A stretch of DNA of 64,000 nucleotides, taken from contig OZ251222.1 of the NCBI GenBank assembly GCA_965240325.2, positions 4,960,001-5,024,000 of the forward strand, written 5' to 3'. This stretch comes from Rebecca billardiae RCC1528. Lineage: Eukaryota > Protista > Haptophyta. Positions 1 through 64,000 of the stretch are shown here, piece by piece (the stretch's first letter is position 1; the number at the start of each line of letters is the position of its first letter). The translations under genes and the position numbers were made by a program. The notes under the pieces were generated by a model. The model worked only from the letters and a program-made list of their open reading frames with translations. It searched no databases and was not told the DNA's origin.

Positions 1-43
1 CATCCGCCTGACAATGTACCAAATGTCATTGGGTGTACCGCCA

Positions 44-2678
44 CACAGTGCCGGAAAACTGCTCAGGGTGACGTTTTAAGTTGTCCGCACCACTAGTCGA
101 ATCATCGGACAATTCTGAAGCGGTGCGCCTAAATTCGGCGCACCATAGGCGCGTCGAATCGTGGCACAGACCTTGGTAGCAGGCCACACCTGAGCGCGCT
201 GCGCGCGCCGACGCGCGCTCGGCGCGGGCAAAAAATCATGCGCCGTTGGCATTACGCAGCCCCGCGCAGCGCTGTGCTCGAGCTCGGCGGCGGCGAAAGC
301 GGGCGGGCGCACACGGCGGTGCCCGTGCGCGCTGCTCCGAGCGCAGCTGCGGCCACCCCGGCGGCATAACGCCGGTCGAGGGCACGAAAACCGATTTTTC
401 GGGAAAATGCAGAGCAGCGGCGCCCGAGCGCGCCCGAGCTCGTCGCAGCACAGTCTCCTGGTGGCTGCGCCCCGTGAAGCCACGCCACGCGGGGCGCTGG
501 CGTGCGCGTGGCCTGCGCCCACCGTGCGCTGCCCGATCATGGCCGTCGACCGCTCCGAGCGCCTCACCACGCGTGCTCGAGCCCACCGATACTGACGCCC
601 GAGCACGGTGCCGGCAGCGCTCGCAGGTGGGCGTCGGAGAAAACACGCCGGCCGAACGAGCTTGAAGCGTCCGCCGCGATGCCAACGGCAGCGGACGACG
701 TGCGCGCCACCTCGGCGCCAGTCGCCCAGCCCTTGCGCGGCGGTGCGGGCTCGCTCGTTCGCCGCCATCAGCTGCGCGCGCGCAGCCCGATCACTGCCCG
801 CTGGTTCTGTTGTCGAGCAGCTGCGGCCTGCCACGCGCACTGCCGGACATTGAGCCACAGCGCGAGCACGCGCCTCGTCTGGCACGCGCGAGCACTCAGC
901 ATCGTGCGTGGCCACCATGACGCGCCCATCTGCGCCAGCAGCGATGAGCACGCCGCCGTTCAGCTCGCATCGGGCTCGCTCGCGACGCAGCAACGCGCGG
1001 CCGTAGCGGCAGCAGCGGCGCCGTCGAGCACGCGCAGCAAACAAATATGCAGCGCGGGCGAGTCGACGGTCTGGAAAATGCGCGATCACGCCACAGCAGG
1101 CTGGCAGAGCCCGCCCGAGCTGCAGCATGCCGTAGGTGCTGCCCCAAGCTCTCGACTGCCCGTAAGCGGCGGCATGTGCGGCGGCGCCGGCGGCGGCCAT
1201 GCTGCCACGCCGTTGCGCGCCGCGGGGCGCCGTCGGCACCTCTGTGGTGAAGCGCACAGAGCTCGAGCCCACGGGGGCTGGCGACCGTCAAACCGACACC
1301 CCATGACGCGGGGCTGCGTGCGCCAGCTGCGCGCACTCCGTGGGCCCACCTAGCCCGCTCGAGCAGCTCGCCTTGGGTGCGCGCAGCGGCTCGAGCACAC
1401 TGGTATGGGACGCCTGCCTGCGGTGCCGCCGAGCACATGCGGCCGACGGTCACTCAGCACGGGCGACTCGACGGCGGCGAGCAGGCGCGACGGCCTCGCC
1501 GCGCCGCGGAAAAGCCTGCCCGGGCTGCAGCACGCCGTAGGAGCAGCCCAGCGCCCTCCTCCGCCCTCCAGCTTCGGCGCGCGCAGCAGGCCCGGCGGCG
1601 GCCATGCTGGCGTGCCCAAGCATGAAGATGGGCGCGGCCGGCCGCGCCGTCGCAAAGCGCGCAGAACTCGAGCTCGGGGGGGCGGACGGCCGCCAAACTG
1701 GCGCGGCAGGACGTGGCACTGCGTGCGCCAGCTACGCGCACCCGCTGCGCCCGCGTGGCCCGTGCGAGCGCCGCGCCTCGAGCACACGCAGCTGCTCGAC
1801 ACAGCCACGGCAGTGTGGCTTGTGCGCGTGCACGTGATCAGTCTCAGCTCTGAGGCGCGCGCTCAGGAGGGCTGCGGCCGGGCCGAGCGCGATCTGCGCG
1901 GACGGTACAGCCTGGCGGCTCATGCCAGCCAGCCCAAAGCCCGCTCCGCCATCCGCGTCATGGCGCTCCAGCCTCTCGCGTGCTGCGCTGCAGCCGCGCT
2001 CGGCAAACGGACGTCGCCCAGCCCGCCTTGCACGCGGCTGAGCAGTGGCAGCCAGGCGAAGCGTCGTCGCGGGCGAGGCTGCGCTGGGTGATGCGGCTCG
2101 GGTCGGTGGGCAAGTCGCACCCCGCCGTCGGTCGCCTCCACGCCTCAGGCTCGCTCGAGGTCAAAGACAACTGCGCGGCGCGGCGTTTGCGCGGGCGGGC
2201 CGCGGGCGTGGCGGGGTGTACGCGTGCAATGTCACAGCCTCCCACACAATTTCAGGAGGGTGAGACGCACCGCCAGCGGCACCCGCACACAATCCCACCC
2301 TGCGCGAGCCACCTGCCGTGTCGACTGAAGCATCAGGCTCGGGCGCAACCGCGGGCGGTGCATGCAAGAAGCTCGCGAAACGCACCGCGCGCGCCGTGAG
2401 GGCGAAAGGAGAGCACCCGTCAGGGTGGCGAGGAACTTGCCCAGCGCCACGCGGAAGACGACCCCAGCCCGCGTCGACGCATAGTCGGGCCCGCGAGCAG
2501 CCTCGTCGGTCTTCGCCGAGTAGATCGCGCCGCGAGCCGAGGCACCGCTCGTTTGAGGCTCCGTCCGCCGCGAAGTCGCGGCTTCCACCCGAGTTCCACT
2601 GTCCGGCCGAGACCGGATTCGCTGACTCGAGCTGCGGACCGTCCGAAGCGTCACGGAAAATTCCAATCCTGCACTGTG
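44..2678. mobile_element. Non-autonomous DNA transposon, copy 1 (CACAGTG termini, 2-bp TSD CA)
   Basis: Starts CACAGTGCCGGA (44) and ends TCCTGCACTGTG (2678). Flanked by CA (42-43) and CA (2679-2680). A full-length inverted second copy lies at 3787-6420. Confidence 0.85.
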
Positions 2679-3786
2679 CATGTACACTTTGGTACATAAA
2701 TGGTACACTTTGGTACATTTCATGAGTGTACCAACGTGTACCAACCATGTACCAGTTTGCACACAAAAGTGTACCAAGTGTACCAACTCCTCCCTGATAA
2801 TGTACCAACTGCTCCCCAAAGTGTACCAACTTGTCCCAGGGTGTACCAAAAAATGTACCAACTCGTCCTGAAAATGTACCAATAAGTGTACCAAATTTCC
2901 GCGGAATGTACCAACTTGGTCCAGGGTGTACCAACAGTGTACCAACTCGTCCTGAAAATGTACCAAGTGTACCAAATTTCCGCTGAATGTACCAACTCGG
3001 CCCAGCAGGGTGTACCACAAGTGTACCAACTCCGGCACGAGTGTACCATCTGGCATCTACTGAACCAGCCGTCCGGGAAGGTCAAGGTGCGCCCGTCCAT
3101 CCATCCATGGCTCTGATGCTCGTCGTGGGGGCGCTCGTCTTCGACCGCCACGAACATCGCTGCGGCGAGTGGTTGCTGATCCCCTTCCACACGATGACGC
3201 ACGCTCTGCTCGCGTTTTCTTCCGCCCGCCCGCTAGCTGTGGCACCGCTACCGCCACGCAGCGTTGCAGCTCTGCTGCCAATTACAAGCGCCGTCTCGAT
3301 GGGTACGCGCCTGATGGTGCTGCTTACGCTGGCTACGCCGAGTGCGCGTCGTGGCTGCTAGAACACGCGCGCTGGGAGGCCCATCGTCATTTGCGGATCA
3401 TCGTGGACAAACTGTGTGAGGATGTACCAGGGGCAGGGATTCTGGGTGTACCAGGTACACCCAGGAAAGTGTACCAGCCGTCTGAATCGCCGACGATGGT
3501 ACACTATATTGGTACATTCATGAAAAGTTGGTACATTGATGGTACATTGGGGGACGGTTGGTACACATGGTATGGTACATTTGGTACATCGTTATTGGGA
3601 CACATTGGTACATTCTTCGGACGAGTTGGTACATTTGGGAGGAGTTGGTACATCAGGTAATGTACCGGCCAACATGTGCTATGTGGATGTACCAAAGTGT
3701 ACCATGGTACACCCACTGACATTTGGTACATATTGTCAGGATGCGTTGGTACACTTTGGTACACTATTGGTACACCATTGGTACAC
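2679..3786. repeat. Degenerate TGTACCA/TGGTACA motif array (host of the insertions; continues at 1-43, 6421-6454 and 12693-12755)
   Basis: Roughly 55-60 GTAC-cored motifs by hand count across all segments. They are mostly TGTACCA in 2726-3050 and mostly TGGTACA in 3495-3786, with a unique core at about 3050-3420. A higher-order repeat of about 85 bp lies in 2840-3015. Confidence 0.9.
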
Positions 3787-6420
3787 CACAGTGCCGGATT
3801 GGAATTTTCCGTGACGCTTCGGACGGTCCGCTACTCCGTCAGCGAATCCCGTCTCGGCCGGACAGTGGAAGCTCGCCGCGGAAGCGGGCGACTTTGGCGG
3901 ACGGAGGGACAAACGAGCGGGCTGCCTCGCTCGCGGCGCGACCTACTCCGCGAAGACCGACGAGGCTGCTCGCGGACCCGACTATGCGTCGACGCGGGCT
4001 GGGGTCGTCTTCCGCGTGGCGCTGGGCAAGTTCCTCGCCGCCCTGACGGGTGCTCTCCTTTCGCCCTCACGGCGCGCGCGGTGCGAGCGCGCCGCCGCCC
4101 GCATGCGCCGCGCGCGTTTGCGCCCGAGCCTGATGCCTCAGCAGACGTGGCGGGTGGCTCGCGCGGGGTGGGATTGGGCGCTGTTGCCGCTGGCGGTGCG
4201 TCTCACCCTCCTGAATTGCCATGGGAGGCTGTGAATTGCCAAGTGTACACCCCGCCACGCCCGCGGCGCGCTCGCGAACGCTCCGCGCCGCGCAGTTATC
4301 TTCGACCTCGAGCGAGCCTGGCGCGTGGAGGCGACCGACGGCGGGGTGCGACTTGCCCACCGACCCGAGCCGCATCACCCAGCGCAGCCTCGCCCGCGAC
4401 GACGCTTCGCCTGGCTGCCACTGCTCAGCCGCGTGCAAGGCGGGCTGGGCGACGTCTTTGCCGAGCGCGGCTGCAGCGCAGCACGCGAGAGGCTGGAGCG
4501 CCATGACGCGGATGGCGGAGCGGGCTTTGGGCTGGCTGGCATGAGCCGCCAGGCTGTACCGTCCGCGCAGATCGCGCTCGGCCCGGCCGCAGCCCTCCTG
4601 AGCGCGCGCCTCAGAGCTGAGACTGATCACGTGCACGCGCACAAGCCACACTGCCGTGGCTGTGTCGAGCAGCTGCGTGTGCTCGAGGCGCGGCGCTCGC
4701 ACGGGCCACGCGGGCGCAGCGGGTGCGCGCAGCTGGCGCACGCATTGCCACGTCCTGCCGCGCCAGTTTGGCGGCCGTCCGCCCCCCCGAGCTCGAGTTC
4801 TGCGCGCTTTGCGACGGCGCGGCCGGCCGCGCCCGTCTTCATGCTTGGGCACGCCAGCATGGCCGCCGCCGGGCCTGCTGCGCGCGCCGAAGCTGGAGGG
4901 CGGAGGAGGGCGCTGGGCTGCTCCTACGGCGTGCTGCAGCCCGGGCAGGCTTTTCCGCGGCGCGGCGAGGCCGTCGCGCCTGCTCGCCGCCGTCGAGTCG
5001 CCCGTGCTGAGTGACCGTCGGCCGCATGTGCTCGGCGGCACCGCAGGCAGGCGTCCCATACCAGTGTGCTCGAGCCGCTGCGCGCACCCAAGGCGAGCTG
5101 CTCGAGCGGGCTAGGTGGGCCCACGGAGTGCGCGCAGCTGGCGCACGCAGCCCCGCGTCATGGGGTGTCGGTTTGACGGTCGCCAGCCCCCGTGGGCTCG
5201 AGCGCTGTGCGCTTCACCGCGGAGGTGCCGGCGGCGCCCCGCGGCGCGCAACGGCGGGGCAGCATGGCCGCCGCCGGCGCCGCCGCACATGCAGCCGCTT
5301 ACGGGCAGTCGAGAGCTTGGGGCAGCACCTACGGCATGCTGCAGCTCGGGCGGGCTCTGCCAGCCTGCTGTGGCGTGATCGCGCGTTTTCCAGACCGTCG
5401 ACTCGCCCGCGCTGCATATTTGTTTGCCGCGCGTGCTCGACGGCGCTGCTGCTGCCGCTACGCCCGCGCGTTGCTGCGTCGCGAGCGAGCCCGATGCGAG
5501 CTGAACGGCGGCGTGCTAATCGCTGCTGGCGCAGATGGGCGCGTCATGGTGGCCACGCACGATGCTGAGTGCTCGCGCGTGCCAGACGAGGCGCGTGCTC
5601 GCGCTGTGGCTCAATGTCCGGCAGTGCGCGTGGCAGGCCGCAGCTGCTCGACAACAGAACCAGCGGGCAGTGATCGGGCTGCGCGCGCGCAGCTGATGGC
5701 GGCGAACGAGCGAGCCCGCACCGCCGCGCAAGGGCTGGGCGACTGGCGCCGAGGTGGCGCGCACGTCGTCCGCTGCCGTTGGCATCGCGGCGGACGCTTC
5801 AAGCTCGTTCGGCCGGCGTGTTTTCTCCGACGCCCACCTGCGAGCGCTGCCGGCACCGTGCTCGGGCGTCAGTATCGGCGGGCTCGAGCACGCGTGGTGA
5901 GGCGCTCGGAGCGGTTGACGGCCATGGTCGGGCAGCGCACGGTGGGCGCAGGCCACGCGCACGCCAGCGCCCCGCGTGGCGTGGCTTCACGGGGCGCAGC
6001 CACCAGGAGACTGTGCTGCGACGAGCTCGGGCGCGCTCGGGCGCTGCTGCTCTGCATTTTCCCGAAAAATCGGTTTTCGTGCCCTCGACCGGCGGCATGC
6101 CGCCGTGGTGGCCGCAGCTGCGCTCGGAGCAGCGCGCAAGGGCACCGCCGTGTGCGCCCGCCCGCTTTCGCCGCCGCCGAGCTCGAGCACAGCGCTGCGC
6201 GGGGCTGCGTAATGCCAACGGCGCATGATTTTTTGCCCGCGCCGAGCGCGCGTCGGCGCGCGCAGCGCGCTCAGGCGTGGCCTGCTACCAAGGTCTGTGC
6301 CACGATTCGACGCGCCTATGGTGCGCCGAATTTAGGCGCACCGCTTCAGAATTGTCCGATGATTCGACTAGTGGTGCGGACAACTTAAAACGTCACCCTG
6401 AGCCGTTTTCCGGCACTGTG
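3787..6420. mobile_element. Non-autonomous DNA transposon, copy 2, inverted relative to copy 1 (2-bp TSD AC)
   Basis: Starts CACAGTGCCGGATTGG (3787) and ends TTTTCCGGCACTGTG (6420). Flanked by AC (3785-3786) and AC (6421-6422). Removing it restores TTGGTACACTATTGGTACAC, which matches the neighbouring repeat unit. Confidence 0.88.
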
Positions 6421-6614
6421 ACTATTGGTACACTTGGTACATCTCTAACATGTACACAGCAACGACTTCTCTTTTTAAAGCGGCCGTTAGCGTGTCCATC
6501 GGCCGGATTATTTTACGGAAAATTACTATGCGCTGCGCGCGCGCGCCCAGCGGGCGGCGCGCGCGCGCGACTAGTCCCCCCTGCATGCCCTAACCGTCAG
6601 CTGCCTGATTCCCG

Positions 6615-9600
6615 CTACCCAGCCCCGCTGCCGTCGCGCGCGACATCCGCGCCGTCGCTCACCGTCGCCGAGGCCGAGCGCGCCGCCGCCCTCAATTTGC
6701 TCTTGAGTGCCGACAAGTCCTCCTCCGGAAGCCCAGCCTCCTCGCGCACGAGCTTGCGCGCCGCGATGTACTCGTCGACCAGGTCGTGCGCGCCGGCCTT
6801 CGCCTTGCGCTGCCATTCGCGCTGCCGCTTGCCCTCCTTCTTCAGCCAGAGCCGCCGCACCTTGTCGCCGAACTCCTCCTCCGCCCACGTCGCAAGCGAC
6901 ACGCGGCGCAGGAGCTGCGCGGCCGTCGAGATGTGCGGCTGCACCGTCGACTTCTTCCCCTCGGCATACTCGCGGACGAACGAGTCGAGCGACTTGCGCG
7001 CGTTCACGAGCGGCATCGCCCGCTTGGTCACCTGCACGAAGTGCTCCTGCACCTGCTCGTCCGCGAGCTGCACGAGGTGGCCCCACCGCCTGATCAGCAG
7101 AGGCAAGACGAACCGCGCGATCGTCTTGTACTGCGAGGTGACCGGCTTGAGGACGAACAGGTCGAGCGCCTCGACCCACGCCGTCGCGGCTGCCTCAACC
7201 TCGTCCGCACGCTTCGCGCGGCCATCGTCATCGTCCGTGTAGCCGCGCGAGGAGACGAGGTCGTGCAGCTGCCACGTGAGCATGAGCAGGCGGCAGAAGA
7301 GTGCCATGCGCGGCATGTCCGCGATCTCGGCCTTCAACTGCGCCTCGTCGTCAAAGCCGATCTCGTCCATCATCTCGCGCTCCTCCTCGTCCTGCATGTC
7401 CGAGATGCGCGCGTCCTCGTCGCCGCTGTCCGCCGCGCCCGCGCTGCTCGCGCCGTCGAGATCCGCGTCGATCTTCCACACGACCTGCACCAACGCCCAG
7501 AAGACCGCGTGCGTGCGCAGCAGCGAGATGCCGTCGCCGCGGAGGTCGGGCACGCCGATCTCGTTGGTGCGCGTGCGCCGCTTGGGCACTCGCACAGGCA
7601 CGCCCGCGTTCTTGAACAGGACGATCAGGTCGTACTTGGTGAGCGGCGCGTCGCGGCCGTACAGCTCGTCCACCTCCCTCCACAGCGCCGACAGCACCGG
7701 CTTGAAAGTGTCGTGCTTGAAGTGCATGATGCCGGGGAAGTAGTTGACGTGCTCGAGCTCCAGCTGCGGTAGCAGCCACTGGTTCTCGTGCAGCTTCTGG
7801 TCGACGATGCGCTCGGCGTCCTTCGAGTCGTCGGCGAGAAGGCGGCGGCGCTTGGTCATCTCGGCGTCGCACTCGCCCTGGTCGGCAGGCGTGACCTTGC
7901 ACGCAGGGCACGTCACGCCCGGGTCCGCGTGGCACAGCGCGCGCGCGCGCTTGTACGTGCGCAGCCGCCACTGAGGCGAGCCGCCGTCCGCGCCCGCCTC
8001 CTTGACCGCCCACACGTTGAAGCGGAGCGGCGAGACGTTGTGCGAGCCCTGGCCGGCGAGGCTGGCAAGGTTGACATAATCGCCGGTGTACGTGATGATG
8101 GCCTTCTGCTCCTCCGCGTAGTCGGCCGCCTCGCCGCCGCCGCCAAAACCGCCGCCGGCCGCGCCGCCCGCCGCGCCGGCAGCGCCGGCCGCGCCGGCCG
8201 CGCCGGCCGCGCCGCCGGCCGCGGCGGCCGCGGCGGCCGCGGCGGCCGCGCCGCCGGCCGTGCCCGCGCTCGGGTTGCCAGCCGCGCTGCTCGCCGCGCC
8301 GCCGGCCGCGCCACCGGCCGCGCGGACGCCAGCGCCGGCGGTGCCGCCAGCCACGCCGCTGCCGCTGCCGCTGCCGCCCGCGCCGCCCGCGCCGCCCGCG
8401 CCGCCGCCAGCGCCCGCGCCCGCGTTACCAGCCGCGCCGCCGGCAGCGCCGCCGGCCGCGCGGACGCCAGCGCCGGCGGTGCCGCCAGCCACGCCGCTGC
8501 CGCTGCCGCCCGCGCCGCCCGCGCCGCCCGTGCCGCCGGCCGTGCCGCCGGCCGTGCCGCCGGCCGCGCCGCCGGCCGCGCCGCGGGCCTCGCCGCGGCC
8601 CGCGCCGCCGGCCGCGCCGGCTGTGACGGCCGCGGCCGCGCCGCCGGCCGCGCCGGCCACACGTGCGGTGGCGGCAGCAGGCGGCGTCGGTCGCGGCGGA
8701 AGCAGGCCGCTCCGGATCACGTCATTGATCGCGTCGGCGTGCGCACTCCATAACTCGGACATGTCCGAGTCCGGCCGCTCCGAGATGGCGATCGCCTCTG
8801 ACGACGCGAGCGCGCCGTAGTTGACGCCCCAGCCGTTGCGCACGATGGCGATCGTGGCCGTGCGCGAGTGAGCCGTGTTGCCCGCGTCCGCCGAGAGGAG
8901 GAGGACGTGCGGCTGCCCGCGCGGGCGCGCGGACTTGCCGTTGCGCTCCGAGCGATCCAGCACGGCGTGCACGGCCTGCGCCCACGGCCGCGCCGCCGAC
9001 TCGCTGCCGATCATGAGCACGCCCGCGCCCGCGTGCTCGCGATCGCGCTGCGCGACCTCTCGAGAGCCAGCCGCCGGCGGCGGGATCGGGTGGCGGATCG
9101 GCTCGCGGCCGAAGCCGCCGCGGAAGACGGTGCGAGCCGAGTGCTCGCCCGTCACCGGGTGGATCTCCTTCCCCACCCACTCGCGCCACGTGTCGAACTG
9201 CGCGTCCGTGACGTTCTTCGAGACGAGGTAGCCGGCGACGTCGTGGTGCGTCTGATGAGATTGAATCTCGCGCACAACGCCCACTGCGCCGCGGCGCTGC
9301 TGGAGGTAGGCGTGCCTCGCCCACGGCTTGCGCGAGCCGTCGTCTGCGCCCTCGAGCATCTCGTGCAGCACGAGGTCCATCACGTCGTCGGGCGTGCCAC
9401 GCAGGATGTGCTCGATATGGTCCGCCTCCCCCCGCCTGCGCTTGCGGCACGCGTTGCTCGAGACCGAGAGAGATGGGCGCTGAGCGCGCTGCCGATGAGC
9501 GCCGTCCAGCCCGTTCAGCTCGGCGAGGTGCTCGAACTTGCCGGCGGCTCGGTCGGCGCGCTTGCGCGCGGCGTCCTTGTCGCGCTTGAGCTCGACAAGC

Positions 9601-11342
9601 TGCGACTGCTGCTCGTCGCAGAGCGACTGGGCGTGCGCGCACTGCTGCTCGAGCAGCTGCTGCGCGTGCAGCGCAGCCGCGAGCTCGTGCTCGACGCCGC
9701 TCAGCGCGTCAGCGGCGATGTGCTCGGTCGCGGTGAGGCGGCGCTCCAACTCGAGGGCCCGATCGCGCTGCGCGTCGGCGGCGCGCTGCGCAGCTGCGGC
9801 CCGCGCGTTCGCCTCTTCGAGATCGCGCCGAAGCTTCGCCTGCGCCTGCTCCGCCTCGGCGTCGTGGCGGGTGCGCGCATCCGCGCTGTGCCCGGCGCGG
9901 TACCCGGCGAGCACAGCGCGCCTCTCCGCGGCAGCAGCGGCGGCGCGCGCGGCGGCGATCCGGTCGAGGGCCTCGCGCTCGATGTTCTCGCACTCGAGCT
10001 TGACGGCGGCGATCACCACGTCGAGAACCGGCTCGAGATCGACGGCGGCCGAGTTGACGATGTCCTCGCGCTGCCGCACCGCGTCGTCGCGCTCGCGCTC
10101 GAGCTCGCCGTTGAAGTGCTCGAGCTCGGTCACACGTGTGCGCAGCGAGGTGAGCTCGAGCTCGGAAGGGACGCTGCGCGTGCTGTGCGAGCGCCGCAAC
10201 TGCTGCTCGAGCTCGGCCACGTGCTGCAGCTCGGCCATGCGCCTTCGACCCCGTGCTGTCTGCTCGTCCGCCTCTGCCTCGGGCGTCGGCGCCACGCTGC
10301 CAGCCGAGCGCGTGAGAGGCCGCTGGCGGGTGGGCGCGGCCGAGAGCAGCACGGCAGGCGGCGGCGACATGAAGGCGGGCGAGGCGACGGCAGGTGACCT
10401 CGGCGGCAGCAGCTCTTCCGCCGACCCACCGACGAACGGCTGCGCCGCCGCGCCAGCGAGGAGGAGTGGCGGCGCGGGCTGGCGGGAGGCGCTGCGCGTG
10501 ACCGCGGGCGACGGCGCAGCGGCAGCAGGAAAGCTCAAGGCGGAGGAGGCGTTGGTAGTGGCGGGCGAGAAGACGAGGTGGTCGGCGTGAGCGGGAAGAG
10601 ACGAGAAGCGGGCAGCGACGACGGCGGGAGACAAATCGGCGGCGGCGGCGGCGGCTGATGCCGCCGCCTCGCCGCCATCAGCTCGAAGGAGAGCGAGCGC
10701 GCGCGCGGTCGGTGGACGGGCGGCATCATGCGGCGAGGACAGCGGCTGCGGCTGCGGCCGCGGCCGCGGCCGCGGCCGCGGCTGCGGCGGCTGCACGAGC
10801 GGCGGAGGCAGGTGCGGAGGCGCCGACGGCAGCTGCGGCGGTGGCGGAAGCGACGGCAGCGGCGGCGGCCCCAACGGAGGCAGCGGCTGGGTGTCCGCGA
10901 CCGCGTAGGGCATCACGGCGGCGGACGATGGATCGGATGGCGCGTCGGCGCAGAGGCCGGGCGTGAGACCGAGGACTGGAACATGCGAGAGAGGCTGAGA
11001 ATGAGAATGCAGATGGGCATGCGTGGGATCGAGGGCAGAGAGATCGAGGGGGGGATGCGGCGCGACCGCGCCGTCACCAGCTGGCGCGCGACGCCATCGG
11101 GCGCTGCTCGCTGCTCGGCGAGTGGCGGTCAGCTGCTCGCGCTGCGCGCGGCGCGCTTTCCAGTCCGCGCGCTTGCGCCGTGAGACGTCGGACTCGGGCG
11201 GCGCCGCCGGTGCCGCCGCGGCGGGCGCCGCGGCAGGCGCTGCCGGCGGCGCGCCCGTGAGCTCCGACGGGCCCTTCGTCACAGACGGCGTGCGCCGCCA
11301 GCCCCGCCTCCGCCGCGGCGCATCGAGACGCCCTGCGCGCAC
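6615..11342 (-). CDS. RAG1/Transib-like DDE transposase (5' end uncertain, probably spliced)
   Basis: Motifs are collinear with the RAG1 core as recalled. RPSLSVSSNACRKRR ~ NBD RPRQHLLSLTRRAQKHR. VTDAQFDTWREWV ~ LSCSQYHKMYRTV. LLLSADAG ~ KESCDG (D at 8886-8888). PDSD ~ DESD. YTGDYVNLASLAGQ ~ GYDEKLVREVEG (D at 8079-8081). PGIMHFK ~ DALHCD. LRGDGISLL ~ MNGNFARKL. LADEQVQEHF...NARKS ~ ASEGNES...NARQS (E at 7044-7046). An N-terminal coiled coil precedes these. Confidence 0.75.
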   Translation of the reverse strand: MRAGRLDAPRRRRGWRRTPSVTKGPSELTGAPPAAPAAAPAAAAPAAPPESDVSRRKRADWKARRAQREQLTATRRAASSARWRRAPAGDGAVAPHPPLDLSALDPTHAHLHSHSQPLSHVPVLGLTPGLCADAPSDPSSAAVMPYAVADTQPLPPLGPPPLPSLPPPPQLPSAPPHLPPPLVQPPQPRPRPRPRPQPQPLSSPHDAARPPTARALALLRADGGEAAASAAAAAADLSPAVVAARFSSLPAHADHLVFSPATTNASSALSFPAAAAPSPAVTRSASRQPAPPLLLAGAAAQPFVGGSAEELLPPRSPAVASPAFMSPPPAVLLSAAPTRQRPLTRSAGSVAPTPEAEADEQTARGRRRMAELQHVAELEQQLRRSHSTRSVPSELELTSLRTRVTELEHFNGELERERDDAVRQREDIVNSAAVDLEPVLDVVIAAVKLECENIEREALDRIAAARAAAAAAERRAVLAGYRAGHSADARTRHDAEAEQAQAKLRRDLEEANARAAAAQRAADAQRDRALELERRLTATEHIAADALSGVEHELAAALHAQQLLEQQCAHAQSLCDEQQSQLVELKRDKDAARKRADRAAGKFEHLAELNGLDGAHRQRAQRPSLSVSSNACRKRRRGEADHIEHILRGTPDDVMDLVLHEMLEGADDGSRKPWARHAYLQQRRGAVGVVREIQSHQTHHDVAGYLVSKNVTDAQFDTWREWVGKEIHPVTGEHSARTVFRGGFGREPIRHPIPPPAAGSREVAQRDREHAGAGVLMIGSESAARPWAQAVHAVLDRSERNGKSARPRGQPHVLLLSADAGNTAHSRTATIAIVRNGWGVNYGALASSEAIAISERPDSDMSELWSAHADAINDVIRSGLLPPRPTPPAAATARVAGAAGGAAAAVTAGAAGGAGRGEARGAAGGAAGGTAGGTAGGTGGAGGAGGSGSGVAGGTAGAGVRAAGGAAGGAAGNAGAGAGGGAGGAGGAGGSGSGSGVAGGTAGAGVRAAGGAAGGAASSAAGNPSAGTAGGAAAAAAAAAAAGGAAGAAGAAGAAGAAGGAAGGGFGGGGEAADYAEEQKAIITYTGDYVNLASLAGQGSHNVSPLRFNVWAVKEAGADGGSPQWRLRTYKRARALCHADPGVTCPACKVTPADQGECDAEMTKRRRLLADDSKDAERIVDQKLHENQWLLPQLELEHVNYFPGIMHFKHDTFKPVLSALWREVDELYGRDAPLTKYDLIVLFKNAGVPVRVPKRRTRTNEIGVPDLRGDGISLLRTHAVFWALVQVVWKIDADLDGASSAGAADSGDEDARISDMQDEEEREMMDEIGFDDEAQLKAEIADMPRMALFCRLLMLTWQLHDLVSSRGYTDDDDGRAKRADEVEAAATAWVEALDLFVLKPVTSQYKTIARFVLPLLIRRWGHLVQLADEQVQEHFVQVTKRAMPLVNARKSLDSFVREYAEGKKSTVQPHISTAAQLLRRVSLATWAEEEFGDKVRRLWLKKEGKRQREWQRKAKAGAHDLVDEYIAARKLVREEAGLPEEDLSALKSKLRAAARSASATVSDGADVARDGSGAG

Positions 11343-12136
11343 ACCTTGAGCAGCTCGCCGCTCACGTCAGCGCGCCCCTTCTCCTTCTTGAAGCGCCATG
11401 GCTGCATCAGCGCGTAGCGCTCGGCGTCGACGCTCACGCCGCCCTGCGCGTCCTGTGGCGCGTGCAGGCCGCCCTGCGCGTTGAGCGAGATCACGCCCAC
11501 GCGCACGTGCGCGAACTGCTGGTACGCGCCGTCCGGATCGAGCCGATGCATCTCGGTGTGCTCGATCGAGAGCGAGTGCACCGTGTTGATCGCCGAGAGG
11601 TGCCGGTCCGTGCGCGCGCCGCCGAGCGCGTTCGCCCGCAGCGGCTTCGGGACGCGGCGCATGCCCAGGTTGAGCCACGTCGAGATGCGCTCGGGCTGGT
11701 ACGAGCTCACGGTGCGCCGCGTGCGGTCCTTCTCTCGCGTCTCGTGCACGACGCCCTGGTCGTCGAGCGAGGTGAACATCGGCGAGTAGAGGGCGTCACG
11801 CGGGAACAGCGCCAGCTTGGCCTTGCGCAGCAGGTTGCCCTTCTTCCGGCTGCCCTTGATGGCGACGAAGTTGTTGACCTTGCGCTTGACCTCCGCCAGG
11901 TAGTTCTCGTTCGGCATGATCGAGTGGTCCACCTCGCTCGCCGCCTCGCGCGCGCGCAGCATGAGCGTCTCGTGCTCAGCCGCCTTCTCCGCGGCCGCCG
12001 CGGCCATGCGCCGCCGCACAGATGCGGCAGAGACCTTGCGCCCGATGCCGTAGCCGCCCTTCCGCTGCAGCTTGACCTTCTTCGGCTTCGCGCAGGAACG
12101 CTTGCCCTTGCCCACGGTAAGCACAGCCGTCGTCAT
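11279..12136 (-). CDS. Transposon-borne basic orphan ORF or first exon of the transposase gene
   Basis: ATG at 12136, protein-like composition with a Lys/Arg-rich N-terminus, inside the TIRs on the same strand as the transposase. Likely splice donor AAG|GTGTGC at 11345/11344. Confidence 0.6.
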   Translation of the reverse strand: MTTAVLTVGKGKRSCAKPKKVKLQRKGGYGIGRKVSAASVRRRMAAAAAEKAAEHETLMLRAREAASEVDHSIMPNENYLAEVKRKVNNFVAIKGSRKKGNLLRKAKLALFPRDALYSPMFTSLDDQGVVHETREKDRTRRTVSSYQPERISTWLNLGMRRVPKPLRANALGGARTDRHLSAINTVHSLSIEHTEMHRLDPDGAYQQFAHVRVGVISLNAQGGLHAPQDAQGGVSVDAERYALMQPWRFKKEKGRADVSGELLKVCAQGVSMRRGGGGAGGARRL

Positions 12137-13178
12137 TGCTGCGCGCGGCGAGCGCGGTCCCGCGCGGCCGCCGCCGGGCGCAGCCGCAGCAAGTTAGTCT
12201 GATGCAAATTCCCGGTCACCCATGCAAAAGTAAGCGTTCCCGCTGAGCATGTGCGTGGATCACGAGTAACCCGCCGCCTGAATACAAACTCCGCGCCCCT
12301 CCATACACTTCCTGCATCCCCGCGCGCGGCGGCGTGCAGGCGGGCGCAGATTCGCACCGTGTTACGAACAGACCTAGCAAAGTAGATCGGCGTGGCGGGT
12401 CGGGACGCGGAGCGGGTGCGGGGCAGGTGGGGGATAGGTTGGGGAACACCCGCGATTAGAGCACCGGTGGCGCAGCGGCGACGTGGACGCCGCCACACGC
12501 GCACGCACGGCGCACGCGCGCACCGGGACTTTCAACTTCGCGTCGGAGCTCTGGACGACCGTCGGTTGGTCCGAGCGGCGCGAGGAGGCTCTCGGGATTG
12601 TGGCCGGACGCCCGGGTTGAGCCGTTAACGGCCGAAAATCAATTTGTTGGAGTTTCCTTAACGGCCGCTTTAAAAAAGAAATCGTTGCTGTGTACCAATC
12701 GTGTACCAATTATGTACCAAAGTGTACCATGGTACATCCGCTTAGCTCGGTACACTCCTCATTCTGAGCTCGGTTTGGTGACACCTCCCAATATCGTGAT
12801 GCGTAGTAATCGTCGCGTATACTGCTACGCGTATACGTAACTGCTTATATCAGTCGTGCTGGCGGTATCATGGCGCCCGCCCCCGCGCCCGCCCCCTATA
12901 GCAGTATAGCGCGCAGCTATTACTAGGGAGCGCAGTCGTACTTTGACGACGATCGGGCGCACTGCGCAGCCGCGACGAATCATCAGGAGATCGACCTGCG
13001 TCGTCCTACCTGTGTCGTCAATATACATCGTCGATCATATAGAATGAATCGTATATATAATAATAAGCAGCTATATATATCACTCGTCCCGGCGCGCTTC
13101 ACATTCTATATTCATCATCAGCGCAATCATCACGCGCATCGTCGGCGCGCCGTCCCGTAGTCCGACGCGTCCGGCAGG

Positions 13179-15317
13179 CTATTGCCGCCGCTGCTGCTGC
13201 TGCTGTTGATGGCCAGCGGCAAAGCTGCGTGTGGTGCTGACGACGCCGTCAACGCGCGCCGCACCGCTGCTGCGTGCTGGCACCGCGCCACTGGCATCGC
13301 CCGCCGGGCGCGCGAGGACGCCGACGCTCGCCCCGTCGTCAGCGGCCTCAGCATCGTCATCGCTGGCGGCGGAGTGCGCGGAGCTGCCAGCGCCACCGTC
13401 GGCACCGGCACGGCTGCCGCCGCCCTCTGTCCACGTCGCCGCAGTGCTTGACGCGGCGTGCGCCGCGCGCGCCTCGGTCTCGGCGGCGCGTGCGCTCGAG
13501 CCCGCCGCAGCAGCCATGCGCAGCGGCCACGGGCAGCGGCGCTCCCCCTGTGCCTCCCGTGCCGCGCGCAGGCCGCGCTGCTCGGGCGGCGCGGCGGCGG
13601 CATCGTCGCGCCGTGGCTCGCCCGCCGTGCTGGACGCGCCGCTGCCGCCGCTGCCGCCCGCGCTGCCGCTCGCCATCGAGTCGGTGGAGTCGCTGTGCGA
13701 CAGCGGCGTCGCGCTGCGCCGCTCCTCGCGCTTGGCGCGCGACTCGGGCTGCTGCTGCTGCTGCTGCTGCTGCCGCGGCGGCGGCGGCGGCGGCGGCTGC
13801 CGCTGCGTCTCGGCGCGGCGCGCGCGCAGCCACCACGGCGCGCGGCGCGCGCGCGGCGCGCGCATGTACGTGCTCGCGAGCGCGAGCGGCGCCAGCGCCA
13901 GCGCCTGCAGCGTCGCGGTCGCGTAGAAGTTGGTGCCGATCCCGCTGCGCGCGATGATCAGCCCGCCCACCGTCGCGCTGCCGGAGAAGGTCGCCTGGTT
14001 GACCGAGTCGACCGCGGCGTACCGCCCGCGCTGCGCGGGCGGGACGAGGTCGTGGATGATCGACTTGGTGAGGCCGGCGGGCGCGGTGACGAGCGCGGTG
14101 CGCACGAGGTACAGCGCGACGACCAGCGCCTTCGACGCCCCCGCCTGGTACGCGCCCACCATGCCGAAGCACGCGGCGCAGCCGAGCAGCACGCACACGC
14201 CCGTCGCGCCGATGCGGCCGGCGCGCGGCGCGGCGCGCTCGGCGGCCGAGCTGGCGAGCGCGATGAGCACGAGCGCGCCCACGCCGATCGCGTTCACCGC
14301 GACCGGCGAGAGCGCCAGCTCCTCCAGCAGGAAGATCGGGAAGAAGCGCGTGCTCAGCCCCGAGGCGAGCGCGTACGCCACGTCGTAGCCGAGCACAAGC
14401 GCAGGCACGAGCAGCACGCGCCCACCGCAGCACAGCGAGCTGGTCGCGCGCGGAGGGGGAGGGGAGGCGGGCGGCGGGCCGAGCGCGGAGGACGAGGCGA
14501 GCGCGGAAAGCTCGGCCGAGGAGCTCGCACCGTCGAGCCCGCAGCCCGCGCCCGCCTCCGCGTCGTCGGCCGCATCCGGCGCTGGCGGCGGCGCCGCCGC
14601 CGCCTCCGCCTCGGCCTCGGCAGCGCCCTCGGCCGCGGCGACGTCGAGGAGCGGCTCGGCGAGCCCCGCGGCGCGGAGCGCGGGCGTAGCGCCCATCTCC
14701 GCCGTCGGCCCCACCCGCACGTCGCGCAGCGCGAAGAGCAGCGTGTTGGGCAGCAGCGTGCTGCCGATGCCAGCGTACAGCGTGAGCTGACACGTGCGCA
14801 GCGCCCACGAGTTGCCGCGCAGCGCGAAGATGGCGATGGTGAGCAGCGGGCCGCACGCGTTGGCGAGCTGGTTGACCTGGTTCTTCCGCGTGAACCACAG
14901 CGCGCGCTCGCCGTCCGCCACCGAGTCCGCGTACAGCGCGTCCACGTTCGGGTTGGCGACCGCCCAGTAGCAGCCCCAGAAGCCCATCGAGAGCGAGAGC
15001 GAGAGGAAGTGGTCGCGGTGCACGGCGAAGGCGGCGAGCGCGGCGCCGGCGTACCCGACGAGCGCGGCGACGCGGAGCATCCCGTCCCGCCGCCACCGGT
15101 CGCCGAGCCAGCCGCACAGCGGCGCGAGGAGGAGCTGCGCGATCCCGCGCACGCCGGTGATCACGCCGACCGCCTCCGCCGAGTCGGTCACGAGGTAGAC
15201 GTACGCGGCGAACACGTCGCCCGCCCAGATGGAGCGCGAGGCGGAGGAGAGCCCCGTGTACAGCAGCACGAGGATGCGGTTCGTCCGCGCGCGCGCTGCC
15301 GCCCGCGAGCTCGGCAT
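13179..15317 (-). CDS. Major facilitator superfamily transporter
   Basis: Two bundles of hydrophobic helices, MFS motif A-like GWLGDRWRR, and DLVPPAQRGR in the second half. Central loop and C-terminal tail are low complexity. Confidence 0.85.
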   Translation of the reverse strand: MPSSRAAARARTNRILVLLYTGLSSASRSIWAGDVFAAYVYLVTDSAEAVGVITGVRGIAQLLLAPLCGWLGDRWRRDGMLRVAALVGYAGAALAAFAVHRDHFLSLSLSMGFWGCYWAVANPNVDALYADSVADGERALWFTRKNQVNQLANACGPLLTIAIFALRGNSWALRTCQLTLYAGIGSTLLPNTLLFALRDVRVGPTAEMGATPALRAAGLAEPLLDVAAAEGAAEAEAEAAAAPPPAPDAADDAEAGAGCGLDGASSSAELSALASSSALGPPPASPPPPRATSSLCCGGRVLLVPALVLGYDVAYALASGLSTRFFPIFLLEELALSPVAVNAIGVGALVLIALASSAAERAAPRAGRIGATGVCVLLGCAACFGMVGAYQAGASKALVVALYLVRTALVTAPAGLTKSIIHDLVPPAQRGRYAAVDSVNQATFSGSATVGGLIIARSGIGTNFYATATLQALALAPLALASTYMRAPRARRAPWWLRARRAETQRQPPPPPPPRQQQQQQQQPESRAKREERRSATPLSHSDSTDSMASGSAGGSGGSGASSTAGEPRRDDAAAAPPEQRGLRAAREAQGERRCPWPLRMAAAAGSSARAAETEARAAHAASSTAATWTEGGGSRAGADGGAGSSAHSAASDDDAEAADDGASVGVLARPAGDASGAVPARSSGAARVDGVVSTTRSFAAGHQQQQQQRRQ

Positions 15318-15889
15318 CGTGGCGTCGCGGTTAACAGCCGGCCGGACCGTCGCGTGGGTGATGACTCGCGCGCGGCCGGTCGAGTGGGAGGGCCGCGATG
15401 ATGATATGCGGTACCTTTTTCCGAGCGCGCTTTTCTATCAGCCCGTATGTGTGCGCTTGCGACCGACTACCGACAAAAAGATCAAGGGAGAATCCGCGAT
15501 CGCAAGATTCTCCTCGATTCACCATACAAGGAGCACGCATTTCGTCGGCTGCCAGTCGAGGCGGAGGCAGCGGCGGACGTGCAGACTTTGATGCGCCGAG
15601 AGGAACCTTCGACGAGGCGCTGCGCGAAATACTGTATCGCCCGTTCAGCGTCGCAACCGTGCATGGGCAGCTGGAGCCTGTGGCGCTGCACCCACAGGCT
15701 GAGTCCGGGCAGGACGCGGTGATGGGCGACGCGCTCCTGGTGAAATTCAATTTTGCGGATGATGCGCCATGCGAATAGCCGATTACCCGGCTGCCACTGA
15801 GGCACTGACTACGCGCTTTAGCTTTGCGGCCGCGGCCGTGGCGGCGGCGGTCGCATCTTCGACCCCGCACGCGCACGGTACCCGACACC

Positions 15890-18800
15890 ATGGGCGACGA
15901 CGTCGCGCGCGTGTGGTCCATCGACCTGGCGCGCGTGGCCAGCCTGCTGCAGTGCAGCGAGGCCGACCTCGTCCAGTCGCTCGTGCGCGAGGGCGCGCCC
16001 GTCGAGGCGCAGCTGCACACGCCGCCGCCGCCGCCCGCGGACGCGGCCGGCGCGGCGGCGGCCGCCGCCGCCGCGGCGGCGGGCCCGAGCTGGGAGTCGC
16101 CGCTGGACTACGCGCCGCCGCCGAGCACGCTCCGCGTGCGCCGCGCGCTCATCTCGTGCGTCTCCCGCCGCCCCGCCCTCGGCGGCGCGCTCGTGCCCAA
16201 GGAGCTGCAGCGCGTGGGCGCGCACCCGCTGCTCGGGCTGCTGCTGCGCCAGCTGGCGGACGCGGGCGTGCGCCGCGTGGACGTGGTGCTCGGCGGGCCG
16301 ACGGCGGCGGCGCTGCGCGAGGCGCTGCCCCTCCTCCCCGCCGCCGCGCACCTCGACCTGCACCTCGTCGACCTCGGCGACACCTACAGCGGCGGGCACG
16401 GCGCGTCGCTCGCGCGCGCGCGCGCGCTGTTTTCGCCGTGGGAGCGCTTCCTGCTGTGCGCGTCGGACCACCTGTTCGAGCCCGCGCTGGTGCGGCGGAT
16501 GGCGGAGGCGGAGCTGCCGCCGGGCGTGCACGCCAACGTGCTCGTCGAGGCCGACCCCGCCGTGTACGCGCCGCGCGAGCTCTCGAGCACCGCGGTGCGC
16601 GTGCTGGCCGCGCGCACACACGCGGAGAGCGGCGCCGGCCCCGCGCGCGTCCTCGCGATCGGGCGCGAGCTCGTGCCGACGGCGGGGTCGGAGCTGGAGT
16701 GCGGGCTGTTCCTCGTCGACACGGAGATCTTCCCCGCGCTCGAGGACGCCGCGCGCCGCCGGCTGAGCGGCGAGGGCGGGTACACGACGCTGGCGGCGGC
16801 GCTGCAGCTGCTCGCGCGCCGCGAGGCGGTGCTGTGCACGCGCGCGGCGGGCGGGCAGTGGCTGGCGCTGGAGACGGTGGCGCAGCTGCGGCGCGGGCGG
16901 GAGAGCGGCGCGGTGCGCAGCGCGCTGCGCCTCGCGCCGCCGCACCCCGCCGCCGCCACGCCGCGCGCCACGCCCGAGCGCGCCGCCGCGGCCGCGGCCA
17001 GCAGTCCGAGTGCAGAGGGGGCGGAGGGGGCGGAGGGGGCGGAGGGGGCGGAGGGGGCGGAGGGGGCGGAGGGGGCGGGGCGGCTGCCGCCCTCCGCACC
17101 GGCGGCCGTGCCGCGCGTGCCCTCCGCACCGGCCGCGTCGGCGGCGGGCAGCGGCGGCGGCGGCTCGTCGAGCGCGTCGCTCCGCACGGCGTGCAGCGCG
17201 GCCGCGCACCCCCAGCCCCAGCCCCAGCCCCAGCCCCAGCCCCAGCCCGCGCTCATGCTCGGCCTCGCCCTCGACCCGCAGCCGCAGCCGCAGCCGCAGC
17301 CGCAGCCCGTGGGCGGTGGCGGTGTGGGCGGTGGCGGTGTGGGCGGCGCGGAGGGGGCGGAGGTACAGCCGCTGGCGCTGGCGCTGGCACCGCAGCCGCA
17401 GCACGAGCAGCATCCCGCGGGGTGGGACGCGGGCGGCGCGGCCGCGGCGGTGCACGCGGCGCACGTGCCGCCCCTGCAGCAGCCAAGCGCGCACGCGCTG
17501 CGCGGCGTGCTGCTCCAAGTCGAGCCGCACGCACAGGCGCAGGCGGAGCAAGAGGCGCGCGCGGCTGCCGCCGAGCGCGAGGGCGCGCCGCTCGAGGCGG
17601 CGCTCGAGGCGGGCGGCGCGGCGGGCGCGCGCGCGGCCGCGCCGCGCGCGCACGGCGTGCCGCGCTGGGTGCGCACCCTCGCCGCCCGCGTCGAGCGCGC
17701 GGCCCCGCCCCTGCTGCTGCCGCGCGAGGGGCGCCGCGCGGACTCGGCCGAGTACTCGCGTGAGTACGAGTACTCACGTGAGTACGCGGTCGCCTCGCTC
17801 ACGCCGCTCAGGCCGTCGACGGCCGCACCGGCCGGCGGCGGCGGCGGCGGCGCGCCGCCCGGCGCGCCGCCCGCGCCCGGCCGCGCGCCGGAGGGCGAGG
17901 GCGCGCAGGGCGCGCCCGGCGGCGCCGGCGGCGCGCGCGCGCGCGGCGCGCCGCCCGCCCGGCGCGCCATGTCCATGTGCGCGTCGACAGCTGCGCCGCA
18001 CGCGTTTGCGCTCGCGCTGCCGCCGCCCCCCGGCGCGCTCGGCGCCACCGAGCCTCGCGGCAGCGGCCGCGGCAGCAGCGCGCTCGGCGCCTCGCCCGTG
18101 CAGGCGCGCCGCGCCTCGCTGTTCGGCCGCCCGCCAGAGCCGGACGGCCGCGCCGCGCTGCTCGGCGGGGCGTTCGGCGGCGCGGACGCGGGCTCGGACG
18201 GCGGCGGCGGCGGCGCGCCCGACGGCGGGCACGGCGCCCCCAGGCCGAGCGCGTACCTCGTCGAGTTGCCGCACGGGCACGCGCACGGACACGCGCGGCA
18301 GCGCGGCGGCGGCGGCGCGGAGGGCGGCGGCGCGGAGGGCGGCTGCGGCCAGCTGCTGCTCGCGGCCTTCGAGCCGGTGGCGCAGCAGCCGGCGGGCGTG
18401 GGCGCGGGCGGCGGCAGCGGCGGGCTGCAGCCGCTGCACGCGCAGCGCCAGCACCAGCACCCACCCTCCGCCTCCGCCTCCGCCTCCGCCTCCGCCTCCG
18501 CCTCCTCTGCGCACGCCGGCGCGGCCGGCGCGCCGTGCGCGGGCGGGGGCGCGCGTGCCGCGGGGTGCGGCTGGGCGTGCGGCGTGGAGGACGCGCTGGC
18601 GGCCCCGCTGCTCGGGCTGCCGCTGCCGCAGCTCGCGTCCGACATCACCGCGCTCTCACTCAGCGCAGCGCACATACGCGCGCCCCCGCCCCCGCCCCCG
18701 CCCCGCGGCGCGGAGGGCGGCGGCGCGCGCGCGCGGTGGCGCGGCGCGTGGGCGCGGCGGCTCGGCCGCGCGCACCGCGCGCCGCCGCCGCCCGAGCCCA

Positions 18801-20035
18801 CCGCCGCCGCCGCCGCCGCCGCGCGCCCGCTGCTCTCGCTCAAGGTGACTGTGCAGCGGCGGGTGCCGCTGGCGGGCTACCTCGTGCTCGGGTGCGCGCT
18901 GCTCGCCGCGTCCGCGTCCGCGCCGCTGTTCGAGGCCATGGGCGAGGGGGTGCCGCCCACGCTGCAGACGCTGTGGCGCGCGATGGCGAGCTGCGCGCTG
19001 CTTGGCCCGCTTGCGCTCGGCCACGTGTGCCGCGCGCCCGCGGTGCGGCGCGCGCTGTGCACGGCGCGCTCGGCGCGGCTCCTCCTCCTCGCCGCCGCGG
19101 GCTCTGTGGTGCAGTGCTGCGCGCTGCTGCTCGCACTGCGCCTCACCTCCGCCTCCTCGGCCGTCCTCTTCACCAACCTCACGCCGCTGCTGCTGCTGGG
19201 ACTCAAGCGCGCGCAGGGGCACGCGCTGAGCGGCCTCGAGGCGGGCGGCGCGCTCGCGGCGATCGGCGGCGCCGTGCTCGTCGCGCTCGGCGGCGGCGCG
19301 CAGCCGGCGGGCGGCGGCGCGCACGCGTCGGCGCGCCACATCCCGTGCGCGGGCGAGCTGGTGGGCGCGCTCGGCAGCGCGGGCGGCGCGCTCTACTTCA
19401 GCGCGGCCAAGCGGCTGCGCGCGCAGCTGCCGCCCGTTGTGCTGTTCGCGTGCGTGTGCGCCGCGTCGGTGCTGCTGCTCGCGCCCTCGCTCGCGCCCAG
19501 CCTGGGCGGCCCGCCCGGCGGCACGCCGCTCGACGCGTCGCGCGCCGGCCTCTTCGGCTGGCTGCGCCCCGAGCGCGACCGGCTGGGCGTGATCGCGCCC
19601 GTCTCGGCGCTGTGCGACGGGCTGGGCAGCCTCGGGTACGTCGTGGCGCTGCGCTACCTGCACCCGCTCACGATCAGCGTGGTCGAGCTCGCCAAGCCGG
19701 TGACCGCGACGCTCGAGGGCTGCGCGCTCGGCACCGACACGCTGCCGCCGCCGCTCGCCGCGCTCGGCGGGCTCGTCGTGATCGGCGGCACGGTCGCGGT
19801 CGTGCTCGCGTCGAGCGGCGCCAAGGCGCACACCGTCGACGCGACCGTCGCGCTCTCCGCGCCGCGCGCGCACGGCGGCGGCGGCGCGCAGCCCGCCGAC
19901 GGGGCGGCGGTCGGCGGCGGCGGCGGCAGCGGCGCGAGCGTGCTCGGCGTGCTGGTCGCCGCGCCGCAGGCGGACGCGGAGCCGAGCGCGACGGCGACGA
20001 CGACGACGTCCGGCGAGGCTGCGTCACGAGTCTAG
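15890..20035 (+). CDS. Nucleotidyltransferase-like (LicC/IPCT-like) domain fused to an EamA/DMT transporter
   Basis: N-terminal VPKELQRVGAHPLL, GHGASLARA, FLLCASDHLFEP, ECGLFL and WLALET fit the NTP_transferase fold. The C-terminal ~10 TM region has LRLTSASSAVLFTNLTP and ALRYLHPLTISVVELAKPV (EamA). The frame is open throughout. Confidence 0.75.
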   Translation: MGDDVARVWSIDLARVASLLQCSEADLVQSLVREGAPVEAQLHTPPPPPADAAGAAAAAAAAAAGPSWESPLDYAPPPSTLRVRRALISCVSRRPALGGALVPKELQRVGAHPLLGLLLRQLADAGVRRVDVVLGGPTAAALREALPLLPAAAHLDLHLVDLGDTYSGGHGASLARARALFSPWERFLLCASDHLFEPALVRRMAEAELPPGVHANVLVEADPAVYAPRELSSTAVRVLAARTHAESGAGPARVLAIGRELVPTAGSELECGLFLVDTEIFPALEDAARRRLSGEGGYTTLAAALQLLARREAVLCTRAAGGQWLALETVAQLRRGRESGAVRSALRLAPPHPAAATPRATPERAAAAAASSPSAEGAEGAEGAEGAEGAEGAEGAGRLPPSAPAAVPRVPSAPAASAAGSGGGGSSSASLRTACSAAAHPQPQPQPQPQPQPALMLGLALDPQPQPQPQPQPVGGGGVGGGGVGGAEGAEVQPLALALAPQPQHEQHPAGWDAGGAAAAVHAAHVPPLQQPSAHALRGVLLQVEPHAQAQAEQEARAAAAEREGAPLEAALEAGGAAGARAAAPRAHGVPRWVRTLAARVERAAPPLLLPREGRRADSAEYSREYEYSREYAVASLTPLRPSTAAPAGGGGGGAPPGAPPAPGRAPEGEGAQGAPGGAGGARARGAPPARRAMSMCASTAAPHAFALALPPPPGALGATEPRGSGRGSSALGASPVQARRASLFGRPPEPDGRAALLGGAFGGADAGSDGGGGGAPDGGHGAPRPSAYLVELPHGHAHGHARQRGGGGAEGGGAEGGCGQLLLAAFEPVAQQPAGVGAGGGSGGLQPLHAQRQHQHPPSASASASASASASSAHAGAAGAPCAGGGARAAGCGWACGVEDALAAPLLGLPLPQLASDITALSLSAAHIRAPPPPPPPRGAEGGGARARWRGAWARRLGRAHRAPPPPEPTAAAAAAARPLLSLKVTVQRRVPLAGYLVLGCALLAASASAPLFEAMGEGVPPTLQTLWRAMASCALLGPLALGHVCRAPAVRRALCTARSARLLLLAAAGSVVQCCALLLALRLTSASSAVLFTNLTPLLLLGLKRAQGHALSGLEAGGALAAIGGAVLVALGGGAQPAGGGAHASARHIPCAGELVGALGSAGGALYFSAAKRLRAQLPPVVLFACVCAASVLLLAPSLAPSLGGPPGGTPLDASRAGLFGWLRPERDRLGVIAPVSALCDGLGSLGYVVALRYLHPLTISVVELAKPVTATLEGCALGTDTLPPPLAALGGLVVIGGTVAVVLASSGAKAHTVDATVALSAPRAHGGGGAQPADGAAVGGGGGSGASVLGVLVAAPQADAEPSATATTTTSGEAASRV

Positions 20036-21146
20036 TGATAGCCGCCTCTGGATCCCGCGCGTCTACTCGCCGGAAACGAATCGATCATCGATATATATCT
20101 GATGATGATACGACGACGAATTCTGATCATCGATTGCACTATATATACATCAGCGGCATCCGATCCGCGACGATCGTATCATCCGCCAGCGCAGCGCCAT
20201 CATCATATATATATATATACACAGCTTGATCAGTGTATACTTATGGCCCGCGGTGCAGGGCGGAGCGCGCAGCGTCGGCAGCGTGGAGCCCGCACCAGCG
20301 GGCCCGAACCACGTTTCAAAAAGATCTTTGATCGTCAAGAAAAAAGGGACGGGGGGCGGCGGAAAAAAAGGGACGGGGGGCGATTTTTAGGGCTGGCGGA
20401 GACCGAGTTTCGAGTTTTAGTGAGATCGCATTGAGAGGTCTATCAGGCCAAAAAAAACCGCGCCCAGCTGATTCCCTTAAGTAAAGTGCGATCTGGACGT
20501 CAGCTGGACGTGACATTAGTGTAACGGTTCGTTACGAGCGAATCGTACTCGTCTTCCCGGATCGCGTGACGTCCGGACTGGGCCACATCCGGATCGTCGG
20601 AGGTGACGTGCCCCGGCACGATGGGCGATGGCGGATATGCGGGACGGCGCCTGCACGTGCCTCCGGACCCGCCTCCCGCTTGCTGCTCACGCAGTCAGCT
20701 GCGACCGTGGCGCATGATCGCAGAAGCAGTGCCGGCAGTACGGCCTGCATCAGCTAGTGCCGCGCCGTCGTGGCGCGCGCGGTACGGTTGCGCGTTTGCA
20801 GCGCTCGCCACTCGCCCTCGGCGACGGCACGCGCGTGCGGCTCAGGTGTGTCAAATGCGGTCTCGTCGGCGCGCTTTCGCCTGCCACCTCGTGCACCCGT
20901 GCCGCCAGTTTCATCGTCTTCATGAGGACTGCTGCTGCTGTCGCCATCCGCTCTCCATCACCCCGAGTCGCCGGTCGCGCGGCGCGCGCGGTAGGCACTA
21001 GGCAGGGCGTACGGTCACTCACCCGTGCAACGGGTCAAGTGGCCAGAGTACGTCTGGTCGTTGGCTGGCACGGGCCGCAGCGCTAAAGCACCCTGCTGTC
21101 ACACCCGACTCCTTCAGTACTCCGAGCTCCGCGGCACGACTCACTC

Positions 21147-21292
21147 GGCACGATCGCGGACGGGTCGGATCCGAGCTGATCAGCCAGAGTTGGACACAGT
21201 TTGGCAGCTACTAGTAGTAATTCCGATGCCGATGGCACGATCGCGGACGGGTCGGATCCGAGCTGATCAGCCAGTTGGACATTTGGCAGCTA
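21147..21292. repeat. Imperfect direct repeat, 2 copies, period 87 bp
   Basis: GGCACGATCGCGGACGGGTCGGATCCGAGCTGATCAGCCAG... occurs at 21147 and 21234. Confidence 0.85.
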
Positions 21293-22042
21293 GTTGTCAG
21301 ACGGACGTCCGATTTGACGACCGGTGCCGGGTGCGGTCTCAGGTCCGCTGCTGTGATTGTGTGAAGTGTGAATGAGTCTCGCGGTCGCGCAGGCAGGGCG
21401 ACGGTCGGACTAATATAGCTTCAGTCATCTCAGAACCGACTTCAACTGGCGAACTGCCACTACGGCGGAGAGCCGCGATTGCACGGCCACCGCGGGCCCC
21501 CAACTGCGTTGATTCTATGCAGAAAAGGACCGCGGAACGCGGTCATATATATATAGCAGTGTCTCATCATCATCATCATCACTGCTGCTAGTGTCGTAAT
21601 ATAACTAGCTAGCAGCTAGTTAAATATTATAATACAGTGCCTCGTCTGACGACCTCGGCCCGTTGCATATGACTTATTATGCGCATGATGATCGGCCATC
21701 ACATTCACAACTCAAGTACGACTGTCGTCCGGAGAGTGTCGTAATCGTCACGGACACGGTACGGTACCGGACGCCTTCCGCGTTGGCGCCGCGCCGGAAG
21801 CGGCTTGCCCCGGACGATGGCGCTGCATGCTGCGCTGCGGTCGAAAGCATCGCCGGCGCCAGCCCGACTCACGGTAGGCGCCCCGCCGAGCCAGTCGTCC
21901 GGCGTGTTGAAGCGATGAGGCTGAGCGCGCCGTGCAGCAGCCAGTGGACGAGCGGTGTGGCCAGCCGGCGGTGGAGCCGTCGTCGTCGCGCGCCGGCTGC
22001 CGCTTGGGCGGCCTCCGAGTCGCGAGCACAGCCGCCCCTCTC

Positions 22043-22902
22043 TCAGCTGGGCGGCAGCTCGGCGTCGGAGAGCACCTTCCCCGCCTTGTGCACGGTGGGC
22101 AGCACGTCTGGCTTGGAGATCTGACCGGACGGCTGGCCGCATAGGCTCAGCCCCACCACACCCGTGCGCGACATCTCGACGATCTCGAACTTGTCCATCA
22201 GCTTGAGGAACGAGTCGACCTTGGTGGGGCTGTCCGCCACCTTGATCAGCAGCTCGTCCGCGCTCACGTCGAGCACCTCCGCGCGGAAGAGGTTGGAGAG
22301 CTCGACGATGCGCGCGCGCGTGCCCACCACCTTGGTCGCCAGCTTGACGAGCAGCAGGTCGGTCAGCGCCGACTTGTCCGGCGTGAGCTCGACGACCTCG
22401 CGCACCTGGCGCGGGGCGCGGGGCGTGCCGCGCGGGCGGGCCGAGGCGCGTCTCGGCGGACGGCCACGCCGCGCGAGCGGCCGCGCGCTGCGCGCTAGGT
22501 GCGCGAGGGCGCGCGCCAAGCCCCCGAGCGCGCGCGCGCGCACACGCGCACACCTGCACCATCGCCTCCATCTGCCGGCGCAGCTGGTCGAGCTTCGAGA
22601 ACGTGCCCGAGCTCACGATGGTCATTCGAGAGAGACCGTCCATATTTGTTGTGCCCTGCGCCGGCGGGACCGCCGGTGTGGGCGCCGCATGAGCGCGCGC
22701 TCCGCGCGGCCGCACGCGCTGCGCGCGAGACGCGCGCGCGTACAACGACGAGCGAGTCGATGTTGAAGCCGCGCGCGGAGAAGAAGCCGGAGATGCGCGA
22801 GAGCACGCCAGGCTCGTCCACCACGAGAGCCGCGAACGTCTTCTTCAGCATCGGCTGCTGCGCCGTGGCGACCGTCCGGCGGAAGAGCCGAGATGCAAGC
22901 AT
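22043..22902 (-). CDS. ILV6: Acetolactate synthase small (regulatory) subunit, 3 exons
   Basis: ACT motif DEPGVLSRISGFFSARGFNIDSLVV, then SRMTIV, LLLVKL, EMSRTG and C-terminal LPPS. GT-AG introns at 22656-22743 and 22406-22553. Mitochondrial-type presequence. Confidence 0.92.
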
Positions 22903-24160
22903 GGCGCCTCTCGAGCGGCCGGCCACGTGGGGCTCCACTGCGTGGGGTTGATGTTTGGTGATTGTGGCCTCTGACCTCTCATCGGCTGACAATGAGGCAG
23001 CCATGCTGAGCATCACAGCGGCTTTTTCTCGCGGTCGGCGTTTTTTCTCGTCCCCGCATTTTCACGTCATCACGTGCTCGTAAAGTTGTCACACGGGCGC
23101 GGGCACTCCAGCCCCGGGCAGCCGGCGCCGCCCAGTGCTGGCGAGGGCCGCTTCTGAGCGCGGGCGCGACTCTGCATGCGCGCCATACTCCTCGTTCCTT
23201 GGGAGCCCTTTCACCCGCGGCCGGCGTCGCCGAGCACGCGCCGTCCGGCAAGGCGCGCGTACTCGGCTACTCGCATGCATGCCGCCTAGACTGCCGCACC
23301 GGACGGCGAGGCTGCCACCTCGGAAGAGACGGAGCCAGCCGTCCGGCGGTCGAGTTGGCTACCTCACTGTGCTGCCGAGTTTGCGCGCCGTCTTCAAACG
23401 ACCCGCTCGTGCCGCGCCTGGTGAGTATGCGAGGGGCGCGCGCACCCCGCGTCTGATGCAGCCGATGGTGGGCGGTACAGCGTCAGCGGGCAGGTCGCCC
23501 AACGCCGCGTGTCAGCTTGGCACCACGCAAGACGAGCTCGCGCGGTGGCTCACCCTCCGCCTGGAAACGCTTGACAGCCGGACGATCGCGCGTGCTGCGG
23601 CAGACACATGCGTCTGATGCGACGCCCCGACGCCCGGCTACACCGCTGCAGCGGCCAAGGTGAAGCGGCAAGCGCGCTCAAGTTCAGGCTGCGAGGCGAG
23701 CTTTCAGCTTGTGTGCGTGAAGTATGACTGGATGAATCGCGGATGAAACAGTCGCGAGGAAAACTACTCCGCACTCAACCGCCGAGTAGGTGATGATTAC
23801 ATGGGGGTACACCGTTTTGTATGGCCCCAAGCTCGGCGGCCTGGGCGCGAAGCGTCTGATTGGCCCACGATCCCTGTGTCGTTATGTCTTTTGTAGCGCC
23901 GTGCTCGGGAGCGGTTATGGGCCGATCAAAACGAGCGGCCCGCGAGTATCGGCGCTCATAGTGCAGCGCTGGCGCAGTGCTTTGCGGCGGCGTGGCCGTT
24001 TGACCACTGCGCGCGAAGCGTCACATGTAGCGGCACCCAACCCCGCAGCGGCTCAAACAAAAAACTTGTCGGTACAGTAGGTCGAACTGGCCACACCCCC
24101 GCGCCGGCTGCCAACCGCCTCTCTCCGCTCGCCGTCCACCTGCCCTTCCAGCCCACCGCG

Positions 24161-24982
24161 ATGCACCGCGCCGCACTCTTCGGGCTCAGCGTCCTCGCGG
24201 TGTCGACGAGCGGCGAGGTGGTGAAGAGCCGCATCGCCGCCTCACGCGCGCGCGTCGCCGCCTCGCCCGCCGCGAGGGCCACCACCTGCGAGCCGAGCGT
24301 GGAGGCGCCGTGCAGCCTGCCGTCGATCGAGGTGCACAAGAAGACGCCGCACACCGCGCCCATGCACCACCCGGACACGCCGTACTGGTTCCACCCGAAG
24401 ATCCACAACCTGGGGAACGTCGGCCTCGGCGGCCGCCTGCACGCGCTCGTCGCGCCCTTCGCCACCTACCTCATCGACCTGCTCGCGTACGAGGGCAAGG
24501 ACGCGCGCGGGCTGGTGCACAAGACGATCGAGCCCGCGCTCTCCGTCGTCGACCTGTGCTGCGGCGTGGGCTTCTCAACGACGAAGGGGGCGACGGCGGT
24601 GGACACGTCGCGCGAGATGATCGACGTCGCCAAGCTGCTCCGGCCCGACGCCACCTTCGTGCAGGGCAACGCCGAGACGTGGGGCGAGGACGGCTGCACG
24701 GACGTGGTGACCGTGATGTTTGGCATGCACGAGATCCCGAGGGACGGCCGGCGGCGCGTGCTGGCGAACGCGGCGCGGCTGGCGAAGAAGCGCGTGGTCG
24801 TCGTGGACATCGACCCGTCGTACGCCCCCTCCGAGACCATGCTCTCGGGCGAGCCGTACGTGCGCGACTACCTGCGGCACATCGACTCGGACATCGCGGA
24901 GGTGGCGCGCACGCGCGCGGTCCGCTCGATGCGCGTCAACGTGGTGCCCGGCCACGTCGTCATGTGGAGGCTCGACTTGTGA
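24161..24982 (+). CDS. Class I SAM-dependent methyltransferase (UbiE/MenG-like) with N-terminal targeting peptide
   Basis: VVDLCCGVG, AVDTSREMI, GNAE, MFGMHEIP and VVVDI motifs. Hydrophobic N-terminus. Confidence 0.85.
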   Translation: MHRAALFGLSVLAVSTSGEVVKSRIAASRARVAASPAARATTCEPSVEAPCSLPSIEVHKKTPHTAPMHHPDTPYWFHPKIHNLGNVGLGGRLHALVAPFATYLIDLLAYEGKDARGLVHKTIEPALSVVDLCCGVGFSTTKGATAVDTSREMIDVAKLLRPDATFVQGNAETWGEDGCTDVVTVMFGMHEIPRDGRRRVLANAARLAKKRVVVVDIDPSYAPSETMLSGEPYVRDYLRHIDSDIAEVARTRAVRSMRVNVVPGHVVMWRLDL

Positions 24983-25394
24983 GGGCGACGGGAGCGCGCA
25001 CGGCACGCGCGGCGCTGGAGGAGCGCGCGCGCGCGCCAGCGCACGGGCCGGGCGGGGGCGGGCCGCGGGGCCAGGCCCGGGCGGCAGGGCGGGCAGGGAA
25101 GGGCCAAGCGGCATCAGCGTATTTGGTGCGGCCGTGACTCGGCCGTCGGCGTCGGCCGTCGGCGCAGCAGAGCCGCCGGGGGCGCGCTCTGCTATCAGCA
25201 GGCAATATCATCAGCGGCGCGCGGCACGAGACGGCAACGCCGCGGCGCCATCAGTGGAAAGAGCGTACACGGCAGCCAGTCATCGTCGTTATATATATAT
25301 ATGTCTAGCCGTCCTCGAAGCGCCTGCGCCATCCAGATGCAGCGAGGAGGCGAGGCACACGCCGGGCAGGGCGGAGCCACGCTGCGAGATACCA

Positions 25395-25396
<2 letters not shown>

Positions 25397-25430
<34 letters not shown>
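25397..25430. repeat. (CT)n microsatellite
   Basis: Perfect CT dinucleotide run. Confidence 0.95.
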
Positions 25431-25433
<3 letters not shown>

Positions 25434-27492
25434 CATTGAATTATAAGGGATTTTTGTTCCTCGGAAACAAAGTGCGAGCGGCAGCCGCGCAGGCCGAGCG
25501 CGCAGCTTGGAAGACGCAGCTCGAGAGCCGCCAAGCCGCACGAGAGCGAGGCACGAGGCACCATCGTGCAGAGGCGGGCGCCCTGAAAGATGCGGGCCCA
25601 GAACAGCTGCAGCCATCAGGACAGTGGGCGCTTCCGAAACGAAGGGCGTCGTCCGCTGCGTGAGCGAGAGAGACACAGGGCCGCGTCGGTCGGCTCGGCG
25701 CCAGATGAAAGAATCCAGGCCACCAATTGGCTGTCCAGAGCCACCATCACCATGCCAACCCGCTCAAAGCTCAGGAGCAGCACAACGAGCTACGTTAGTT
25801 CTACTGGGCCGTTGCAGTGCGCGCGCACAGAGCAGGCTCGTCAAAAGACCCTCGTGGCACGAGAAGATTAGGGTGGCCAAGATAGCAGCCGGACTTGCGC
25901 TCGGCCGCCTGCCTCGGGCCGATTGGCAGCGGCAGGTGTTGATACCATACGGCGCATTGCGCGCGCTCCCATCACCGTCCTCTTCGACAATATATATATA
26001 TATAATCATCATCGGCTCCGGATTCGGTTGACCCCTGCCAGTGGCGGGCATTCTGAGAACCGAGTCGAAGTCACTCGAGCGGACCATATAGCCGGGTCCC
26101 TCCCGACCCCGGATTGATGACTTCAAAGCGACATTGAGCATACACCCACCTCCCAATATGTTTCAGGCTCAATTTTTATAAGTGACACATACAGAAATCT
26201 GACCGAAATCCGAAACATGGGTAAATGCATATTGACGCGGGTATTTCTGACGGAACTTGTATTCCATTCATGCATCGACGTGATACGCACGCCATGACCA
26301 TGTCACGCCTCACGGCAGCTCACCGCCCCGCACTTGCGAGCGCGCTCTGGTTGGTCAGCTGCGCGCGCATAGCATTGTGCCGCGCTCTTCTCTCAGCTGG
26401 TACACCGCCAGACGCGGCCGCTCCGCCGCCGCTGCCGCGTGCCTCCGCCTCGTGCCGCGTGCTGGGGCGCCGCTGAAAGTCAGGCGTGATCGGTTGCACG
26501 GGCGTGAGCACGACAACGCCGCGGACGATCGTGTCGCTCTCGATCTCGCCGGTGCCCAGCTCGCGCGAGCGCCGGTCAAGATCCATGCGCGCGTATCGCT
26601 TGAAATCAGACTCGCCCCCCCATCGTCCACCACTGCCCGTCCGCCTCCTTCTGCCGCTTGCTGCTTGTCTCGGGCTCGTGAGTCGCCCTCGTCGCGACTT
26701 GCAGTGTCGAGCGCGTAAGGATCACAAAGTACTCGTCCAGACAGAGAGGCCTGAGCATATCGACGACGAGATGGAAAAGCATCCGCTCCATCGTGTTGTG
26801 CGTCCTCGACATGTTCACCTTGATCTGATTGCAGAGGTCCGGAGACGGCGCAACGTGCAGAGAGGCTTGCACCGACCGTGGTGCACTGACGAGGTCGTGT
26901 CAGACACCGTGTGCACGATCTCCAGGTCACGCGCGACCGCAAAGAGGTGCTCGGCATCGCGGTCGCCAAGATTACCTCCCAGCTGTTCGTCCGAGACGTC
27001 GGTGTCGAACACGATGGGCACGTCCAACGCGACCCGCGCCCGCACCACCATAGTGGGCAAAAGGCCAATAAAAGTACCCGGACTCCCAGTAGAAATGGTG
27101 AAAATCGGGCTCTGGCGCCGTGTAAAAACAAGCGATCGCGGCAAACGGTGCGGATTCGCGCTCAGCTCGCCAACCCGAGTCCAGCAAGCCTTCGACCGCC
27201 TCCGTGCGACCTCGCGAAGGTCGTTTTCATTTTCGGTACGCCCGGTTTCTATGACCGGACTGGCAGGGGTCAACCGAAGCCGGAGCCCATCATCAGTTAT
27301 TATTGTGCCATCCACATACATTATGAGATTATCATCCGGCATATCTATCATCCGCGCCTGCTCAGCAGACGGTCAGATCATCCGAGCGGCGGCGGTTATT
27401 CTGACGATCTGCTTACGTACTATACTCATCATCTTCAGCGCGCACGTAGTGCTCAGCAGTGTCAGAGTGTCAGACTGTGTCAGTCATCAGAT

Positions 27493-30375
27493 TCAGCAGC
27501 TCGTCTCCCGCCGGCCTGGCGCAGGCGGGCCCCACTTGACGCGCCGCAGCTCGGCCCGAGAGGCGCCCGCGCTCAGCTGCTTCAAGAAGCGGCTCGGCTC
27601 GAGCTCGCGCTGGCCGCCGCCCCACTCGAAGCCGGCTCGCTTGTCCGACCAGATGGCGGCCCGCTCCCGCCGCAGCACGTACAGCCGGTCCGTGGCGCGC
27701 GTGAGTGCCACGTACACCAGCCTGCGCTCCTCCGCCTCGCGCGCCGCCTCAGAGTCAGAGGCGTCAGAGGCGTCGGAGGCGTGGGCGTGGGGCTCGGCCC
27801 CGAGGGCGTGTGCGGCCGTTGGGCCGAGCATCGGGAGCGAGCCCTCCTCCGCGCACACGAGCAGCACGCACGCCCACTCCAGCCCCTTGGCGGCGTGCAC
27901 CGTCGAGAGCCACACCGCGTCCACCGCGGCAGGCTCCTCCTCCGCCTCCGCCTCCGTCGCGCCGAGAGCCAGCAGCGCGGCCGCGCCCTCCGCGCTGGCG
28001 GGGTGCTGGGCGGCCATGCTGCACAGCGCGTCCAGCCGGCGCTGCCGCGCGTCCGCCTGCTCGCGCTCGGCCTCGGTTGCGTTGGGCGCCGCCGCGTAGT
28101 GCGCGCGCACGCCGCTGCACTCGAGCACCACCTGCACCGCGTCGCCGAGGTCGGGCGCCCGCGCGCCGCCGTCCGCACCGCCGCCGCCGTCCGCTGCCGT
28201 GAGCGATGCTGGCAGCCGCGCGCGCGTGCGTGCGAGCGCCTCTGCCCAGGGCGCGATGCGCTTGGCGGCGCCGGCGCTGAGCGGGCACGCCTCGCGGAGC
28301 TCGCGCAGCGCCGCCTCGTCGAGCAGCGCGTCGTGCGGCGCGGCCGCGCGCGCCTCCGCCACCGCCCCCTGCGGCGCGAGCGCTAGCAGCAGCTGGCTCA
28401 GCCGAGCGGCGCCGCTGGGGGCGGTGGGGGCGCGCGGCGCGGCGCCGGCGGCGGGCGCGGAGGCGGCGGGCGCGGAGGCGGGGTCGGCGAGCACGGAGCG
28501 CAGCGCGCCCGCGACGGCGGCCTGCGCCGACCCGCCGCGCCCCGCTGCCCCCGCCGCGCCGTCCGCCTCCCACCAGCCCAGCAGCGCCTCGAGCGTGCGC
28601 GCGCCCACGCCCCGCCCCGGCGTGGCCGCCGCCCTGCGCGCCGCCTCCGCGCACCCGCCGCCGCTGCTGCCGCTGCCGCTGCTGCCGCTGCTGCCGCTGC
28701 TGCCGCTGCACAGCGCGAGCTGCAGGTGGGCGCGCGCGGCGGCCACCTCGGCGCGGGACCAGAACGAGGTGGACGCCGGGCGGTACACGGGCACGCCCGC
28801 GCACCGCAGCGCGCGCTCGATGGGTATGAGCTGCCGGTTCGTGCGCGCGAGCACGCTCACAGCGTGCAGCGGCAGCGGCCGCGCGCCGTCGGCGGCACCC
28901 GCCGGCCGCGGCGCCGCGCCGCGCGGCCGCGCGCCCTCGGCCGCGGGCAGCGCGCACAGCGCTCGCACGGTGCGCTCGATGAAGCCCGCCTGCGCCGTCG
29001 CGTCGGGCACACGCACGAGCGTGACGGGCCGCGCGGCGGCGCGCGCGCGCCCGGGCGCGGCCACGGTCGCGGCTGGCGCGCGCTGCAGCAGCGCGCTCGC
29101 CGCCGCGCACACCGGGTGCGGGCAGCGGTAGTTGTGCCGCAGCGCCAGCACAGCCGCGCCGCTGAAGTCGGCGAGCAGCCGCCGCTGCGTCTCCGCGCCC
29201 AGCGCGCCGCGGAACGCGTAGATCGACTGGTCCGCGTCGCCCACGACGAAGAGCGAGCGCGCCTCGCCCCCTTCGCCCTGCGGCAGCGGCTGCGTCGGCC
29301 GCGCCAGCGGCTGCGCCAGCGGCTGCGCCAGCGGCTGTGCCAGCGGCTGCGCCAGCGGCTGTGCCAGCGTCCTCAGCAGCTCGTACTGCGCCGTCGACGT
29401 GTCCTGGAACTCGTCGACGAGCACGTGCGCCCAGCGCGCGCGCGCGCGCTCGGCGCAGCCCTCCACGTCCCTCAGCGCGCGCAGCGCCAGCGCCTGCAGG
29501 TCGTCGTAGTCGAGCTGGTTGGAGGCGCGCAGACGCAGCTCGTACGCGCGCACCAGCCGCGCCACACGGGAGGGGGGCGCGGCGCCGGGCGCGGAGAGGG
29601 ACTTGTGCCGCGAGATCTGGCGCAGCGCCTCGGCGGGCTTGAGGGTCTCGTGCAGCCCCGTCTCGTCCAGCACCTCCCGCACCAGCGCGCGCTGCGCGCT
29701 CGCGTCCGCCACGCCGAAGCGCGCGTCGACGGCCGCCAGCGCCTCGAGCGCGTCCGCGGGCAGCCGCGCCGCGCCGTGCGCGGTCGGCGGCAGCCCGTGC
29801 GCGGCGCAGAGCTGGAGCGTGTGCAGCGCGCGGTGGTGCTCGTCGCTCAGCCCGAGCTCGAAGAGCAGCGCGCGCGCGCACCACGAGTGTATCGTGCAGC
29901 AGCGCACCGCCGCCGCCGCCTCGTCGCCGAGCAGCGCGGCCAGCCTGCGGCGCATCTCCGCGGCCGCCTTGTTCGTGAACGTGAGCGCGAGCACGCTGGA
30001 CGGGCGGACGGCGGCGCGCGGCTGCGTGAGGAGCGCGGCGACGCGGTGCGTGAGCACGCGCGTCTTCCCCGAGCCCGGCCCCGCCGAGACGCACGTCACG
30101 CCGTGCAGCGGCGCGCCGACCGCCGCGGCCTGCGCCTCGTCCAGCCCGGCGCGCAGCGCGGCGGGCAGGGCGAGGCCGGCGCTGCCCGAGGGCGCGCACG
30201 CCGTCGAGCACGCGCGGACGCGCGCGGCGTAGCATCGGTGCGGCGAGGGCGCGGGGCGCGCGGGCGCGCGCGCCGACACGCGCGCGACGTGCATCAGCAG
30301 CGCGGCGTGCGCCCACCAGCGCGCCGACACGCCCGCCATCCTCGCCGGCCGCCAGCGAAAGGCGCTTTTTACCAT
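27493..30375 (-). CDS. UvrD/PcrA/Rep-like SF1 DNA helicase, possibly organelle-targeted
   Basis: [74 protein letters not shown] and PSRFL motifs. N-terminal extension. Confidence 0.92.
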
Positions 30376-30547
30376 ACCCCCCGCTCAAATCGCCGCGCCG
30401 ACGCCCGCCCGGACCGGCTCGGTGCCCGTCCGGCGCGTTCAAAACCCCGACGCCACTTTGGGTGGGCGAGACCAGTACAACGGCGGCCCTTCGAACAGCT
30501 TGCTGCCTTTCGACCGACCGAGTCCCTTCGCACCTCCTGCCTGCGTC

Positions 30548-31136
30548 ATGTCGTCCAAGGCACGCGCTGCGTGGCGCGCGCGGCGCGCGCGCGCGCGCGC
30601 GCGGCGGGCGAGGCGGCTCGTGGTACCCCCACGCGCCGCCCCCGCGCCCGCGCGCGCGGCGCGCGCGCGCTCGCTCCGGCGCGCGCGCGCGCGCGCGTTC
30701 AAATTGGCCGGCCGCGCGTCGCTCACGCGCCGCGCGCCGCCGCGCGTGCGCCGCGCGCTCGGGTGCGCAGGTGAAGGGTGAGGCCAAGCTCAAGGCGAAG
30801 AAGTCCGTCTCGCGCTCGTCGCGCGCCGGTCTGCAGTTCCCCGTGGGCCGCATCCACAGGCACCTCAAGCAGCGCGTCACAAACAAGGGCCGCGTGGGCG
30901 CGACCGCCGCCGTCTACTCGGCGGCGATCCTGGAGTACCTGACGGCCGAGGTGCTCGAGCTCGCGGGCAACGCGTCGAAGGACCTGCGCGTCAAGCGCAT
31001 CACGCCGCGCCACCTCCAGCTCGCCATCCGCGGTGACGAGGAGCTCGACACGCTCATCAAGGCGACGATCGCGGGCGGCGGCGTCATCCCGCACATCCAC
31101 AAGTCGCTGCTCAAGAAGAAGTCGGCCAAGGACTAG
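30548..31136 (+). CDS. H2AZ: Histone H2A.Z, 2 exons
   Basis: [20 protein letters not shown]...[82 protein letters not shown] is followed by a GC-AG intron at 30560-30770. Confidence 0.95.
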
Positions 31137-33187
31137 GTGCACACGCGCGCGAGGCCTGCCCTCGGCGCGCATGCCTCGGCTACCCCCCGACGCACCGAGC
31201 ACACGGCCGCCGCCCGAGCGCGCGTGCTGCGCCGCGCCCCCCCGCCGCCGCGGAGGGCCGCCGCGGCCGCGCCGCGCGCACGCCAGGCCACAGCCGCTCC
31301 TCCGCGAGGTGCGTCGGCAGCAGCAGCGGCTGGCCACCTCGCTGAGCGCGCTGCCGCCATCAGCGCCGTACCCGAGCACGCTGCGGCGACAGCTGGCGCC
31401 TTCTGGCGCCCACCCCTCACCCGGCCGCCTGGCACGAACGGCCGGCGCGGCACGCGCCGGGACTGAGCGCACTCGCAGATCGGACTGACTCTGAGCAGAC
31501 AAGACCTGTTGACCGGTCGGTCGATGGGGTCCGCGCTGCGACTATCTATTCGGCTGGCCGCAACAGGGTGCCTTCACATTACTACCGCGCTAGCGTCACC
31601 CGGACCGTTGGTCGCCGGCCTCAGAAGTCAGAGCGGCTCAGCCAGTGCCCAGTGGGCAGTCCGACGCCACGCCAACGGGCGCATTCAAAGCCGCCTGCCG
31701 CCGCCGGCTCGTTGTCCGCCGGCTTCGTCGTCGATGAACGTTACTGTATTGGCCTTTAAACGCACGACGGTTCGTCACGTATCCGTAACAGTACCCATGG
31801 ACGCGTTGCCCGCACCGCGGGCGAAGGCGGCGGCAGGGCCAATTGCCAGCTGATGGACATGGCGCGCCATCTGGCGTCCCCGTAACCTCCGCGTGCGCCA
31901 ACTCGTCGCATCGCCCCTGAGCGCTGCGGCGTTGACCGTTTCCACGGGCGGGGTCGAGCCAGCCGGGTCATCCGAAGTGACCTGCGCGCGCTGCGCGGGG
32001 CCTGTCAACATGTTCCGAGTTCCATCAGTCGAACGTAGCCCTGTGTTGCCATGACCGGACGCGTGGATGCCACTCCCCAGGCGGGCGCTGCCGGCGGTGG
32101 CGTCGGACTTGAACGATTGTGTCAGCGTCCTGTACGGTCCCGACCCGCCGCAGCCGGCACGCCCCTACTGCCGCTGAAACTCGTAGACTCGCACTGGAGG
32201 AGCCTGGGTACTGCGACGCGGAGTCACGCGGGTGCTACAGCCGTGGCTGCGAATATACTCCAGCAGTCGCTCGGTCCTCTTCTAGCCGCCCTTCTGCTCG
32301 GCGGTCCCGTGCCACAGGCGGCCACAGGCGGCCACGGCGGCGGCGGCGGGCCGTGGCGCCTTCTGTCTGTTCTGATTCTGAACCGCGCCGCGACCGCGCC
32401 CGGCCTGGCCGTGATCGTGGGCCCCGGCAAGGCCGAACTGGCGGTCACCGGCGGAACCGCGGTGCGCCGGGGCCTTCACGACGAATCATCGGCCGGCCGC
32501 GTCAGCACAGAGGGTATACGCCCTTCGCCCTCGCCCGGCGTCGGCGGGCTCGTGCTCGGGCCCGGGCCGGACGGGCCGGATGACTCGCCACCACTCACGG
32601 TCTCCGGGAGTGGCGGGACTCGGACTCGGAGCCGGGAGCGGGAGTGAGTGCGCTGGAGACGGCGTAGTTATTTGGACTAGCTCATGATTGCAGGACATTC
32701 CGCCGCGCGCGGACTGCTGTTGCAGCTCGGTTGGCGGGGACGGTGTTAGGCCGTTGGCAGAATTATTCAATTATATATATATATATATTTATAATTATAA
32801 TTCCGCAGATATGAGATAATGATGATTGATGGAGCTAGACTGCTAGTGCAAGCGGTGGTCGTGGAGCCTGCGCCCGCTGCGCCGGGCCGCCGGCAGCAGC
32901 GTGCCACCGGACAGACGACAGTCCGGGCCACACCCGACGAGACACGAATCGTGGCACCCGCTCGGCGGTGAGCGGCAATGCATATTAAACAATCCGTTCG
33001 ACGAGCGCAACGCTCGCCGCGCGGAGAGCGCGGGCCACGGCCAGCGCTGCCGCAGCAGGCCGGCCAGCCCTGGGCCACGCACGCCGCCGTCGACGCTGCA
33101 GCGGACGATGCGGCTGTGGGCTGAGGAGACGCGCCGCCCGCGGCAGCCGCCGCCTCCCGAGCCGCCGTGTCGCCCCGGCCTCACAGC

Positions 33188-34801
33188 TCACAGCGCCGCC
33201 GCGCCGGGCGGCGGCGGCGGCGCCTCCTCCCTCCCCGCCCCCTCCCGATCCTCCGTGAGCGGCCTGGGCGGCTGCCACTCGCTCACCAGCACGGCGTCCG
33301 AGTCTGAAACGATCGAGGTGGCGGAGGAGCGGGGGCGGCGCATCGAGGCGGGCAGCGCGCCCCCTCGGTCCGGTCCGTAGTAGAAGGTGCCTTCCTCCAC
33401 CACAAACTGGAGGGAGCGCGCGCGCCCAAACGCGCGCGCGCACGCGCGCGCACGCGCACACGCTCAGGAGCGCGCGACGCGCGTGGCGCGGCCGCGCGCC
33501 CCGCGGTCGCCGCCGCCACCGCCGCCGCCGCCGCGCACGCGCACACGCTCAGGAGCGCGCGGCGCGCGTGGCGCCCGTGCGCGCACCTCCGTCCCGCGCG
33601 GCCCCTCCACCTCTCTCGGCCGGTACGCAGAGGCCAGGTAGTAGCGCCCGTCTGCCGAGCGGTCGAGCCGCCACATCTCGCAGTTGGTCGGGTTCCACAC
33701 CTGCTCGAACTGCGAGACGGTCCAGCCCATGTACCGCATGGCGAGCAGCCGGATGAACAGGCCGTGCGCCAGGATGATGTAGTTCTTGCGCCGCTCCCTG
33801 CGCCAAAGGGGCGGGGGGCGGGGGGCGACGGGAGCGCGTCGGCGGAGGGGGCGGCGCGGTGCGGTGCGCGGCCTACCGCGGAGGGCGCGGCAGAAGCGCG
33901 CGCGCGCGCGCCGGTTGAGGTCCATCTGGCGGAAGAGCGTGAGCAGAAAGTCGCCCGCGCGCCCGTGCACGTCCGCGCCGCTCTCGCCGTTGTCGAAGCG
34001 GTACCAGAAGCGGCCGTACCGCCTGCGCTCCTGCTTGGAGCGCTTGATCACGGACACGTCCTGGAAGTTTCCGAACTCCTGCTCGCGCAGCAGCGGGTCC
34101 TCGCGGATGACGACCTTCGCCGTGTCGAAGTCGCCCCCGCTGAGCACCTCGCCCAGCGTGCGCACCGCGCGCGTGTACGGGCTGAGGTACACCTGCAGCG
34201 CCTCCTCGCCCACGTGCGCCTTGAGAGCGCGGCCCGCCGCGCGCGCCTGCGCGCGCCCGCGCTCGGTGAGGTCCATGAGGTGGTCGGGGATCGAGGAGTA
34301 GAGCGTCTCGTTCACGTTGCCCTGCGACTCGCCGTGCCGCATCAGCCAGATGTGCTCGGGGCGGCGCGAGCGCCGCCACTCCTCGACGCCGTCCGCGATC
34401 GCCGCGCACAGCCGCTGCCACGCGCCGCGCCACGCGCGCGCGAGCAGCGCGCGCAGCGCGCCCAGCGCGCGGCGGACGGGGCCGAGCTTGGCCGGCGGCG
34501 CCCGGCCGAGCTCCGGCCGGCGCGGCACGTCGCCCGCCGAATCGCACACGCCGATCGAGTCGGGCCGCATCGCGACGAGCGCGCAGCGCGCCGGCCGCAG
34601 CGCGCGCGGCGCGCCGCCGGCCGGCGCGAGCGGGCGGAGCGGGCGGAGCGCGCGCGCGCGCGGCGTCACAACTGTGTGGCAGCTGCCGATCGCGCCGAGC
34701 GCCAGTGCCATCGCCACGACGGCTAGCCTCGCCCAGCCCGGCTGCGTGAGCGCTCGCCGGTGGCGCGGCGCGCGCTGCAGCGCCCTCATCGCGCTCATCA
34801 T
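33188..34801 (-). CDS. Histidine phosphatase / phosphoglycerate mutase-like protein (DET1-like), spliced
   Basis: RHGESQGN, SPYTRA, LREQEFGNFQ, FWYRFDNGESGADV and AHGLFIR motifs. Introns near 33800-33911 and 33410-33586. Start codon uncertain. Confidence 0.85.
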
Positions 34802-34966
34802 CGGGGTGTCCGACGTCGCCGGACGGTGGGTGCCGCACTGCCGCAGCACTCTGATGAGACTCTTCTGTGCTGCCGAGTTGGCCTTGCTGGTCCCTTGTCC
34901 TTCCGGCTGCCATCGTTGGCGCCCAGCACCTGAGAGCAGCAGCCGCGTCCGTCCTCTGCGCCCGCC

Positions 34967-35923
34967 ATGCCGGCGACGGCGGGCCGCGTGCGCATGCCGC
35001 ACAACAACGTCATGTCGACGAGCGCGACGCTCAAGACGAGCGCCGTGTGGCAGGTGCGCCCGCGAGCGCGCGCGCCGTGCTCCGCGCGGCGCGGCCATGC
35101 GCATCGGCTCACGCCCCGCGCGCGCGTGCGCGCGCGCCGCCGCCGCCCGTGGCGCTCCGCAGAATGTGATCGGCCACGACCCGCACGCTCCTTCAGCCGG
35201 CGGCGCGGGCCCCTCCACGGCCGCCGCGCCGCCCGACGGCGGCGACAGCGGCGGCGGAGCGTACGAGTCGATGAAGGCGAGCGCACGCGCGCGCACCGGA
35301 GCGCACCTGCCGCGCCGAGCGCGCCGTGCCGCCACTCAGCCTGCGCCCCCGCCCCGCCTCCCGCCGCCCCCGCCCCGCAGGGGCTGATGGCGCTCGCCAA
35401 GATGAGCGGCGGCGTGGACGAGTCGAAGGGCAAGTGGCGCGGCAGCGGCAGGCTCAAGGCGGGCTGGCTGAGCGGGGAGCAGGTGCCGCTGGCGGCGGAC
35501 AAGGAGGAGATGCCGTCGTCCACCGAGTCGGGCTCGTCGAGCGACGACAGCAGCAGCACCAGCAGCGGCGAGCGCGCGGGCGCGCGCGAGGGCGGCGCCG
35601 CCAAGCGCGCCGCGCCCGCGGCAGGCGGCGCGGGCGGCGAGGAGGCGCGCGCGCGCGAGAGGCGCGAGGGCCGCGAGGGCGGCAAGGAGAAGCGCAAGCG
35701 GCACCGCAAGCACCGGCGCGACAAGGACAAGGAGCGCAAGAAGTCCAAGTCCAAGTCCAAGTCCAAGTCCAAGTCGCGCTCGAAGGACAAGCTGCGCGAC
35801 AAGGAGAAGCGGCGCAAGCGCGAGCGCTCGGAGCGGGGCGAGGGGCGAGGCGAGGGGCGGGGCGAGGGGCGGGGCGAGGGCGGCGACGGCTCTGAGCGCC
35901 GGGACAAGAAGCGCCGGCACTGA
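34967..35923 (+). CDS. CXIP4: CXIP4-like SR-related nuclear protein, 3 exons
   Basis: N-terminus MPATAGRVRMPHNN...WQ|NVIGHDP...AYESMK|GLMALAK matches plant CXIP4 as recalled (MPATAGRVRMPANN...IGYDP...GLLALAR). Lys/Arg/Ser-rich tail. Introns 35054-35162 (GT) and 35277-35380 (GC). Confidence 0.8.
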   Translation: MPATAGRVRMPHNNVMSTSATLKTSAVWQVRPRARAPCSARRGHAHRLTPRARVRARRRRPWRSAECDRPRPARSFSRRRGPLHGRRAARRRRQRRRSVRVDEGERTRAHRSAPAAPSAPCRHSACAPAPPPAAPAPQGLMALAKMSGGVDESKGKWRGSGRLKAGWLSGEQVPLAADKEEMPSSTESGSSSDDSSSTSSGERAGAREGGAAKRAAPAAGGAGGEEARARERREGREGGKEKRKRHRKHRRDKDKERKKSKSKSKSKSKSRSKDKLRDKEKRRKRERSERGEGRGEGRGEGRGEGGDGSERRDKKRRH

Positions 35924-36062
35924 CGCACGGCACTGACGCACGGGACGGGCGCGGGGCGCGCAGCACCGAGCTGCACCGAGCAGCGGGGGCGCCGCGCCGA
36001 CGGGTCGTGGCGGCGTGGCGGGCTCTTGGCCGCCACCGGCTTGATTGATATGAATATATGAT

Positions 36063-36973
36063 GGGCCTGTTTTATTTCTACCAGATTCCATTTACTATGT
36101 CACGGCGACAAACCCGTGCCCGCCAGTGGGAATCGGTGTCACGCCCCGTTCAGTGTACCTCTCACGACCGATGGCGGCCCCGGCGTGCGCGAGGAATGCG
36201 ATTCCTGCACTCCTCGGTGACCTGTGAGTGCAGGAATCCAGTTGCGGCGCTCGTCCGCCTCGTCGTCGTCGCACACGAGGTACACTGAAGAGCACGGGTC
36301 AGAAGCCAGATCTCTCTGCGCGCTCGCGCCCGTGCGGCGAGGCACTGGCAGGCTTGTTCTGGCATCATCTTGGCCAAGACTGCAGCCTGCCAGATGCGCG
36401 AGGACGCGTGTGCACGCCTTTCCCGCGTCATGGGTGCGCGTGGCACGCACCCTGTCGTCATCTACGCCGAGGAGGCCTGAGCAACCAGCCCACCAACCTG
36501 CCGTGACCACGTTCAAATGCAGGCGGCAAGCTGCATGCGAGCGCACGCAACGGAAGCATCTCACGCTCGACAAGGAAGTGGCGGCGGAGCGAGTGTAGCT
36601 GGTATCGTTTGCAGCCCATCGGTTGTTCAACAATCCTGGCTCAACAACTGACACGGGCGCGACGCAGCCAAGGCAGAGTGCTTGCAGCTCGCAGCGCGCC
36701 CGCAACTGCGGTTTGCCGCCGCGGCGCGGCGATCGTCACACCGCCGTGCGCTGCGAGTGACCTCTGTGTCATGGCGAAGCACCATGGCAAGGCTAAGCAG
36801 CATGCCTTGGCAACACCTTTCGCTACAGCTCAGCGCCCTAGTACGAACATGCGCCAACGACGTGCCATCCCTACTCCGCAATCGCGCCGGCACCCACCAC
36901 CAGCGGGCAAGCCGCCATTTTACCCGGTTTTGGCGAATGTCGCCGTTGGGCTCTCGTAGAAATAAAACAGGCC
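36063..36973. mobile_element. Non-autonomous TIR element, PIF/Harbinger-like
   Basis: GGCCTGTTTTATTTCTAC (36064-36081) is inverted against GTAGAAATAAAACAGGCC (36956-36973). GAT on both flanks is a possible 3-bp TSD. GGCCTGTTT termini are typical of Tourist/Harbinger elements. Confidence 0.65.
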
Positions 36974-37419
36974 GATCTGATGGGCGCCGCTAACGAAGCG
37001 TCTCGGCACCGCATTCGCAACTACCAAGGCTGCCACTTGCCAGGCCACGGCCCGCTGGCAGTGGGAGTCTGAGCCCTGGGCACGCTGCGCCGCTCGTGCC
37101 GCCCTGTGGGCTGCTGGCCACACATGGACCACGGCGGCTTTGCGAGCCGATGCTCGGCACGGCGGCGCCCTGATCGCGTGCACTGCAGCAGAGGGCCAGC
37201 GCGCGCTGCATACCGTAATAATCAGGCGAACACCACTACCTCGGGGGAAAATGGAAATGCCCCGCCGGCCCCCTGGATTTCGAAAGTCGTTTCAGCGCGC
37301 GCAGAGGGGCGGCACCCGGGCGTCATCGTGCGAGCGGCGGGAGGCCGCCTGCCTCCGCGGCCGCGCTCGGCACACGCACCAACTGCGCCCGACGACGGCG
37401 AGGCGTCGTTGGCGGCGCG

Positions 37420-38358
37420 ATGCGCTTCTATGACATCACCGTGCGCTCGCAGACCGGCACGGACAAGCAGGTGCGCGCACTCGCCCGCCCCTTCGCGCGG
37501 CGCGTCCCACGCGCCACGCTGACGCTGACGCGCGAGCGTGTGCGCGCGCGCGCGCGCCTCGCGCGCCCGCAGTTTGTGATGCTCTCGCGCGACATGCCCG
37601 CGAGCTTCCGGCCGTACCACTCGGCCGCGCAGCTCGCCGCGGCGGAGGTGCCCGTGCAGATCACCGCGGCCGACCGCGCGGCCGCGGCCGCGGCGATGAG
37701 CGGCGTGACTCGCGCGCTCGTGCGCACCTCGACGGACTCGTCGCTGCACCACCCGACGGCGGTGGCGCGCGTGCGCGCGAGGCAGCCCGTGCGCGTCTCG
37801 CTCGAGACGATCAACCGCCTCGCCGAGGAGCACCGGCAGCAGCAGCTCCTCCGCCACTCCACCGACCCGTTCGGCCCTGCGTTCTCGCGAGAGCAGCCGA
37901 CGCGCGTGCTCGCCTCCAGGCGGGAGGACGTGCGCAGGCGGATGGCGAAGGACGCGCGCGAGGCGCGGGAGCACGAGCGCGCGGCGGGGCTCAAGGCGCG
38001 CCCGCCGCCGCCGCCCCGCCCGCCGCTCGCCGCCGTGCTCGAGCGCGCCGCCTCCCCCGAGGCGCGTGCGGCGCTGGCCTCGCCCGTGCCGTCTCTGCTC
38101 GACTTCAAGCCGCTGCCCGAGGGCGCGAGCGAGGAGGAGGCGGCGCTGGAGCGGCGGAAGCAGGCGGCGATGCTGCGGCTGTTCGGGGAGCACGAGTACC
38201 GCATGCGCGAGGCGCAGGCCGCCTCGCGCGCGCCGTTCCGCGCGTACCTGCCCCCCGCCGCCGCGGGCCGCGAGCAGGAGCGCGTGCAGCTCGAGAAGGA
38301 CAGCGCGCGGCTGATGCGCAAGCTGGTGCTGCGCCCGCGCTCGCACACGTACGAGTGA
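37420..38358 (+). CDS. Hypothetical protein (probable intron 37471-37572)
   Basis: ATG-started ORF with coding-like codon pattern and CAG|GTGCGC...CGCAG intron signals. No recognisable domain. Confidence 0.55.
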   Translation: MRFYDITVRSQTGTDKQVRALARPFARRVPRATLTLTRERVRARARLARPQFVMLSRDMPASFRPYHSAAQLAAAEVPVQITAADRAAAAAAMSGVTRALVRTSTDSSLHHPTAVARVRARQPVRVSLETINRLAEEHRQQQLLRHSTDPFGPAFSREQPTRVLASRREDVRRRMAKDAREAREHERAAGLKARPPPPPRPPLAAVLERAASPEARAALASPVPSLLDFKPLPEGASEEEAALERRKQAAMLRLFGEHEYRMREAQAASRAPFRAYLPPAAAGREQERVQLEKDSARLMRKLVLRPRSHTYE

Positions 38359-38722
38359 GGGCGCGGGGGGCGGGGCGCGCGCGGCGCGTGGCGAGGCTCT
38401 GCTGCGCCGCCAGCGGCTGCCGCAGCCGCAGCCAGCGCGGCGGTGATGGGTCGCACTCACCGCCCGTGCGCACTTTCAACTTACAATCTTACATCGTCCG
38501 TCATCGCAAAGCGCAGCGGTTCCTATGGTCGAATAAAATAAGCACAGCAGAATTCGCGTTAGATTCTCCCGCCGAATAATAAACGAAAAGGTGGCGTTCA
38601 GCACAGGGCGGCGGGCGCGGAACAAGCGCCGGAGCAGCGCTCCGTGCCGCGTGCCCTGGGCCCGCGCGCATCTCGACGCCGTCCACGCCCGCAGCGCACG
38701 CCGCGGCGCGCGGCGGTGCGCG

Positions 38723-39412
38723 ATGAGCCTCGTGCAGGTGGCCTCGCTGAACAACGTGCGCACGTACAACCTCGCCGGCGGCGCGCGGCTGCCGCAGTTC
38801 GCCAAGCCCGCCGGCGCGAAGCGGAAGGGCGCGCGCGGCCCCGCGCAGGGCAGCAGCGCGCACGTCGAGGTGCTGCAGGACCTCGACTTCCCCGCCGCGT
38901 CGCAGCGCGTGCGCTTCTCGGCGGACGGCGAGTACGTCGTCGCGTCCGGCGTGTACCCGCCGCAGATCCGGCTGTACGAGCTCCGCCAGCTCTCGCTCAA
39001 GGTGAAGCGGCACATTGACGCGGAGGTGGTGCAGCTGCAGCTGCTGTCAGACGACTACAAGAAGATCGCGCTGCTGCGCGCGGACCGCACGGTGGAGCTG
39101 CACGCGCAGTACGGCGTGCACCACAAGACGCGCATCCCCACGCACGGCCGCGACCTCGCGTACGACCCCGCCTCGTGCGAGCTGCTCGTGTGCGGCGCGG
39201 GCGCGGCCGTGCACGTGCTCAACCTGGACGAGGGCAGGTTTGCGCCGCCGCTGCTCACGGGCGCGGCGGGCGGGGTGAACGTGCTCGCGCGCGCGGGGGC
39301 GCACGGGATGCTCGCGTTCGGCTCGGACGACGGCCTCGTCGAGTGCGTCGACCCGCGCACGCGCTCGCGGCTCGGCGCGCTGCAGCTCGCGCGCGCCGAC
39401 GCGCCGCCAGGC

Positions 39413-39446
<34 letters not shown>

Positions 39447-41362
39447 GCGGCGGCGGCGGCGCGCGGGCGCGGGGCCAGCCGGCGTCGGCGTCGGTGGAGG
39501 ATGCCATGGCGGCGGTGCGCTCGGCGGGCGCGGCGGGCATCACCGCCCTCCGCTTCGACGACGGCGGGCTGCGCCTCGCTGTGGGCACGGCGGCCGGGTG
39601 TGTCCTGCTCTTTGACATCCGCAGCGCGCGCCCGCTGTGCTGCCGGGAGCAGGGCAACGGGCTGGCGCTGCGCGCGCTCGAGTTCGGCACGGCGTCGGCC
39701 GCGGCGCTCGAGGCGTCGGGCGGCGACGTGGGCGGCCTCTCCGCCTCCGAGCTCGGCGTGCTGCTCTCCGCAGACGCTCGCTCCCTCAAGATCTGGGCGC
39801 CCGAGGCGGGGGGCGCGGTGGGCGGGCGCGTGCTGACGACCATCCAGCCGCCCGCGCCCCTCTCCGACTTTGCGCTGTGCAGGGGGTCGGGGCTGGTGCT
39901 CGCCGCGCTGGAGCAGCCGCACATGGGCGTGTGGCACACGCCCGCGCTCGGCCCCGCGCCGCGCTGGTGCTCGTGGCTCGAGCAGCTCACCGAGGAGCTC
40001 GAGGAGGGCGGAGGCGCGGGCGGAGGCGCGGGCGGCCCGTCCGCGCCCCACGCGGGCGGTGTGTACGACGACTATGTGTTCGTCACGGAGCGCGAGCTGA
40101 ACGAGCTGCAGCTGGGCAGCCTGGTGGGCACGCCGCTGCTGCGCGCGTACATGCACGGCTACTTCATCGACCGGCACGCGCACCGCGCCGAGCCGCGCCG
40201 CGAGCGCGCCGCCCCGCCCCGCGCGCGGTGCGGTGGTGCGGGGCTGAGCCGCGCGCCGCACCCTCACCCTCCCCTCCGCGCGGCCGGGCGCTGTGCCCGC
40301 CCGCGCGGCTGCGCGCTGCTGTGCGCGCAGCCGGCTGCACGCCAAGGCGAGGGACCTCAGCCAGCCGTTTGCGTACGAGCAGTGGCGCAAGGAGCGCGTC
40401 CAGCAGAAGGTGCGCGCACACACACGCACACACGCACTCTCGCTGCGCGCACGCACACACGACACGTGCGCACGGCGCCCCGCCTCGCGCCTCGCGCCTC
40501 ACGCGGCGCGCTCCCCCGCGGGCGTCCGGTGCCCCGGCGTGCGCGCCCTGGCGCGCAGCTCGAGGCCAAGGTGGGCGCGCGCATCGCGCCGCTCAGCAGG
40601 GCGCAGCGCGCGCCCAAGGTGGCGGTGAACGCAGCGCTGGCGCTCAAGCTGCACGCCGAGGGCGCGGCCGGGGGCCGCAAGCGGGACAAGGACAAGGACG
40701 CGGCGGGGCAGCACGCGGGCAGCAGCCTGCTCGCGGACGAGCGGTTCGGCGGCCTCTTCTCCGACCCCGACTTTGCGATCGACGAGGGCGCGGACGAGTA
40801 CAGGCGCATCCACGGCGACAACCGCGCGCGCGGCGCGGCGCAGCAGCAGCAGCAGCGCGGCGCGCGCGGCGCGCGGCGCGCGGACGAGAGCGAGGACGAG
40901 GCGGACGGCGACGCGGCGGGGGGCAGCGAGGAGGAGGAGGAGCAGGAGGAGGAGCCGAGCGAGGAGGACGACGAGGACGACGAGAGCGCGGAGGAGCCGC
41001 CGACGGCGGGCGCGCGCGCGCCGCCGGCCGGCGGCGGCGGCGGGCGCGTGGTCGGCGTGTCCGGCGGGCTGCTCGGCAAGGATGTGGCGGAGCGCGCGGC
41101 GGCCGCGCTGAGCACGGCCGCGTCGGGCGCCAGCTTCGAGCGCCAGCTCGCCGCGCAGCGCGAGGACGGCGTGATCGCCATGCGCGGCTCGGCGCGCGGC
41201 TCGGCCGAGCTCACGTTCGTGCCCGAGGCGAAGCGGCGCGCTGCCGAGGCGGCGCGCGCCAAGAAGCAGGCGCGGCGCTCCCCGAAGGAGCGGCGCGGGA
41301 TCAAGGAGCTCGGCCTCAAGAGCGCCGCGCCGAAGGACTACCGCCGGCGCTTCAAGAAGTGA
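38723..41362 (+). CDS. NOL10: Nucleolar protein 10 / ENP2 (WD40 + NUC153), 3 exons
   Basis: EVLQDLDFP, SGVYPPQ, LSDDYKK, GPAPRWCSWLEQLTEELEE, YDDYVFVT, LRAYMHGYFID and DERFGGLFSDPDFAIDE motifs. Introns 40174-40330 (GC-AG) and 40410-40558 (GT-AG). Confidence 0.92.
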
Positions 41363-41618
41363 CGCGCTTGGCACGCGCGCTTGAGTAGGCCAATCATGCG
41401 GACCGGGCCGGGGGGTAGCCGCGCGGCGCCCATGGGGGGTAGCCGGGTAGGTGCGCCATCGTGGCCTTTGGAGGCACGTCCGGATGCGTCGTCGAGTCCG
41501 GATACATTTCGCCGCCATCGTTTCTGATGCCCGCCCGGACCGTGGCGACGTGCTTTCAGCGTGCGTGGGCTGCGCCTCTTGCCTGAAGGCCTGCAAGCGC
41601 GTGCTCGCAGTGCGCGCC

Positions 41619-42098
41619 ATGTCGGGGGTCGACCAGACAAAGAGCGCCTTCCAGAAGCAGAGCGCGGTCTTCATCGGCAGCAAGAAGCTGCTGACGAAGA
41701 AGGGGGGCGGGCGCGAGGCGCGCTACTGGAAGAACGTCGGGCTGGGCATCAAGACGCCCAAGGAGGCGATCGATGGCAACTACGTGGACAAGAAGTGCCC
41801 GTTCACGGGCAACGTGACGATCCGCGGCCGGTTGCTCGCGGGCACGGTGAAGACGACGAAGATGGATCGCACCATCATCATCCGCCGCGACTACTTGCAC
41901 TACATCCGCAAGTACCACCGGTACGAGAAGCGGCACAAGACGCTGCCCGCGCACTGCTCGCCCTGCTTCCGCATCTCGCCCGGCGACCAGGTGCTCGTCG
42001 GCCAGTGCCGCCCGCTGTCGAAGACGGTGCGGTTCAACGTGCTTAAGATCACGAACAAGGCCGGCGGCGCGGGCAAGAAGGGCTTCGAGAAGTTCTGA
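41619..42098 (+). CDS. RPS11: 40S ribosomal protein S11 (uS17)
   Basis: [36 protein letters not shown] and [14 protein letters not shown] motifs. Confidence 0.97.
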
Positions 42099-42554
42099 AC
42101 CCCCCTCGCTCGCGCGCGCAGGCTGAGGCGGGGGCGGCCGTCCGCTGGGGGGCGGCGTGCACGCTGGGACGTGGCGGCCAAGGGCTGGCCAGCGGTGACT
42201 CGAGCGAGGGACCGTGCGGGGTCTGTCCTCGCGGTATCCGACCCATTCGGCGCGGGCAGCAGGACGGCGCCATCAGGGGCAGCTCGGCTGGCTGTCCCAG
42301 TGTCCGGGGTTGTCAGACGCGTGTCGCGTCGACAGGCCGGGCGGTCCGAGCTCTCGGGCCGCGGTCTGCGTGCCTGACGGTGTGACGCGCGTCGGCTGAT
42401 TGTGCGGTCATCATCGGGCTGGGGCTTCGAGGGTAGCCCCGGTCTCAAGCGCTATGGCCAGCAGTATAATATTGGCGATGTGCTGCGACTGCCACGTGAG
42501 TACCGGACCCGATTTAATAATAGTCGTTGATAAAAATAAACTAAGTACTCACTC

Positions 42555-42602
42555 ATCTCGCCTGCCTGAGCTGTGTGCGTCTCTTATTCTTAGTAAACTG
42601 TA
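42555..42602. repeat. Dispersed 47-bp unit, single copy
   Basis: ATCTCGCCTGCCTGAGCTGTGTGCGTCTCTTATTCTTAGTAAACTGT(A), identical to the two tandem copies at 56676-56770. Confidence 0.9.
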
Positions 42603-43798
42603 CAGGGGCTGGTGCTCGCAGCGAGGCACTCGCGGTGCGAGTGCGAGCAGGGCGCGAGCGCGAGTGCGAGCAGGGCACTCGCACTCGCGCTCGCAAGGCG
42701 CCGATCCGGCCCAGCGGGCTTGCGAGTCAACTCGCAAAGGTACTCGCAAGGTGCGGTCTAGCGCGAGTATGCGAGTTGGCGCGAGCAGAAGTGCGAGTCC
42801 CTGGGCGGCCTCGTGACCGCCTGCACGGCAGGCGAGTCACAAAGCGTCAAAGCCTCGCTGCCCCCGCCCAGGGCGGCAAATGGCGAGCTCATCGGCGGCG
42901 CCGGTCGCTTCGGCGCCTGCGTCGGCGCCGGCTGCCGAGATCACCGTCTGGTCGCTGTCGAACCAGCGCGGGGTGATCGACCCGGCCTGGCTCGATCTGC
43001 CCCCCAACGGCAAAGGTGTCTCGCTCTTGTGGACGCACGTCCACCCCATCTCGCAAGCGGCGCCGACCGACTTCTCGTACGTTCAGGTGGGCAGTCAGTC
43101 GAGCAACCCGAAGCTGTACACGCACGTGTGCGTCATGCCGGGATGCGGCCAGCGCTTCACGCTCCCCCTCGACAAGGTGCGCTCGAAGGGGGGCAAGTCG
43201 GTCTTCACGATCACAAACGCGGGCAACCACCTGAAGACGATGCACCCGCTGACCGAGTACAGCAAGAAGGCCTCCATCAAGGCGGACGAGGCAGCGCTGG
43301 GGGCGAAGCGGACCATGCAGCAGGTGGGCATGTCGGTGAGTATGCCCGTCGAGAAGCAGCTCAAGCAATCGGGCCTCCTCGCTGCGGGCTTCAAGAAGGT
43401 GTCGCGCGCCGACAAACAGCTGGCGACGCAGGCGCGGTGGCAGGGTGGTCAGGGCGGCGGGTCGGGTGTAAGGCATGCTCTAATAGGGCCAAATAGGGCC
43501 AAAAATTTTCTTCGCCTCAGGCCGGCGGGGCCCCGGGGGAGGCCCCCCGGACCCCCCGCTGGGCGTGTCCGGGGGCTGCGCCCCCGGACACGTTGCCACT
43601 TGGGACTCGCACTTTGCGAGTTGGGACTCGCACTTTGCGAGTTGGGACTCGCACTTTACTCGCACTCGCACTCGCAGCCGCCCATTCCGCCCAGTGGACT
43701 GCGAGTTCAACTCGCAGTGCACTCGCAAAGTCCCCTCAAAAGTGCGAGTGCGAGTTCACTCTACTCGCAGCCGCGGAAAGTGCGAGCGACGGTCCCTG
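42603..43798 (+). mobile_element. Internally deleted hAT transposon
   Basis: 8-bp TSD AAACTGTA (42595-42602 and 43799-43806). Imperfect TIRs CAGGGGCTGGTGCTCGCA / CAGGGACCGTCGCTCGCA. Many subterminal TGCGAG/CTCGCA repeats at both ends. Confidence 0.9.
42880..43445 (+). pseudogene. Truncated hAT transposase N-terminus with BED zinc finger
   Basis: LLWTHV...CVMPGC...NAGNHLKTMHP fits the BED pattern. No catalytic domain follows before the right subterminal repeats. Confidence 0.7.
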
Positions 43799-46522
43799 AA
43801 ACTGTAGGTGGGTCCCTGGCGATTTTCCAGCGTTCTTTTAAACATTTACCGGGTTTTCTCGCCGGAATTCTTTTCGCGCGGGGCGCGGCTCGGGAAAATC
43901 GCCGGGCCGCCGGCCGAGGTCCGATCTGAACGCTCCCGACGATGTCGGAGCGCCTCTCCAGCGCGACCGAGCCGCCGTGTGTCGGGTAGACCACAGCCAA
44001 CACCTATCGCACGCTCGAGCGCTTTGCGCGTGCTCACGGATGGGATCCGTGGTCACACATCCCCCGCCTGGCACGTGCCCGCATGTTTGACTCTCGCCCG
44101 GCTAGACGCGTACAGACAACTTGAATCGATCGGCGGGTGTTCGACCCGTGCCTTCGAGCAGGGCCAGTTTTTGCCACATGCGGGTCAGGCGACGGGAGGC
44201 ATGGGCCAGTATCGTGCTCGGGCATGCTCTTGACGCTCCCGCCATCTTGAGCAGCTCAACGCACCGTGAAGGTGACATTTGGGCTGCGCGCAAGCTGCTC
44301 GTGAGAACGCACGACAGCCAGCCCCGGGCTCTCGGGGAGTCATGTAAGCGATTGGCGACTTCCGAGAGGGCGTGTTTGGTGGGGGTTGGTACCAATCATC
44401 GACCAGCAGGCCTAGGATGGGTGCACTGAGGACTTGGGATGCTGAGAAGCCGCCGCGATGTGCGGCGAGCACGCCGACTTGCCATCCGTGTGCACGATCC
44501 AGCGCCAGGAAGATCAGCAGGGCCTTTGACAGCGGCAGCAGGCGCTCAGCCATCCTTCCCTATGCCGAGTGTGGGCATAGCCTGCGGTGCTCGAGGGTGG
44601 TCGCAGGATATGGGTCCATTCTTGACAGAACGCGGTCGCGTTGACAGGCGCGGGTGCCACCCCACGCTGTTGCTCCTGCCATCGGGTGGTCCCACTCGTT
44701 CCGCTTGTGGTCTGCGAAGACTCGTACTCAGCAACTCTACGGCTAGGCGTAGTAGCCCCCCAGACGCATGTCTGATGATTGCCCGGCACGTCCTCGTCGT
44801 CACGTTGGGTGTACTTGAGCGAGCGGAAGCCGCAACGTGATGGCTAGGCCAGCAGCTCAACCATCTGACGTCTCGCCGGCCAACTGGCTGAGTGCTCTCA
44901 GCCTAGCAGCAGCGTCGGTGAACCTATCGTATTGCTGCCTGGCGAGAAGATGGTAGGAGGCATCGTCGGCGGCATGGGCTGCAGCTGCGGTAGTCGTGGA
45001 CTGGTGGCGGCCTCACGCGGGTGGGCATACGACGACCGGTGACACGCGGAGTACGAGCACGGAAGCCGCTGAACGCGGCAAGCTCCGGCGGTGGCGTTGG
45101 CTGATAGTCCAGCCTCGACGGCGGAGGGCTCCCGTGTGACGACGGTGGCACGCTCGGTGGCGGGCGATGGTGTGTGCCTCGGCACGCAGCCCGCCACAAA
45201 CACTGCCACTCGCAGGCAGTCCGCCGGTTGCGGCCCGGGAGTGCCTGTGTCCGCGTCGCTCCGGGCGCCTATTCGATGACCCAACAAACGTACCCACTTA
45301 TCGGAACGAATTTGAATATATAGTGAACCGCATCCACGGTCAATATAAAGTGGGTAACACTCATACTATATACGGGTAAGTGGCTATATATAAAGTGGGT
45401 AATATGCTCGATCTTGCTGTAGTTTGTTGGAGGTATCAGCGCACAGCATAGAGCCCCACTCTTTGCTTCATAAAATGGTTCGGTCGGGTGTCAACGGTTG
45501 CCAATAAGTCATTCCGATCGCATGTCGCCATCTAGCCACCATAACCATGAAGTAACGCTTCGCAAAATCTCTATGTGACACTACTGGCGCGGCGCGCGCG
45601 CGCTCGGCCGCGCGACGGCACGCGGAGTAGGTTTTGAGGTCGAAACTTTTGCTCCGCCCCGATGGGACGCATTTATAGCAGCGTCGATTCTGGGTGAGAG
45701 ACAAAATCTAGGACGTCATTCTGAGTGCGCCAGCATATCGCCCCAGTTGGGAGGGACCCACCTATAAGTAGCAGTCGCGTAGTTCTGCTGCCGGGAACTA
45801 TCATGCATCATCATCAATGAATATAATATAATTTCGGACGACGCGTCATTCACTCATGGCCATGGGCATGGGCATGGCCATGCGGCCCATGCCCATGGGC
45901 ATGGCCATGGCCGGGCATGGGGACTCGTGAGTCCGACTCCGAGTCAGACCGAGAGTCCGCCCGCGCCGCTCGGCCTCGGCCACGGCCCGCCACGGCCGGC
46001 CACGGGCACGGGCCGCCGACGGTCGGATCACCGGCCGGAGCACCGGCTAGCGTCCTGAATCTACTCACAGCAGTCACTATACTGGCAGCATAGCACCGTA
46101 GTACAACGACGGCCGAACAAATCGTGCTCATGGCGATTATGAACAGCATTGCCGACGAGAAGACAAGGGTCAGATGGGCACCTGAAAGTGGAAGTGGAAG
46201 TGCGGATCAAGGTCCGGGCCATCGTCTGTCGCGGGCCGAGCGGGACCGACCGCCGGGGCCGGCCGTGCGCGCCCGCCGACTCGACTCGGCACTCGCGAGT
46301 GCCACTCGTCGGTCGGCACTCGGCGCCCCGCCCCGTCAGACAGCGGTGGCTCGGTGTCTCCAGGGCGTGGCACGGGCCCCAGGAGACGGCCACGGGCGGG
46401 GCGCGCCAAGGCAGAGCACGCACACGCCGAGACCCGACGCGCCCGCGCCAACCACGGCCGACACCGGCGCGCACGGCGGCCGCCCCTGCGGCCGCGGCGG
46501 CCGCCGTCGCCACCGGCCGCCG

Positions 46523-47180
46523 TCACCAGCCGCCCGCGCCCGCGAGCGGCTGGTGCGGCAGTGCGGGGCTGAGCAGCTGGTCGAGCGCGGCCGGCTCGTC
46601 GAGCAGCCCGTCCAGGTCGTGGGCCACGCCCTCGAGGCCGTCGCACACGTCGATCTCCGGCAGCGCGGCCGCGACGTCGTACAGCGTGGCGGGCACGGAG
46701 GCGAGCAGCGCGCCGCCCATCGGCGCGCCATCAGCCCCGCCCGCGCACGCTGGCCGGTGCGCGGGCGGCCTCCACGACGGCGGCGCGCTCGGCGCGCCGC
46801 CCGACGCGCCGAGCGCGCCGGGGCGCGCGGCGCTGTTCCCCTGCGGCTTGCGCGGCCTGCGCACGCCCGCCGGCGCGGCGCCGGCGCCGGCGCCGCCGCC
46901 GGCCGAGCCGGCCGCCGCGGCGGGCGCGCCCGCGGCGGCCGCCTTGTTGCCCTTGCGCCCGTAGGTGGAGGCGGAGATCTCCTCGGGCTCCCAGCGCACC
47001 TTGGCCTTGCGCACGCGGCCGCCGCCGCCGCCCTCCGCGCCCGCGCCGCCGTCCGCGCCGGGCGCGCGCGGCTCTGCGGAGACGCCCCTCGCCAGCAGAC
47101 GCGCGCCCGCCGCCGCGGCCGCGGCGGCGGACGTGCCGGCGGCGCGGCACGCGGCGGCGGGCGCGGCCGCGGGCGCGGCC

Positions 47181-47214
<34 letters not shown>

Positions 47215-48578
47215 CGGCGGTGGGCGTGCGTTGTCGCGCGCCCGCGCGAGCCGGCGGCGGCCGCGCGGCCGCGCCGCCCTCCTCCGCCTCCGCGCGCGCG
47301 GCAGGCGCGTGCTTGCGCTTGCGCGCCGCGCCGCCGCCCGCGCCCGGGCTGGGTGGCGTGAGCAGCCCGGCCGCCTCCGCGTGCGACAGCTGGCGGAAGT
47401 GCCGCTCCCAGAGCGAGCGGCACTCCTCGGCAAACCTGCGCGCGGAGGCGGCGCGCGGAGGCGGGGCGCGCGGAGGCGGGGCGCGCGGAGCGAGGCGCGC
47501 GCGCGCGGAGGGCCGGGCGGCGTGAGCGGCTGGCGCACGGCGCGCGCTCACCCGCAGCGCGCACAGTGCCGACACCCACAGCGCACGCGCACGCGCGCTG
47601 CCGCCCGCCCGCACCTGTACACGACGGAGCCGGGCGCGTTGAAGGCGGCGGCGTTGTCCCACACCCGCAGCACGTCTGCGCACAGCTGCGCGCTGCCCGA
47701 GTAGTAGCCGCGCACGGCGCGCAGCTTGACCAGGTCGAGGTCCATCGGCTCCCGCACCAGCCTGGGCACGGCACACGGCACGGCACGGCAGGGCACGGCG
47801 GGGCAGGGCGCAGCCCAGCGCGGGGCAGGCGGAGGCGCGGGGCGGGGGTGAGGGGCGAGGCGCAGGGCAGCTGAGGCGCGCGCGGCGGCGGCGCGCGCAG
47901 CAGGGCGCGCGCGCGCGCGCACTTGTAGTAGTCGGGCACGCGCAGGCGTACGGGGTCCACCGGGTGCAGGAACGGCTTCGCGCTCGGGTGCTGCCGCAGC
48001 TTGCTCAGCAGCGGCATGAAGGGCTGCAGCCGCGCGGACCGAGCCTCGCGCTCGGCCGCGGGCAGCGCGCCGAGGGCGGCGTGCGTCGCGTCGGTCATGA
48101 CGCACGGCGGGCAGCGGAAGCCGTCGGCGGCGTCGGCGTCGTACTGCGCGCTCTCGGGGTCCGTCGCGTGGAAGCAGCCCAGCGGGAACGACTTGTTGCA
48201 CCGCGTGCACAGCACCGCGGCGGCAGCCGGCGCGGCGGCGGCGGCGGCCGGCGCGGCGGCTGGCTCTGCCGCCGGCGCGGTCGGCGGCTGGGGCGCGTCC
48301 GCGGCGTCCACGGCGTGCTCCTGAGCCTCAGCCGCCGCGCCCTGCGCCTCCCCCGCCTCCCCGCCGCCGTCACCCTCCGCGGCGCCGCTGTCGGCGCTCG
48401 ACTCGGCCGCGTCGGCCGCCGCGCGCTCGGCCAGCGCCGGCGCGGCGCCGTTGGCGGGCGCGGCGCGCTCGGCGGAGGGGCCGAGCGGCGGGCGCTCGAG
48501 CGGCGGCTTCTCGTCCTTCACCATCACAGACCCCACCAGCGCGGGCGAGGCCTGCTGCTCCTCCGCTGCCATCCCCAT
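46523..48578 (-). CDS. Bromodomain protein with partial PHD-like finger, 3 exons
   Basis: PFLHPVDPVRLRVPDYYK|..EPMDL..CADVLRVWDNAAAFN bromodomain split by introns. CTRC...C...CPPC lies upstream. Confidence 0.85.
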
Positions 48579-49210
48579 GGCGGTGCCTCGCCGCTGGAGC
48601 GCGGCGGCGCGCTCGGCTGCGCGCGCGCGCAGACACGGCGGTGCCGCGACGCGTGGGCGGCCACGGCGGGCGCGCAGGTCGAGCAGAGGTGCCCCGATCG
48701 GGACCCACCCGCGATGTGTGACACTGGCCACTGCGCGCTGTGCGAGCGCGCGGACCTCAGCGCCCCGCTGGGGCCCTGTCGAGGGAGGCGCGTGAAGCAG
48801 TGGTGGGAGGCAGCAGGCTGCTCCCGCCGCCGCGCGTCACCACAGACACAGCGCGGGAGGGGCGGAGCCGCTCGACCAGTCGGCTGCCGCCAAAGCGGCC
48901 GCTCTGAGAGTCGGCGCCGCTGATTGGCCGACGGAGTTTGGGGAAGCGCATCTGAGGGGCCCAGCCGGACTCATTCTATGATTTAACGACACAGGTAGGA
49001 CGGCGCAGGTCTCCTGATTCGTCGTCGGCAGTGCCCGATCGTCGACACGAAGTCGGCGCTGGTGGCAGAGCATAGCCTGAACCGCGATCGAATGGCTTGA
49101 GCGCGGCCTTGAGCTGCTGGAGCGCGATCCACCTGCGCTGCGCGGCTCGCATGGACCTGCTGTGCCCCGAGCGAGGGCGAGGGTGCAGGTCCGGATGTCA
49201 GACGGCCGTC

Positions 49211-49996
49211 TCAGCCGCTGGGCCCTGGCGGGTGATCCGGCGGTGATGTAGTCGTCCCCGTGTGCCCTGCGCGGCCGCGTGCGCGCTTGCCGCTCTGCTC
49301 AGCTGGCTTGCTGGCGGCGGCTGGCGCTGCTGCGGCGTGCAGGGTACGCTTTGCCCCCGACTGCTGCGCATCCTCGTCGTCCGAGTCGTCGTCCATGGAC
49401 GAGTCTCGGTCCGCGTGGGGGACAGCAGCTGGAGCAGGCGCAGGTGCTGCGGGCAGAGAGGCCGCCAGCCGCGCCGCCTTGCGCTCCTGGCGTTTCTCGA
49501 CGGCGCGCCGCGACGAGGTGCGGCGGCTCGATGGAGATCGAATCCGCCTGCCTTGCGCGTCACGCCGAGGCCCGCGCTTCCCGCGCCGAGGCTTCTTCTT
49601 CCGCTTCTGAGAGTGCTGCTGCTCGCCGTTTGCAGCCTGCACTCCAGTACCCGAGCCCTGCGCGGCGAGCGCGCGCGCCGGCGGAGCCGACTTGCGCGCT
49701 CGGCGCGGGGCGGGATGCAGGGGAGCTTTAGAAGGCGCGCCACCACCTCCCTCGCGCCGCTGGCTGCCACCAGCGGGGGTTCCCTGTGGAGAAGCATCAG
49801 GCCCTTGTGCATCAGGCGGACGCACAGACACCGTCAGACGGACACTCCCATCTGGCAGGAGGGAGATGTGCACCGCGCGCGGGAGGCCGTCGGCGGCGGT
49901 GAGCCTTGCTGCGTCACGCCAAAGGCGGACGTAGAGGCGCACCCAACGATCCGACAGCCCCTCGGGCAGCAGCGCAGTCACGTCGAGGTCGTCCAT
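49211..49996 (-). CDS. Hypothetical basic/acidic protein (orphan; possibly repeat-derived)
   Basis: ATG-started 261-codon frame with NLS-like KRKKKPRR and acidic DDDSDDED. Codon style is less GC3-biased than neighbouring genes. Confidence 0.35.
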   Translation of the reverse strand: MDDLDVTALLPEGLSDRWVRLYVRLWRDAARLTAADGLPRAVHISLLPDGSVRLTVSVRPPDAQGPDASPQGTPAGGSQRREGGGGAPSKAPLHPAPRRARKSAPPARALAAQGSGTGVQAANGEQQHSQKRKKKPRRGKRGPRRDAQGRRIRSPSSRRTSSRRAVEKRQERKAARLAASLPAAPAPAPAAVPHADRDSSMDDDSDDEDAQQSGAKRTLHAAAAPAAASKPAEQSGKRARGRAGHTGTTTSPPDHPPGPSG

Positions 49997-50213
49997 GCGA
50001 GCGTCGCCATGTACACGTGACTCCCTTGTCTGGGGGAATTGTGGTTTTGCAGACCAACCACTGACCACTCTCGGAAAACTCACGCGGAGCGCTGGAGCTT
50101 GGCTGGAGACACCGGGGGAGATAGCCAACGCAGCGGAGTTTGGGGAGAGCAAACGTGGCGCCACGCTCCGGAGCCAGCGCGGGCTCGGGGAAGAATCAGC
50201 AGGAAAGTCCAGC

Positions 50214-52214
50214 ATGGAGGCGCGCGCCGCCGCCCGGCTGCTAGGTGTGCCCGACGCGGGCGACGCGCGCGAGGTGGAGGCGCGCGTGCAGGCGGCGCTG
50301 CGCGAGCGGCTGCACGAGCTGCGCGAAGCCACGCTGCGCCTCGGCGACGCGCTCGCGCCCGACGTCGCCGACGAGGACGAGGGCGCGGGCGGCGCGGACG
50401 CGAGCGCGGCGCCGCCGCTCGCGCCGCCGCCCGCGGGCTGCCGGTACGTGCCCGCGGGGCGGCCGTCGCGCGCAGTGCCCGGCGCGGGCCTCGGTCTCTT
50501 CGTCCGTGGCGCGTGCGCCCCCGGCGACGTGCTCTGCCTCTACCCCGGCGTCGTGTACGACGCGTCGGACCTCGGGCTGATGCACGCGCTCGTGCTGCGC
50601 GGCAACAGCCACGTCGTCTGCAGGCGCGACGGCGTGCTGATCGACGCGAGGCCGGCCGAGCCGTCGGCGAGCATCCTCGCGATGGCGCGCGCGCGCGACG
50701 CCGCCGCGTCCCGCGCGCCGCGCGCCCCCCCGCCCGCCGCCGCGCACGCCGCCGCGCTCGTGGCGGGGTGCAACGCGTGGGCGCTCGGCCACCTCGCCAA
50801 CCACCCGCCCGCTGGGCGCGCGGCGAGCGTGTGCCTGTACCCGCTCGACCTCACGCAGGCGCAGCTCGACGCGCTGGGCGGGCTCGGCTGGCTCCCCAAC
50901 GCCAACTTCCGCCCGCCGCTGCCCGCCTCGCGCGGAGAGCCCCTGGCGCTGCGCTGCGCGCTGCTGCTCGCCCTGCGGCAGCTGCGCCACGGCGCTGAGG
51001 CGCTGCTGGACTACCGGCTGAGCGCGGACGCGGAGCACGCGCCCGCGTGGTACGCCACGCCCGAGCCGAGGCGCAGCCGCGAGGCCGCCGCGGCCCGAGC
51101 GCGTGCCGCCGACGCGCGGCGCGCCGCCGGCGCCGACGCGCCGGCCGCGGTGGGGGCCGCCGCCGACGCGCCGGCGGCCGTGGCGGCGCGCGCGGAGGCG
51201 GAGGCGGAGGCGGAGGCGGAGGCGGAGGCGGAGGCGGAGGCGGAGGCGGAGGCGGAGGCGGAGGCGGAGGCGGGCGCGGGCGCGGGCGTGGCCGAGGGCC
51301 CCGAGCCGCGCGAGCCGCTCGTGCTCGGCGCGGACGAGTACGCCGCGAGCGTGCAGCGCCAGACCACCGGCGGCGAGGTCTGGCCCGCCGCGCGCGCGCT
51401 GCTGTGCGCCCTGCGCGCGCACCGGCACGCGCTGCTGCGGCTGCGGCCGCGCGCACGCGTGCTCGAGCTCGGCAGCGGCACGGGCTGGCTCGGGCTGAGC
51501 CTGGCGCGCGCGGGGCTGCTGCCGAGCGGCGCGGAGCTCGTGCTCAGCGAGCACCCGGCGGGCGTGGAGTGGCTGCGGCGCAACGTCGAGGCCAACGCGG
51601 CGGAGGGCGGCGGCACAGCCGGGCCCGCAGCCGCCGCACCCGCCGCAGCCGCACCCGCAGCCGCACCCGCAGCCGCAGCCGCCGCCGGGCGCTGCACGGT
51701 CTGCACGCTCGGGCGCGGCGTGCGCGTGCGCGTGCTCGAGCTGGACTGGGCGTGGTGGGCGGAGGGGGCGGCGGAGGGCGCGGCGGCGGAGGCGGTGCGC
51801 CAGGTGGAGGCCACCCCGTGGGACCTGGTCATCGGCTCAGACCTCGTGTACGACAACGCGGGCGTGCGCGCGCTGCCAGCGCTGCTCGAAGCGCTCGCCG
51901 CGGCCGCGGCCGAGCGCGGCCGCGGCCGGCTGCTGTACGCGCACACGCTGCGCCGGCTCGAGAGCTGCGACGCGCACTTCTTCGCGCAGCTGCACGCGAG
52001 GGGGATGGCGTACCGCGAGCTGCCCGCGCAGCCGCCCGGCGGGGACGGTCATGGCGGCGCCGCGGACGAGGGCGGCGCCGCGCGGCCCGCGTCGCCGCCG
52101 CCGTTCAGCGAGCTCTTCCCCGAGGTGCGGCAGGCCGTGTTCGAGATCGCAATCTCCGGGGGGCCGGGCGAGGAGGGGGAGGACCGGCACTCCGTCGTGC
52201 TGCCCGACGCGTAG
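50214..52214 (+). CDS. SET-domain (SETD9-like) plus seven-beta-strand lysine methyltransferase (Methyltransf_16-like) fusion
   Basis: SET part: GLGLF, LYPGVVY, RRDGVLIDA, ALGHLANHPP, EALLDY. 7BS part: TGGEVWPAA, VLELGSGTG, LRRNVEAN, LELDW, DLVIGSDLVYD. The two are joined by an (EA)n linker. Confidence 0.8.
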   Translation: MEARAAARLLGVPDAGDAREVEARVQAALRERLHELREATLRLGDALAPDVADEDEGAGGADASAAPPLAPPPAGCRYVPAGRPSRAVPGAGLGLFVRGACAPGDVLCLYPGVVYDASDLGLMHALVLRGNSHVVCRRDGVLIDARPAEPSASILAMARARDAAASRAPRAPPPAAAHAAALVAGCNAWALGHLANHPPAGRAASVCLYPLDLTQAQLDALGGLGWLPNANFRPPLPASRGEPLALRCALLLALRQLRHGAEALLDYRLSADAEHAPAWYATPEPRRSREAAAARARAADARRAAGADAPAAVGAAADAPAAVAARAEAEAEAEAEAEAEAEAEAEAEAEAEAGAGAGVAEGPEPREPLVLGADEYAASVQRQTTGGEVWPAARALLCALRAHRHALLRLRPRARVLELGSGTGWLGLSLARAGLLPSGAELVLSEHPAGVEWLRRNVEANAAEGGGTAGPAAAAPAAAAPAAAPAAAAAAGRCTVCTLGRGVRVRVLELDWAWWAEGAAEGAAAEAVRQVEATPWDLVIGSDLVYDNAGVRALPALLEALAAAAAERGRGRLLYAHTLRRLESCDAHFFAQLHARGMAYRELPAQPPGGDGHGGAADEGGAARPASPPPFSELFPEVRQAVFEIAISGGPGEEGEDRHSVVLPDA

Positions 52215-52395
52215 CGCCGCCGTCGCTGTCGTCAGCGCTACCAGACTGCGATGTGGCTAGCCGTAGTGCGGCCGTGAGCGCTGAGTCGTGTATGGTAGGC
52301 GTCGTTACGCGAGCGGTTTCCGTTACAAACACGCTGCGGCCGTGCAGCGGGCGCAACAGACGCGTGCGGCCCCGCTCTTTGCCCCGGCCTTGACG

Positions 52396-53322
52396 ATGGT
52401 GGTCGGCGCGAGCGTCACGTCCACACCGCCGCCGCCGTCGGGCGGGCGCGCTGCGCTGGGCTCGCTCGTCGGCGGCGCGGCCTTCGCGCCCCCTCCGCAT
52501 CCCGCCACCGCCGCCGCCCGCCCCGCCGCGCTGCCCGTCGCCGGGCTGCTCAGCGCCAAGCGCGCGGCGGCGCGGCTGCGGCGCCGCCGCTCCGACCACT
52601 CCGGCTTCACGGACGTGGAGGCGCTGCACGGCCGGATGCGCGGCGAGGCGGAGGCGGCGTACGCGGCGGCGAGCGCGCCGATGCCGCTCGCCCCGCCGCC
52701 GCCGCTCCCCGCCGGCGCGCGCGCCGCCACCCGCCTCGCCTCCTCCGCGCGGCTGCAGTGCGGCGTCGCGCTGCTCGCGCGCGCAGACACGCCCCTCTTC
52801 GCGCCGGCGGCGCGCGTGGGCGAGGCGGACGTGGCGGCGTGGCTCGCGGCGGAGCGGTACGAGCGCGCCACCGCGCTGCGCGCGCACATGCGCGGCCTCC
52901 TCCTCGAGCTCGCCGACGCCGCCGTCACCGCCGTGCACGCGGCACGCGACGCGGCGCGCACGCGCGCGCGCCGGCGCGCGGCCGCGGCGCACCGGTTCTA
53001 CACGGACGACGCGGCGCTGGGGAAGGCGCTGCTCGACGCGCGGCTGTACGCCGAGGGCGCGCGGCACTACGCCGACGCGCTGCGCGCGCGCCCCGACGGC
53101 CCCGGCTTCAGCGCGGGCCTCCACTCTGCGCTGGCGCACCTGTCGCTGCAGGCGCGCGCGCCGCTGCAGCTGCCGCTGCGGCCGGGCGCGGGCGCGGCCG
53201 CGCGCAAGGCGTGGGAGCCGCTCGACGCGGCGCAGCGGGAGAGGCCGCCGCCGCGCGGCGCGGCCGAGGCCGACGCGCCGGGTGCGCCGCCGCCGGCCGT
53301 GCCGCCGCCACCGCCGGATGCG

Positions 53323-53381
<59 letters not shown>

Positions 53382-56300
53382 GGGCGGCGGCGCGAGCGGC
53401 GGCGCGGGCGGCGGCGCGGGCGCGTACCGTCGGCCTCTGCCCATCGACCGCGCGCTGGCCGACGCGGCGAAGGCGAAGGGCGGCGCGACGGCGGCGGCGC
53501 CACCGCCGCCGCCCGCGCCCGCGCTGCCGCCGACGCCCACCGACCCGGCCGCCGCTGCCGCGCAGCTGCTGCCGGCGCAGCGGCCGCCGCGCGCGCCGGA
53601 CGAGGCGGCGGCCGCGCTCTCAGCCGCGCGCGCCGCCTCGCTCGGCGGCGCGCTGCGCGCGCTCGAGCCGCTGCTCGCGCCGTCGATGCCGCGGCGCTCG
53701 GCCGAGACGCTCGAGCGCGAGCGCGCCGCGCTGCGCGCGCTGCTCTGCGGGCAGGGCGGCGCGGGCGGCGGCGCGGGCCGTCTGCTGTCCGAGCTGTTCG
53801 ATCTGTACGCGGCGGTGGGCAGGGCGCGCGCGCTCGGCCGGGCGGCGCGGGCGTGGGCGCCGGGGGAGGCGCCGCGCACGCCGGCGCGGGCGGAGCGGGG
53901 CCGGGGGCTGGGCGCGGGCGGCGGCGGCGGCGCGATGCTCGTGGGTGTGAATGCGCGCCGCGCCGCGCGCACCGCCGCGGCCAAGCGTGCCACCGCGCCC
54001 GCCGCGGGCGCCGCGCGCCCGGCGTCCGCCGCGCCGCGGCCGGCGCGCGCCGCGCCGCCGCGGCCGGCGGCGGCGGGCGCCGCGCGCCCGTCGGTCGACG
54101 CGGCGGCGGGCTCGCACACCGTGGCGGCGGGCGCGGCGGCGGGCGCGGCGGTGGGCGAGGCGGCGGCCGAGGCCGCGCCCGCCGCCGAGCCCGCGCCCGC
54201 CGAGCGCGCGCGCTCCGCGTGGCTGCGCGGCGCGGGCGGCGCGCTCGGCGGCGGGCCGGCGCCGCCGCTGCCGTCGCTGCGCACGCTGCCGCGGCTGATG
54301 GCGGACACGGTGCTCGCGGCGCACGCGCAGCACGCGAAGGAGATGGCGGAGCGCCCGCCGCCGCTGCCGCCGCTGCCCAGCGCGGCCGCGCTGCTGCCCC
54401 TCTCGCGCGGCGCGTGGGTGTGCCTCTGCGCGGAGGCGGGCATTGAGGCTGCGCTGGGCGCGGCGCTGGCGGTGGCGGGGCGCGCGGCCGCGGAGGCGGA
54501 GGGCGAGGGCGGCGCGGAGGCGGAGGCGGAGGCGGAGGAGGCGGGCGGCGCGCCGCGCACGCACGCGGAGGTGCTGCTCGACCGCGTGCTCGGCCAGCAC
54601 CACGCGGCGGAGGAGGACGGCGGCAGCGTGCACCGGCGGCGCAGGCCGCAGCCGCCGCCGCCGCCGCCGCCGCCGCAGCCGGCTGGCGGCGCCGGTGCCG
54701 CGGTGGGCGCGGCAGCGGCGCCGCCCTCGCCCAGCAAGCAGCAGCGCGCGCCCGGCGGCGCGCCGCGCGCGATCTGGCTCGGGCTGCCCGAGAGCGAGCC
54801 CCCCTCCGCCCCCACCGCGCCGGACGCGGAGCGCGCCGCCTCCCCGTCCGCGCTCGCCGCCGCCGCGCTCGGCGCCGGCTGCCTGCCCTACGCCCAGTAC
54901 GTGCACGCGCTGTGCGTGTGCGCGCACGCGCGGATGGCGCACGTGCCGGTGGCGATGCTCTCCGAGCGCGTGGAGGAGCTGCTGTGCGTCCACCTCAGGC
55001 CGCTGCTGGCCGCGCACTCGGCGCACGGCTGCGCGCAGCGGGCGCAGCGCGTGGCGCTCGGCGCGCAGCAGCACACTACAGCGGCCGCGGCCGAGGCGGC
55101 GGCTGCAGCGGCGGGCTCGTTCAGACGCGCGAGCATGCCGCCAACCGCGTCGCCCGGCCCGGGCCCGCGCGCGCGCGAGCGCGCCGGCAGCCCTCGCAAG
55201 GGCGGCGGCGTGGGCGGCGCCCTCGGCGTGATCGGCGCGCTGCGCAAGGGAGCCGCCGCCGGCGGCGGCGGCGGCGGCGGCGGCGCGGAGCGCGGCCGGC
55301 ACGGCGCGAGCGCGGCTGCCGGCGGCGCGGGCGCGCGCGCGGGCGCGCGCGGCGCGGGCAGGGGGCCCGCCCACCTCCGCCCCTCCTCGCCTCGGCTGGG
55401 CCGCGGCGTGCGGCGGCAGAGCTCGGTCGTCGCGGCGGGCCGGCCGATGGGCGGGGCGGCCGCCTCGCGCGCGGCCGAGGCCGGCGGCGCGCACGTCGGG
55501 GCGGCAGCCATCCTCGTGCCGCCAACGCGCGGCCCGCGGCTGCGCGCCGCGCAGCTGAGCGCGCCGGGCGCGCTGCGGCGCGCGCTGTGCGCGCACGCGC
55601 CCGTGCTGCTCGCCGTGCACCGCGCGTACGCCTCGGCCACGCTCGCCCGCCTCGCGCGCACGGGCGTGGGCGTGGGCGTGGGCGTGGGCGTGGGGCTGGG
55701 CGTGGGGCTGGCCGAGTGGGTCTGCCTGTGGCGCGACCTCGGGCTGCTGGCGCACGGCAGCGGGATGGAGGGGGGCGATGCGCACGCGCTGGCGGCGGAG
55801 GCGCGCGCGGCGCACGCGGCGTCGGGCGCGCACGGGGGCGTGGGCGCGCGCAGCCTGGCCGGCCTCGTCTGGGCCTTCGTCGGCGCGCTCGCAGACCCGG
55901 CGCCGCACCCGCCGCCCCGCGGCCGAGACGAGCCAGCCGCGCAGCAGCAGCACCCAGGAGAGGGCGGCGAGGCGGTGCTGGGCGCGGGCGCGTTCTGCGC
56001 GGCGCTCGTGCGCGCGGTCGAGCTGGACAGCCGGCTCGAGGACGGCACGGCCCCGCCGCACGCGCCGCAGCGCCGCGCCGCCGTGCCGCTGGCTGCGCGC
56101 GTGCGCCGCTTCGTGAGCGAGCACGTCGTGGGCGCGCTCGGCTCGGCCTCGCTCGTGCGCGCGTCCACGGAGGCGCCGCCGCAGCTCGAGGCGTGGCTCG
56201 AGGCGAAGCAGCTCGCGCTGCGCGTGCGGCTCAAGGCGAACGAGCCCGCGCTCGAGGCCGCGCCCGCGGCGGACGCGGCGGAGGCCCGCGCGGCGGACGC

Positions 56301-56487
56301 GCCGCGGCCGCCGCGCACCGCGCCCGCCGCCGTGCCCGACGGCGGCGGCGCGCGCCGCGCGGCAGTCTCGGGCGGCTCGGCGGCGGCGGGCGCGGGGCCG
56401 GGTGCCGGCGGCAGCGCGGCGAAGGCGCCGGTGCTGCTGCTGCCCGTGGAGACACGGCCGCGCGTGCCGCCGCCCGCGCCAAAGTGA
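52396..56487 (+). CDS. Large low-complexity hypothetical protein with degenerate EF-hand/p25-like helical motifs
   Basis: About 1360-codon open frame with ordered segments (LFDLYAA, LSRGAWVCLCAEAGI, YAQYVHALCVCAH, LAEWVCLWRDLGLL, FCAALVRAV) between Ala/Gly/Pro tracts. Confidence 0.55.
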
Positions 56488-56675
56488 GGCTTCGCACCAT
56501 CACCGCGACCGCGCGCGCGCAGTCGACGGCCATGCTGAATTGCTGAATTGAAGAATAGGCCGGCGGTTGGAAGCAGGCGGGTCGTAGAAAGGGGGCCAAC
56601 CACGCACGTCCGGCAAACGGCTTCTCGCGAATCGCCACGCGGATTTGAGATTCTTGAGGACAGCCGCACTCACTA

Positions 56676-56770
56676 ATCTCGCCTGCCTGAGCTGTGTGCG
56701 TCTCTTATTCTTAGTAAACTGTATCTCGCCTGCCTGAGCTGTGTGCGTCTCTTATTCTTAGTAAACTGTA
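56676..56770. repeat. Tandem dimer of the 47-bp unit
   Basis: Two perfect copies starting at 56676 and 56723. Confidence 0.92.
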
Positions 56771-56900
56771 CGCCCCTGATTGGCGGACGAGCCCCGCTCA
56801 AGCCTGAATCACGGGCGAACCCCCAAATCATTTCGGCGGCGGCGGCGGCGGCTTGTTGGGGCCGCGGGTCGCGGGAAGCGACCGGCCGTCCACGCAGTCC

Positions 56901-57422
56901 ATGGACGCAGGGCACGCGGGGGCGGAGGAGGCGGGCGAGGAGGTGGAGCTGACGCTGCGCGAGAAGGCCGAGGCGGGCGACGCGGACGCGCAGTACGCCC
57001 TCGCGCTCGGGCTCATCGACACCGACGACGGCCGGCACGTGAGCGAGGCCGAGCGCGACGAGGCGACGCTCTGGTTCAAAGCGGCCGCCGAGAAGGGCCA
57101 CGCGCGCGCGCAGGCGTACTACGGCTGCGCGCTGGTCGAGGGGCAGGGCGTGCCCGCCGACCCGATCGCGGGCGTGCGCTGGCTCTCCAACGCCGCGCAG
57201 CGCGGCTCGGTCACCGCGCTCGCCAAGCTCACGCAGCACGCGGCGGTGAAGGCGGTGGCGGCGGGCTGCTGCATCGCGTGCGGCACCACCTACCCGCTGC
57301 ACACGTGCAAGAAGTGCGGCGTCGCGCGGTACTGCTCGCACTCGTGCCTCAAGGACATGTGGCCCACGCACATCGGCACGTGCAAGGAGTGGCAGAAGGA
57401 GAAGACCATCGCGGGCTCCTGA
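56901..57422 (+). CDS. Sel1-repeat + MYND zinc finger protein
   Basis: Sel1: AEAGDADAQYAL, WFKAAAEKGHARAQ, GQGVPAD...WLSNAAQRG. MYND: CIAC...CKKC...YCSHSC...W.TH...C. Confidence 0.88.
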   Translation: MDAGHAGAEEAGEEVELTLREKAEAGDADAQYALALGLIDTDDGRHVSEAERDEATLWFKAAAEKGHARAQAYYGCALVEGQGVPADPIAGVRWLSNAAQRGSVTALAKLTQHAAVKAVAAGCCIACGTTYPLHTCKKCGVARYCSHSCLKDMWPTHIGTCKEWQKEKTIAGS

Positions 57423-60400
57423 CGCGCCGATATGCCCACGGCGGCCCTCCGCCCACGGCCCGCAGCCGCCGTGCGCTGGCACCGACGTCCGCCATCACGC
57501 GCCCAACGCCCGGCCCGTGACGAGCTGAGCCGCCAGCTGCCAGCCCGCTCCGGGCGTCACGCAGGCAGGCGGTGGAGGCACTTCCCCTTCGAGCCCAAGT
57601 GTGCGTTTGGGTAGCGGCCGCGGGCGGCTGCTCTGCTAGGGCACCCGGCGCGGTGCGCGCCGCGAGTCCGCGCCACGGACCGTGAGCGTGGCCGGCGGGC
57701 GTGGGCGTGGCCGCGTGGCCGCGGTGGCCGGGCGCCCGGCCACTCGTGCTTGTCTCGGGACGGCCGTGCGGTGATGAGTATATATTCTGGAAACCCACGA
57801 GAACAAAGGCACGACTTCACGCTGGGGACCAGCCCGTCGCGGGGCCTTTATTTGACGCCCCGGCTAACCTGTCGGTCACATATGCGCAATTCGCGTACCC
57901 GCTTACGCGCTCGATAGGACAAAAGCCGCTCGTCGTCCGGTCAAAAACCGCTCGTCGTTCGGCGCTTTCCGTACTCACATTCGCGCGAATCGCATCGGCG
58001 CATTCGTCGTGTCGCGAGTTCACATTTCACATTCGCACGAACCGTCACTTTATCGCTGGACATTTCACGAGCGAAAGGGCGCGCTGATAGTGGCACGCGG
58101 GTATCATCTTGCATCGGACTACGAGTATCGGAGCAAGTAGCAAACCCCGCTCGGCCCCGGCGGCGTCGCCTCGACACCAGCCGAGAGCCCACGAATCCAA
58201 GGGTCGCCCTCGTGTCGGTCGGTCCGACGAACGGCTCGCGTGCGGCGCCAGCGAGCGACGCGGGGCACGCGGCGGGCGCACGCGCGAGGCTGCCCACCAC
58301 GCGCACGCGTGCGAACCCGCCGGCTCGGGCGACACGCGCCGCCTCAGCTCGAGCACGAGCGCGAGGCGTGGCGCCAGCTCGCGGTCGGGCGGCGGAGGGC
58401 TCGAGCTGCCGACTGCGCGCGACGAGCGGCTCGCGTGCGGTGCCAGCGGATGAAGCGGCACGCGCGGCGGGCGCATACGCGCAGGGCCGCCATCCACGCG
58501 CGAGCGCGCGACTGCGTGTTCCACGAGCTGCAGCAGGCGGCCGCGGGCTGGCCGGCGGCCGGCGAGGTCGGCGGAGACGCGGTGCCGCCCGGCCCGCGTT
58601 CTCGCTTGGGCGCGGGCCACACTCTCACTCACAGCGCGGGGCGTGGTGCTGCAGACGGGCCAGTCATTGCAGCGCGTGGTCAGACGTGCACACGCGCGCG
58701 CGTCGTCAGCCCCGCCGCTGCGCCCCTGTGGCGCCGTTGGCAGCGTCGGAATTCCGAGCTCGGGCCACCGGCCCGGCGTGCCATCGTGCGTTTCAGAAAC
58801 AGGTTTCCAGCCCAAGTTGACGCGCAGCGCCAACCCATATACATGATATATATGTAGCTATCACATCGCTCAATAGGCGTACAGCAGGAGTCAGCATCAG
58901 GGTGGAATTCCCATTTTCTGGCGCACTTCCGCACTGGGGAGGCGGAAAAGCGTCATTTAATACGCGAATCAGGAGTAAAAAAGAAAGAAGGGAATAAAGC
59001 GCACGCAGTGCGAAGAAATTTTTCCGGGTGTATCCGCGTAGTTATTGTGCGAAGCACCCGATCTGCTGCGAGGCGGCCTGCTTGCGCACGCGGCGTCCCG
59101 AGCACCCTCGGGGCTCAGCTGCGGCTCGGCCTGCGCACGCTTAGCAAGCTCGCGTGTGGCCTGCACCTTGCCCGCCGCCTCGACTCTCGAGCAAGAGGAT
59201 CGACGTATGAGTGAGCGTGTGCCGCCGAGCCGTGCTGTCCGGCAGCCACCCGCGACTGCAGCCGCTGGCCGCGGTGCCTGGCCTCGGCGCGGCCCCACAG
59301 GCTCAGCGCTGTGAGCTCCTCCTCCTTCTGCGCTCCTCCTCCAGGCGTTTGGGCCGCCGCCGCCTTGGCCGCCTCGTCCTCGTCGATCAGCTGAACGGCG
59401 GGAGTGATGTCTCTGCTCAGCTGAGTGTGACGTGACAAGCGATGCGACGAGCGACGGCAGCCCGGTGACCAAGCCGACGAGCTCATCGTACGAGCCGTCA
59501 CGCGTGCGCTCGTGCCGTGTCTGAGCTGGCTCGCGCTCGTACGCCGACCAGGCTTTGCTCGGACTGAACGCGTCTGCTCGGGCGTCCTTGCGTGTGCGCT
59601 TGGACGGCCGCGGGCCGTCATCTGGTCCGACCGCGCGCAGCTCGATCTCGGAAGCGTTGAGCTGCTCCGCGGTTGACTCACCGTCTGCCTCAGGCTCGAC
59701 CACGGCAGCAGGCCCCGCAGTAGCCGCCAGATAGCATCGGCAGGGGCCCCTGCGCCACCCGCCGCCGTCCGCACATCGGCCAGCTTGCCGCACACGCGCT
59801 GGACCACGGCCTCGCCGCGCTTGACGCGGATGTGGTGCCAGGTCGTCGTGCCAATTGCTTGGCTATCGACAACGGGCACGGGCACCTCGATCACGACAAC
59901 GCCTGTCGCGTAGGCTGTGTAGCGATGTCCGTCCACGACTCCGTCGTGGGTGGACGGCGCACGCCATCGCGGCCGTGGGCGCAAGTGTCTCGTGAATTGT
60001 TTTATAATTCACTAATTCGCCCAGCCGCTACATCGAACTCGACAACGGTTGCTTTTACACCCGCGATCTTTTGACTGTGCAAATGGGGCGCCGCCCCATG
60101 CTCAAATCCGACGAGAACGAAGATGTAAAAGTGTCTGGTCCCTAGATACTGTGCTGTCCGGGTCCCGGTCCGGTCAGATCTGAGCAGCCGGATTTTCCGC
60201 CCGGACAGGCCAGAAACTGAATGGGATTTTTGAACACCCATCACTAGTATCATCGTCGATGATGCAGCAATAATAATACTGCATGCCACAGCTCAGTGAC
60301 GACCGTGTCATACGCCGTCTCACGCCCACGGACTCAGTGACACTGACAGTCGTGACTGGTCACGACGAGATGAGCCAGTCACAGTCTCGTCGTTCGTCAA

Positions 60401-60596
60401 CGCGGGCGCGATTCGACACTCGTCGTAGTCGAGCGTCATCGCCACCGGGCGGTGCGCCACCTGCCCGAGCCGCACGCGCGCCGCCCGGCCGACAGCGCCA
60501 CGCGAGCTTGCTTCGTCAGCGTGCGGGACGATGACGCGGCGCGTGCACCGACGCGGGTGCCCGAGCAGCGCAGTCCTGAGACCTGAGTCCAGTGAG

Positions 60597-61069
60597 TCAG
60601 TCCTCGTCCCGCACCAGCTTGGACTCGGGGTTCCACGGCGCGTTGTTCTGCGGGGATGGGTCGGGCGCGGGGCAGCGCGGCGCGGGGGCGAGGCGCTCAG
60701 CGCGCGTACGCGCCTCGCCCACTGCGCTGCGGTCTGCGCGCGGTGTGCGCGCGGTGTGCGCACCCTGCTGATGTTCTTCTTGCCGCTCGGGTCAAACGCG
60801 CCGTAGTTGCGCGTCTGGATCTTGGCCATGTACGCCTCGGCGACGTGCTTGCAGTCCTCGACGTGGTTCACGCCCGCCTTCATGTAGCACATCTGCAGCA
60901 TCTCCTGCAGCATCCTCACCTCCTCGACGGCCACCGCGTAGTCGCGCGTGCGCTGCTGGCGCGCGAGCGCGAGCGCGTGCCGGTCGGCCGGGTCCTCGGG
61001 CGGGTCGGGCACGCGCTTGAAGTCGCGGAACGGCATGGGCGGCTCGTCATTCCAGAGGCGCGACGACAT
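60597..61069 (-). CDS. NDUFB10: NADH:ubiquinone oxidoreductase subunit B10 (PDSW)-like, 2 exons
   Basis: LQMCYMKAGVNHVEDCKHVAEAYM (Cx4GVNHx3C). GT-AG intron 60648-60763 gives the C-terminus NNAPWNPESKLVRDED*. Confidence 0.8.
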
Positions 61070-61513
61070 CGCGGGCGCGCGGGGCTGCCGCCAGGTGCCG
61101 CCTTCGCGCTGCGCTCGGCGCCCGCGGGACCGAGCCCCTCCTCACAAGCTGCCCAAGCGAGAGCGCCTGCTCGCTGTCGATGGCGTTCGGCCAGGCGCCA
61201 GTCCGGGCGGTCCGGCGCCCGCCGCGACGCCACGGCGCGTGGTCGACGTGGGGCCGTGGCTGCAGCACTGCTGAGGCCTGCTGAGCCGGTGAGCGCGCGT
61301 CGCTCGCCGGTGAAGACGCACGCCGGTTCGCGGGGTCTCTTGCGGGTGCTGGCCTCGATCCGCGCGCTCTGCCCGACGTGGCTCGGCGCCGTCGAGGCGG
61401 CGCGCGTCGCGCTGATCGGCGCGCGCGCGCTCGCTCCCGCCCCACTTGTGCGCCCCCGCCCTTGCGCGCGCGCGTGGCGCACAGGGGGCTGTGAGCGGTA
61501 CGGGTCTGCGAGC

Positions 61514-62114
<601 letters not shown>

Positions 62115-62661
62115 GCGCGCCGTCGGCCGCGTCGCTGCAGCCGGCGGGCGACCTCGGCGCATCCTGCGGCGCCCGAGGTTGGGGCTGCGAATGCCCGACT
62201 CGCTGGCCAGTCGGAGACTCGCGCCGATTCAGTGTCCGATTCGGCGTCGTCATCAGTCCGGCTATCCGCGGTGGCCGCGCATTAGCCGCGCGTGCGGCCC
62301 GGAGACGCGCAGTGCTGTCGGTTTGAACTCGGTTGGCAGTGCTGCGATAGTACTGCAGCATTGACAGGGCCCTCTTTCTGTCCGTGCTCCAGCCGACGCA
62401 GATTCATGAGCAAGCATGTTATTAATAATATTAATATTTAAAAAGTAGTCAGTTTTAAAGTGATCGGAATACAGACTATATAAATTATATAATATAAGAT
62501 CGACGACGATGTGGCCCATATGCGTCGTATCCGTGGCTGTGAGTGGCTGCCGTCACCTCGGAACGCGGCGCGGGAACGGGCTGAATGAAAATAAAACTCG
62601 CGCGCTCGTCGTGCGCGATTTGTTTTTTTTAAATACAAATGCAAAACCGCGCGTCGTGGGC

Positions 62662-63492
62662 TCAGTGCCAGTGCGCGCTGCTGAAGAGCTCGAGCCGCTT
62701 GAGCAGCACGCCGGCCGGCGCGTCGACGACGTGCTCGACCGCGTCGGCCACGTCGTCCACGCTGAGGAACGAGGCGCGCACGTCCGCCGAGGCGCCCGCG
62801 CGCTCTTGCAGCGGCGTGTCCACCCCGCCCGGGTGGATGCTCGTCACGCCGATGCCGTGCGCGCGCAGCTCGTTGCCGAGGCAGTCCGCGTACCCGGAGA
62901 GGCCGTGCTTGCTCGCCGCGTACACGCTCTCGCCGCCGATCGTCCAGGTGGGCAGCCCCGCGACCGAGTTGATGAAGACGAGCCTGCCGGCGCGGGCCTC
63001 GAGCATGCGCGGCAGCACCGCCTTGGTCAGGTACATCGCGCCCTTCAGGTTCACGTCGATCAGCCTGTCCACCTCCGCCACGTCGAACTCGGCGAACGGC
63101 TTGCGCGCGTACAGCGCCGCGCTGTGCACGAGCGCGCACGGGCAGAGCGGCCCGGCGGGCGCGGCGTCGAGCGCGGCGAGCACGCCGGCCGAGAGCGCGT
63201 CCCAGTGCGCGATGTCGCACGCGACGGGCAACACCGTGCCGCCGCCGCCGTGCGCCGCGACGTCCGCGGCGAGGCTGTCGAGGCGCGCGCGCGTGCGCGC
63301 GATCGCGACGACGGTCCAGCCGCGCCGCGCAAAGCGCTCAGCGACGCGGCGGCCGACGCCCTCGCTCGCGCCGCTCACGACGACGGTCGGGCGCGGGGCG
63401 GCCGGGCTGCTCGTCGCGCCGCCCGGCGCGAGCAGCGGGCCGAACACCAGCACGAACCGCGCGATCGTCGCTGACGATGCGGCCGCCGCCAT
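62662..63492 (-). CDS. Short-chain dehydrogenase/reductase
   Basis: SGASEGVG, VNLKG, INSVAG, YAASK and IHPGGVDT motifs. Confidence 0.92.
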   Translation of the reverse strand: MAAAASSATIARFVLVFGPLLAPGGATSSPAAPRPTVVVSGASEGVGRRVAERFARRGWTVVAIARTRARLDSLAADVAAHGGGGTVLPVACDIAHWDALSAGVLAALDAAPAGPLCPCALVHSAALYARKPFAEFDVAEVDRLIDVNLKGAMYLTKAVLPRMLEARAGRLVFINSVAGLPTWTIGGESVYAASKHGLSGYADCLGNELRAHGIGVTSIHPGGVDTPLQERAGASADVRASFLSVDDVADAVEHVVDAPAGVLLKRLELFSSAHWH

Positions 63493-63708
63493 CGCCCATC
63501 CTTGTGGATCACCAGACACCAGCCGGTGAAATTGTGAAAATCAATCCGGGCCGGCGCTGCGGCGTCCGTTTATATTCGTTCGGACTTTCGGGGATGGACG
63601 GACGCACGGCGGTGCCAGTCACTGCCTACTGGTCGCCCTCTCTCCCGATGGCAGCAAGCGTCAGTCGGCTGGCGTTGCCGCGGCCACAGTGCCCGACGCT
63701 CGATCGCG

Positions 63709-64000
63709 TCACGAGAGCGCGTCGTCCGCGTCGGCCGGCGTGGCGAGCGTGGAGCTGAAGCGGTGCAGCGCGGCGCGCATCTCGTGGAAGAGCTGCACGC
63801 GGCTGGCGAGCACCTCGTCCAGGTGCAGCGCGTACTCCGCCGCGTCGGCGAGGCAGGCGGAGTGCTCCTCGAGCAGCGCCATCTCCTGCGCCCACGCGTC
63901 CGGGTCGTAGGCCACGCGCAGCACCTCGGTCAGCACCGAGAGGGCGCGCGCGTGCTTGCCCCTGCGCGCGGCACCAGCGGCGCGGGCGCGGGGCGGGGCG
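63709..64000 (-). CDS. 3' end of a gene running off the window; resembles a kinesin-13 C-terminal helix
   Basis: EMALL...YALHLDEVLASRVQLFHEMRAALHRF resembles the kinesin-13 tail pattern EMxLL...Y...L..IL.......L...L..F. The motor domain is not in the window. Confidence 0.4.
   Translation of the reverse strand, partial: APPRARAAGAARRGKHARALSVLTEVLRVAYDPDAWAQEMALLEEHSACLADAAEYALHLDEVLASRVQLFHEMRAALHRFSSTLATPADADDALS

Follow-up and report, generated by a model that had tools for sequence, protein, structure and literature searches.

Three transposable elements in a TGTACC-rich array at the start of the window (the whole 64,000-nucleotide stretch analysed here, from Rebecca billardiae RCC1528) probably form an ordinary transposon nest, in which the insertions occurred independently of the motif into an older, AT-rich and dispensable element that is itself probably of hAT type. 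Array-targeted transposition, which a first-pass annotation of this DNA had proposed, is unsupported when judged from the register of the insertions and from relatives in other genomes. In the course of events that we favour, an older non-autonomous element, probably hAT-type, would have inserted in an intergenic region, the TGTACC repeats in its arms being binding sites for its own transposase, and three cut-and-paste elements of a RAG1/Transib-fold lineage would then have landed in it separately. This lineage would integrate with a 2-bp stagger into AT-rich, TpA/CpA-rich flexible DNA without reading a motif. Such DNA would be scarce in a gene-dense genome of 73% GC, where the arms of old elements would be among the few sites on offer, and insertions there would survive in sequence that is already dispensable, with local hopping possibly adding to the clustering. 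Young elements stacked inside an older one are likewise seen in the nested clusters and hot spots described in older elements, and a fourfold transposon-into-transposon nesting bias has been reported in human (PMC2836564); the present case is unlike those clusters only in that its families are undescribed. A preference for flexible DNA without a motif is known for Ds (PMC4825651).

The boundaries of the elements and their target-site duplications (TSDs) can be read directly from the window. Element A (44-2678, plus strand) is a non-autonomous element of 2635 bp with CACAGTG...CACTGTG ends and an imperfect bipartite terminal inverted repeat (TIR), flanked by the TSD CA at 42-43 and 2679-2680. 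Element B (3787-6420, minus strand; 2634 bp) is an inverted copy of A, with the TSD AC at 3785-3786 and 6421-6422. Element C (6455-12692, minus strand; 6238 bp) is autonomous-looking and has a TIR of about 35 bp starting CACAGCAACG and the TSD TA at 6453-6454 and 12693-12694. Termini of the form CAC...GTG are common to all three. Each TSD matches its partner, an agreement that 2-bp duplications at three sites would reach by chance with a probability of about 3e-4. As the flanks are also unrelated, the insertions were three separate events, as had been concluded earlier from the different duplications. Two of them had been placed only about 34 bp apart, and the host segment between B and C (6421-6454, minus strand) does measure 34 bp, including TSD copies AC and TA. 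The further claim that the other 51 kb hold no well-supported member of these families stands as well, for a TIR-partner search of that remainder of the window returned no other CAC...GTG element with a supported partner. A CACAG following a TA run at 20220 was considered as a fourth member and rejected because it has no TIR partner. The nest is about 400 bp from a gene for an MFS transporter, and the remaining window is gene-dense.

The first-pass annotation held that excision of the three elements, each with one TSD copy, rejoins a continuous motif array. All three junctions do rejoin in this way, but the result is not one continuous array; it consists of two inverted, diverged arms around a motif-free centre. 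In the rejoined stretch of 1253 bp, TGTACCA/TGGTACA occurs 52 times, versus once in the other 51 kb. The first visible part of the left arm (1-43, plus strand) aligns to the reverse complement of the right arm and continues upstream of the window, and the rest of this arm (2679-3057, plus strand) carries mostly TGTACCA-oriented motifs. The centre (3058-3417) covers about 360 bp at 63% GC and has neither the motif nor any identified coding homology. The right arm starts with mostly TGGTACA-oriented motifs (3418-3786, minus strand), and its last part, after C (12693-12766, minus strand), begins with a TSD copy TA and closes with a candidate host right terminus ...CTG (12764-12766), where the minus strand reads CAG followed by a purine run and the motif; the candidate 8-bp flank past 12766 is AGCTCGGT. 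The arms are 73-82% alike and have 46% GC, versus 73% GC in the rest of the window. The rejoined site is thus a diverged palindrome, and its visible size is a minimum, the left end being outside the window.

This two-armed layout, comparator elements with 8-bp TSDs and the CAG-like candidate end together suggest that the array represents the subterminal repeats of a non-autonomous element, probably of hAT type, whose left TIR and TSD would lie outside the window. Short TIRs with a (C/T)AG start are a mark of the hAT group. Its TSDs measure 8 bp, and short repeats in the subterminal regions serve as binding sites for the transposase (PMC10368747). Like non-autonomous hAT elements of the Hermes, Ac/Ds and Tol2 type, the host has short motifs in both orientations and in both arms, a size of about 1.2-1.4 kb and a CAG-like candidate end, and its comparators carry 8-bp TSDs; unlike them, it has no transposase remnant in its centre and shows no left TIR or TSD within the window. 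One comparator is located in the same window outside the nest (42603-43798, plus strand), where it is intact at 1196 bp, with CAG...CTG ends, the 8-bp TSD AAACTGTA and CTCGCA arrays in both arms in the same layout as the host, and holds no CAC element inside. A BED-like ORF fragment was seen in it by eye, unconfirmed by Pfam and PDB. Two elements of unrelated families form a second cluster at 42603-45762. The other comparator, from Pavlovales CCMP2436 (L002, 14651-18107), shows the same layout with CAG...CTG ends, the 8-bp TSD GGCAGGAC and arrays of TGTATC, one base off TGTACC, and an unrelated TA-TSD element is nested in its array.

That the array is a satellite-like or regulatory palindrome rather than a transposon, with the insertions being passive, is very unlikely. 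The internal periodicities of 84 bp and about 150 bp would suit such a structure, as would a centre without transposase remnant and a host left end and TSD beyond the window, which count at the same time against the ordinary nest; however, the two arms, the size of about 1.3 kb and the CAG-like candidate end match those of 8-bp-TSD elements both here and in CCMP2436. A Pfam search of the host centre for an hAT transposase or BED remnant gave no match, and MITE-like derivatives need none. A host 24-mer had no match in viral contigs, and among 231 viral/prokaryotic loci with the triple-motif pattern none was homologous to the host centre, the element ends or the transposase.

Within the arms, the TSD of C is the TA within GTAC, that of B immediately precedes GTACC on its strand and that of A is one base further away, and all three sites fall no more than 4 bp from a GTAC centre. 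This closeness is uninformative because such a centre is no more than 5 bp away at 67% of arm positions, with a three-site chance of about 0.3. Strict sequence-specific insertion at TGTACCA, as practised by Dada and Pokey at RNA-gene targets, draws on this same proximity and is the least probable of the readings that we weighed, since the proximity is what most arm positions would offer anyway, the TSDs CA, AC and TA stand in different registers, unlike the insertions of Dada families, which share one orthologous position (PMC8869645), and the motif is absent from the flanks of relatives. The nest resembles Dada, Pokey and CryptonV in that several insertions share a repeated, dispensable target; in those systems the position is fixed (PMC8869645), whereas here register and TSD vary and the relatives lack the motif.

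For the relatives, 9 loci in other genomes supplied 12 junction flanks with a combined length of 1430 bp. TGTACC/GGTACA is present in 0 of the 12, which include the relative that shares the TIR of C at 76% nucleotide identity (L001), and no other hexamer array was found in them, in a set where most relatives are distant, most junctions are single-ended and the genomes may lack this host; these same features weigh against the ordinary nest. Most of the flanks are AT-shifted, with a median GC of 0.40 over the nearest 20 bp, versus 0.60-0.71 for the loci. A TA, AT or CA stands next to the element at 9 of the 12 junctions, and one relative (L010) has a TA TSD. The earlier proposal that motif recognition directs the elements to the array is therefore unsupported on three counts, namely the three registers, the motif-free relative flanks and the lack of a recognisable DNA-binding domain in ORF1 or ORF2 of C by Pfam scans. 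Its other option, special chromatin giving a safe harbour, cannot be told apart here from an AT/TpA preference combined with selection.

The local clustering of the insertions, to which the first-pass annotation had drawn attention, is real, but its excess is modest. If insertions fell uniformly over the empty window, three of them would crowd into 1138 bp with P = 1.3e-3, and P becomes 0.008-0.018 once insertion is restricted to low-GC DNA, both values referring to a window chosen after the fact for its cluster from 1178 windows of this genome and to a null that leaves out selection against genic insertions and local hopping. The host makes up 2.4% of the empty window, yet it accounts for 10% of the TpA steps there and for 14-34% of the low-GC DNA. 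All three insertions are in the arms (840 of 1253 bp) and none is in the centre. We infer that the clustering reflects a loose AT/TpA/CpA preference together with survival and possibly local hopping. For one window, a P of around 0.01 remains low, and this counts against the ordinary nest, as does the lack of CAC elements in the CTCGCA element and in the remaining low-GC islands of the window.

A loose tethering would account for this residual clustering in another way. The families would be drawn to host arrays because ORF1 or the N-terminus of their transposase binds either TGTACC or the host's own transposase sitting on the array, and would insert anywhere within reach, giving a transposon-on-transposon safe harbour. 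This reading is unlikely, although we place it first among the alternatives to the ordinary nest. It would explain why three insertions that represent two families, each with its own TIR, are all in the arms and none is in the centre or the other 51 kb, it can claim the residual P of about 0.01 after base-composition correction and a conserved, basic ORF1 without assigned function, and it requires no fixed register. Against it stand the 0 of 12 relative junctions with this or another hexamer array, the lack of a DNA-binding family in both ORFs and the choice of the window for its cluster; moreover, since A/B and C differ in their ends, and probably in their transposases too, the targeting would need to be common to both. 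If enrichment at TGTACC arrays were true genome-wide, it would represent a way of choosing targets that is new for a eukaryotic DDE transposase with a RAG1-related fold and would bear on RAG/Transib target choice and on site-directed gene delivery. On present evidence, array targeting as a new mode is unlikely.

Elements A and B are members of one non-coding family, 96.5% identical and in opposite orientation, and lie 1.1 kb apart on the empty site. A tblastn search with all transposase homologues found no coding remnant in either, and their TIR had no match in viral contigs. The divergence between them is uneven, at about 1.2% over the first 2.1 kb (98.8% alike) and about 12% over the last 540 bp, and the latter means that neither is a fresh duplicate or direct copy of the other. 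Both are mosaics, for which two different donors fit better than a single local hop, and this argues against a local hop within the ordinary nest. Two derivations of the pair from one another were rejected: A, spacer and B as one inverted duplication or composite element, because the outer flanks differ and each copy has its own TSD; and a conversion between the arms that would have placed a copy of A in the opposite one, because the two sites do not mirror each other in either arm register. The ends of A and B are closer to those of two transposase-bearing relatives (L016 and L017) than to the ends of C, so an autonomous partner other than C probably mobilises them.

The pair also speaks for a regional hot spot that is independent of the motif, that is, a heterochromatic or low-recombining region, or one near a donor, where local hopping and weak selection would accumulate insertions. 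One family represented twice within 1.1 kb, with 98.8% likeness over 2.1 kb, would suit such a region, and the second cluster of two unrelated families at 42603-45762 would fit it too. We regard this as improbable and rank it after tethering, since the transporter gene so close to the nest and the gene density of the rest of the window speak against it and the difference in the last 540 bp of A and B excludes direct copying; it also overlaps with the ordinary-nest reading.

The coding capacity of the nest lies in C. Its ORF2 (6615-11342, minus strand) is a stop-to-stop frame of 1575 aa that encodes a predicted transposase, in which a Gly/Ala tract splits the RAG1/Transib-like core; from the alignment, the putative catalytic residues are D819, D1088 and E1429 or E1433. 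Relatives of ORF2 number 31 among cluster representatives, including proteins of Pavlovales sp. CCMP2436, and it matched no Pfam family in Pfam scans and no PDB sequence by phmmer. ORF1 (11279-12136, minus strand) encodes a basic protein of 285 aa without known family, which had no match to RAG2 or another family. With the ORF1 of a related family it shares 46-49% identity as well as the C-terminus and stop, and thus it is probably a separate gene. The TIR of C had no match in metagenome contigs.

The transposase of C is predicted to fold like RAG1 and Transib. A single-sequence fold was of poor quality, and structural comparison used the AlphaFold model built from a 39-sequence alignment (mean pLDDT 62.6, pTM 0.59). 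Its structural matches are RAG1 (Z 14.8), BbRAGL (14.4), HzTransib (9.4) and the P element (8.5), with RAG1 and BbRAGL matches spanning Z 12-15, and Foldseek puts the same proteins on top with E of about 0.01. Besides this predicted fold, the CAC termini recall Transib/RAGL transposons (HzTransib, ProtoRAG, AanRAGL), and A and B start with the exact heptamer of the RSS, CACAGTG, while C starts with the heptamer-like CACAGCA. Transib and RAGL transposons, however, make 5-bp TSDs (PMC1131882, PMC9435367), unlike the 2-bp TSDs at all three sites here and in L010; the targets here are AT-shifted and not GC-rich, and the C transposase has no sequence-level match to RAG1/Transib by phmmer against PDB sequences or in Pfam scans.

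The combination of CAC...GTG termini with a 2-bp TSD is a signature of the CMC group (CACTA/EnSpm, Mirage, Chapaev), whose TSDs measure 2-4 bp, and is known in ENS1_Cis and CMC-NA elements (PMC6004678), and the two ORFs of C are a further likeness. Unlike CMC elements, A, B and C have no subterminal repeat arrays of their own, and no Pfam family matched the C transposase, a comparison with CMC transposases that covers Pfam profiles only. The three elements are best treated as a branch of the CMC/Transib assemblage without further assignment. Their families are undescribed and belong to a rare RAG1-fold lineage of haptophytes that makes 2-bp duplications, to which this clean case of transposon nesting adds three well-bounded copies.

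A second small nest, composed of two unrelated element families, occupies window positions 42603-45762. Its first member is an intact 1196-bp CAG...CTG element (42603-43798) with the 8-bp TSD AAACTGTA, which carries CTCGCA arrays in each arm as well as a BED-like ORF fragment recognized by eye (42880-43497), and is probably a hAT deletion derivative. The other, a 1956-bp element with GGTGGGTCCC ends and a TA duplication (43807-45762), is inserted at the final two bases of that 8-bp TSD. Nesting is also found in Pavlovales sp. CCMP2436, where a hAT-like element with TGTATC arrays and an 8-bp TSD (locus L002, 14651-18107) has at least two TA-duplicating elements nested inside it, and is itself part of a larger nest that surrounds a transposase homologue.

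Other genomes hold further relatives of the elements in the main nest. A relative of C, the autonomous-looking element, lies at L001 (1-2242) and has an internal deletion, with the end of ORF1 fused to the final third of ORF2, while C's TIR is still intact. The TIRs of transposase-bearing relatives at L016 (2345-2402) and L017 (3800-3858) start with CACAGTGTCGG and are similar to the ends of A and B, the two inverted non-coding copies; both may be related to the autonomous partner that is missing here.

Internally, A carries a direct duplication of approximately 290 bp (1108-1399 and 1513-1803; copies 72% identical), the counterpart of which is mirrored in B (5065-5356 and 4661-4951). Within the catalytic core of C's ORF2, a low-complexity Gly/Ala tract of approximately 190 aa (8150-8710), disordered in the structure model, separates the first putative aspartate from the second. 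The nest region is not gene-free, because an MFS transporter gene (13179-15317) ends approximately 400 bp away.

Elsewhere in the window, a TIR element of approximately 1.27 kb with GGCTCCGG ends (~26014-27287) has ORF fragments on the minus strand, and its TSD length is ambiguous because it sits in an ATC repeat. An element of approximately 0.9 kb with a 22-bp inverted repeat (~36063-36974) possibly has a 2-bp AT duplication. The CACAG at 20220, immediately 3' of a TA run, was excluded as an element, as no partner TIR was found. Non-coding DNA at 21140-21290 contains a short direct duplication of approximately 60 bp.

Follow-up and report, generated by a model that had tools for sequence, protein, structure and literature searches.

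A recently amplified non-autonomous transposon family of the alga Rebecca billardiae carries the RSS heptamer in three-block ends

ProtoRAG elements are flanked by TSDs of 5 bp. The TSD of Mirage is 2 bp long (Repbase). A 5-bp TSD is a hallmark of Transib and RAG, and the nonamer of the RSS is A-rich and ACAAAAACC-like, with AA at its essential positions 5-6 (Kapitonov & Jurka 2005, PMC1131882). Bipartite ends are typical of Transib (PMC1131882) and functional in ProtoRAG (PMC8289069), and the paired ends are asymmetric, 12/23 in the RSS and 27/31 in ProtoRAG (Tao et al. 2019, PMC8289069). The lineages of the wider CACTA/EnSpm-Mirage-Chapaev-Transib (CMCT) clade have in common CA..TG termini, TSDs of 2-5 bp and C(2)C/H(3-4)H motifs, the TSD of PlavakaA being 2 bp (PMC12730594). 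The family described here, with its three-block imperfect TIRs and 2-bp TSD, is probably a non-autonomous member of this broad clade that is moved in trans.

The window, the whole stretch of DNA that was analysed, comprises 64,000 nt of Rebecca billardiae RCC1528 (OZ251222.1, positions 4,960,001-5,024,000, forward strand). An earlier note on this DNA had taken 44-6420 for one element. The span holds two inverted copies of one 2.63-kb family that are 96% alike (95.8-96.5% identity; Table 1), and each of them carries both end types, A and B, as an imperfect TIR, so that 44-6420 is not one element. A single foldback or composite element is likewise rejected by the outer flanks, which mismatch (CA versus AC), by the separate 2-bp TSD of each copy and by the intervening 1.1 kb, which is continuous with host element Z; the window contains two independent insertions of one family. 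The end strings quoted in the note, CACAGTGCCGGA-AAACTGCTCAGG-GTGACGTTT at 44-76 and CACAGTGCCGGA-TTGGAATTTTCC-GTGACGCTT at 3787-3819, are present exactly as placed. They share one strand and come from separate copies, the first being the A end of copy 1 and the second the B end of copy 2. Contigs from one public run break precisely at both element ends, which confirms the boundaries at another insertion site; the run has hardly any coverage of the present locus and reveals neither an empty site nor an excision footprint there. The Z piece between copies 1 and 2 is the central part of that element, and Z forms one of the few AT-rich islands of a genome with ~70% GC, which accounts for the insertion into it of both copies and of the neighbouring autonomous element Y.

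Table 1. Features of the two copies, the neighbouring element Y and host element Z, in window coordinates.
Feature	Position	Strand	Remarks
Copy 1, non-autonomous element	44..2678	+	A end at 44, B end at 2678
Copy 1 TSD, CA	left 42..43, right 2679..2680		flanks compared
A end block 1, CACAGTGCCGGA (heptamer + 5 bases)	44..55	+	end comparison
A end block 2, GTGACGTTT	68..76	+	element positions 25-33
A end block 3, GTCCGCACCACTAGTC	83..98	+	element positions 40-55; 13/16 common to B end
Internal tandem duplication, 405-bp period	1103..1799	+	1103-1394 and 1508-1799, 71% alike, non-coding
B end block 3, GTCCGCAGCTCGAGTC	2624..2639	-	end comparison
B end block 2, GTGACGCTT	2646..2654	-	end comparison
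B end block 1, CACAGTGCAGGA	2667..2678	-	end comparison
Copy 2, inverted, older subfamily	3787..6420	-	B end 3787-3819, A end 6388-6420
Copy 2 TSD, AC	left 3785..3786, right 6421..6422		read directly from sequence
Element Y, autonomous, 6,238 bp	6455..12692	-	TA TSD at 6453-6454 and 12693-12694
Y transposase ORF, 1,575 aa	6615..11342	-	C-terminal 482 aa with the predicted fold of RAG1 residues 708-960
Host element Z, TTGGTACA/TGTACCAA arrays	pieces 1..43, 2681..3786, 6423-6454, 12695-12779		start 196 bp upstream of window

The family is a very recently amplified, non-autonomous cut-and-paste DNA transposon. The 72-Mb algal genome holds about 66 copies with lengths of 2,633-2,636 bp, most of them 99.5-99.96% identical, and at least 40 places are full-length and near-identical, with 99.5-99.96% identity to copy 1 in alignment. 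The pattern CACAGTGCNGGA-N12-GTGACG, with which the earlier note had hoped to reach an autonomous partner, has 121 genome matches versus 0 for the reversed control and is therefore not a product of chance, and a pattern built from blocks 2 and 3 has 132 matches versus 0; no autonomous partner appeared among the matches listed. Among 26 independent insertions the TSD is 2 bp in 24 and 5 bp in none (0/26), the commonest dinucleotides being TA (8) and AT (4), with 9 others and thus 11 different ones in all. Insertion flanks are 31% GC within 10 bp, versus ~70% for the genome, a strong preference for AT-rich targets. That the element is non-autonomous, as had been claimed, is borne out by a flat codon-phase GC (spread <=0.21, versus 0.4-0.6 in the ORF of Y) and by Pfam and Rfam searches of the element, which returned no matches: TIRs, a TSD and multiple copies are present together with no transposase gene, the characteristics of a non-autonomous DNA transposon.

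Both ends of both copies begin with CACAGTG, and the element reads CACAGTG...CACTGTG, so that its first 7 bp are indeed those of the consensus RSS heptamer. The A end is laid out as CACAGTGCCGGA, 12 nt and GTGACGTTT, and the B end as CACAGTGCAGGA, 12 nt and GTGACGCTT. The two blocks of the bipartite description in the earlier note are real; a third block common to both ends, GTCCGC..AGTC at element positions 40-55, had been missed, and the ends therefore have at least three blocks. The imperfect TIRs thus consist of conserved blocks at positions 1-12, 25-33 and 40-55, and identity between the A and B ends, taken along blocks and spacers in turn, runs 11/12, 1/12, 8/9, 0/6 and 13/16. The unlike stretches are equal in length at the two ends (12 and 6 bp) and have 1 of 18 bases in common, in agreement with the earlier statement that the 12-bp spacer differs in sequence and keeps its length. 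Mismatches between A and B are clustered (runs test, p 0.0025; p 0.015 without the heptamer), the only independent evidence for fixed spacing being the comparison of the A end with the B end plus one 96% subfamily. In that subfamily, represented by copy 2 and 4% diverged, blocks 1 and 2 are intact and the B end shows decay of its third block, with 3 substitutions and 1 indel. The 9-mer and the spacer length are conserved across the ~66 copies; this conservation is due to very recent common descent, not to selection.

The spacers of the block pattern may be just positions that tolerate change. The pattern could be a historical accident, in which just the ~12 terminal bases are required, the inner blocks being remnants of a formerly perfect ~55-bp TIR; such a history agrees with the existence of just two independent end sequences, with copies too young to reveal selection, with the decay of block 3 at the B end of copy 2, and with sister families whose TIRs are continuous (Y over 35 bp, a 1.8-kb family over 39 bp). 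We consider it unlikely, given that the mismatches are clustered beyond chance, that the divergent stretches are exactly equal in length, which is not what random decay with indels would be expected to leave, and that blocks 1 and 2 have survived in the 4%-diverged subfamily. One sister family considered as '23-RSS-like' was set aside; its 39-bp ends differ at a single base and therefore form a continuous TIR rather than the heptamer, variable spacer and nonamer of such a signal.

The search for a partner transposase covered the outer and the inner parts of the ends. No autonomous element of the genome carries the terminal 12-mer (14 matches versus 21 for the control), and among the matches listed the heptamer followed by GTGACG at 15-19 bp occurs nowhere in the genome beyond family variants and chance, and the inner end blocks in no other family. 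Paired ends among the matches listed all lie ~2.63 kb apart, except for one pair at 3.47 kb (a 3,474-bp variant). Among these matches no other family of the genome has the outer or the inner end blocks, and therefore no partner transposase was found. A 'solo' A end at G000:C1:387831 (L001), considered as the possible beginning of a larger autonomous element, matches over only 88 bp and then runs into a microsatellite, and other apparent solo ends are ordinary copies with a mutated partner end. The end pattern had 0 matches in two metagenome scans, and contigs that encode relatives of the Y enzyme yielded one Y-like end (L062) and none resembling the 2.63-kb family.

Element Y, present in ten intact, identical genomic copies, has a continuous TIR of ~35 bp, CACAGCAACGAYTTCT(C)TTTTTAAAGCGGCCGTTA, with a CACAG terminus. 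End comparison upholds the earlier remark that the two kinds of ends differ beyond CACAG; blastn of the 2.63-kb element against Y gave no match and tblastx only low-complexity noise, and judged by end sequence Y is not the partner. Its transposase has the conserved motifs CxxC (CPAC), HxxH and W-G..EQxQE..K, with about 220 residues between HxxH and the conserved E motif. By sequence this enzyme has no Pfam matches, the RAG1 and Transib models included, PDB searches with the sequence and with a profile yielded noise only, and a word-index search with residues 1100-1575 gave no matches; an exhaustive search recovered 30 relatives, mostly fragmentary. The six best matches of its predicted fold are BbRAGL (Z 11.3), RAG1 (Z 10.9-11.2) and HzTransib (Z 9.0), a Z of 11 in a largely helical region lying below the caution level of ~13 that the tool sets for helical folds. 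Residues 3-340 of the model align on RAG1 708-960, and the next, unrelated fold matches with Z 7.1. RAG1 chains also recur in a Foldseek comparison with the PDB at E values of 0.6-2, which are not significant, and a language-model atlas returned only weak RAG1-domain leads (0.76). To our knowledge no CMC structure has been solved, and RAG1 would therefore be the first match for every member of the wider clade. The earlier note had the ends of the 2.63-kb family read by a RAG-like transposase; the genome does contain a CACAG-ended family with a RAG1-fold enzyme, the cognate enzyme was not found, and such reading is accordingly something that we infer.

The same note saw in these ends a symmetric version of the RSS architecture, spaced 17/17. 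Taken strictly, they would be a true RSS/Transib-type signal read by a transposase of the Transib/RAG family in the narrow sense. The likeness to the RSS and Transib (PMC1131882) is evident in the first 7 bases, identical to the consensus heptamer with its essential CAC at the cleavage border, and in a second conserved motif at fixed spacing beyond a fixed-length, unrelated sequence; bipartite ends as known from ProtoRAG and Transib, and the top fold matches of a CACAG-ended transposase of the same genome, point the same way. Against this, the TSD is 2 bp and not the 5 bp that is the hallmark, and the targets are AT-rich, in contrast to the GC-rich sites favoured by Transib and RAG. GTGACGYTT, the second motif, lacks the A-richness of a nonamer and carries CG in place of the essential AA of positions 5-6, so that its earlier description as other than the canonical nonamer was correct. 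The distance from heptamer to 9-mer is 17 bp at both ends, not 12 or 23, a 12-bp spacer resulting only when the 5 conserved bases that follow the heptamer are assigned to it, and the ends, symmetric in spacing and furnished with a third block, have neither the 12/23 nor the 27/31 asymmetry. Transposases of the Y type lack a sequence match to the RAG1 and Transib Pfam models or to the PDB, and RAG1 as first fold match is what the wider clade as a whole would give. A signal of the RSS type proper is thus very improbable, and it is the 2-bp TSD and the AT-rich targets that place the family in the broad CMCT clade instead. Least probable of all is another superfamily with 2-bp TSDs, for example PHIS/ISL2EU-like or TA-targeting Tc1/mariner-like, which would suit the TSD length, TA as its commonest sequence (8/26) and the AT-rich targets, whereas the TSD also takes sequences other than TA, CAC...GTG is the usual form of terminus in the CMCT clade (PMC12730594), and the same genome has intact, active CACAG-ended elements with 2-bp TSDs and a RAG1-fold enzyme.

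For a non-autonomous CMCT member, a DDE transposase would be supplied in trans and would cut at the CAC terminus, and it would probably come from one of the families of this genome that combine a RAG1 fold, CACAG ends and a 2-bp TSD. The catalytic core of the enzyme would hold the terminal 12-mer, a second DNA-binding surface would read the inner GTGACGYTT, and perhaps GTCCGC, at a fixed distance, and integration would proceed with a 2-bp stagger; since spacing is equal at both ends, their pairing would need no asymmetry of the 12/23 type. It is possible but doubtful that the three fixed-distance blocks truly work together as a multi-site signal for a transposase of the RAG1 fold that integrates with a 2-bp stagger. 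If they did, recognition of ends through a heptamer and a distal motif set at a measured distance would be ancestral across the CMCT clade and older than the Transib/RAG branch, and this very young, high-copy algal family would be a tractable test system outside animals; should its inner blocks prove functional, the family would offer a convenient substrate for asking how RAG1-fold enzymes gauge distance along an end in non-animal hosts. On present evidence it is an ordinary new family inside a known assemblage. The analysis provides a precise anatomy (boundaries, TSD, targeting and ends) of a non-autonomous transposon that was active very recently in an alga of very high GC content, and it illustrates that an exact RSS heptamer at the end of a transposon is on its own no indicator of a RAG/Transib-type system.

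Parallels with other described elements are instructive. ProtoRAG (PMC8289069), with its TR1, TRsp of 27/31 bp and TR5, likewise has conserved elements on either side of a spacer whose length is rigid and whose identity is low, and a CAC terminus; unlike the 2.63-kb family its ends differ in spacing (27 against 31 bp) and function best when paired asymmetrically, and it bears RAG1L and RAG2L genes. With the CMCT clade the family shares CAC..GTG termini and a TSD within the range of 2-5 bp, whereas it is a non-autonomous family for which no partner with its ends was found, the local Y transposase family has no sequence match to any described family model, the histidine pair of Y is HxxH (spacing 2) and not H(3-4)H, and the host is an alga. 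Y differs from the 2.63-kb family in ends that have only 5 bases in common with it, in internal sequence, where no similarity was found, and in a continuous TIR that keeps 31 of 35 positions unchanged even when set against a relative of 68% identity in another assembly; like the family, it has a CACAG terminus, a 2-bp TSD, the same AT-rich landing site and a functional end of ~33-35 bp.

It is clear from the long inverted arms found in a repeat search of the window (44-2007 with 4457-6420 at 99%, 2010-2365 with 4101-4456 at 90%, and 2381-2537 with 3929-4085 at 97%) that two copies of one element, here called the 2.6-kb family, lie in opposite orientation, each with one A end (CACAGTGCCGGAAAACTGCTCAGGGTGACGTTT...) and one B end (CACAGTGCAGGATTGGAATTTTCCGTGACGCTT...). 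The two copies share 96.5% identity in BLAST and 95.8% in a multiple alignment. The end strings quoted in the earlier note are exact, CACAGTGCCGGA-AAACTGCTCAGG-GTGACGTTT at 44-76 and CACAGTGCCGGA-TTGGAATTTTCC-GTGACGCTT at 3787-3819; their pairing as the two ends of a single element does not hold, as both lie on the same strand and are the A end of copy 1 and the B end of copy 2. A composite spanning 44-6420 is ruled out by its outer flanks, CA and AC, which differ.

Elements, target duplications and end segments (G000, the window's own assembly; C, its contigs; A/B identity, A end against B end)
Feature	Position	Properties
Copy 1, 2.6-kb family	44-2678	
Copy 2, 2.6-kb family	3787-6420	opposite orientation to copy 1
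CA target duplication, copy 1	42-43 and 2679-2680	read in the window
AC target duplication, copy 2	3785-3786 and 6421-6422	read in the window
Y, neighbouring autonomous element	6455-12692	TA duplication; TIR CACAGCAACGAYTTCT(C)TTTTTAAAGCGGCCGTTA; 6,238 bp
Z, host element	start 196 bp upstream of the window (G000:C1:4959804), end 12779	pieces 1-43, 2681-3786, 6423-6454, 12695-12779
1.8-kb family	14 ends in G000, e.g. C5:3437512-3439313, C15:358094-359899	ends CACAGTGAACACGCCCCAGCGGCG[G/A]AGCGGACAAACAAA
Block 1	end positions 1-12	A/B identity 11/12
First divergent stretch	end positions 13-24	A/B identity 1/12
Block 2	end positions 25-33	A/B identity 8/9
Second divergent stretch	end positions 34-39	A/B identity 0/6
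Block 3	end positions 40-55	A/B identity 13/16
Inner sequence	end positions 56-120	A/B identity 24/65, about background

Across the window's own assembly (72 Mb, 41 contigs) the pattern CACAGTGCNGGA-N12-GTGACG has 121 matches (0 for the reversed control) and the inner pair GTGACGYTT-N6-GTCCGC 132 (0 for the control), the latter count implying about 66 copies; at least 40 places carry a near-identical full-length element. Identity to copy 1 is 99.47-99.96% in an alignment of 27 copies, in which only 56 columns vary over 2.6 kb; the amplification is therefore very recent, and descent, not selection, accounts for the almost perfect agreement of the ends between copies. The end-to-end distance among the matches listed is 2,633-2,640 bp with one exception of 3,474 bp on contig 18 (G000:C18:914462-917935), which has an extra 840 bp, both ends intact and a B end of the CCGGA type, as in copy 2. 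Copies with mutated ends occur among G000:C1:2969990, C8:1759165, C16:1084339, C26:52191, C31:545494 and C27:1381122, with ends altered to TACAGTG (twice), GACAGTG, CACAGCG and CTGAGTG, and in one copy of this set the A-end spacer has a 5-bp insertion; such natural mutants would be expected not to move if CAC and the spacing are important.

As the earlier note proposed, the 2.6-kb element appears to be non-autonomous. Long ORFs are present on both strands, as in any sequence of 72% GC, and have no match in Pfam; the spread of GC between codon phases is flat, at most 0.21 in every 300-nt window. The transposase ORF of Y has a spread of 0.4-0.6 and a GC3 of 0.9-0.97. The element matches no Rfam family, and it contains a diverged internal tandem duplication with a period of 405 bp.

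Matching 2-bp flanks border 24 of 26 independent insertions for which both flanks were sequenced, and a 5-bp match borders none of the 26. Eleven kinds of dinucleotide are duplicated, most commonly TA (8) and AT (4), and GC in the flanks is 31% over the nearest 10 bp and 41% over the nearest 50 bp, against a window average of about 70%. The identical flanks of three copies at G000:C10:772460, 809683 and 831096 reflect a segmental triplication, not three insertions. In contigs of one public run (n=1), which barely covers the window locus and contains no empty site, the match stops exactly at both element boundaries and then runs into the flank of another copy, providing independent support for those boundaries. 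Copy 1, copy 2 and Y are all nested, at different and non-symmetric sites, inside a fourth element, Z, which a script restored to about 1.46 kb at 49% GC by taking out the three insertions, each together with one copy of its duplication. The ends of Z read CCAAACCGAGCTCAGAA..GGAGTGTACCGAGCTAAGCGGATGTACCATGGTACAC, and its 450-bp inverted arms are 74% alike and dense in TTGGTACA/TGTACCAA repeats. The clustering is most simply explained by a preference for AT-rich targets acting on a rare AT-rich island. At 5-15 kb upstream of the window (G000:C1:4945001-4955000, stretch L061), a single repeat array of very high GC content extends over 10 kb; one of its minus-strand frames would specify a glycine-rich protein repeat.

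Compared without gaps, the A and B ends match in clusters (17 runs against about 27 expected; p = 0.0025 by permutation, and p = 0.015 without the heptamer), a result whose statistical base is narrow, as it comes from a single family with two types of end and a single older subfamily. Each divergent stretch is equally long in the A and the B end, yet across both stretches the ends agree at only 1 of 18 bases; this and the clustering indicate that the ends are block-structured with fixed spacing. Copy 2, which is older, keeps blocks 1 and 2 intact at each end; its B-end block 3 differs by three substitutions and one indel. The bipartite ends with a fixed spacer described in the earlier note are thus borne out in their conserved blocks and equal spacing, the blocks being three rather than two. 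The pattern was not found in the sister families, Y and the 1.8-kb family, which instead have continuous TIRs. The ends of Y are continuous over about 35 bp, 31 of 35 positions being invariant against a Y-like end, CACAGCAACGAATTATTTTTTAATGCGGCCGTTA, in another assembly (L062:2193-2242; GCA_046766215.1, JBJNVX010059428.1), about 160 bp downstream of a Y transposase homologue of 68% identity; the conservation of this 35-bp TIR across genomes is, on sequence comparison, real. The two ends of the 1.8-kb family are identical across 39 bp except one base, and their likeness to a 23-RSS, considered and rejected, stems from this continuous TIR and not from a variable spacer.

The genome search for an autonomous partner that the earlier note had called for returned no partner element among the 100 listed of its 121 matches. 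In the same assembly, pairing the heptamer with GTGACG(YTT), whether the distance was fixed or allowed to vary, gave only family variants and chance matches, the terminal 12-mer was on no other element (14 scattered matches, 21 for the control), and the inner blocks, among the 100 listed of 132 matches, were likewise on none. A lone end that diverges after 88 bp, considered as the start of another element, is a truncated fragment running into a microsatellite. Two scans of public metagenome contigs for ends of this type found none, and with no matching ends there or in its own assembly the family is an orphan in the data searched.

The Y ORF (1,575 aa) has no match in Pfam, nor in the PDB by sequence or profile, and an exhaustive search returned only 30 relatives of its transposase, mostly fragments, whose alignment conserves CxxC (CPAC), HxxH and a W-G...EQxQE......K motif. 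That alignment served to model the C-terminal 482 residues with AlphaFold2 (mean pLDDT 75), and the model was compared with 48,161 PDB representatives. The top six matches belong to one family: amphioxus BbRAGL (Z-score 11.3, 226 residues aligned), RAG1 (10.9-11.2, model residues 3-340 falling on RAG1 708-960, a span bounded by the second aspartate and the glutamate) and HzTransib (9.0), the modelled region being helical and a score of 11 falling short of the tool's caution threshold for such folds. The next match is an unrelated helical protein at 7.1, and Foldseek ranked many RAG1 chains at non-significant E-values. To our knowledge no CACTA, Mirage or Chapaev structure has been solved, so RAG1 would come up first for any protein of the wider clade. 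The 482-residue stretch recurs at 100% identity in ten loci of the assembly, in open frames of 1,206-1,589 aa. About 35 further loci (e.g. C3:4280092-4280656, C8:275574-276138) carry a relative of 78% identity covering only query residues 1-33 and 323-482, adjoining, a high-copy internally deleted derivative family; close to a contig end, at G000:C20:11228-12412, is a distant paralogue of 33% identity with an open frame of 1,293 aa. A low-complexity insert rich in Gly and Ala, about 190 aa long (~8100-8700), lies just upstream of the RAG1 708-960-like region in the Y ORF.

With its boundaries, 2-bp stagger on integration, AT-rich targeting, want of a coding signal and three end blocks at fixed distances established, the 2.6-kb family is best labelled a putative new non-autonomous family of the CACTA/EnSpm-Mirage-Chapaev-Transib (CMCT) assemblage, probably nearest the lineages that duplicate 2 bp and mobilised in trans. 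Its termini and duplication length, the two features checkable on a non-autonomous element, are those of CMCT; features specific to Transib and RSS are absent. The nick at the CAC border would be made by a RAG1-fold DDE enzyme, with block 1 held in the catalytic core and block 2, perhaps also block 3, read by a second surface, and two equally spaced ends would be paired before integration with a 2-bp stagger. What is added here is the exact anatomy of the family and a clear negative on RSS and Transib membership, along with the modest question of whether the inner end blocks are read.

RAG and Transib form hairpins on flanking DNA. The suggestion that the ends are a version of the RSS/Transib type is not supported. 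The family duplicates 2 bp at AT-rich targets, whereas 5-bp duplications define Transib, which favours GC-rich targets and has the TIR consensus CACAATG-N23-AAAAAAATC (PMC1131882). The essential RSS positions are 1-3 of the heptamer and 5-6 of the nonamer (PMC1131882), and GTGACGYTT has CG at positions 5-6; it is, as had been noted, not the canonical nonamer. The symmetric spacing is upheld, the 9-mer beginning at the same distance from the heptamer, 17 bp, in the A and the B end, and it too sets the family apart from RSS pairs (12/23) and from ProtoRAG, whose ends consist of TR1, a TRsp of 27 or 31 bp and TR5 and work best as an asymmetric pair (PMC8289069). What the 2.6-kb ends have in common with RSS, Transib and ProtoRAG is only the heptamer and the plan of a conserved element, a rigid spacer and a second conserved element.

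Follow-up and report, generated by a model that had tools for sequence, protein, structure and literature searches.

The window analysed here, a 64-kb stretch of DNA from the very GC-rich alga Rebecca billardiae RCC1528, contains an intact-looking transposon of ~6.2 kb at positions 6455-12692, together with two copies of a related element, B1 and B2. The following features were located:

44-2678, plus strand: B1, a related non-autonomous element of 2.6 kb; both ends CACAGTGCCGG; flanks CA/CA
3787-6420, minus strand: B2, an inverted copy of B1; flanks AC/AC
6453-6454, no strand: left copy TA of the target-site duplication (TSD), from empty-site reconstruction
6455-6489, plus strand: left terminal inverted repeat (TIR), CACAGCAACGACTTCTCTTTTTAAAGCGGCCGTTA
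6480-6489, plus strand: conserved inner block of the TIR, GCGGCCGTTA, at positions 26-35 counted from the tip; mirror copy at 12659-12668
6615-11342, minus strand: main ORF of 1575 codons, with a Pro/Ala-rich region, a coiled coil and a DDE transposase core in that order
7044-7058, minus strand: candidate catalytic Glu region DEQVQE (E1429/E1433); family consensus NEQxQE
7899-7910, minus strand: C(2)C motif CPAC (C1145/C1148); the family alignment conserves CPxC
8079-8081, minus strand: D1088 in TYTGDYVNL, candidate for the second catalytic Asp; directly follows beta4 in the predicted structure
8127-8687, minus strand: Gly/Ala-rich low-complexity insert of 187 codons between beta3/alpha1 and beta4, predicted to be disordered
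8886-8888, minus strand: D819 in LLLSADAG, candidate for the first catalytic Asp; located on beta1 in the predicted structure; S-x-D-A-G is family-conserved
9543-10238, minus strand: coiled coil, ~codons 369-600; homologs likewise have an N-terminal coiled coil
11279-12136, minus strand: upstream ORF of 285 aa, a conserved N-terminal module
12659-12692, minus strand: right TIR, whose reverse complement pairs with the left TIR
12693-12694, no strand: right TSD copy TA, from flank comparison

A first-pass annotation had described an intact-looking TIR transposon whose repeats of ~35 bp open with CACAGCA, and we find the same anatomy. The TIRs measure 34/35 nt, share the sequence CACAGCAACGA[C/T]TTCT(C)TTTTTAAAGCGGCCGTTA and pair with 2 mismatches and 1 indel between the ends, so that the element terminates in CACAG..CTGTG. 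The left-TIR 35-mer occurs once in the window, where shuffles lead us to expect 0. The block G[CT]G[AG]C(C)G[TC]T is also present at ~25-34 in the TIRs of B1, B2 and a metagenomic relative, L002.

Integration of this element and of B1 and B2 gives 2-bp duplications, as had been claimed for the 6455-12692 element. The flanks match over 2 bp at all three insertions (TA for the 6455-12692 element, CA for B1, AC for B2), and therefore a 2-bp TSD is backed at 3/3 insertions in the window; the chance of three such matches is ~1/4096. When 5-bp flanks are compared they differ at all three insertions, the match being 2 bp only. Taken alone the TA element is ambiguous because GTAC is palindromic: ACAG..CTGT ends with a 4-bp GTAC duplication lead to an identical empty site. 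The flanks of B1 and B2, however, are compatible solely with a 2-bp TSD and CAC..GTG ends. Excision in silico of the element together with one TA leaves ...ACATGTACCAATCG, which fits the surrounding TGTACCAA array as a perfect repeat unit. B1 and B2, which both end in CACAGTG, are 96.5% identical overall and 99% identical over 1964 nt, indicating recent mobility of this sister family.

In the main ORF the first ATG is codon 144 (10911-10913). The only other notable ORF is the upstream one, which has no Pfam match; it aligns with the N-termini of the Pavlovales proteins P0025 and P0029 and with the upstream gene of L002 (hhalign probability 80%, E 1.4e-5), and it probably forms the first exon of the transposase gene. 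The N-terminal module joins the main frame only via a splice or a frameshift, and a single frame of 1816 aa would result if 11274-11344 were a GT..AG intron of 71 nt, which is hypothetical. The Gly/Ala insert stands where homologs have a Cys-rich loop, and one homolog, P0024, lacks the loop entirely. Around CPAC the family conserves H1138 before the motif and H1186 (LHENQ), then H1207/H1210 (IMHFKH), after it. In the AlphaFold2 model E1429/E1433 open a helix that follows ~340 residues of mostly helical insertion. No RAG2-like (kelch propeller) gene lies adjacent to the transposase.

An exhaustive HMMER search of 1.84 billion representative proteins returned 31 relatives at E<=1e-3 and 14 at E<=1e-10, which come from a Pavlovales haptophyte (Pavlovales sp. 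CCMP2436), MMETSP marine transcripts and metagenomes. Their alignment shows the conserved motifs SxDAG, TGDxxN, CPxC, MHxxH and NEQxQE. L002, an element 5,957 bp long, has the same gene order and a canonical intron, and its perfect 33-bp TIRs begin with CACTG; in its flanks, ..ATCATCA and ATCTGC.., a clean 2-bp duplication is not seen. In one contig of run X1 the TIR of the window element recurs beside a different flank and a diverged subterminal sequence, and other contigs of that run are diverged copies of the transposase ORF.

Outside this family the protein is silent to sequence comparison. No Pfam model, those of RAG1 included, matches the window protein at E<=1; the models RAG1_RNase_H, RAG1_ZnC2, RAG1_ZnH2 and RAG1_pre-RNase_H match 0/36 family members at E<=10, and Transposase_21, Plavaka, DUF1280 and DUF4218 match no family member. 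PDB sequence searches with the profile and with segments gave no match either, even at E up to 10, and so returned neither RAG1 nor Transib. Recently the EnSpm, Mirage, Chapaev, Transib/RAG1, Plavaka and ESTA transposons have been united in the CMCT clade (Kojima 2025, PMC12730594). Because none of the sequence-based methods (Pfam, PDB, HMMER) ties our protein to a CMCT family, membership in this clade rests on predicted structure and terminal features.

The AlphaFold2 models rest on shallow alignments (31-36 sequences), with a core pLDDT of 85-95 for the window protein and a pLDDT of 74 and pTM of 0.72 for the homolog P0040. Among solved structures the window model is closest to RAG1 (Z 17.4, 414-446 residues aligned), followed by BbRAGL (15.2) and HzTransib (14.2), with ISCth4 (7.8) and Hermes (6.7) next; for P0040 the values are 15.8 for RAG1, 13.2 for HzTransib and 8.6 for the P element. 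Transposases other than RAG1/RAGL/HzTransib all stay at Z <9. In Foldseek the top 43 PDB matches are RAG1/RAGL, RAG1 is the sole family matched among the Swiss-Prot AlphaFold models, and when 48,161 chains were scanned independently of Foldseek it again came first. Superposition on RAG1 takes in the entire core, matching residues ~461-1008 of that protein. The models hence support a transposase with a RAG1/Transib-type fold, the RNase H fold for which a structural check by AlphaFold and Foldseek had been proposed. The first-pass annotation had further lined up motifs of the frame in order with the RAG1 core. For the DDE residues the predicted structure agrees with that placement, to which sequence comparison lends no support. 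The NBD-like part is not confirmed; the window model is below pLDDT 50 at ORF residues ~617-761. Its broader claim of a RAG1-like enzyme is not supported in the sense of RAG1-like as against CMC-like: three independent searches each put RAG1 first among solved structures, but predicted models of Transposase_21 (CACTA), Plavaka, DUF1280 and DUF4218 align over 350-590 residues at TM 0.4-0.66, and the CACTA/Plavaka/DUF1280-type models match about as well as RAG1.

Hallmarks of the CMCT clade are a C(2)C motif, an H(3-4)H motif, CA..TG termini and a 2-5-bp TSD (PMC12730594). The algal element has CA..TG termini, 2-bp TSDs at its own insertion and at those of B1 and B2, a C(2)C between the second Asp and the Glu (CPAC, 1145-1148) and, in the predicted structure, a DDE/RNase H core with a large insertion between these two residues. 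Of the H(3-4)H motif only MHxxH (H1207, H1210) is seen, with a spacing of 2 and a variable second His; it sits far upstream of the Glu, near which the family alignment has no His pair. The zinc site of RAG1 is formed by C727/C730 and H937/H942. As to its equivalents, the Cys pair is present and a His pair before the Glu is absent, while H1138, H1186 and H1207 are conserved. Very probably, 6455-12692 is an autonomous cut-and-paste CMCT transposon of a deep lineage, known so far from haptophyte-type marine algae, for which sequence searches detect no match among described families. The most fitting reading is that of a new algal branch, a sequence orphan, of the already recognised group of RAG1/Transib and CACTA-type elements. 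This branch may lie nearer to RAG/Transib or nearer to CMC.

It might be possible, though we consider it rather unlikely, that the family is simply a divergent branch of CMC proper (EnSpm/Mirage-type) and that its likeness to RAG1 is generic CMCT similarity. A 2-bp TSD with CAC... termini is typical of Mirage and animal EnSpm (PMC12730594; 10.64898/2026.08.26.747230), and CMC (EnSpm/CACTA, Mirage, Chapaev) and Plavaka elements share with ours CA(C)..(G)TG termini, a TSD of 2-4 bp, which is 2 bp in Mirage and PlavakaA, and the C(2)C motif (PMC12730594). The structural matches to the Transposase_21/DUF4218, Plavaka and DUF1280 models point the same way. However, none of the corresponding Pfam models recognises the algal family, none of those scanned among the 31 HMMER relatives carries a Pfam family, and protein-language-model features favour RAG1 families over Transposase_21. 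Within the CMCT clade ESTA offers another parallel: it too resembles RAG1 by profile/structure methods only, with an HHpred match, and makes 2-bp duplications, but these are strictly TA and its hosts are rust fungi (PMC12730594), whereas the algal elements duplicate TA, CA or AC; ESTA was compared by description.

A position within or sister to Transib/RAG1, with a RAG1-like enzyme that shifted from a 5-bp to a 2-bp stagger and links Transib/RAG to CMC, appears unlikely. RAG1 (mouse and zebrafish) and amphioxus BbRAGL are the best solved structures, the predicted fold aligning at Z 15-17 over ~370-446 residues from the dimerisation/pre-RNase H region through the C-terminal domain, with the DDE residues on equivalent secondary-structure elements and a C(2)C after the second Asp of the model. 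The CAC termini agree as well, B1/B2 ending in CACAGTG, which is exactly the RSS heptamer, and the TIRs have a bipartite structure. The closest named clusters of P0040 by language-model features are RAG1_RNase_H families (score 0.94, 171-178 shared features). Yet that recognition value is under the tool's reliability mark, and the C-terminal part of the window protein reaches only 0.75. The PDB ranking, moreover, is unable to discriminate RAG1 from CMC because the PDB matches include no CMC transposase structure, and predicted CMC-type models match equally or over more residues. In contrast to RAG1 and RAGL, the algal protein has no detectable sequence similarity or Pfam RAG1 domain, its TSD is 2 bp instead of 5 bp and it has no RAG2-like partner; the ZnH2-type His pair before the Glu is absent, and TIR spacing is symmetric, not of the 12/23 type. 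Transib (HzTransib) resembles our element in being a TIR transposon that relies on a single protein, whose core is of the RAG1 type (Z 13-14, 319-374 residues), and in having a CAC-type heptamer and a second conserved TIR block. It differs in lacking detectable sequence similarity, in the long N-terminal module and coiled coil added by the algal family, and in a canonical TSD of 5 bp, of which 3-bp and TA variants are on record in the Transib lineage (2026 preprint, 10.64898/2026.08.26.747230).

A RAG1-like enzyme joined to CMC-like 2-bp integration had been put forward as a possible undescribed link. Such a pairing is not without precedent: ESTA (PMC12730594) and TA-duplicating Transib elements (10.64898/2026.08.26.747230) are already reported. 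Nor is the element best read as a unique "missing link" between Transib/RAG and CMC; the published CMCT clade already has RAG1-like, TA-duplicating enzymes (PMC12730594). A RAG-like element in an alga is no conceptual first either: the TIRs of AanRAGL from Aureococcus begin with CACACCCAAACCT, and this element makes 5-bp TSDs and includes a gene for RAG2L (PMC9435367). What our analysis adds is an extension of the CMCT group to an algal lineage that is invisible to sequence-based annotation (no Pfam match, 31 relatives in 1.84 billion proteins). Such a lineage could help to root the split between RAG1/Transib and CMC and to find the parts of the enzyme that set a 2-bp or a 5-bp stagger. A joint reading, in which Transib and RAG1 have their nearest non-animal relative (sister or stem) in this family and the element is active today, seems to us improbable. 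If the sister or stem position were true, RAG-type architecture, the CACAGTG heptamer and a second TIR block at fixed spacing would already have been present in haptophyte-type algae, and the stagger spacing (2 vs 5 bp) would have changed inside the lineage.

As an autonomous CMCT transposon the element might move as follows. Its transposase would comprise the N-terminal module, contributed by the upstream ORF probably via a short intron, a low-complexity linker, the coiled coil and an RNase H-like DDE core of RAG1/Transib architecture (pre-RNase H region, large helical insertion with the C(2)C motif, C-terminal domain), in which D819, D1088 and either E1429 or E1433 are the candidate catalytic residues. 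We infer that the transposase engages the bipartite TIRs as a dimer, with its catalytic core at the CACAG tip and another domain at the G[CT]G[AG]CG[TC]T block ~25 bp inside. A nick at the CAC boundary would be followed by release of the element, probably by hairpinning of the flanking DNA as in Transib/RAG, and the 3'-OH ends would be joined to the target strands with a 2-bp stagger.

An immobile relic or a host-domesticated gene without a functioning transposon is very improbable: the Gly/Ala expansion inside the RNase H domain in place of the Cys-rich loop, the N-terminal module out of frame with the main ORF and the 3 positions at which the TIRs differ would fit it, but both TIRs and the duplication remain in place, the 1575-codon frame is unbroken and keeps all family motifs, B1/B2 attest recent sister-family mobility, further copies occur in run X1, and P0024, being without the loop, shows that the insert site tolerates variation. 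The transposon looks complete, with TIRs, duplications, N-terminal module, coiled coil and catalytic core, and recent non-autonomous derivatives adjoin it. From its sequence it is plausible that the element is active today, and if so it might become a transposon tool for very GC-rich algae.

The transposon at 6455-12692 lies beside two related non-autonomous elements, B1 and B2, within an array of the repeat TGTACCAA.

Insertions, array and open reading frames (ORFs) of the region
44-2678: B1, 2.6-kb non-autonomous element, flanks CA/CA
3787-6420: B2, 2.6-kb non-autonomous element, inverted relative to B1, flanks AC/AC
6455-12692: focal element, 6,238 bp, flanks TA/TA
1-43, 2679-3786, 6421-6454 and 12693-12740: TGTACCAA array, about 1.2 kb, both orientations
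6615-11342, minus strand: main (transposase) ORF, 1575 codons
11279-12136, minus strand, in a frame other than that of the main ORF: upstream ORF, 285 aa
13179-15317, minus strand: Major Facilitator Superfamily ORF, 712 codons

The first-pass annotation had described the focal element as a terminal inverted repeat (TIR) transposon flanked by TA that duplicates 2 bp of its target, and both observations were borne out. The left end reads CACAGCAACGACTTCTCTTTTTAAAGCGGCCGTTA and the right end, reverse-complemented, CACAGCAACGATTTCTTTTTTAAAGCGGCCGTTA; these TIRs of 34/35 nt differ by two mismatches and one indel, and the 35-mer is found a single time in the window and is absent from shuffled sequence. 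The TIR starts in the window are CACAGCAACGA... and, for B1 and B2, CACAGTGCCGG.... Excising the focal element together with one TA leaves ACATGTACCAATCG, a perfect unit of the surrounding array, which neither a longer TIR with no duplication nor a zero-bp duplication restores. Since GTAC is palindromic, the focal flanks taken alone would also be compatible with a GTAC duplication and ends ACAG..CTGT. This ambiguity is removed by the neighbours, as only a 2-bp duplication fits B1 and B2. The 2-bp flanks match in all three insertions (TA for the focal element, CA for B1, AC for B2), for which the chance expectation is about 1/4096. Hence the integration stagger, as recorded in the duplications, is 2 bp.

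B1 and B2 show 96.5% identity overall, rising to 99% across 1,964 nt, and they represent independent insertions because their wider flanks differ. All of their ends begin with a CACAGTG that matches the V(D)J heptamer exactly (CACAGTGCCGG), and diverge further in. We found no internal sequence common to B1/B2 and the focal element, and the 398-codon ORF of the B1/B2 element has no Pfam match. B1/B2 also carry an internal direct repeat of 385 bp (~70% identical). The 64-kb window has three CAC-ended insertions, and each of them sits in the ~1.2-kb TGTACCAA array. The repeat has 38 exact copies in the window, where 0.19 would be expected, every one of them beside the three insertions, and the array flanks a unique core (~3060-3420) in both orientations in a foldback-like layout. 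This shared location suggests either that the array is preferred as a target or that landing there is tolerated. Some 490 bp lie between the right end of the focal element and the Major Facilitator Superfamily ORF (PF07690, E 2.6e-12). The GC content of the window is 72.2%; that of Diacronema lutheri is 73.25% (PMC8379373). A haptophyte host of Pavlovales type is probable.

By sequence the transposase is an orphan. Pfam gave no match for the main ORF, two upstream ORFs, 10 homologs or any of the 36 alignment members, and phmmer and hmmsearch against PDB with the core, the family profile and two motif-bearing segments found no sequence match. When the C-terminal 505 residues of the window protein were searched exhaustively with HMMER against 1.84 billion representative proteins, 31 matched at E<=1e-3, 14 of them at E<=1e-10. 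These relatives, fragments for the most part, come from Pavlovales sp. CCMP2436 (two proteins), MMETSP transcripts, marine metagenomes and a further NCBI assembly. Word-indexed searches with single sequences and profiles added nothing to this set, and no second transposase copy was found in the window. The family nevertheless shares a series of motifs:

Motifs of the family, with residues of the window protein
S-x-D-A-G: D819
T-G-D-x-x-N: D1088
H-x6-C-P-x-C: H1138, C1145, C1148
H-E/F-N: H1186
M-H-x-x-H: H1207, H1210
N-E-Q-x-Q-E: E1429, E1433
K...N-x-R: tail

The family shows no evident H(3-4)H motif. Where the window protein has its 187-codon Gly/Ala stretch, most relatives have a Cys-rich loop and one has no loop at all.

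The N-terminal ~250 residues of the Pavlovales proteins, a module that in those proteins belongs to the transposase gene model, are homologous to the upstream ORF, as is a separate upstream gene of L002, a metagenomic relative (hhalign probability 80%, E 1.4e-5, 154 columns). The module itself has no Pfam match and no informative atlas match. In our reading the transposase gene probably has the upstream ORF as its exon 1; if a 71-nt GT..AG interval (11344-11274) were spliced out, this ORF and the main ORF would form one frame coding for 1,816 residues. Elements of this transposon family do carry introns, since L002 contains a canonical GTAAGC...CAG intron (~4791-4952) after which the frame runs on with the conserved EFEHALRKMTSKS...NEQVQE. 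L002 (444-6400 of contig Ga0181565_10011449, JGI metagenome 3300017818; 5,957 bp) is a complete relative with perfect 33-bp TIRs starting CACTGCTTTGCC and the same gene order as the focal element. It is GC-rich within AT-rich flanks (..ATCATCA / ATCTGC..), which contain no clean 2-bp repeat. When metagenomes were scanned, the window protein gave no match and the homolog P0035 gave only L002 plus one truncated contig. No CAC-type TIR pair surrounds the gene at the Pavlovales loci L001 and L004. Near the degenerate homolog P0029, L001 (Pavlovales sp. CCMP2436, MU631495.1) has a cluster of short MITE-like palindromes that end in ACAGGGGATCGCGG... (18260-19040).

Aligning the focal ends, both kinds of B1/B2 end and the ends of L002 brought out a conserved CAC[A/T]G tip and an inner block, G[CT]G[AG]C(C)G[TC]T, at about positions 25-34.

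Positions of the inner TIR block (GCGGCCGTT in the focal element)
6480-6489 and 12659-12668: focal element
68-77: B1
3811-3819: B2
468-476: L002

In three TIR families and two organisms the spacing between CAC tip and block is constant at ~25 nt, and some 17 bp separate the block from the heptamer-sized tip, equally on both ends. The ends are thus RSS-like in being bipartite, yet they are symmetric. Such an arrangement would fit recognition at two points, by the catalytic core and by a separate DNA-binding module.

To the first-pass annotation the ORF had resembled the RAG1 core, and the structural match to RAG1 and HzTransib that it proposed to look for was found. We modelled the homolog P0040 (646 aa) with the family alignment (mean pLDDT 74, pTM 0.72) and residues 600-1575 of the window protein (pLDDT 64 overall, 85-95 in the catalytic core), the Gly/Ala insert and the first ~160 residues of the latter model being disordered or unreliable; the putative NBD-like and DDBD-like parts named in the first-pass annotation fall in the unreliable portion. 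In both models beta1 carries the first Asp, the second directly follows beta4, and the Glu stands where a helix begins after a long helical insertion. With VIA-align, the window protein matched RAG1 (Z 17.4), BbRAGL (15.2) and HzTransib (14.2), followed by ISCth4 (7.8) and Hermes (6.7), with 414-446 residues aligned to RAG1 ~461-1008; for P0040 the order was RAG1 (15.8), BbRAGL (14.4) and HzTransib (13.2), then the P element (8.6) and Hermes (6.5). A scan of 48,161 chains independent of Foldseek ranked RAG1 (Z 15.1), BbRAGL (14.4) and HzTransib (9.9) first for P0040, followed by the TorS sensor domain (9.0, a helical-bundle match only) and the P element (8.4). Against PDB, the top 43 Foldseek matches of P0040 were RAG1 or RAGL only (E 1e-5 to ~3e-2), with no other match below E 0.2, and among Swiss-Prot AlphaFold models RAG1 was the sole match. 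A RAG1/Transib-type fold of the transposase is therefore well supported by the predicted structures.

The predicted fold is not exclusive to RAG1. CMC transposase structures do not figure among the PDB matches, and several predicted-structure clusters match about equally well, namely Transposase_21/DUF4218/DUF4216 (plant CACTA TnpD type), Plavaka, DUF1280 and several unnamed eukaryotic ones (TM 0.4-0.66 by either side, 350-590 residues aligned, AFDB E down to 2e-9). In protein-language-model features the named clusters nearest to P0040 were RAG1_RNase_H (score 0.94, 171-178 shared features), with a recognition value just below the reliability mark; the window protein's own C-terminal part reached only 0.75.

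These results place the element within a group that is already known. The CMCT clade comprises EnSpm, Mirage, Chapaev, Transib/RAG1, Plavaka, ESTA and Lanisha, which have in common C(2)C and H(3-4)H motifs, mostly 5'-CA..TG-3' termini and target-site duplications of 2-5 bp; PlavakaA duplicates 2 bp, and ESTA duplicates TA and resembles RAG1 by HHpred (Kojima 2025, PMC12730594). Transib-lineage elements with 3-bp and TA duplications have been described in a 2026 preprint, and RepeatMasker places Transib under CMC (10.64898/2026.08.26.747230). AanRAGL from the alga Aureococcus has TIRs beginning CACACCCAAACCT, 5-bp duplications and RAG1L and RAG2L genes (Tao et al. 2022, PMC9435367). Identity with AanRAGL is ruled out, as TIRs, duplication and gene content all differ. 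The combination of a RAG1-like enzyme with 2-bp geometry, suggested earlier for this element, is not unprecedented, because ESTA and the TA-duplicating Transib-lineage elements are published (PMC12730594, 10.64898/2026.08.26.747230). The feature is real, and the earlier interpretation of it is partly supported. The focal element is a new sequence-orphan lineage of the CMCT group with a 2-bp duplication and may lie nearer either to RAG1/Transib or to CMC; what is new here is the lineage and not a RAG1 fold with a 2-bp stagger.

By its fold and by comparison with Transib and RAG, a dimeric DDE enzyme would nick at the CAC boundary. The element would then be released, probably by hairpinning of the flanks as in Transib/RAG, and its 3'-OH ends would presumably be joined to the two target strands 2 bp apart.

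In X1, a public sequencing run of low depth and unknown library type and the only one of the runs covered that contains the sequence, contigs were identical to the main ORF between 7300 and 11000, and others represented diverged ORF copies near 7971-8133 and 8880-9000. One contig carried the same 34-bp TIR (12659-12692) on a different flank (CTTATTCACC...) followed by diverged subterminal sequence and is another copy elsewhere. Coverage is absent over 11240-12618 and the unique right flank, which with contigs proves nothing. These contigs showed neither a joint nor an empty site. The TIR on a different flank and the diverged ORF contigs show that more than one copy or variant is present in the sample. 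With its TIRs intact, its duplication and reading frame preserved and B1 and B2 near-identical, recent activity of the focal element appears plausible.
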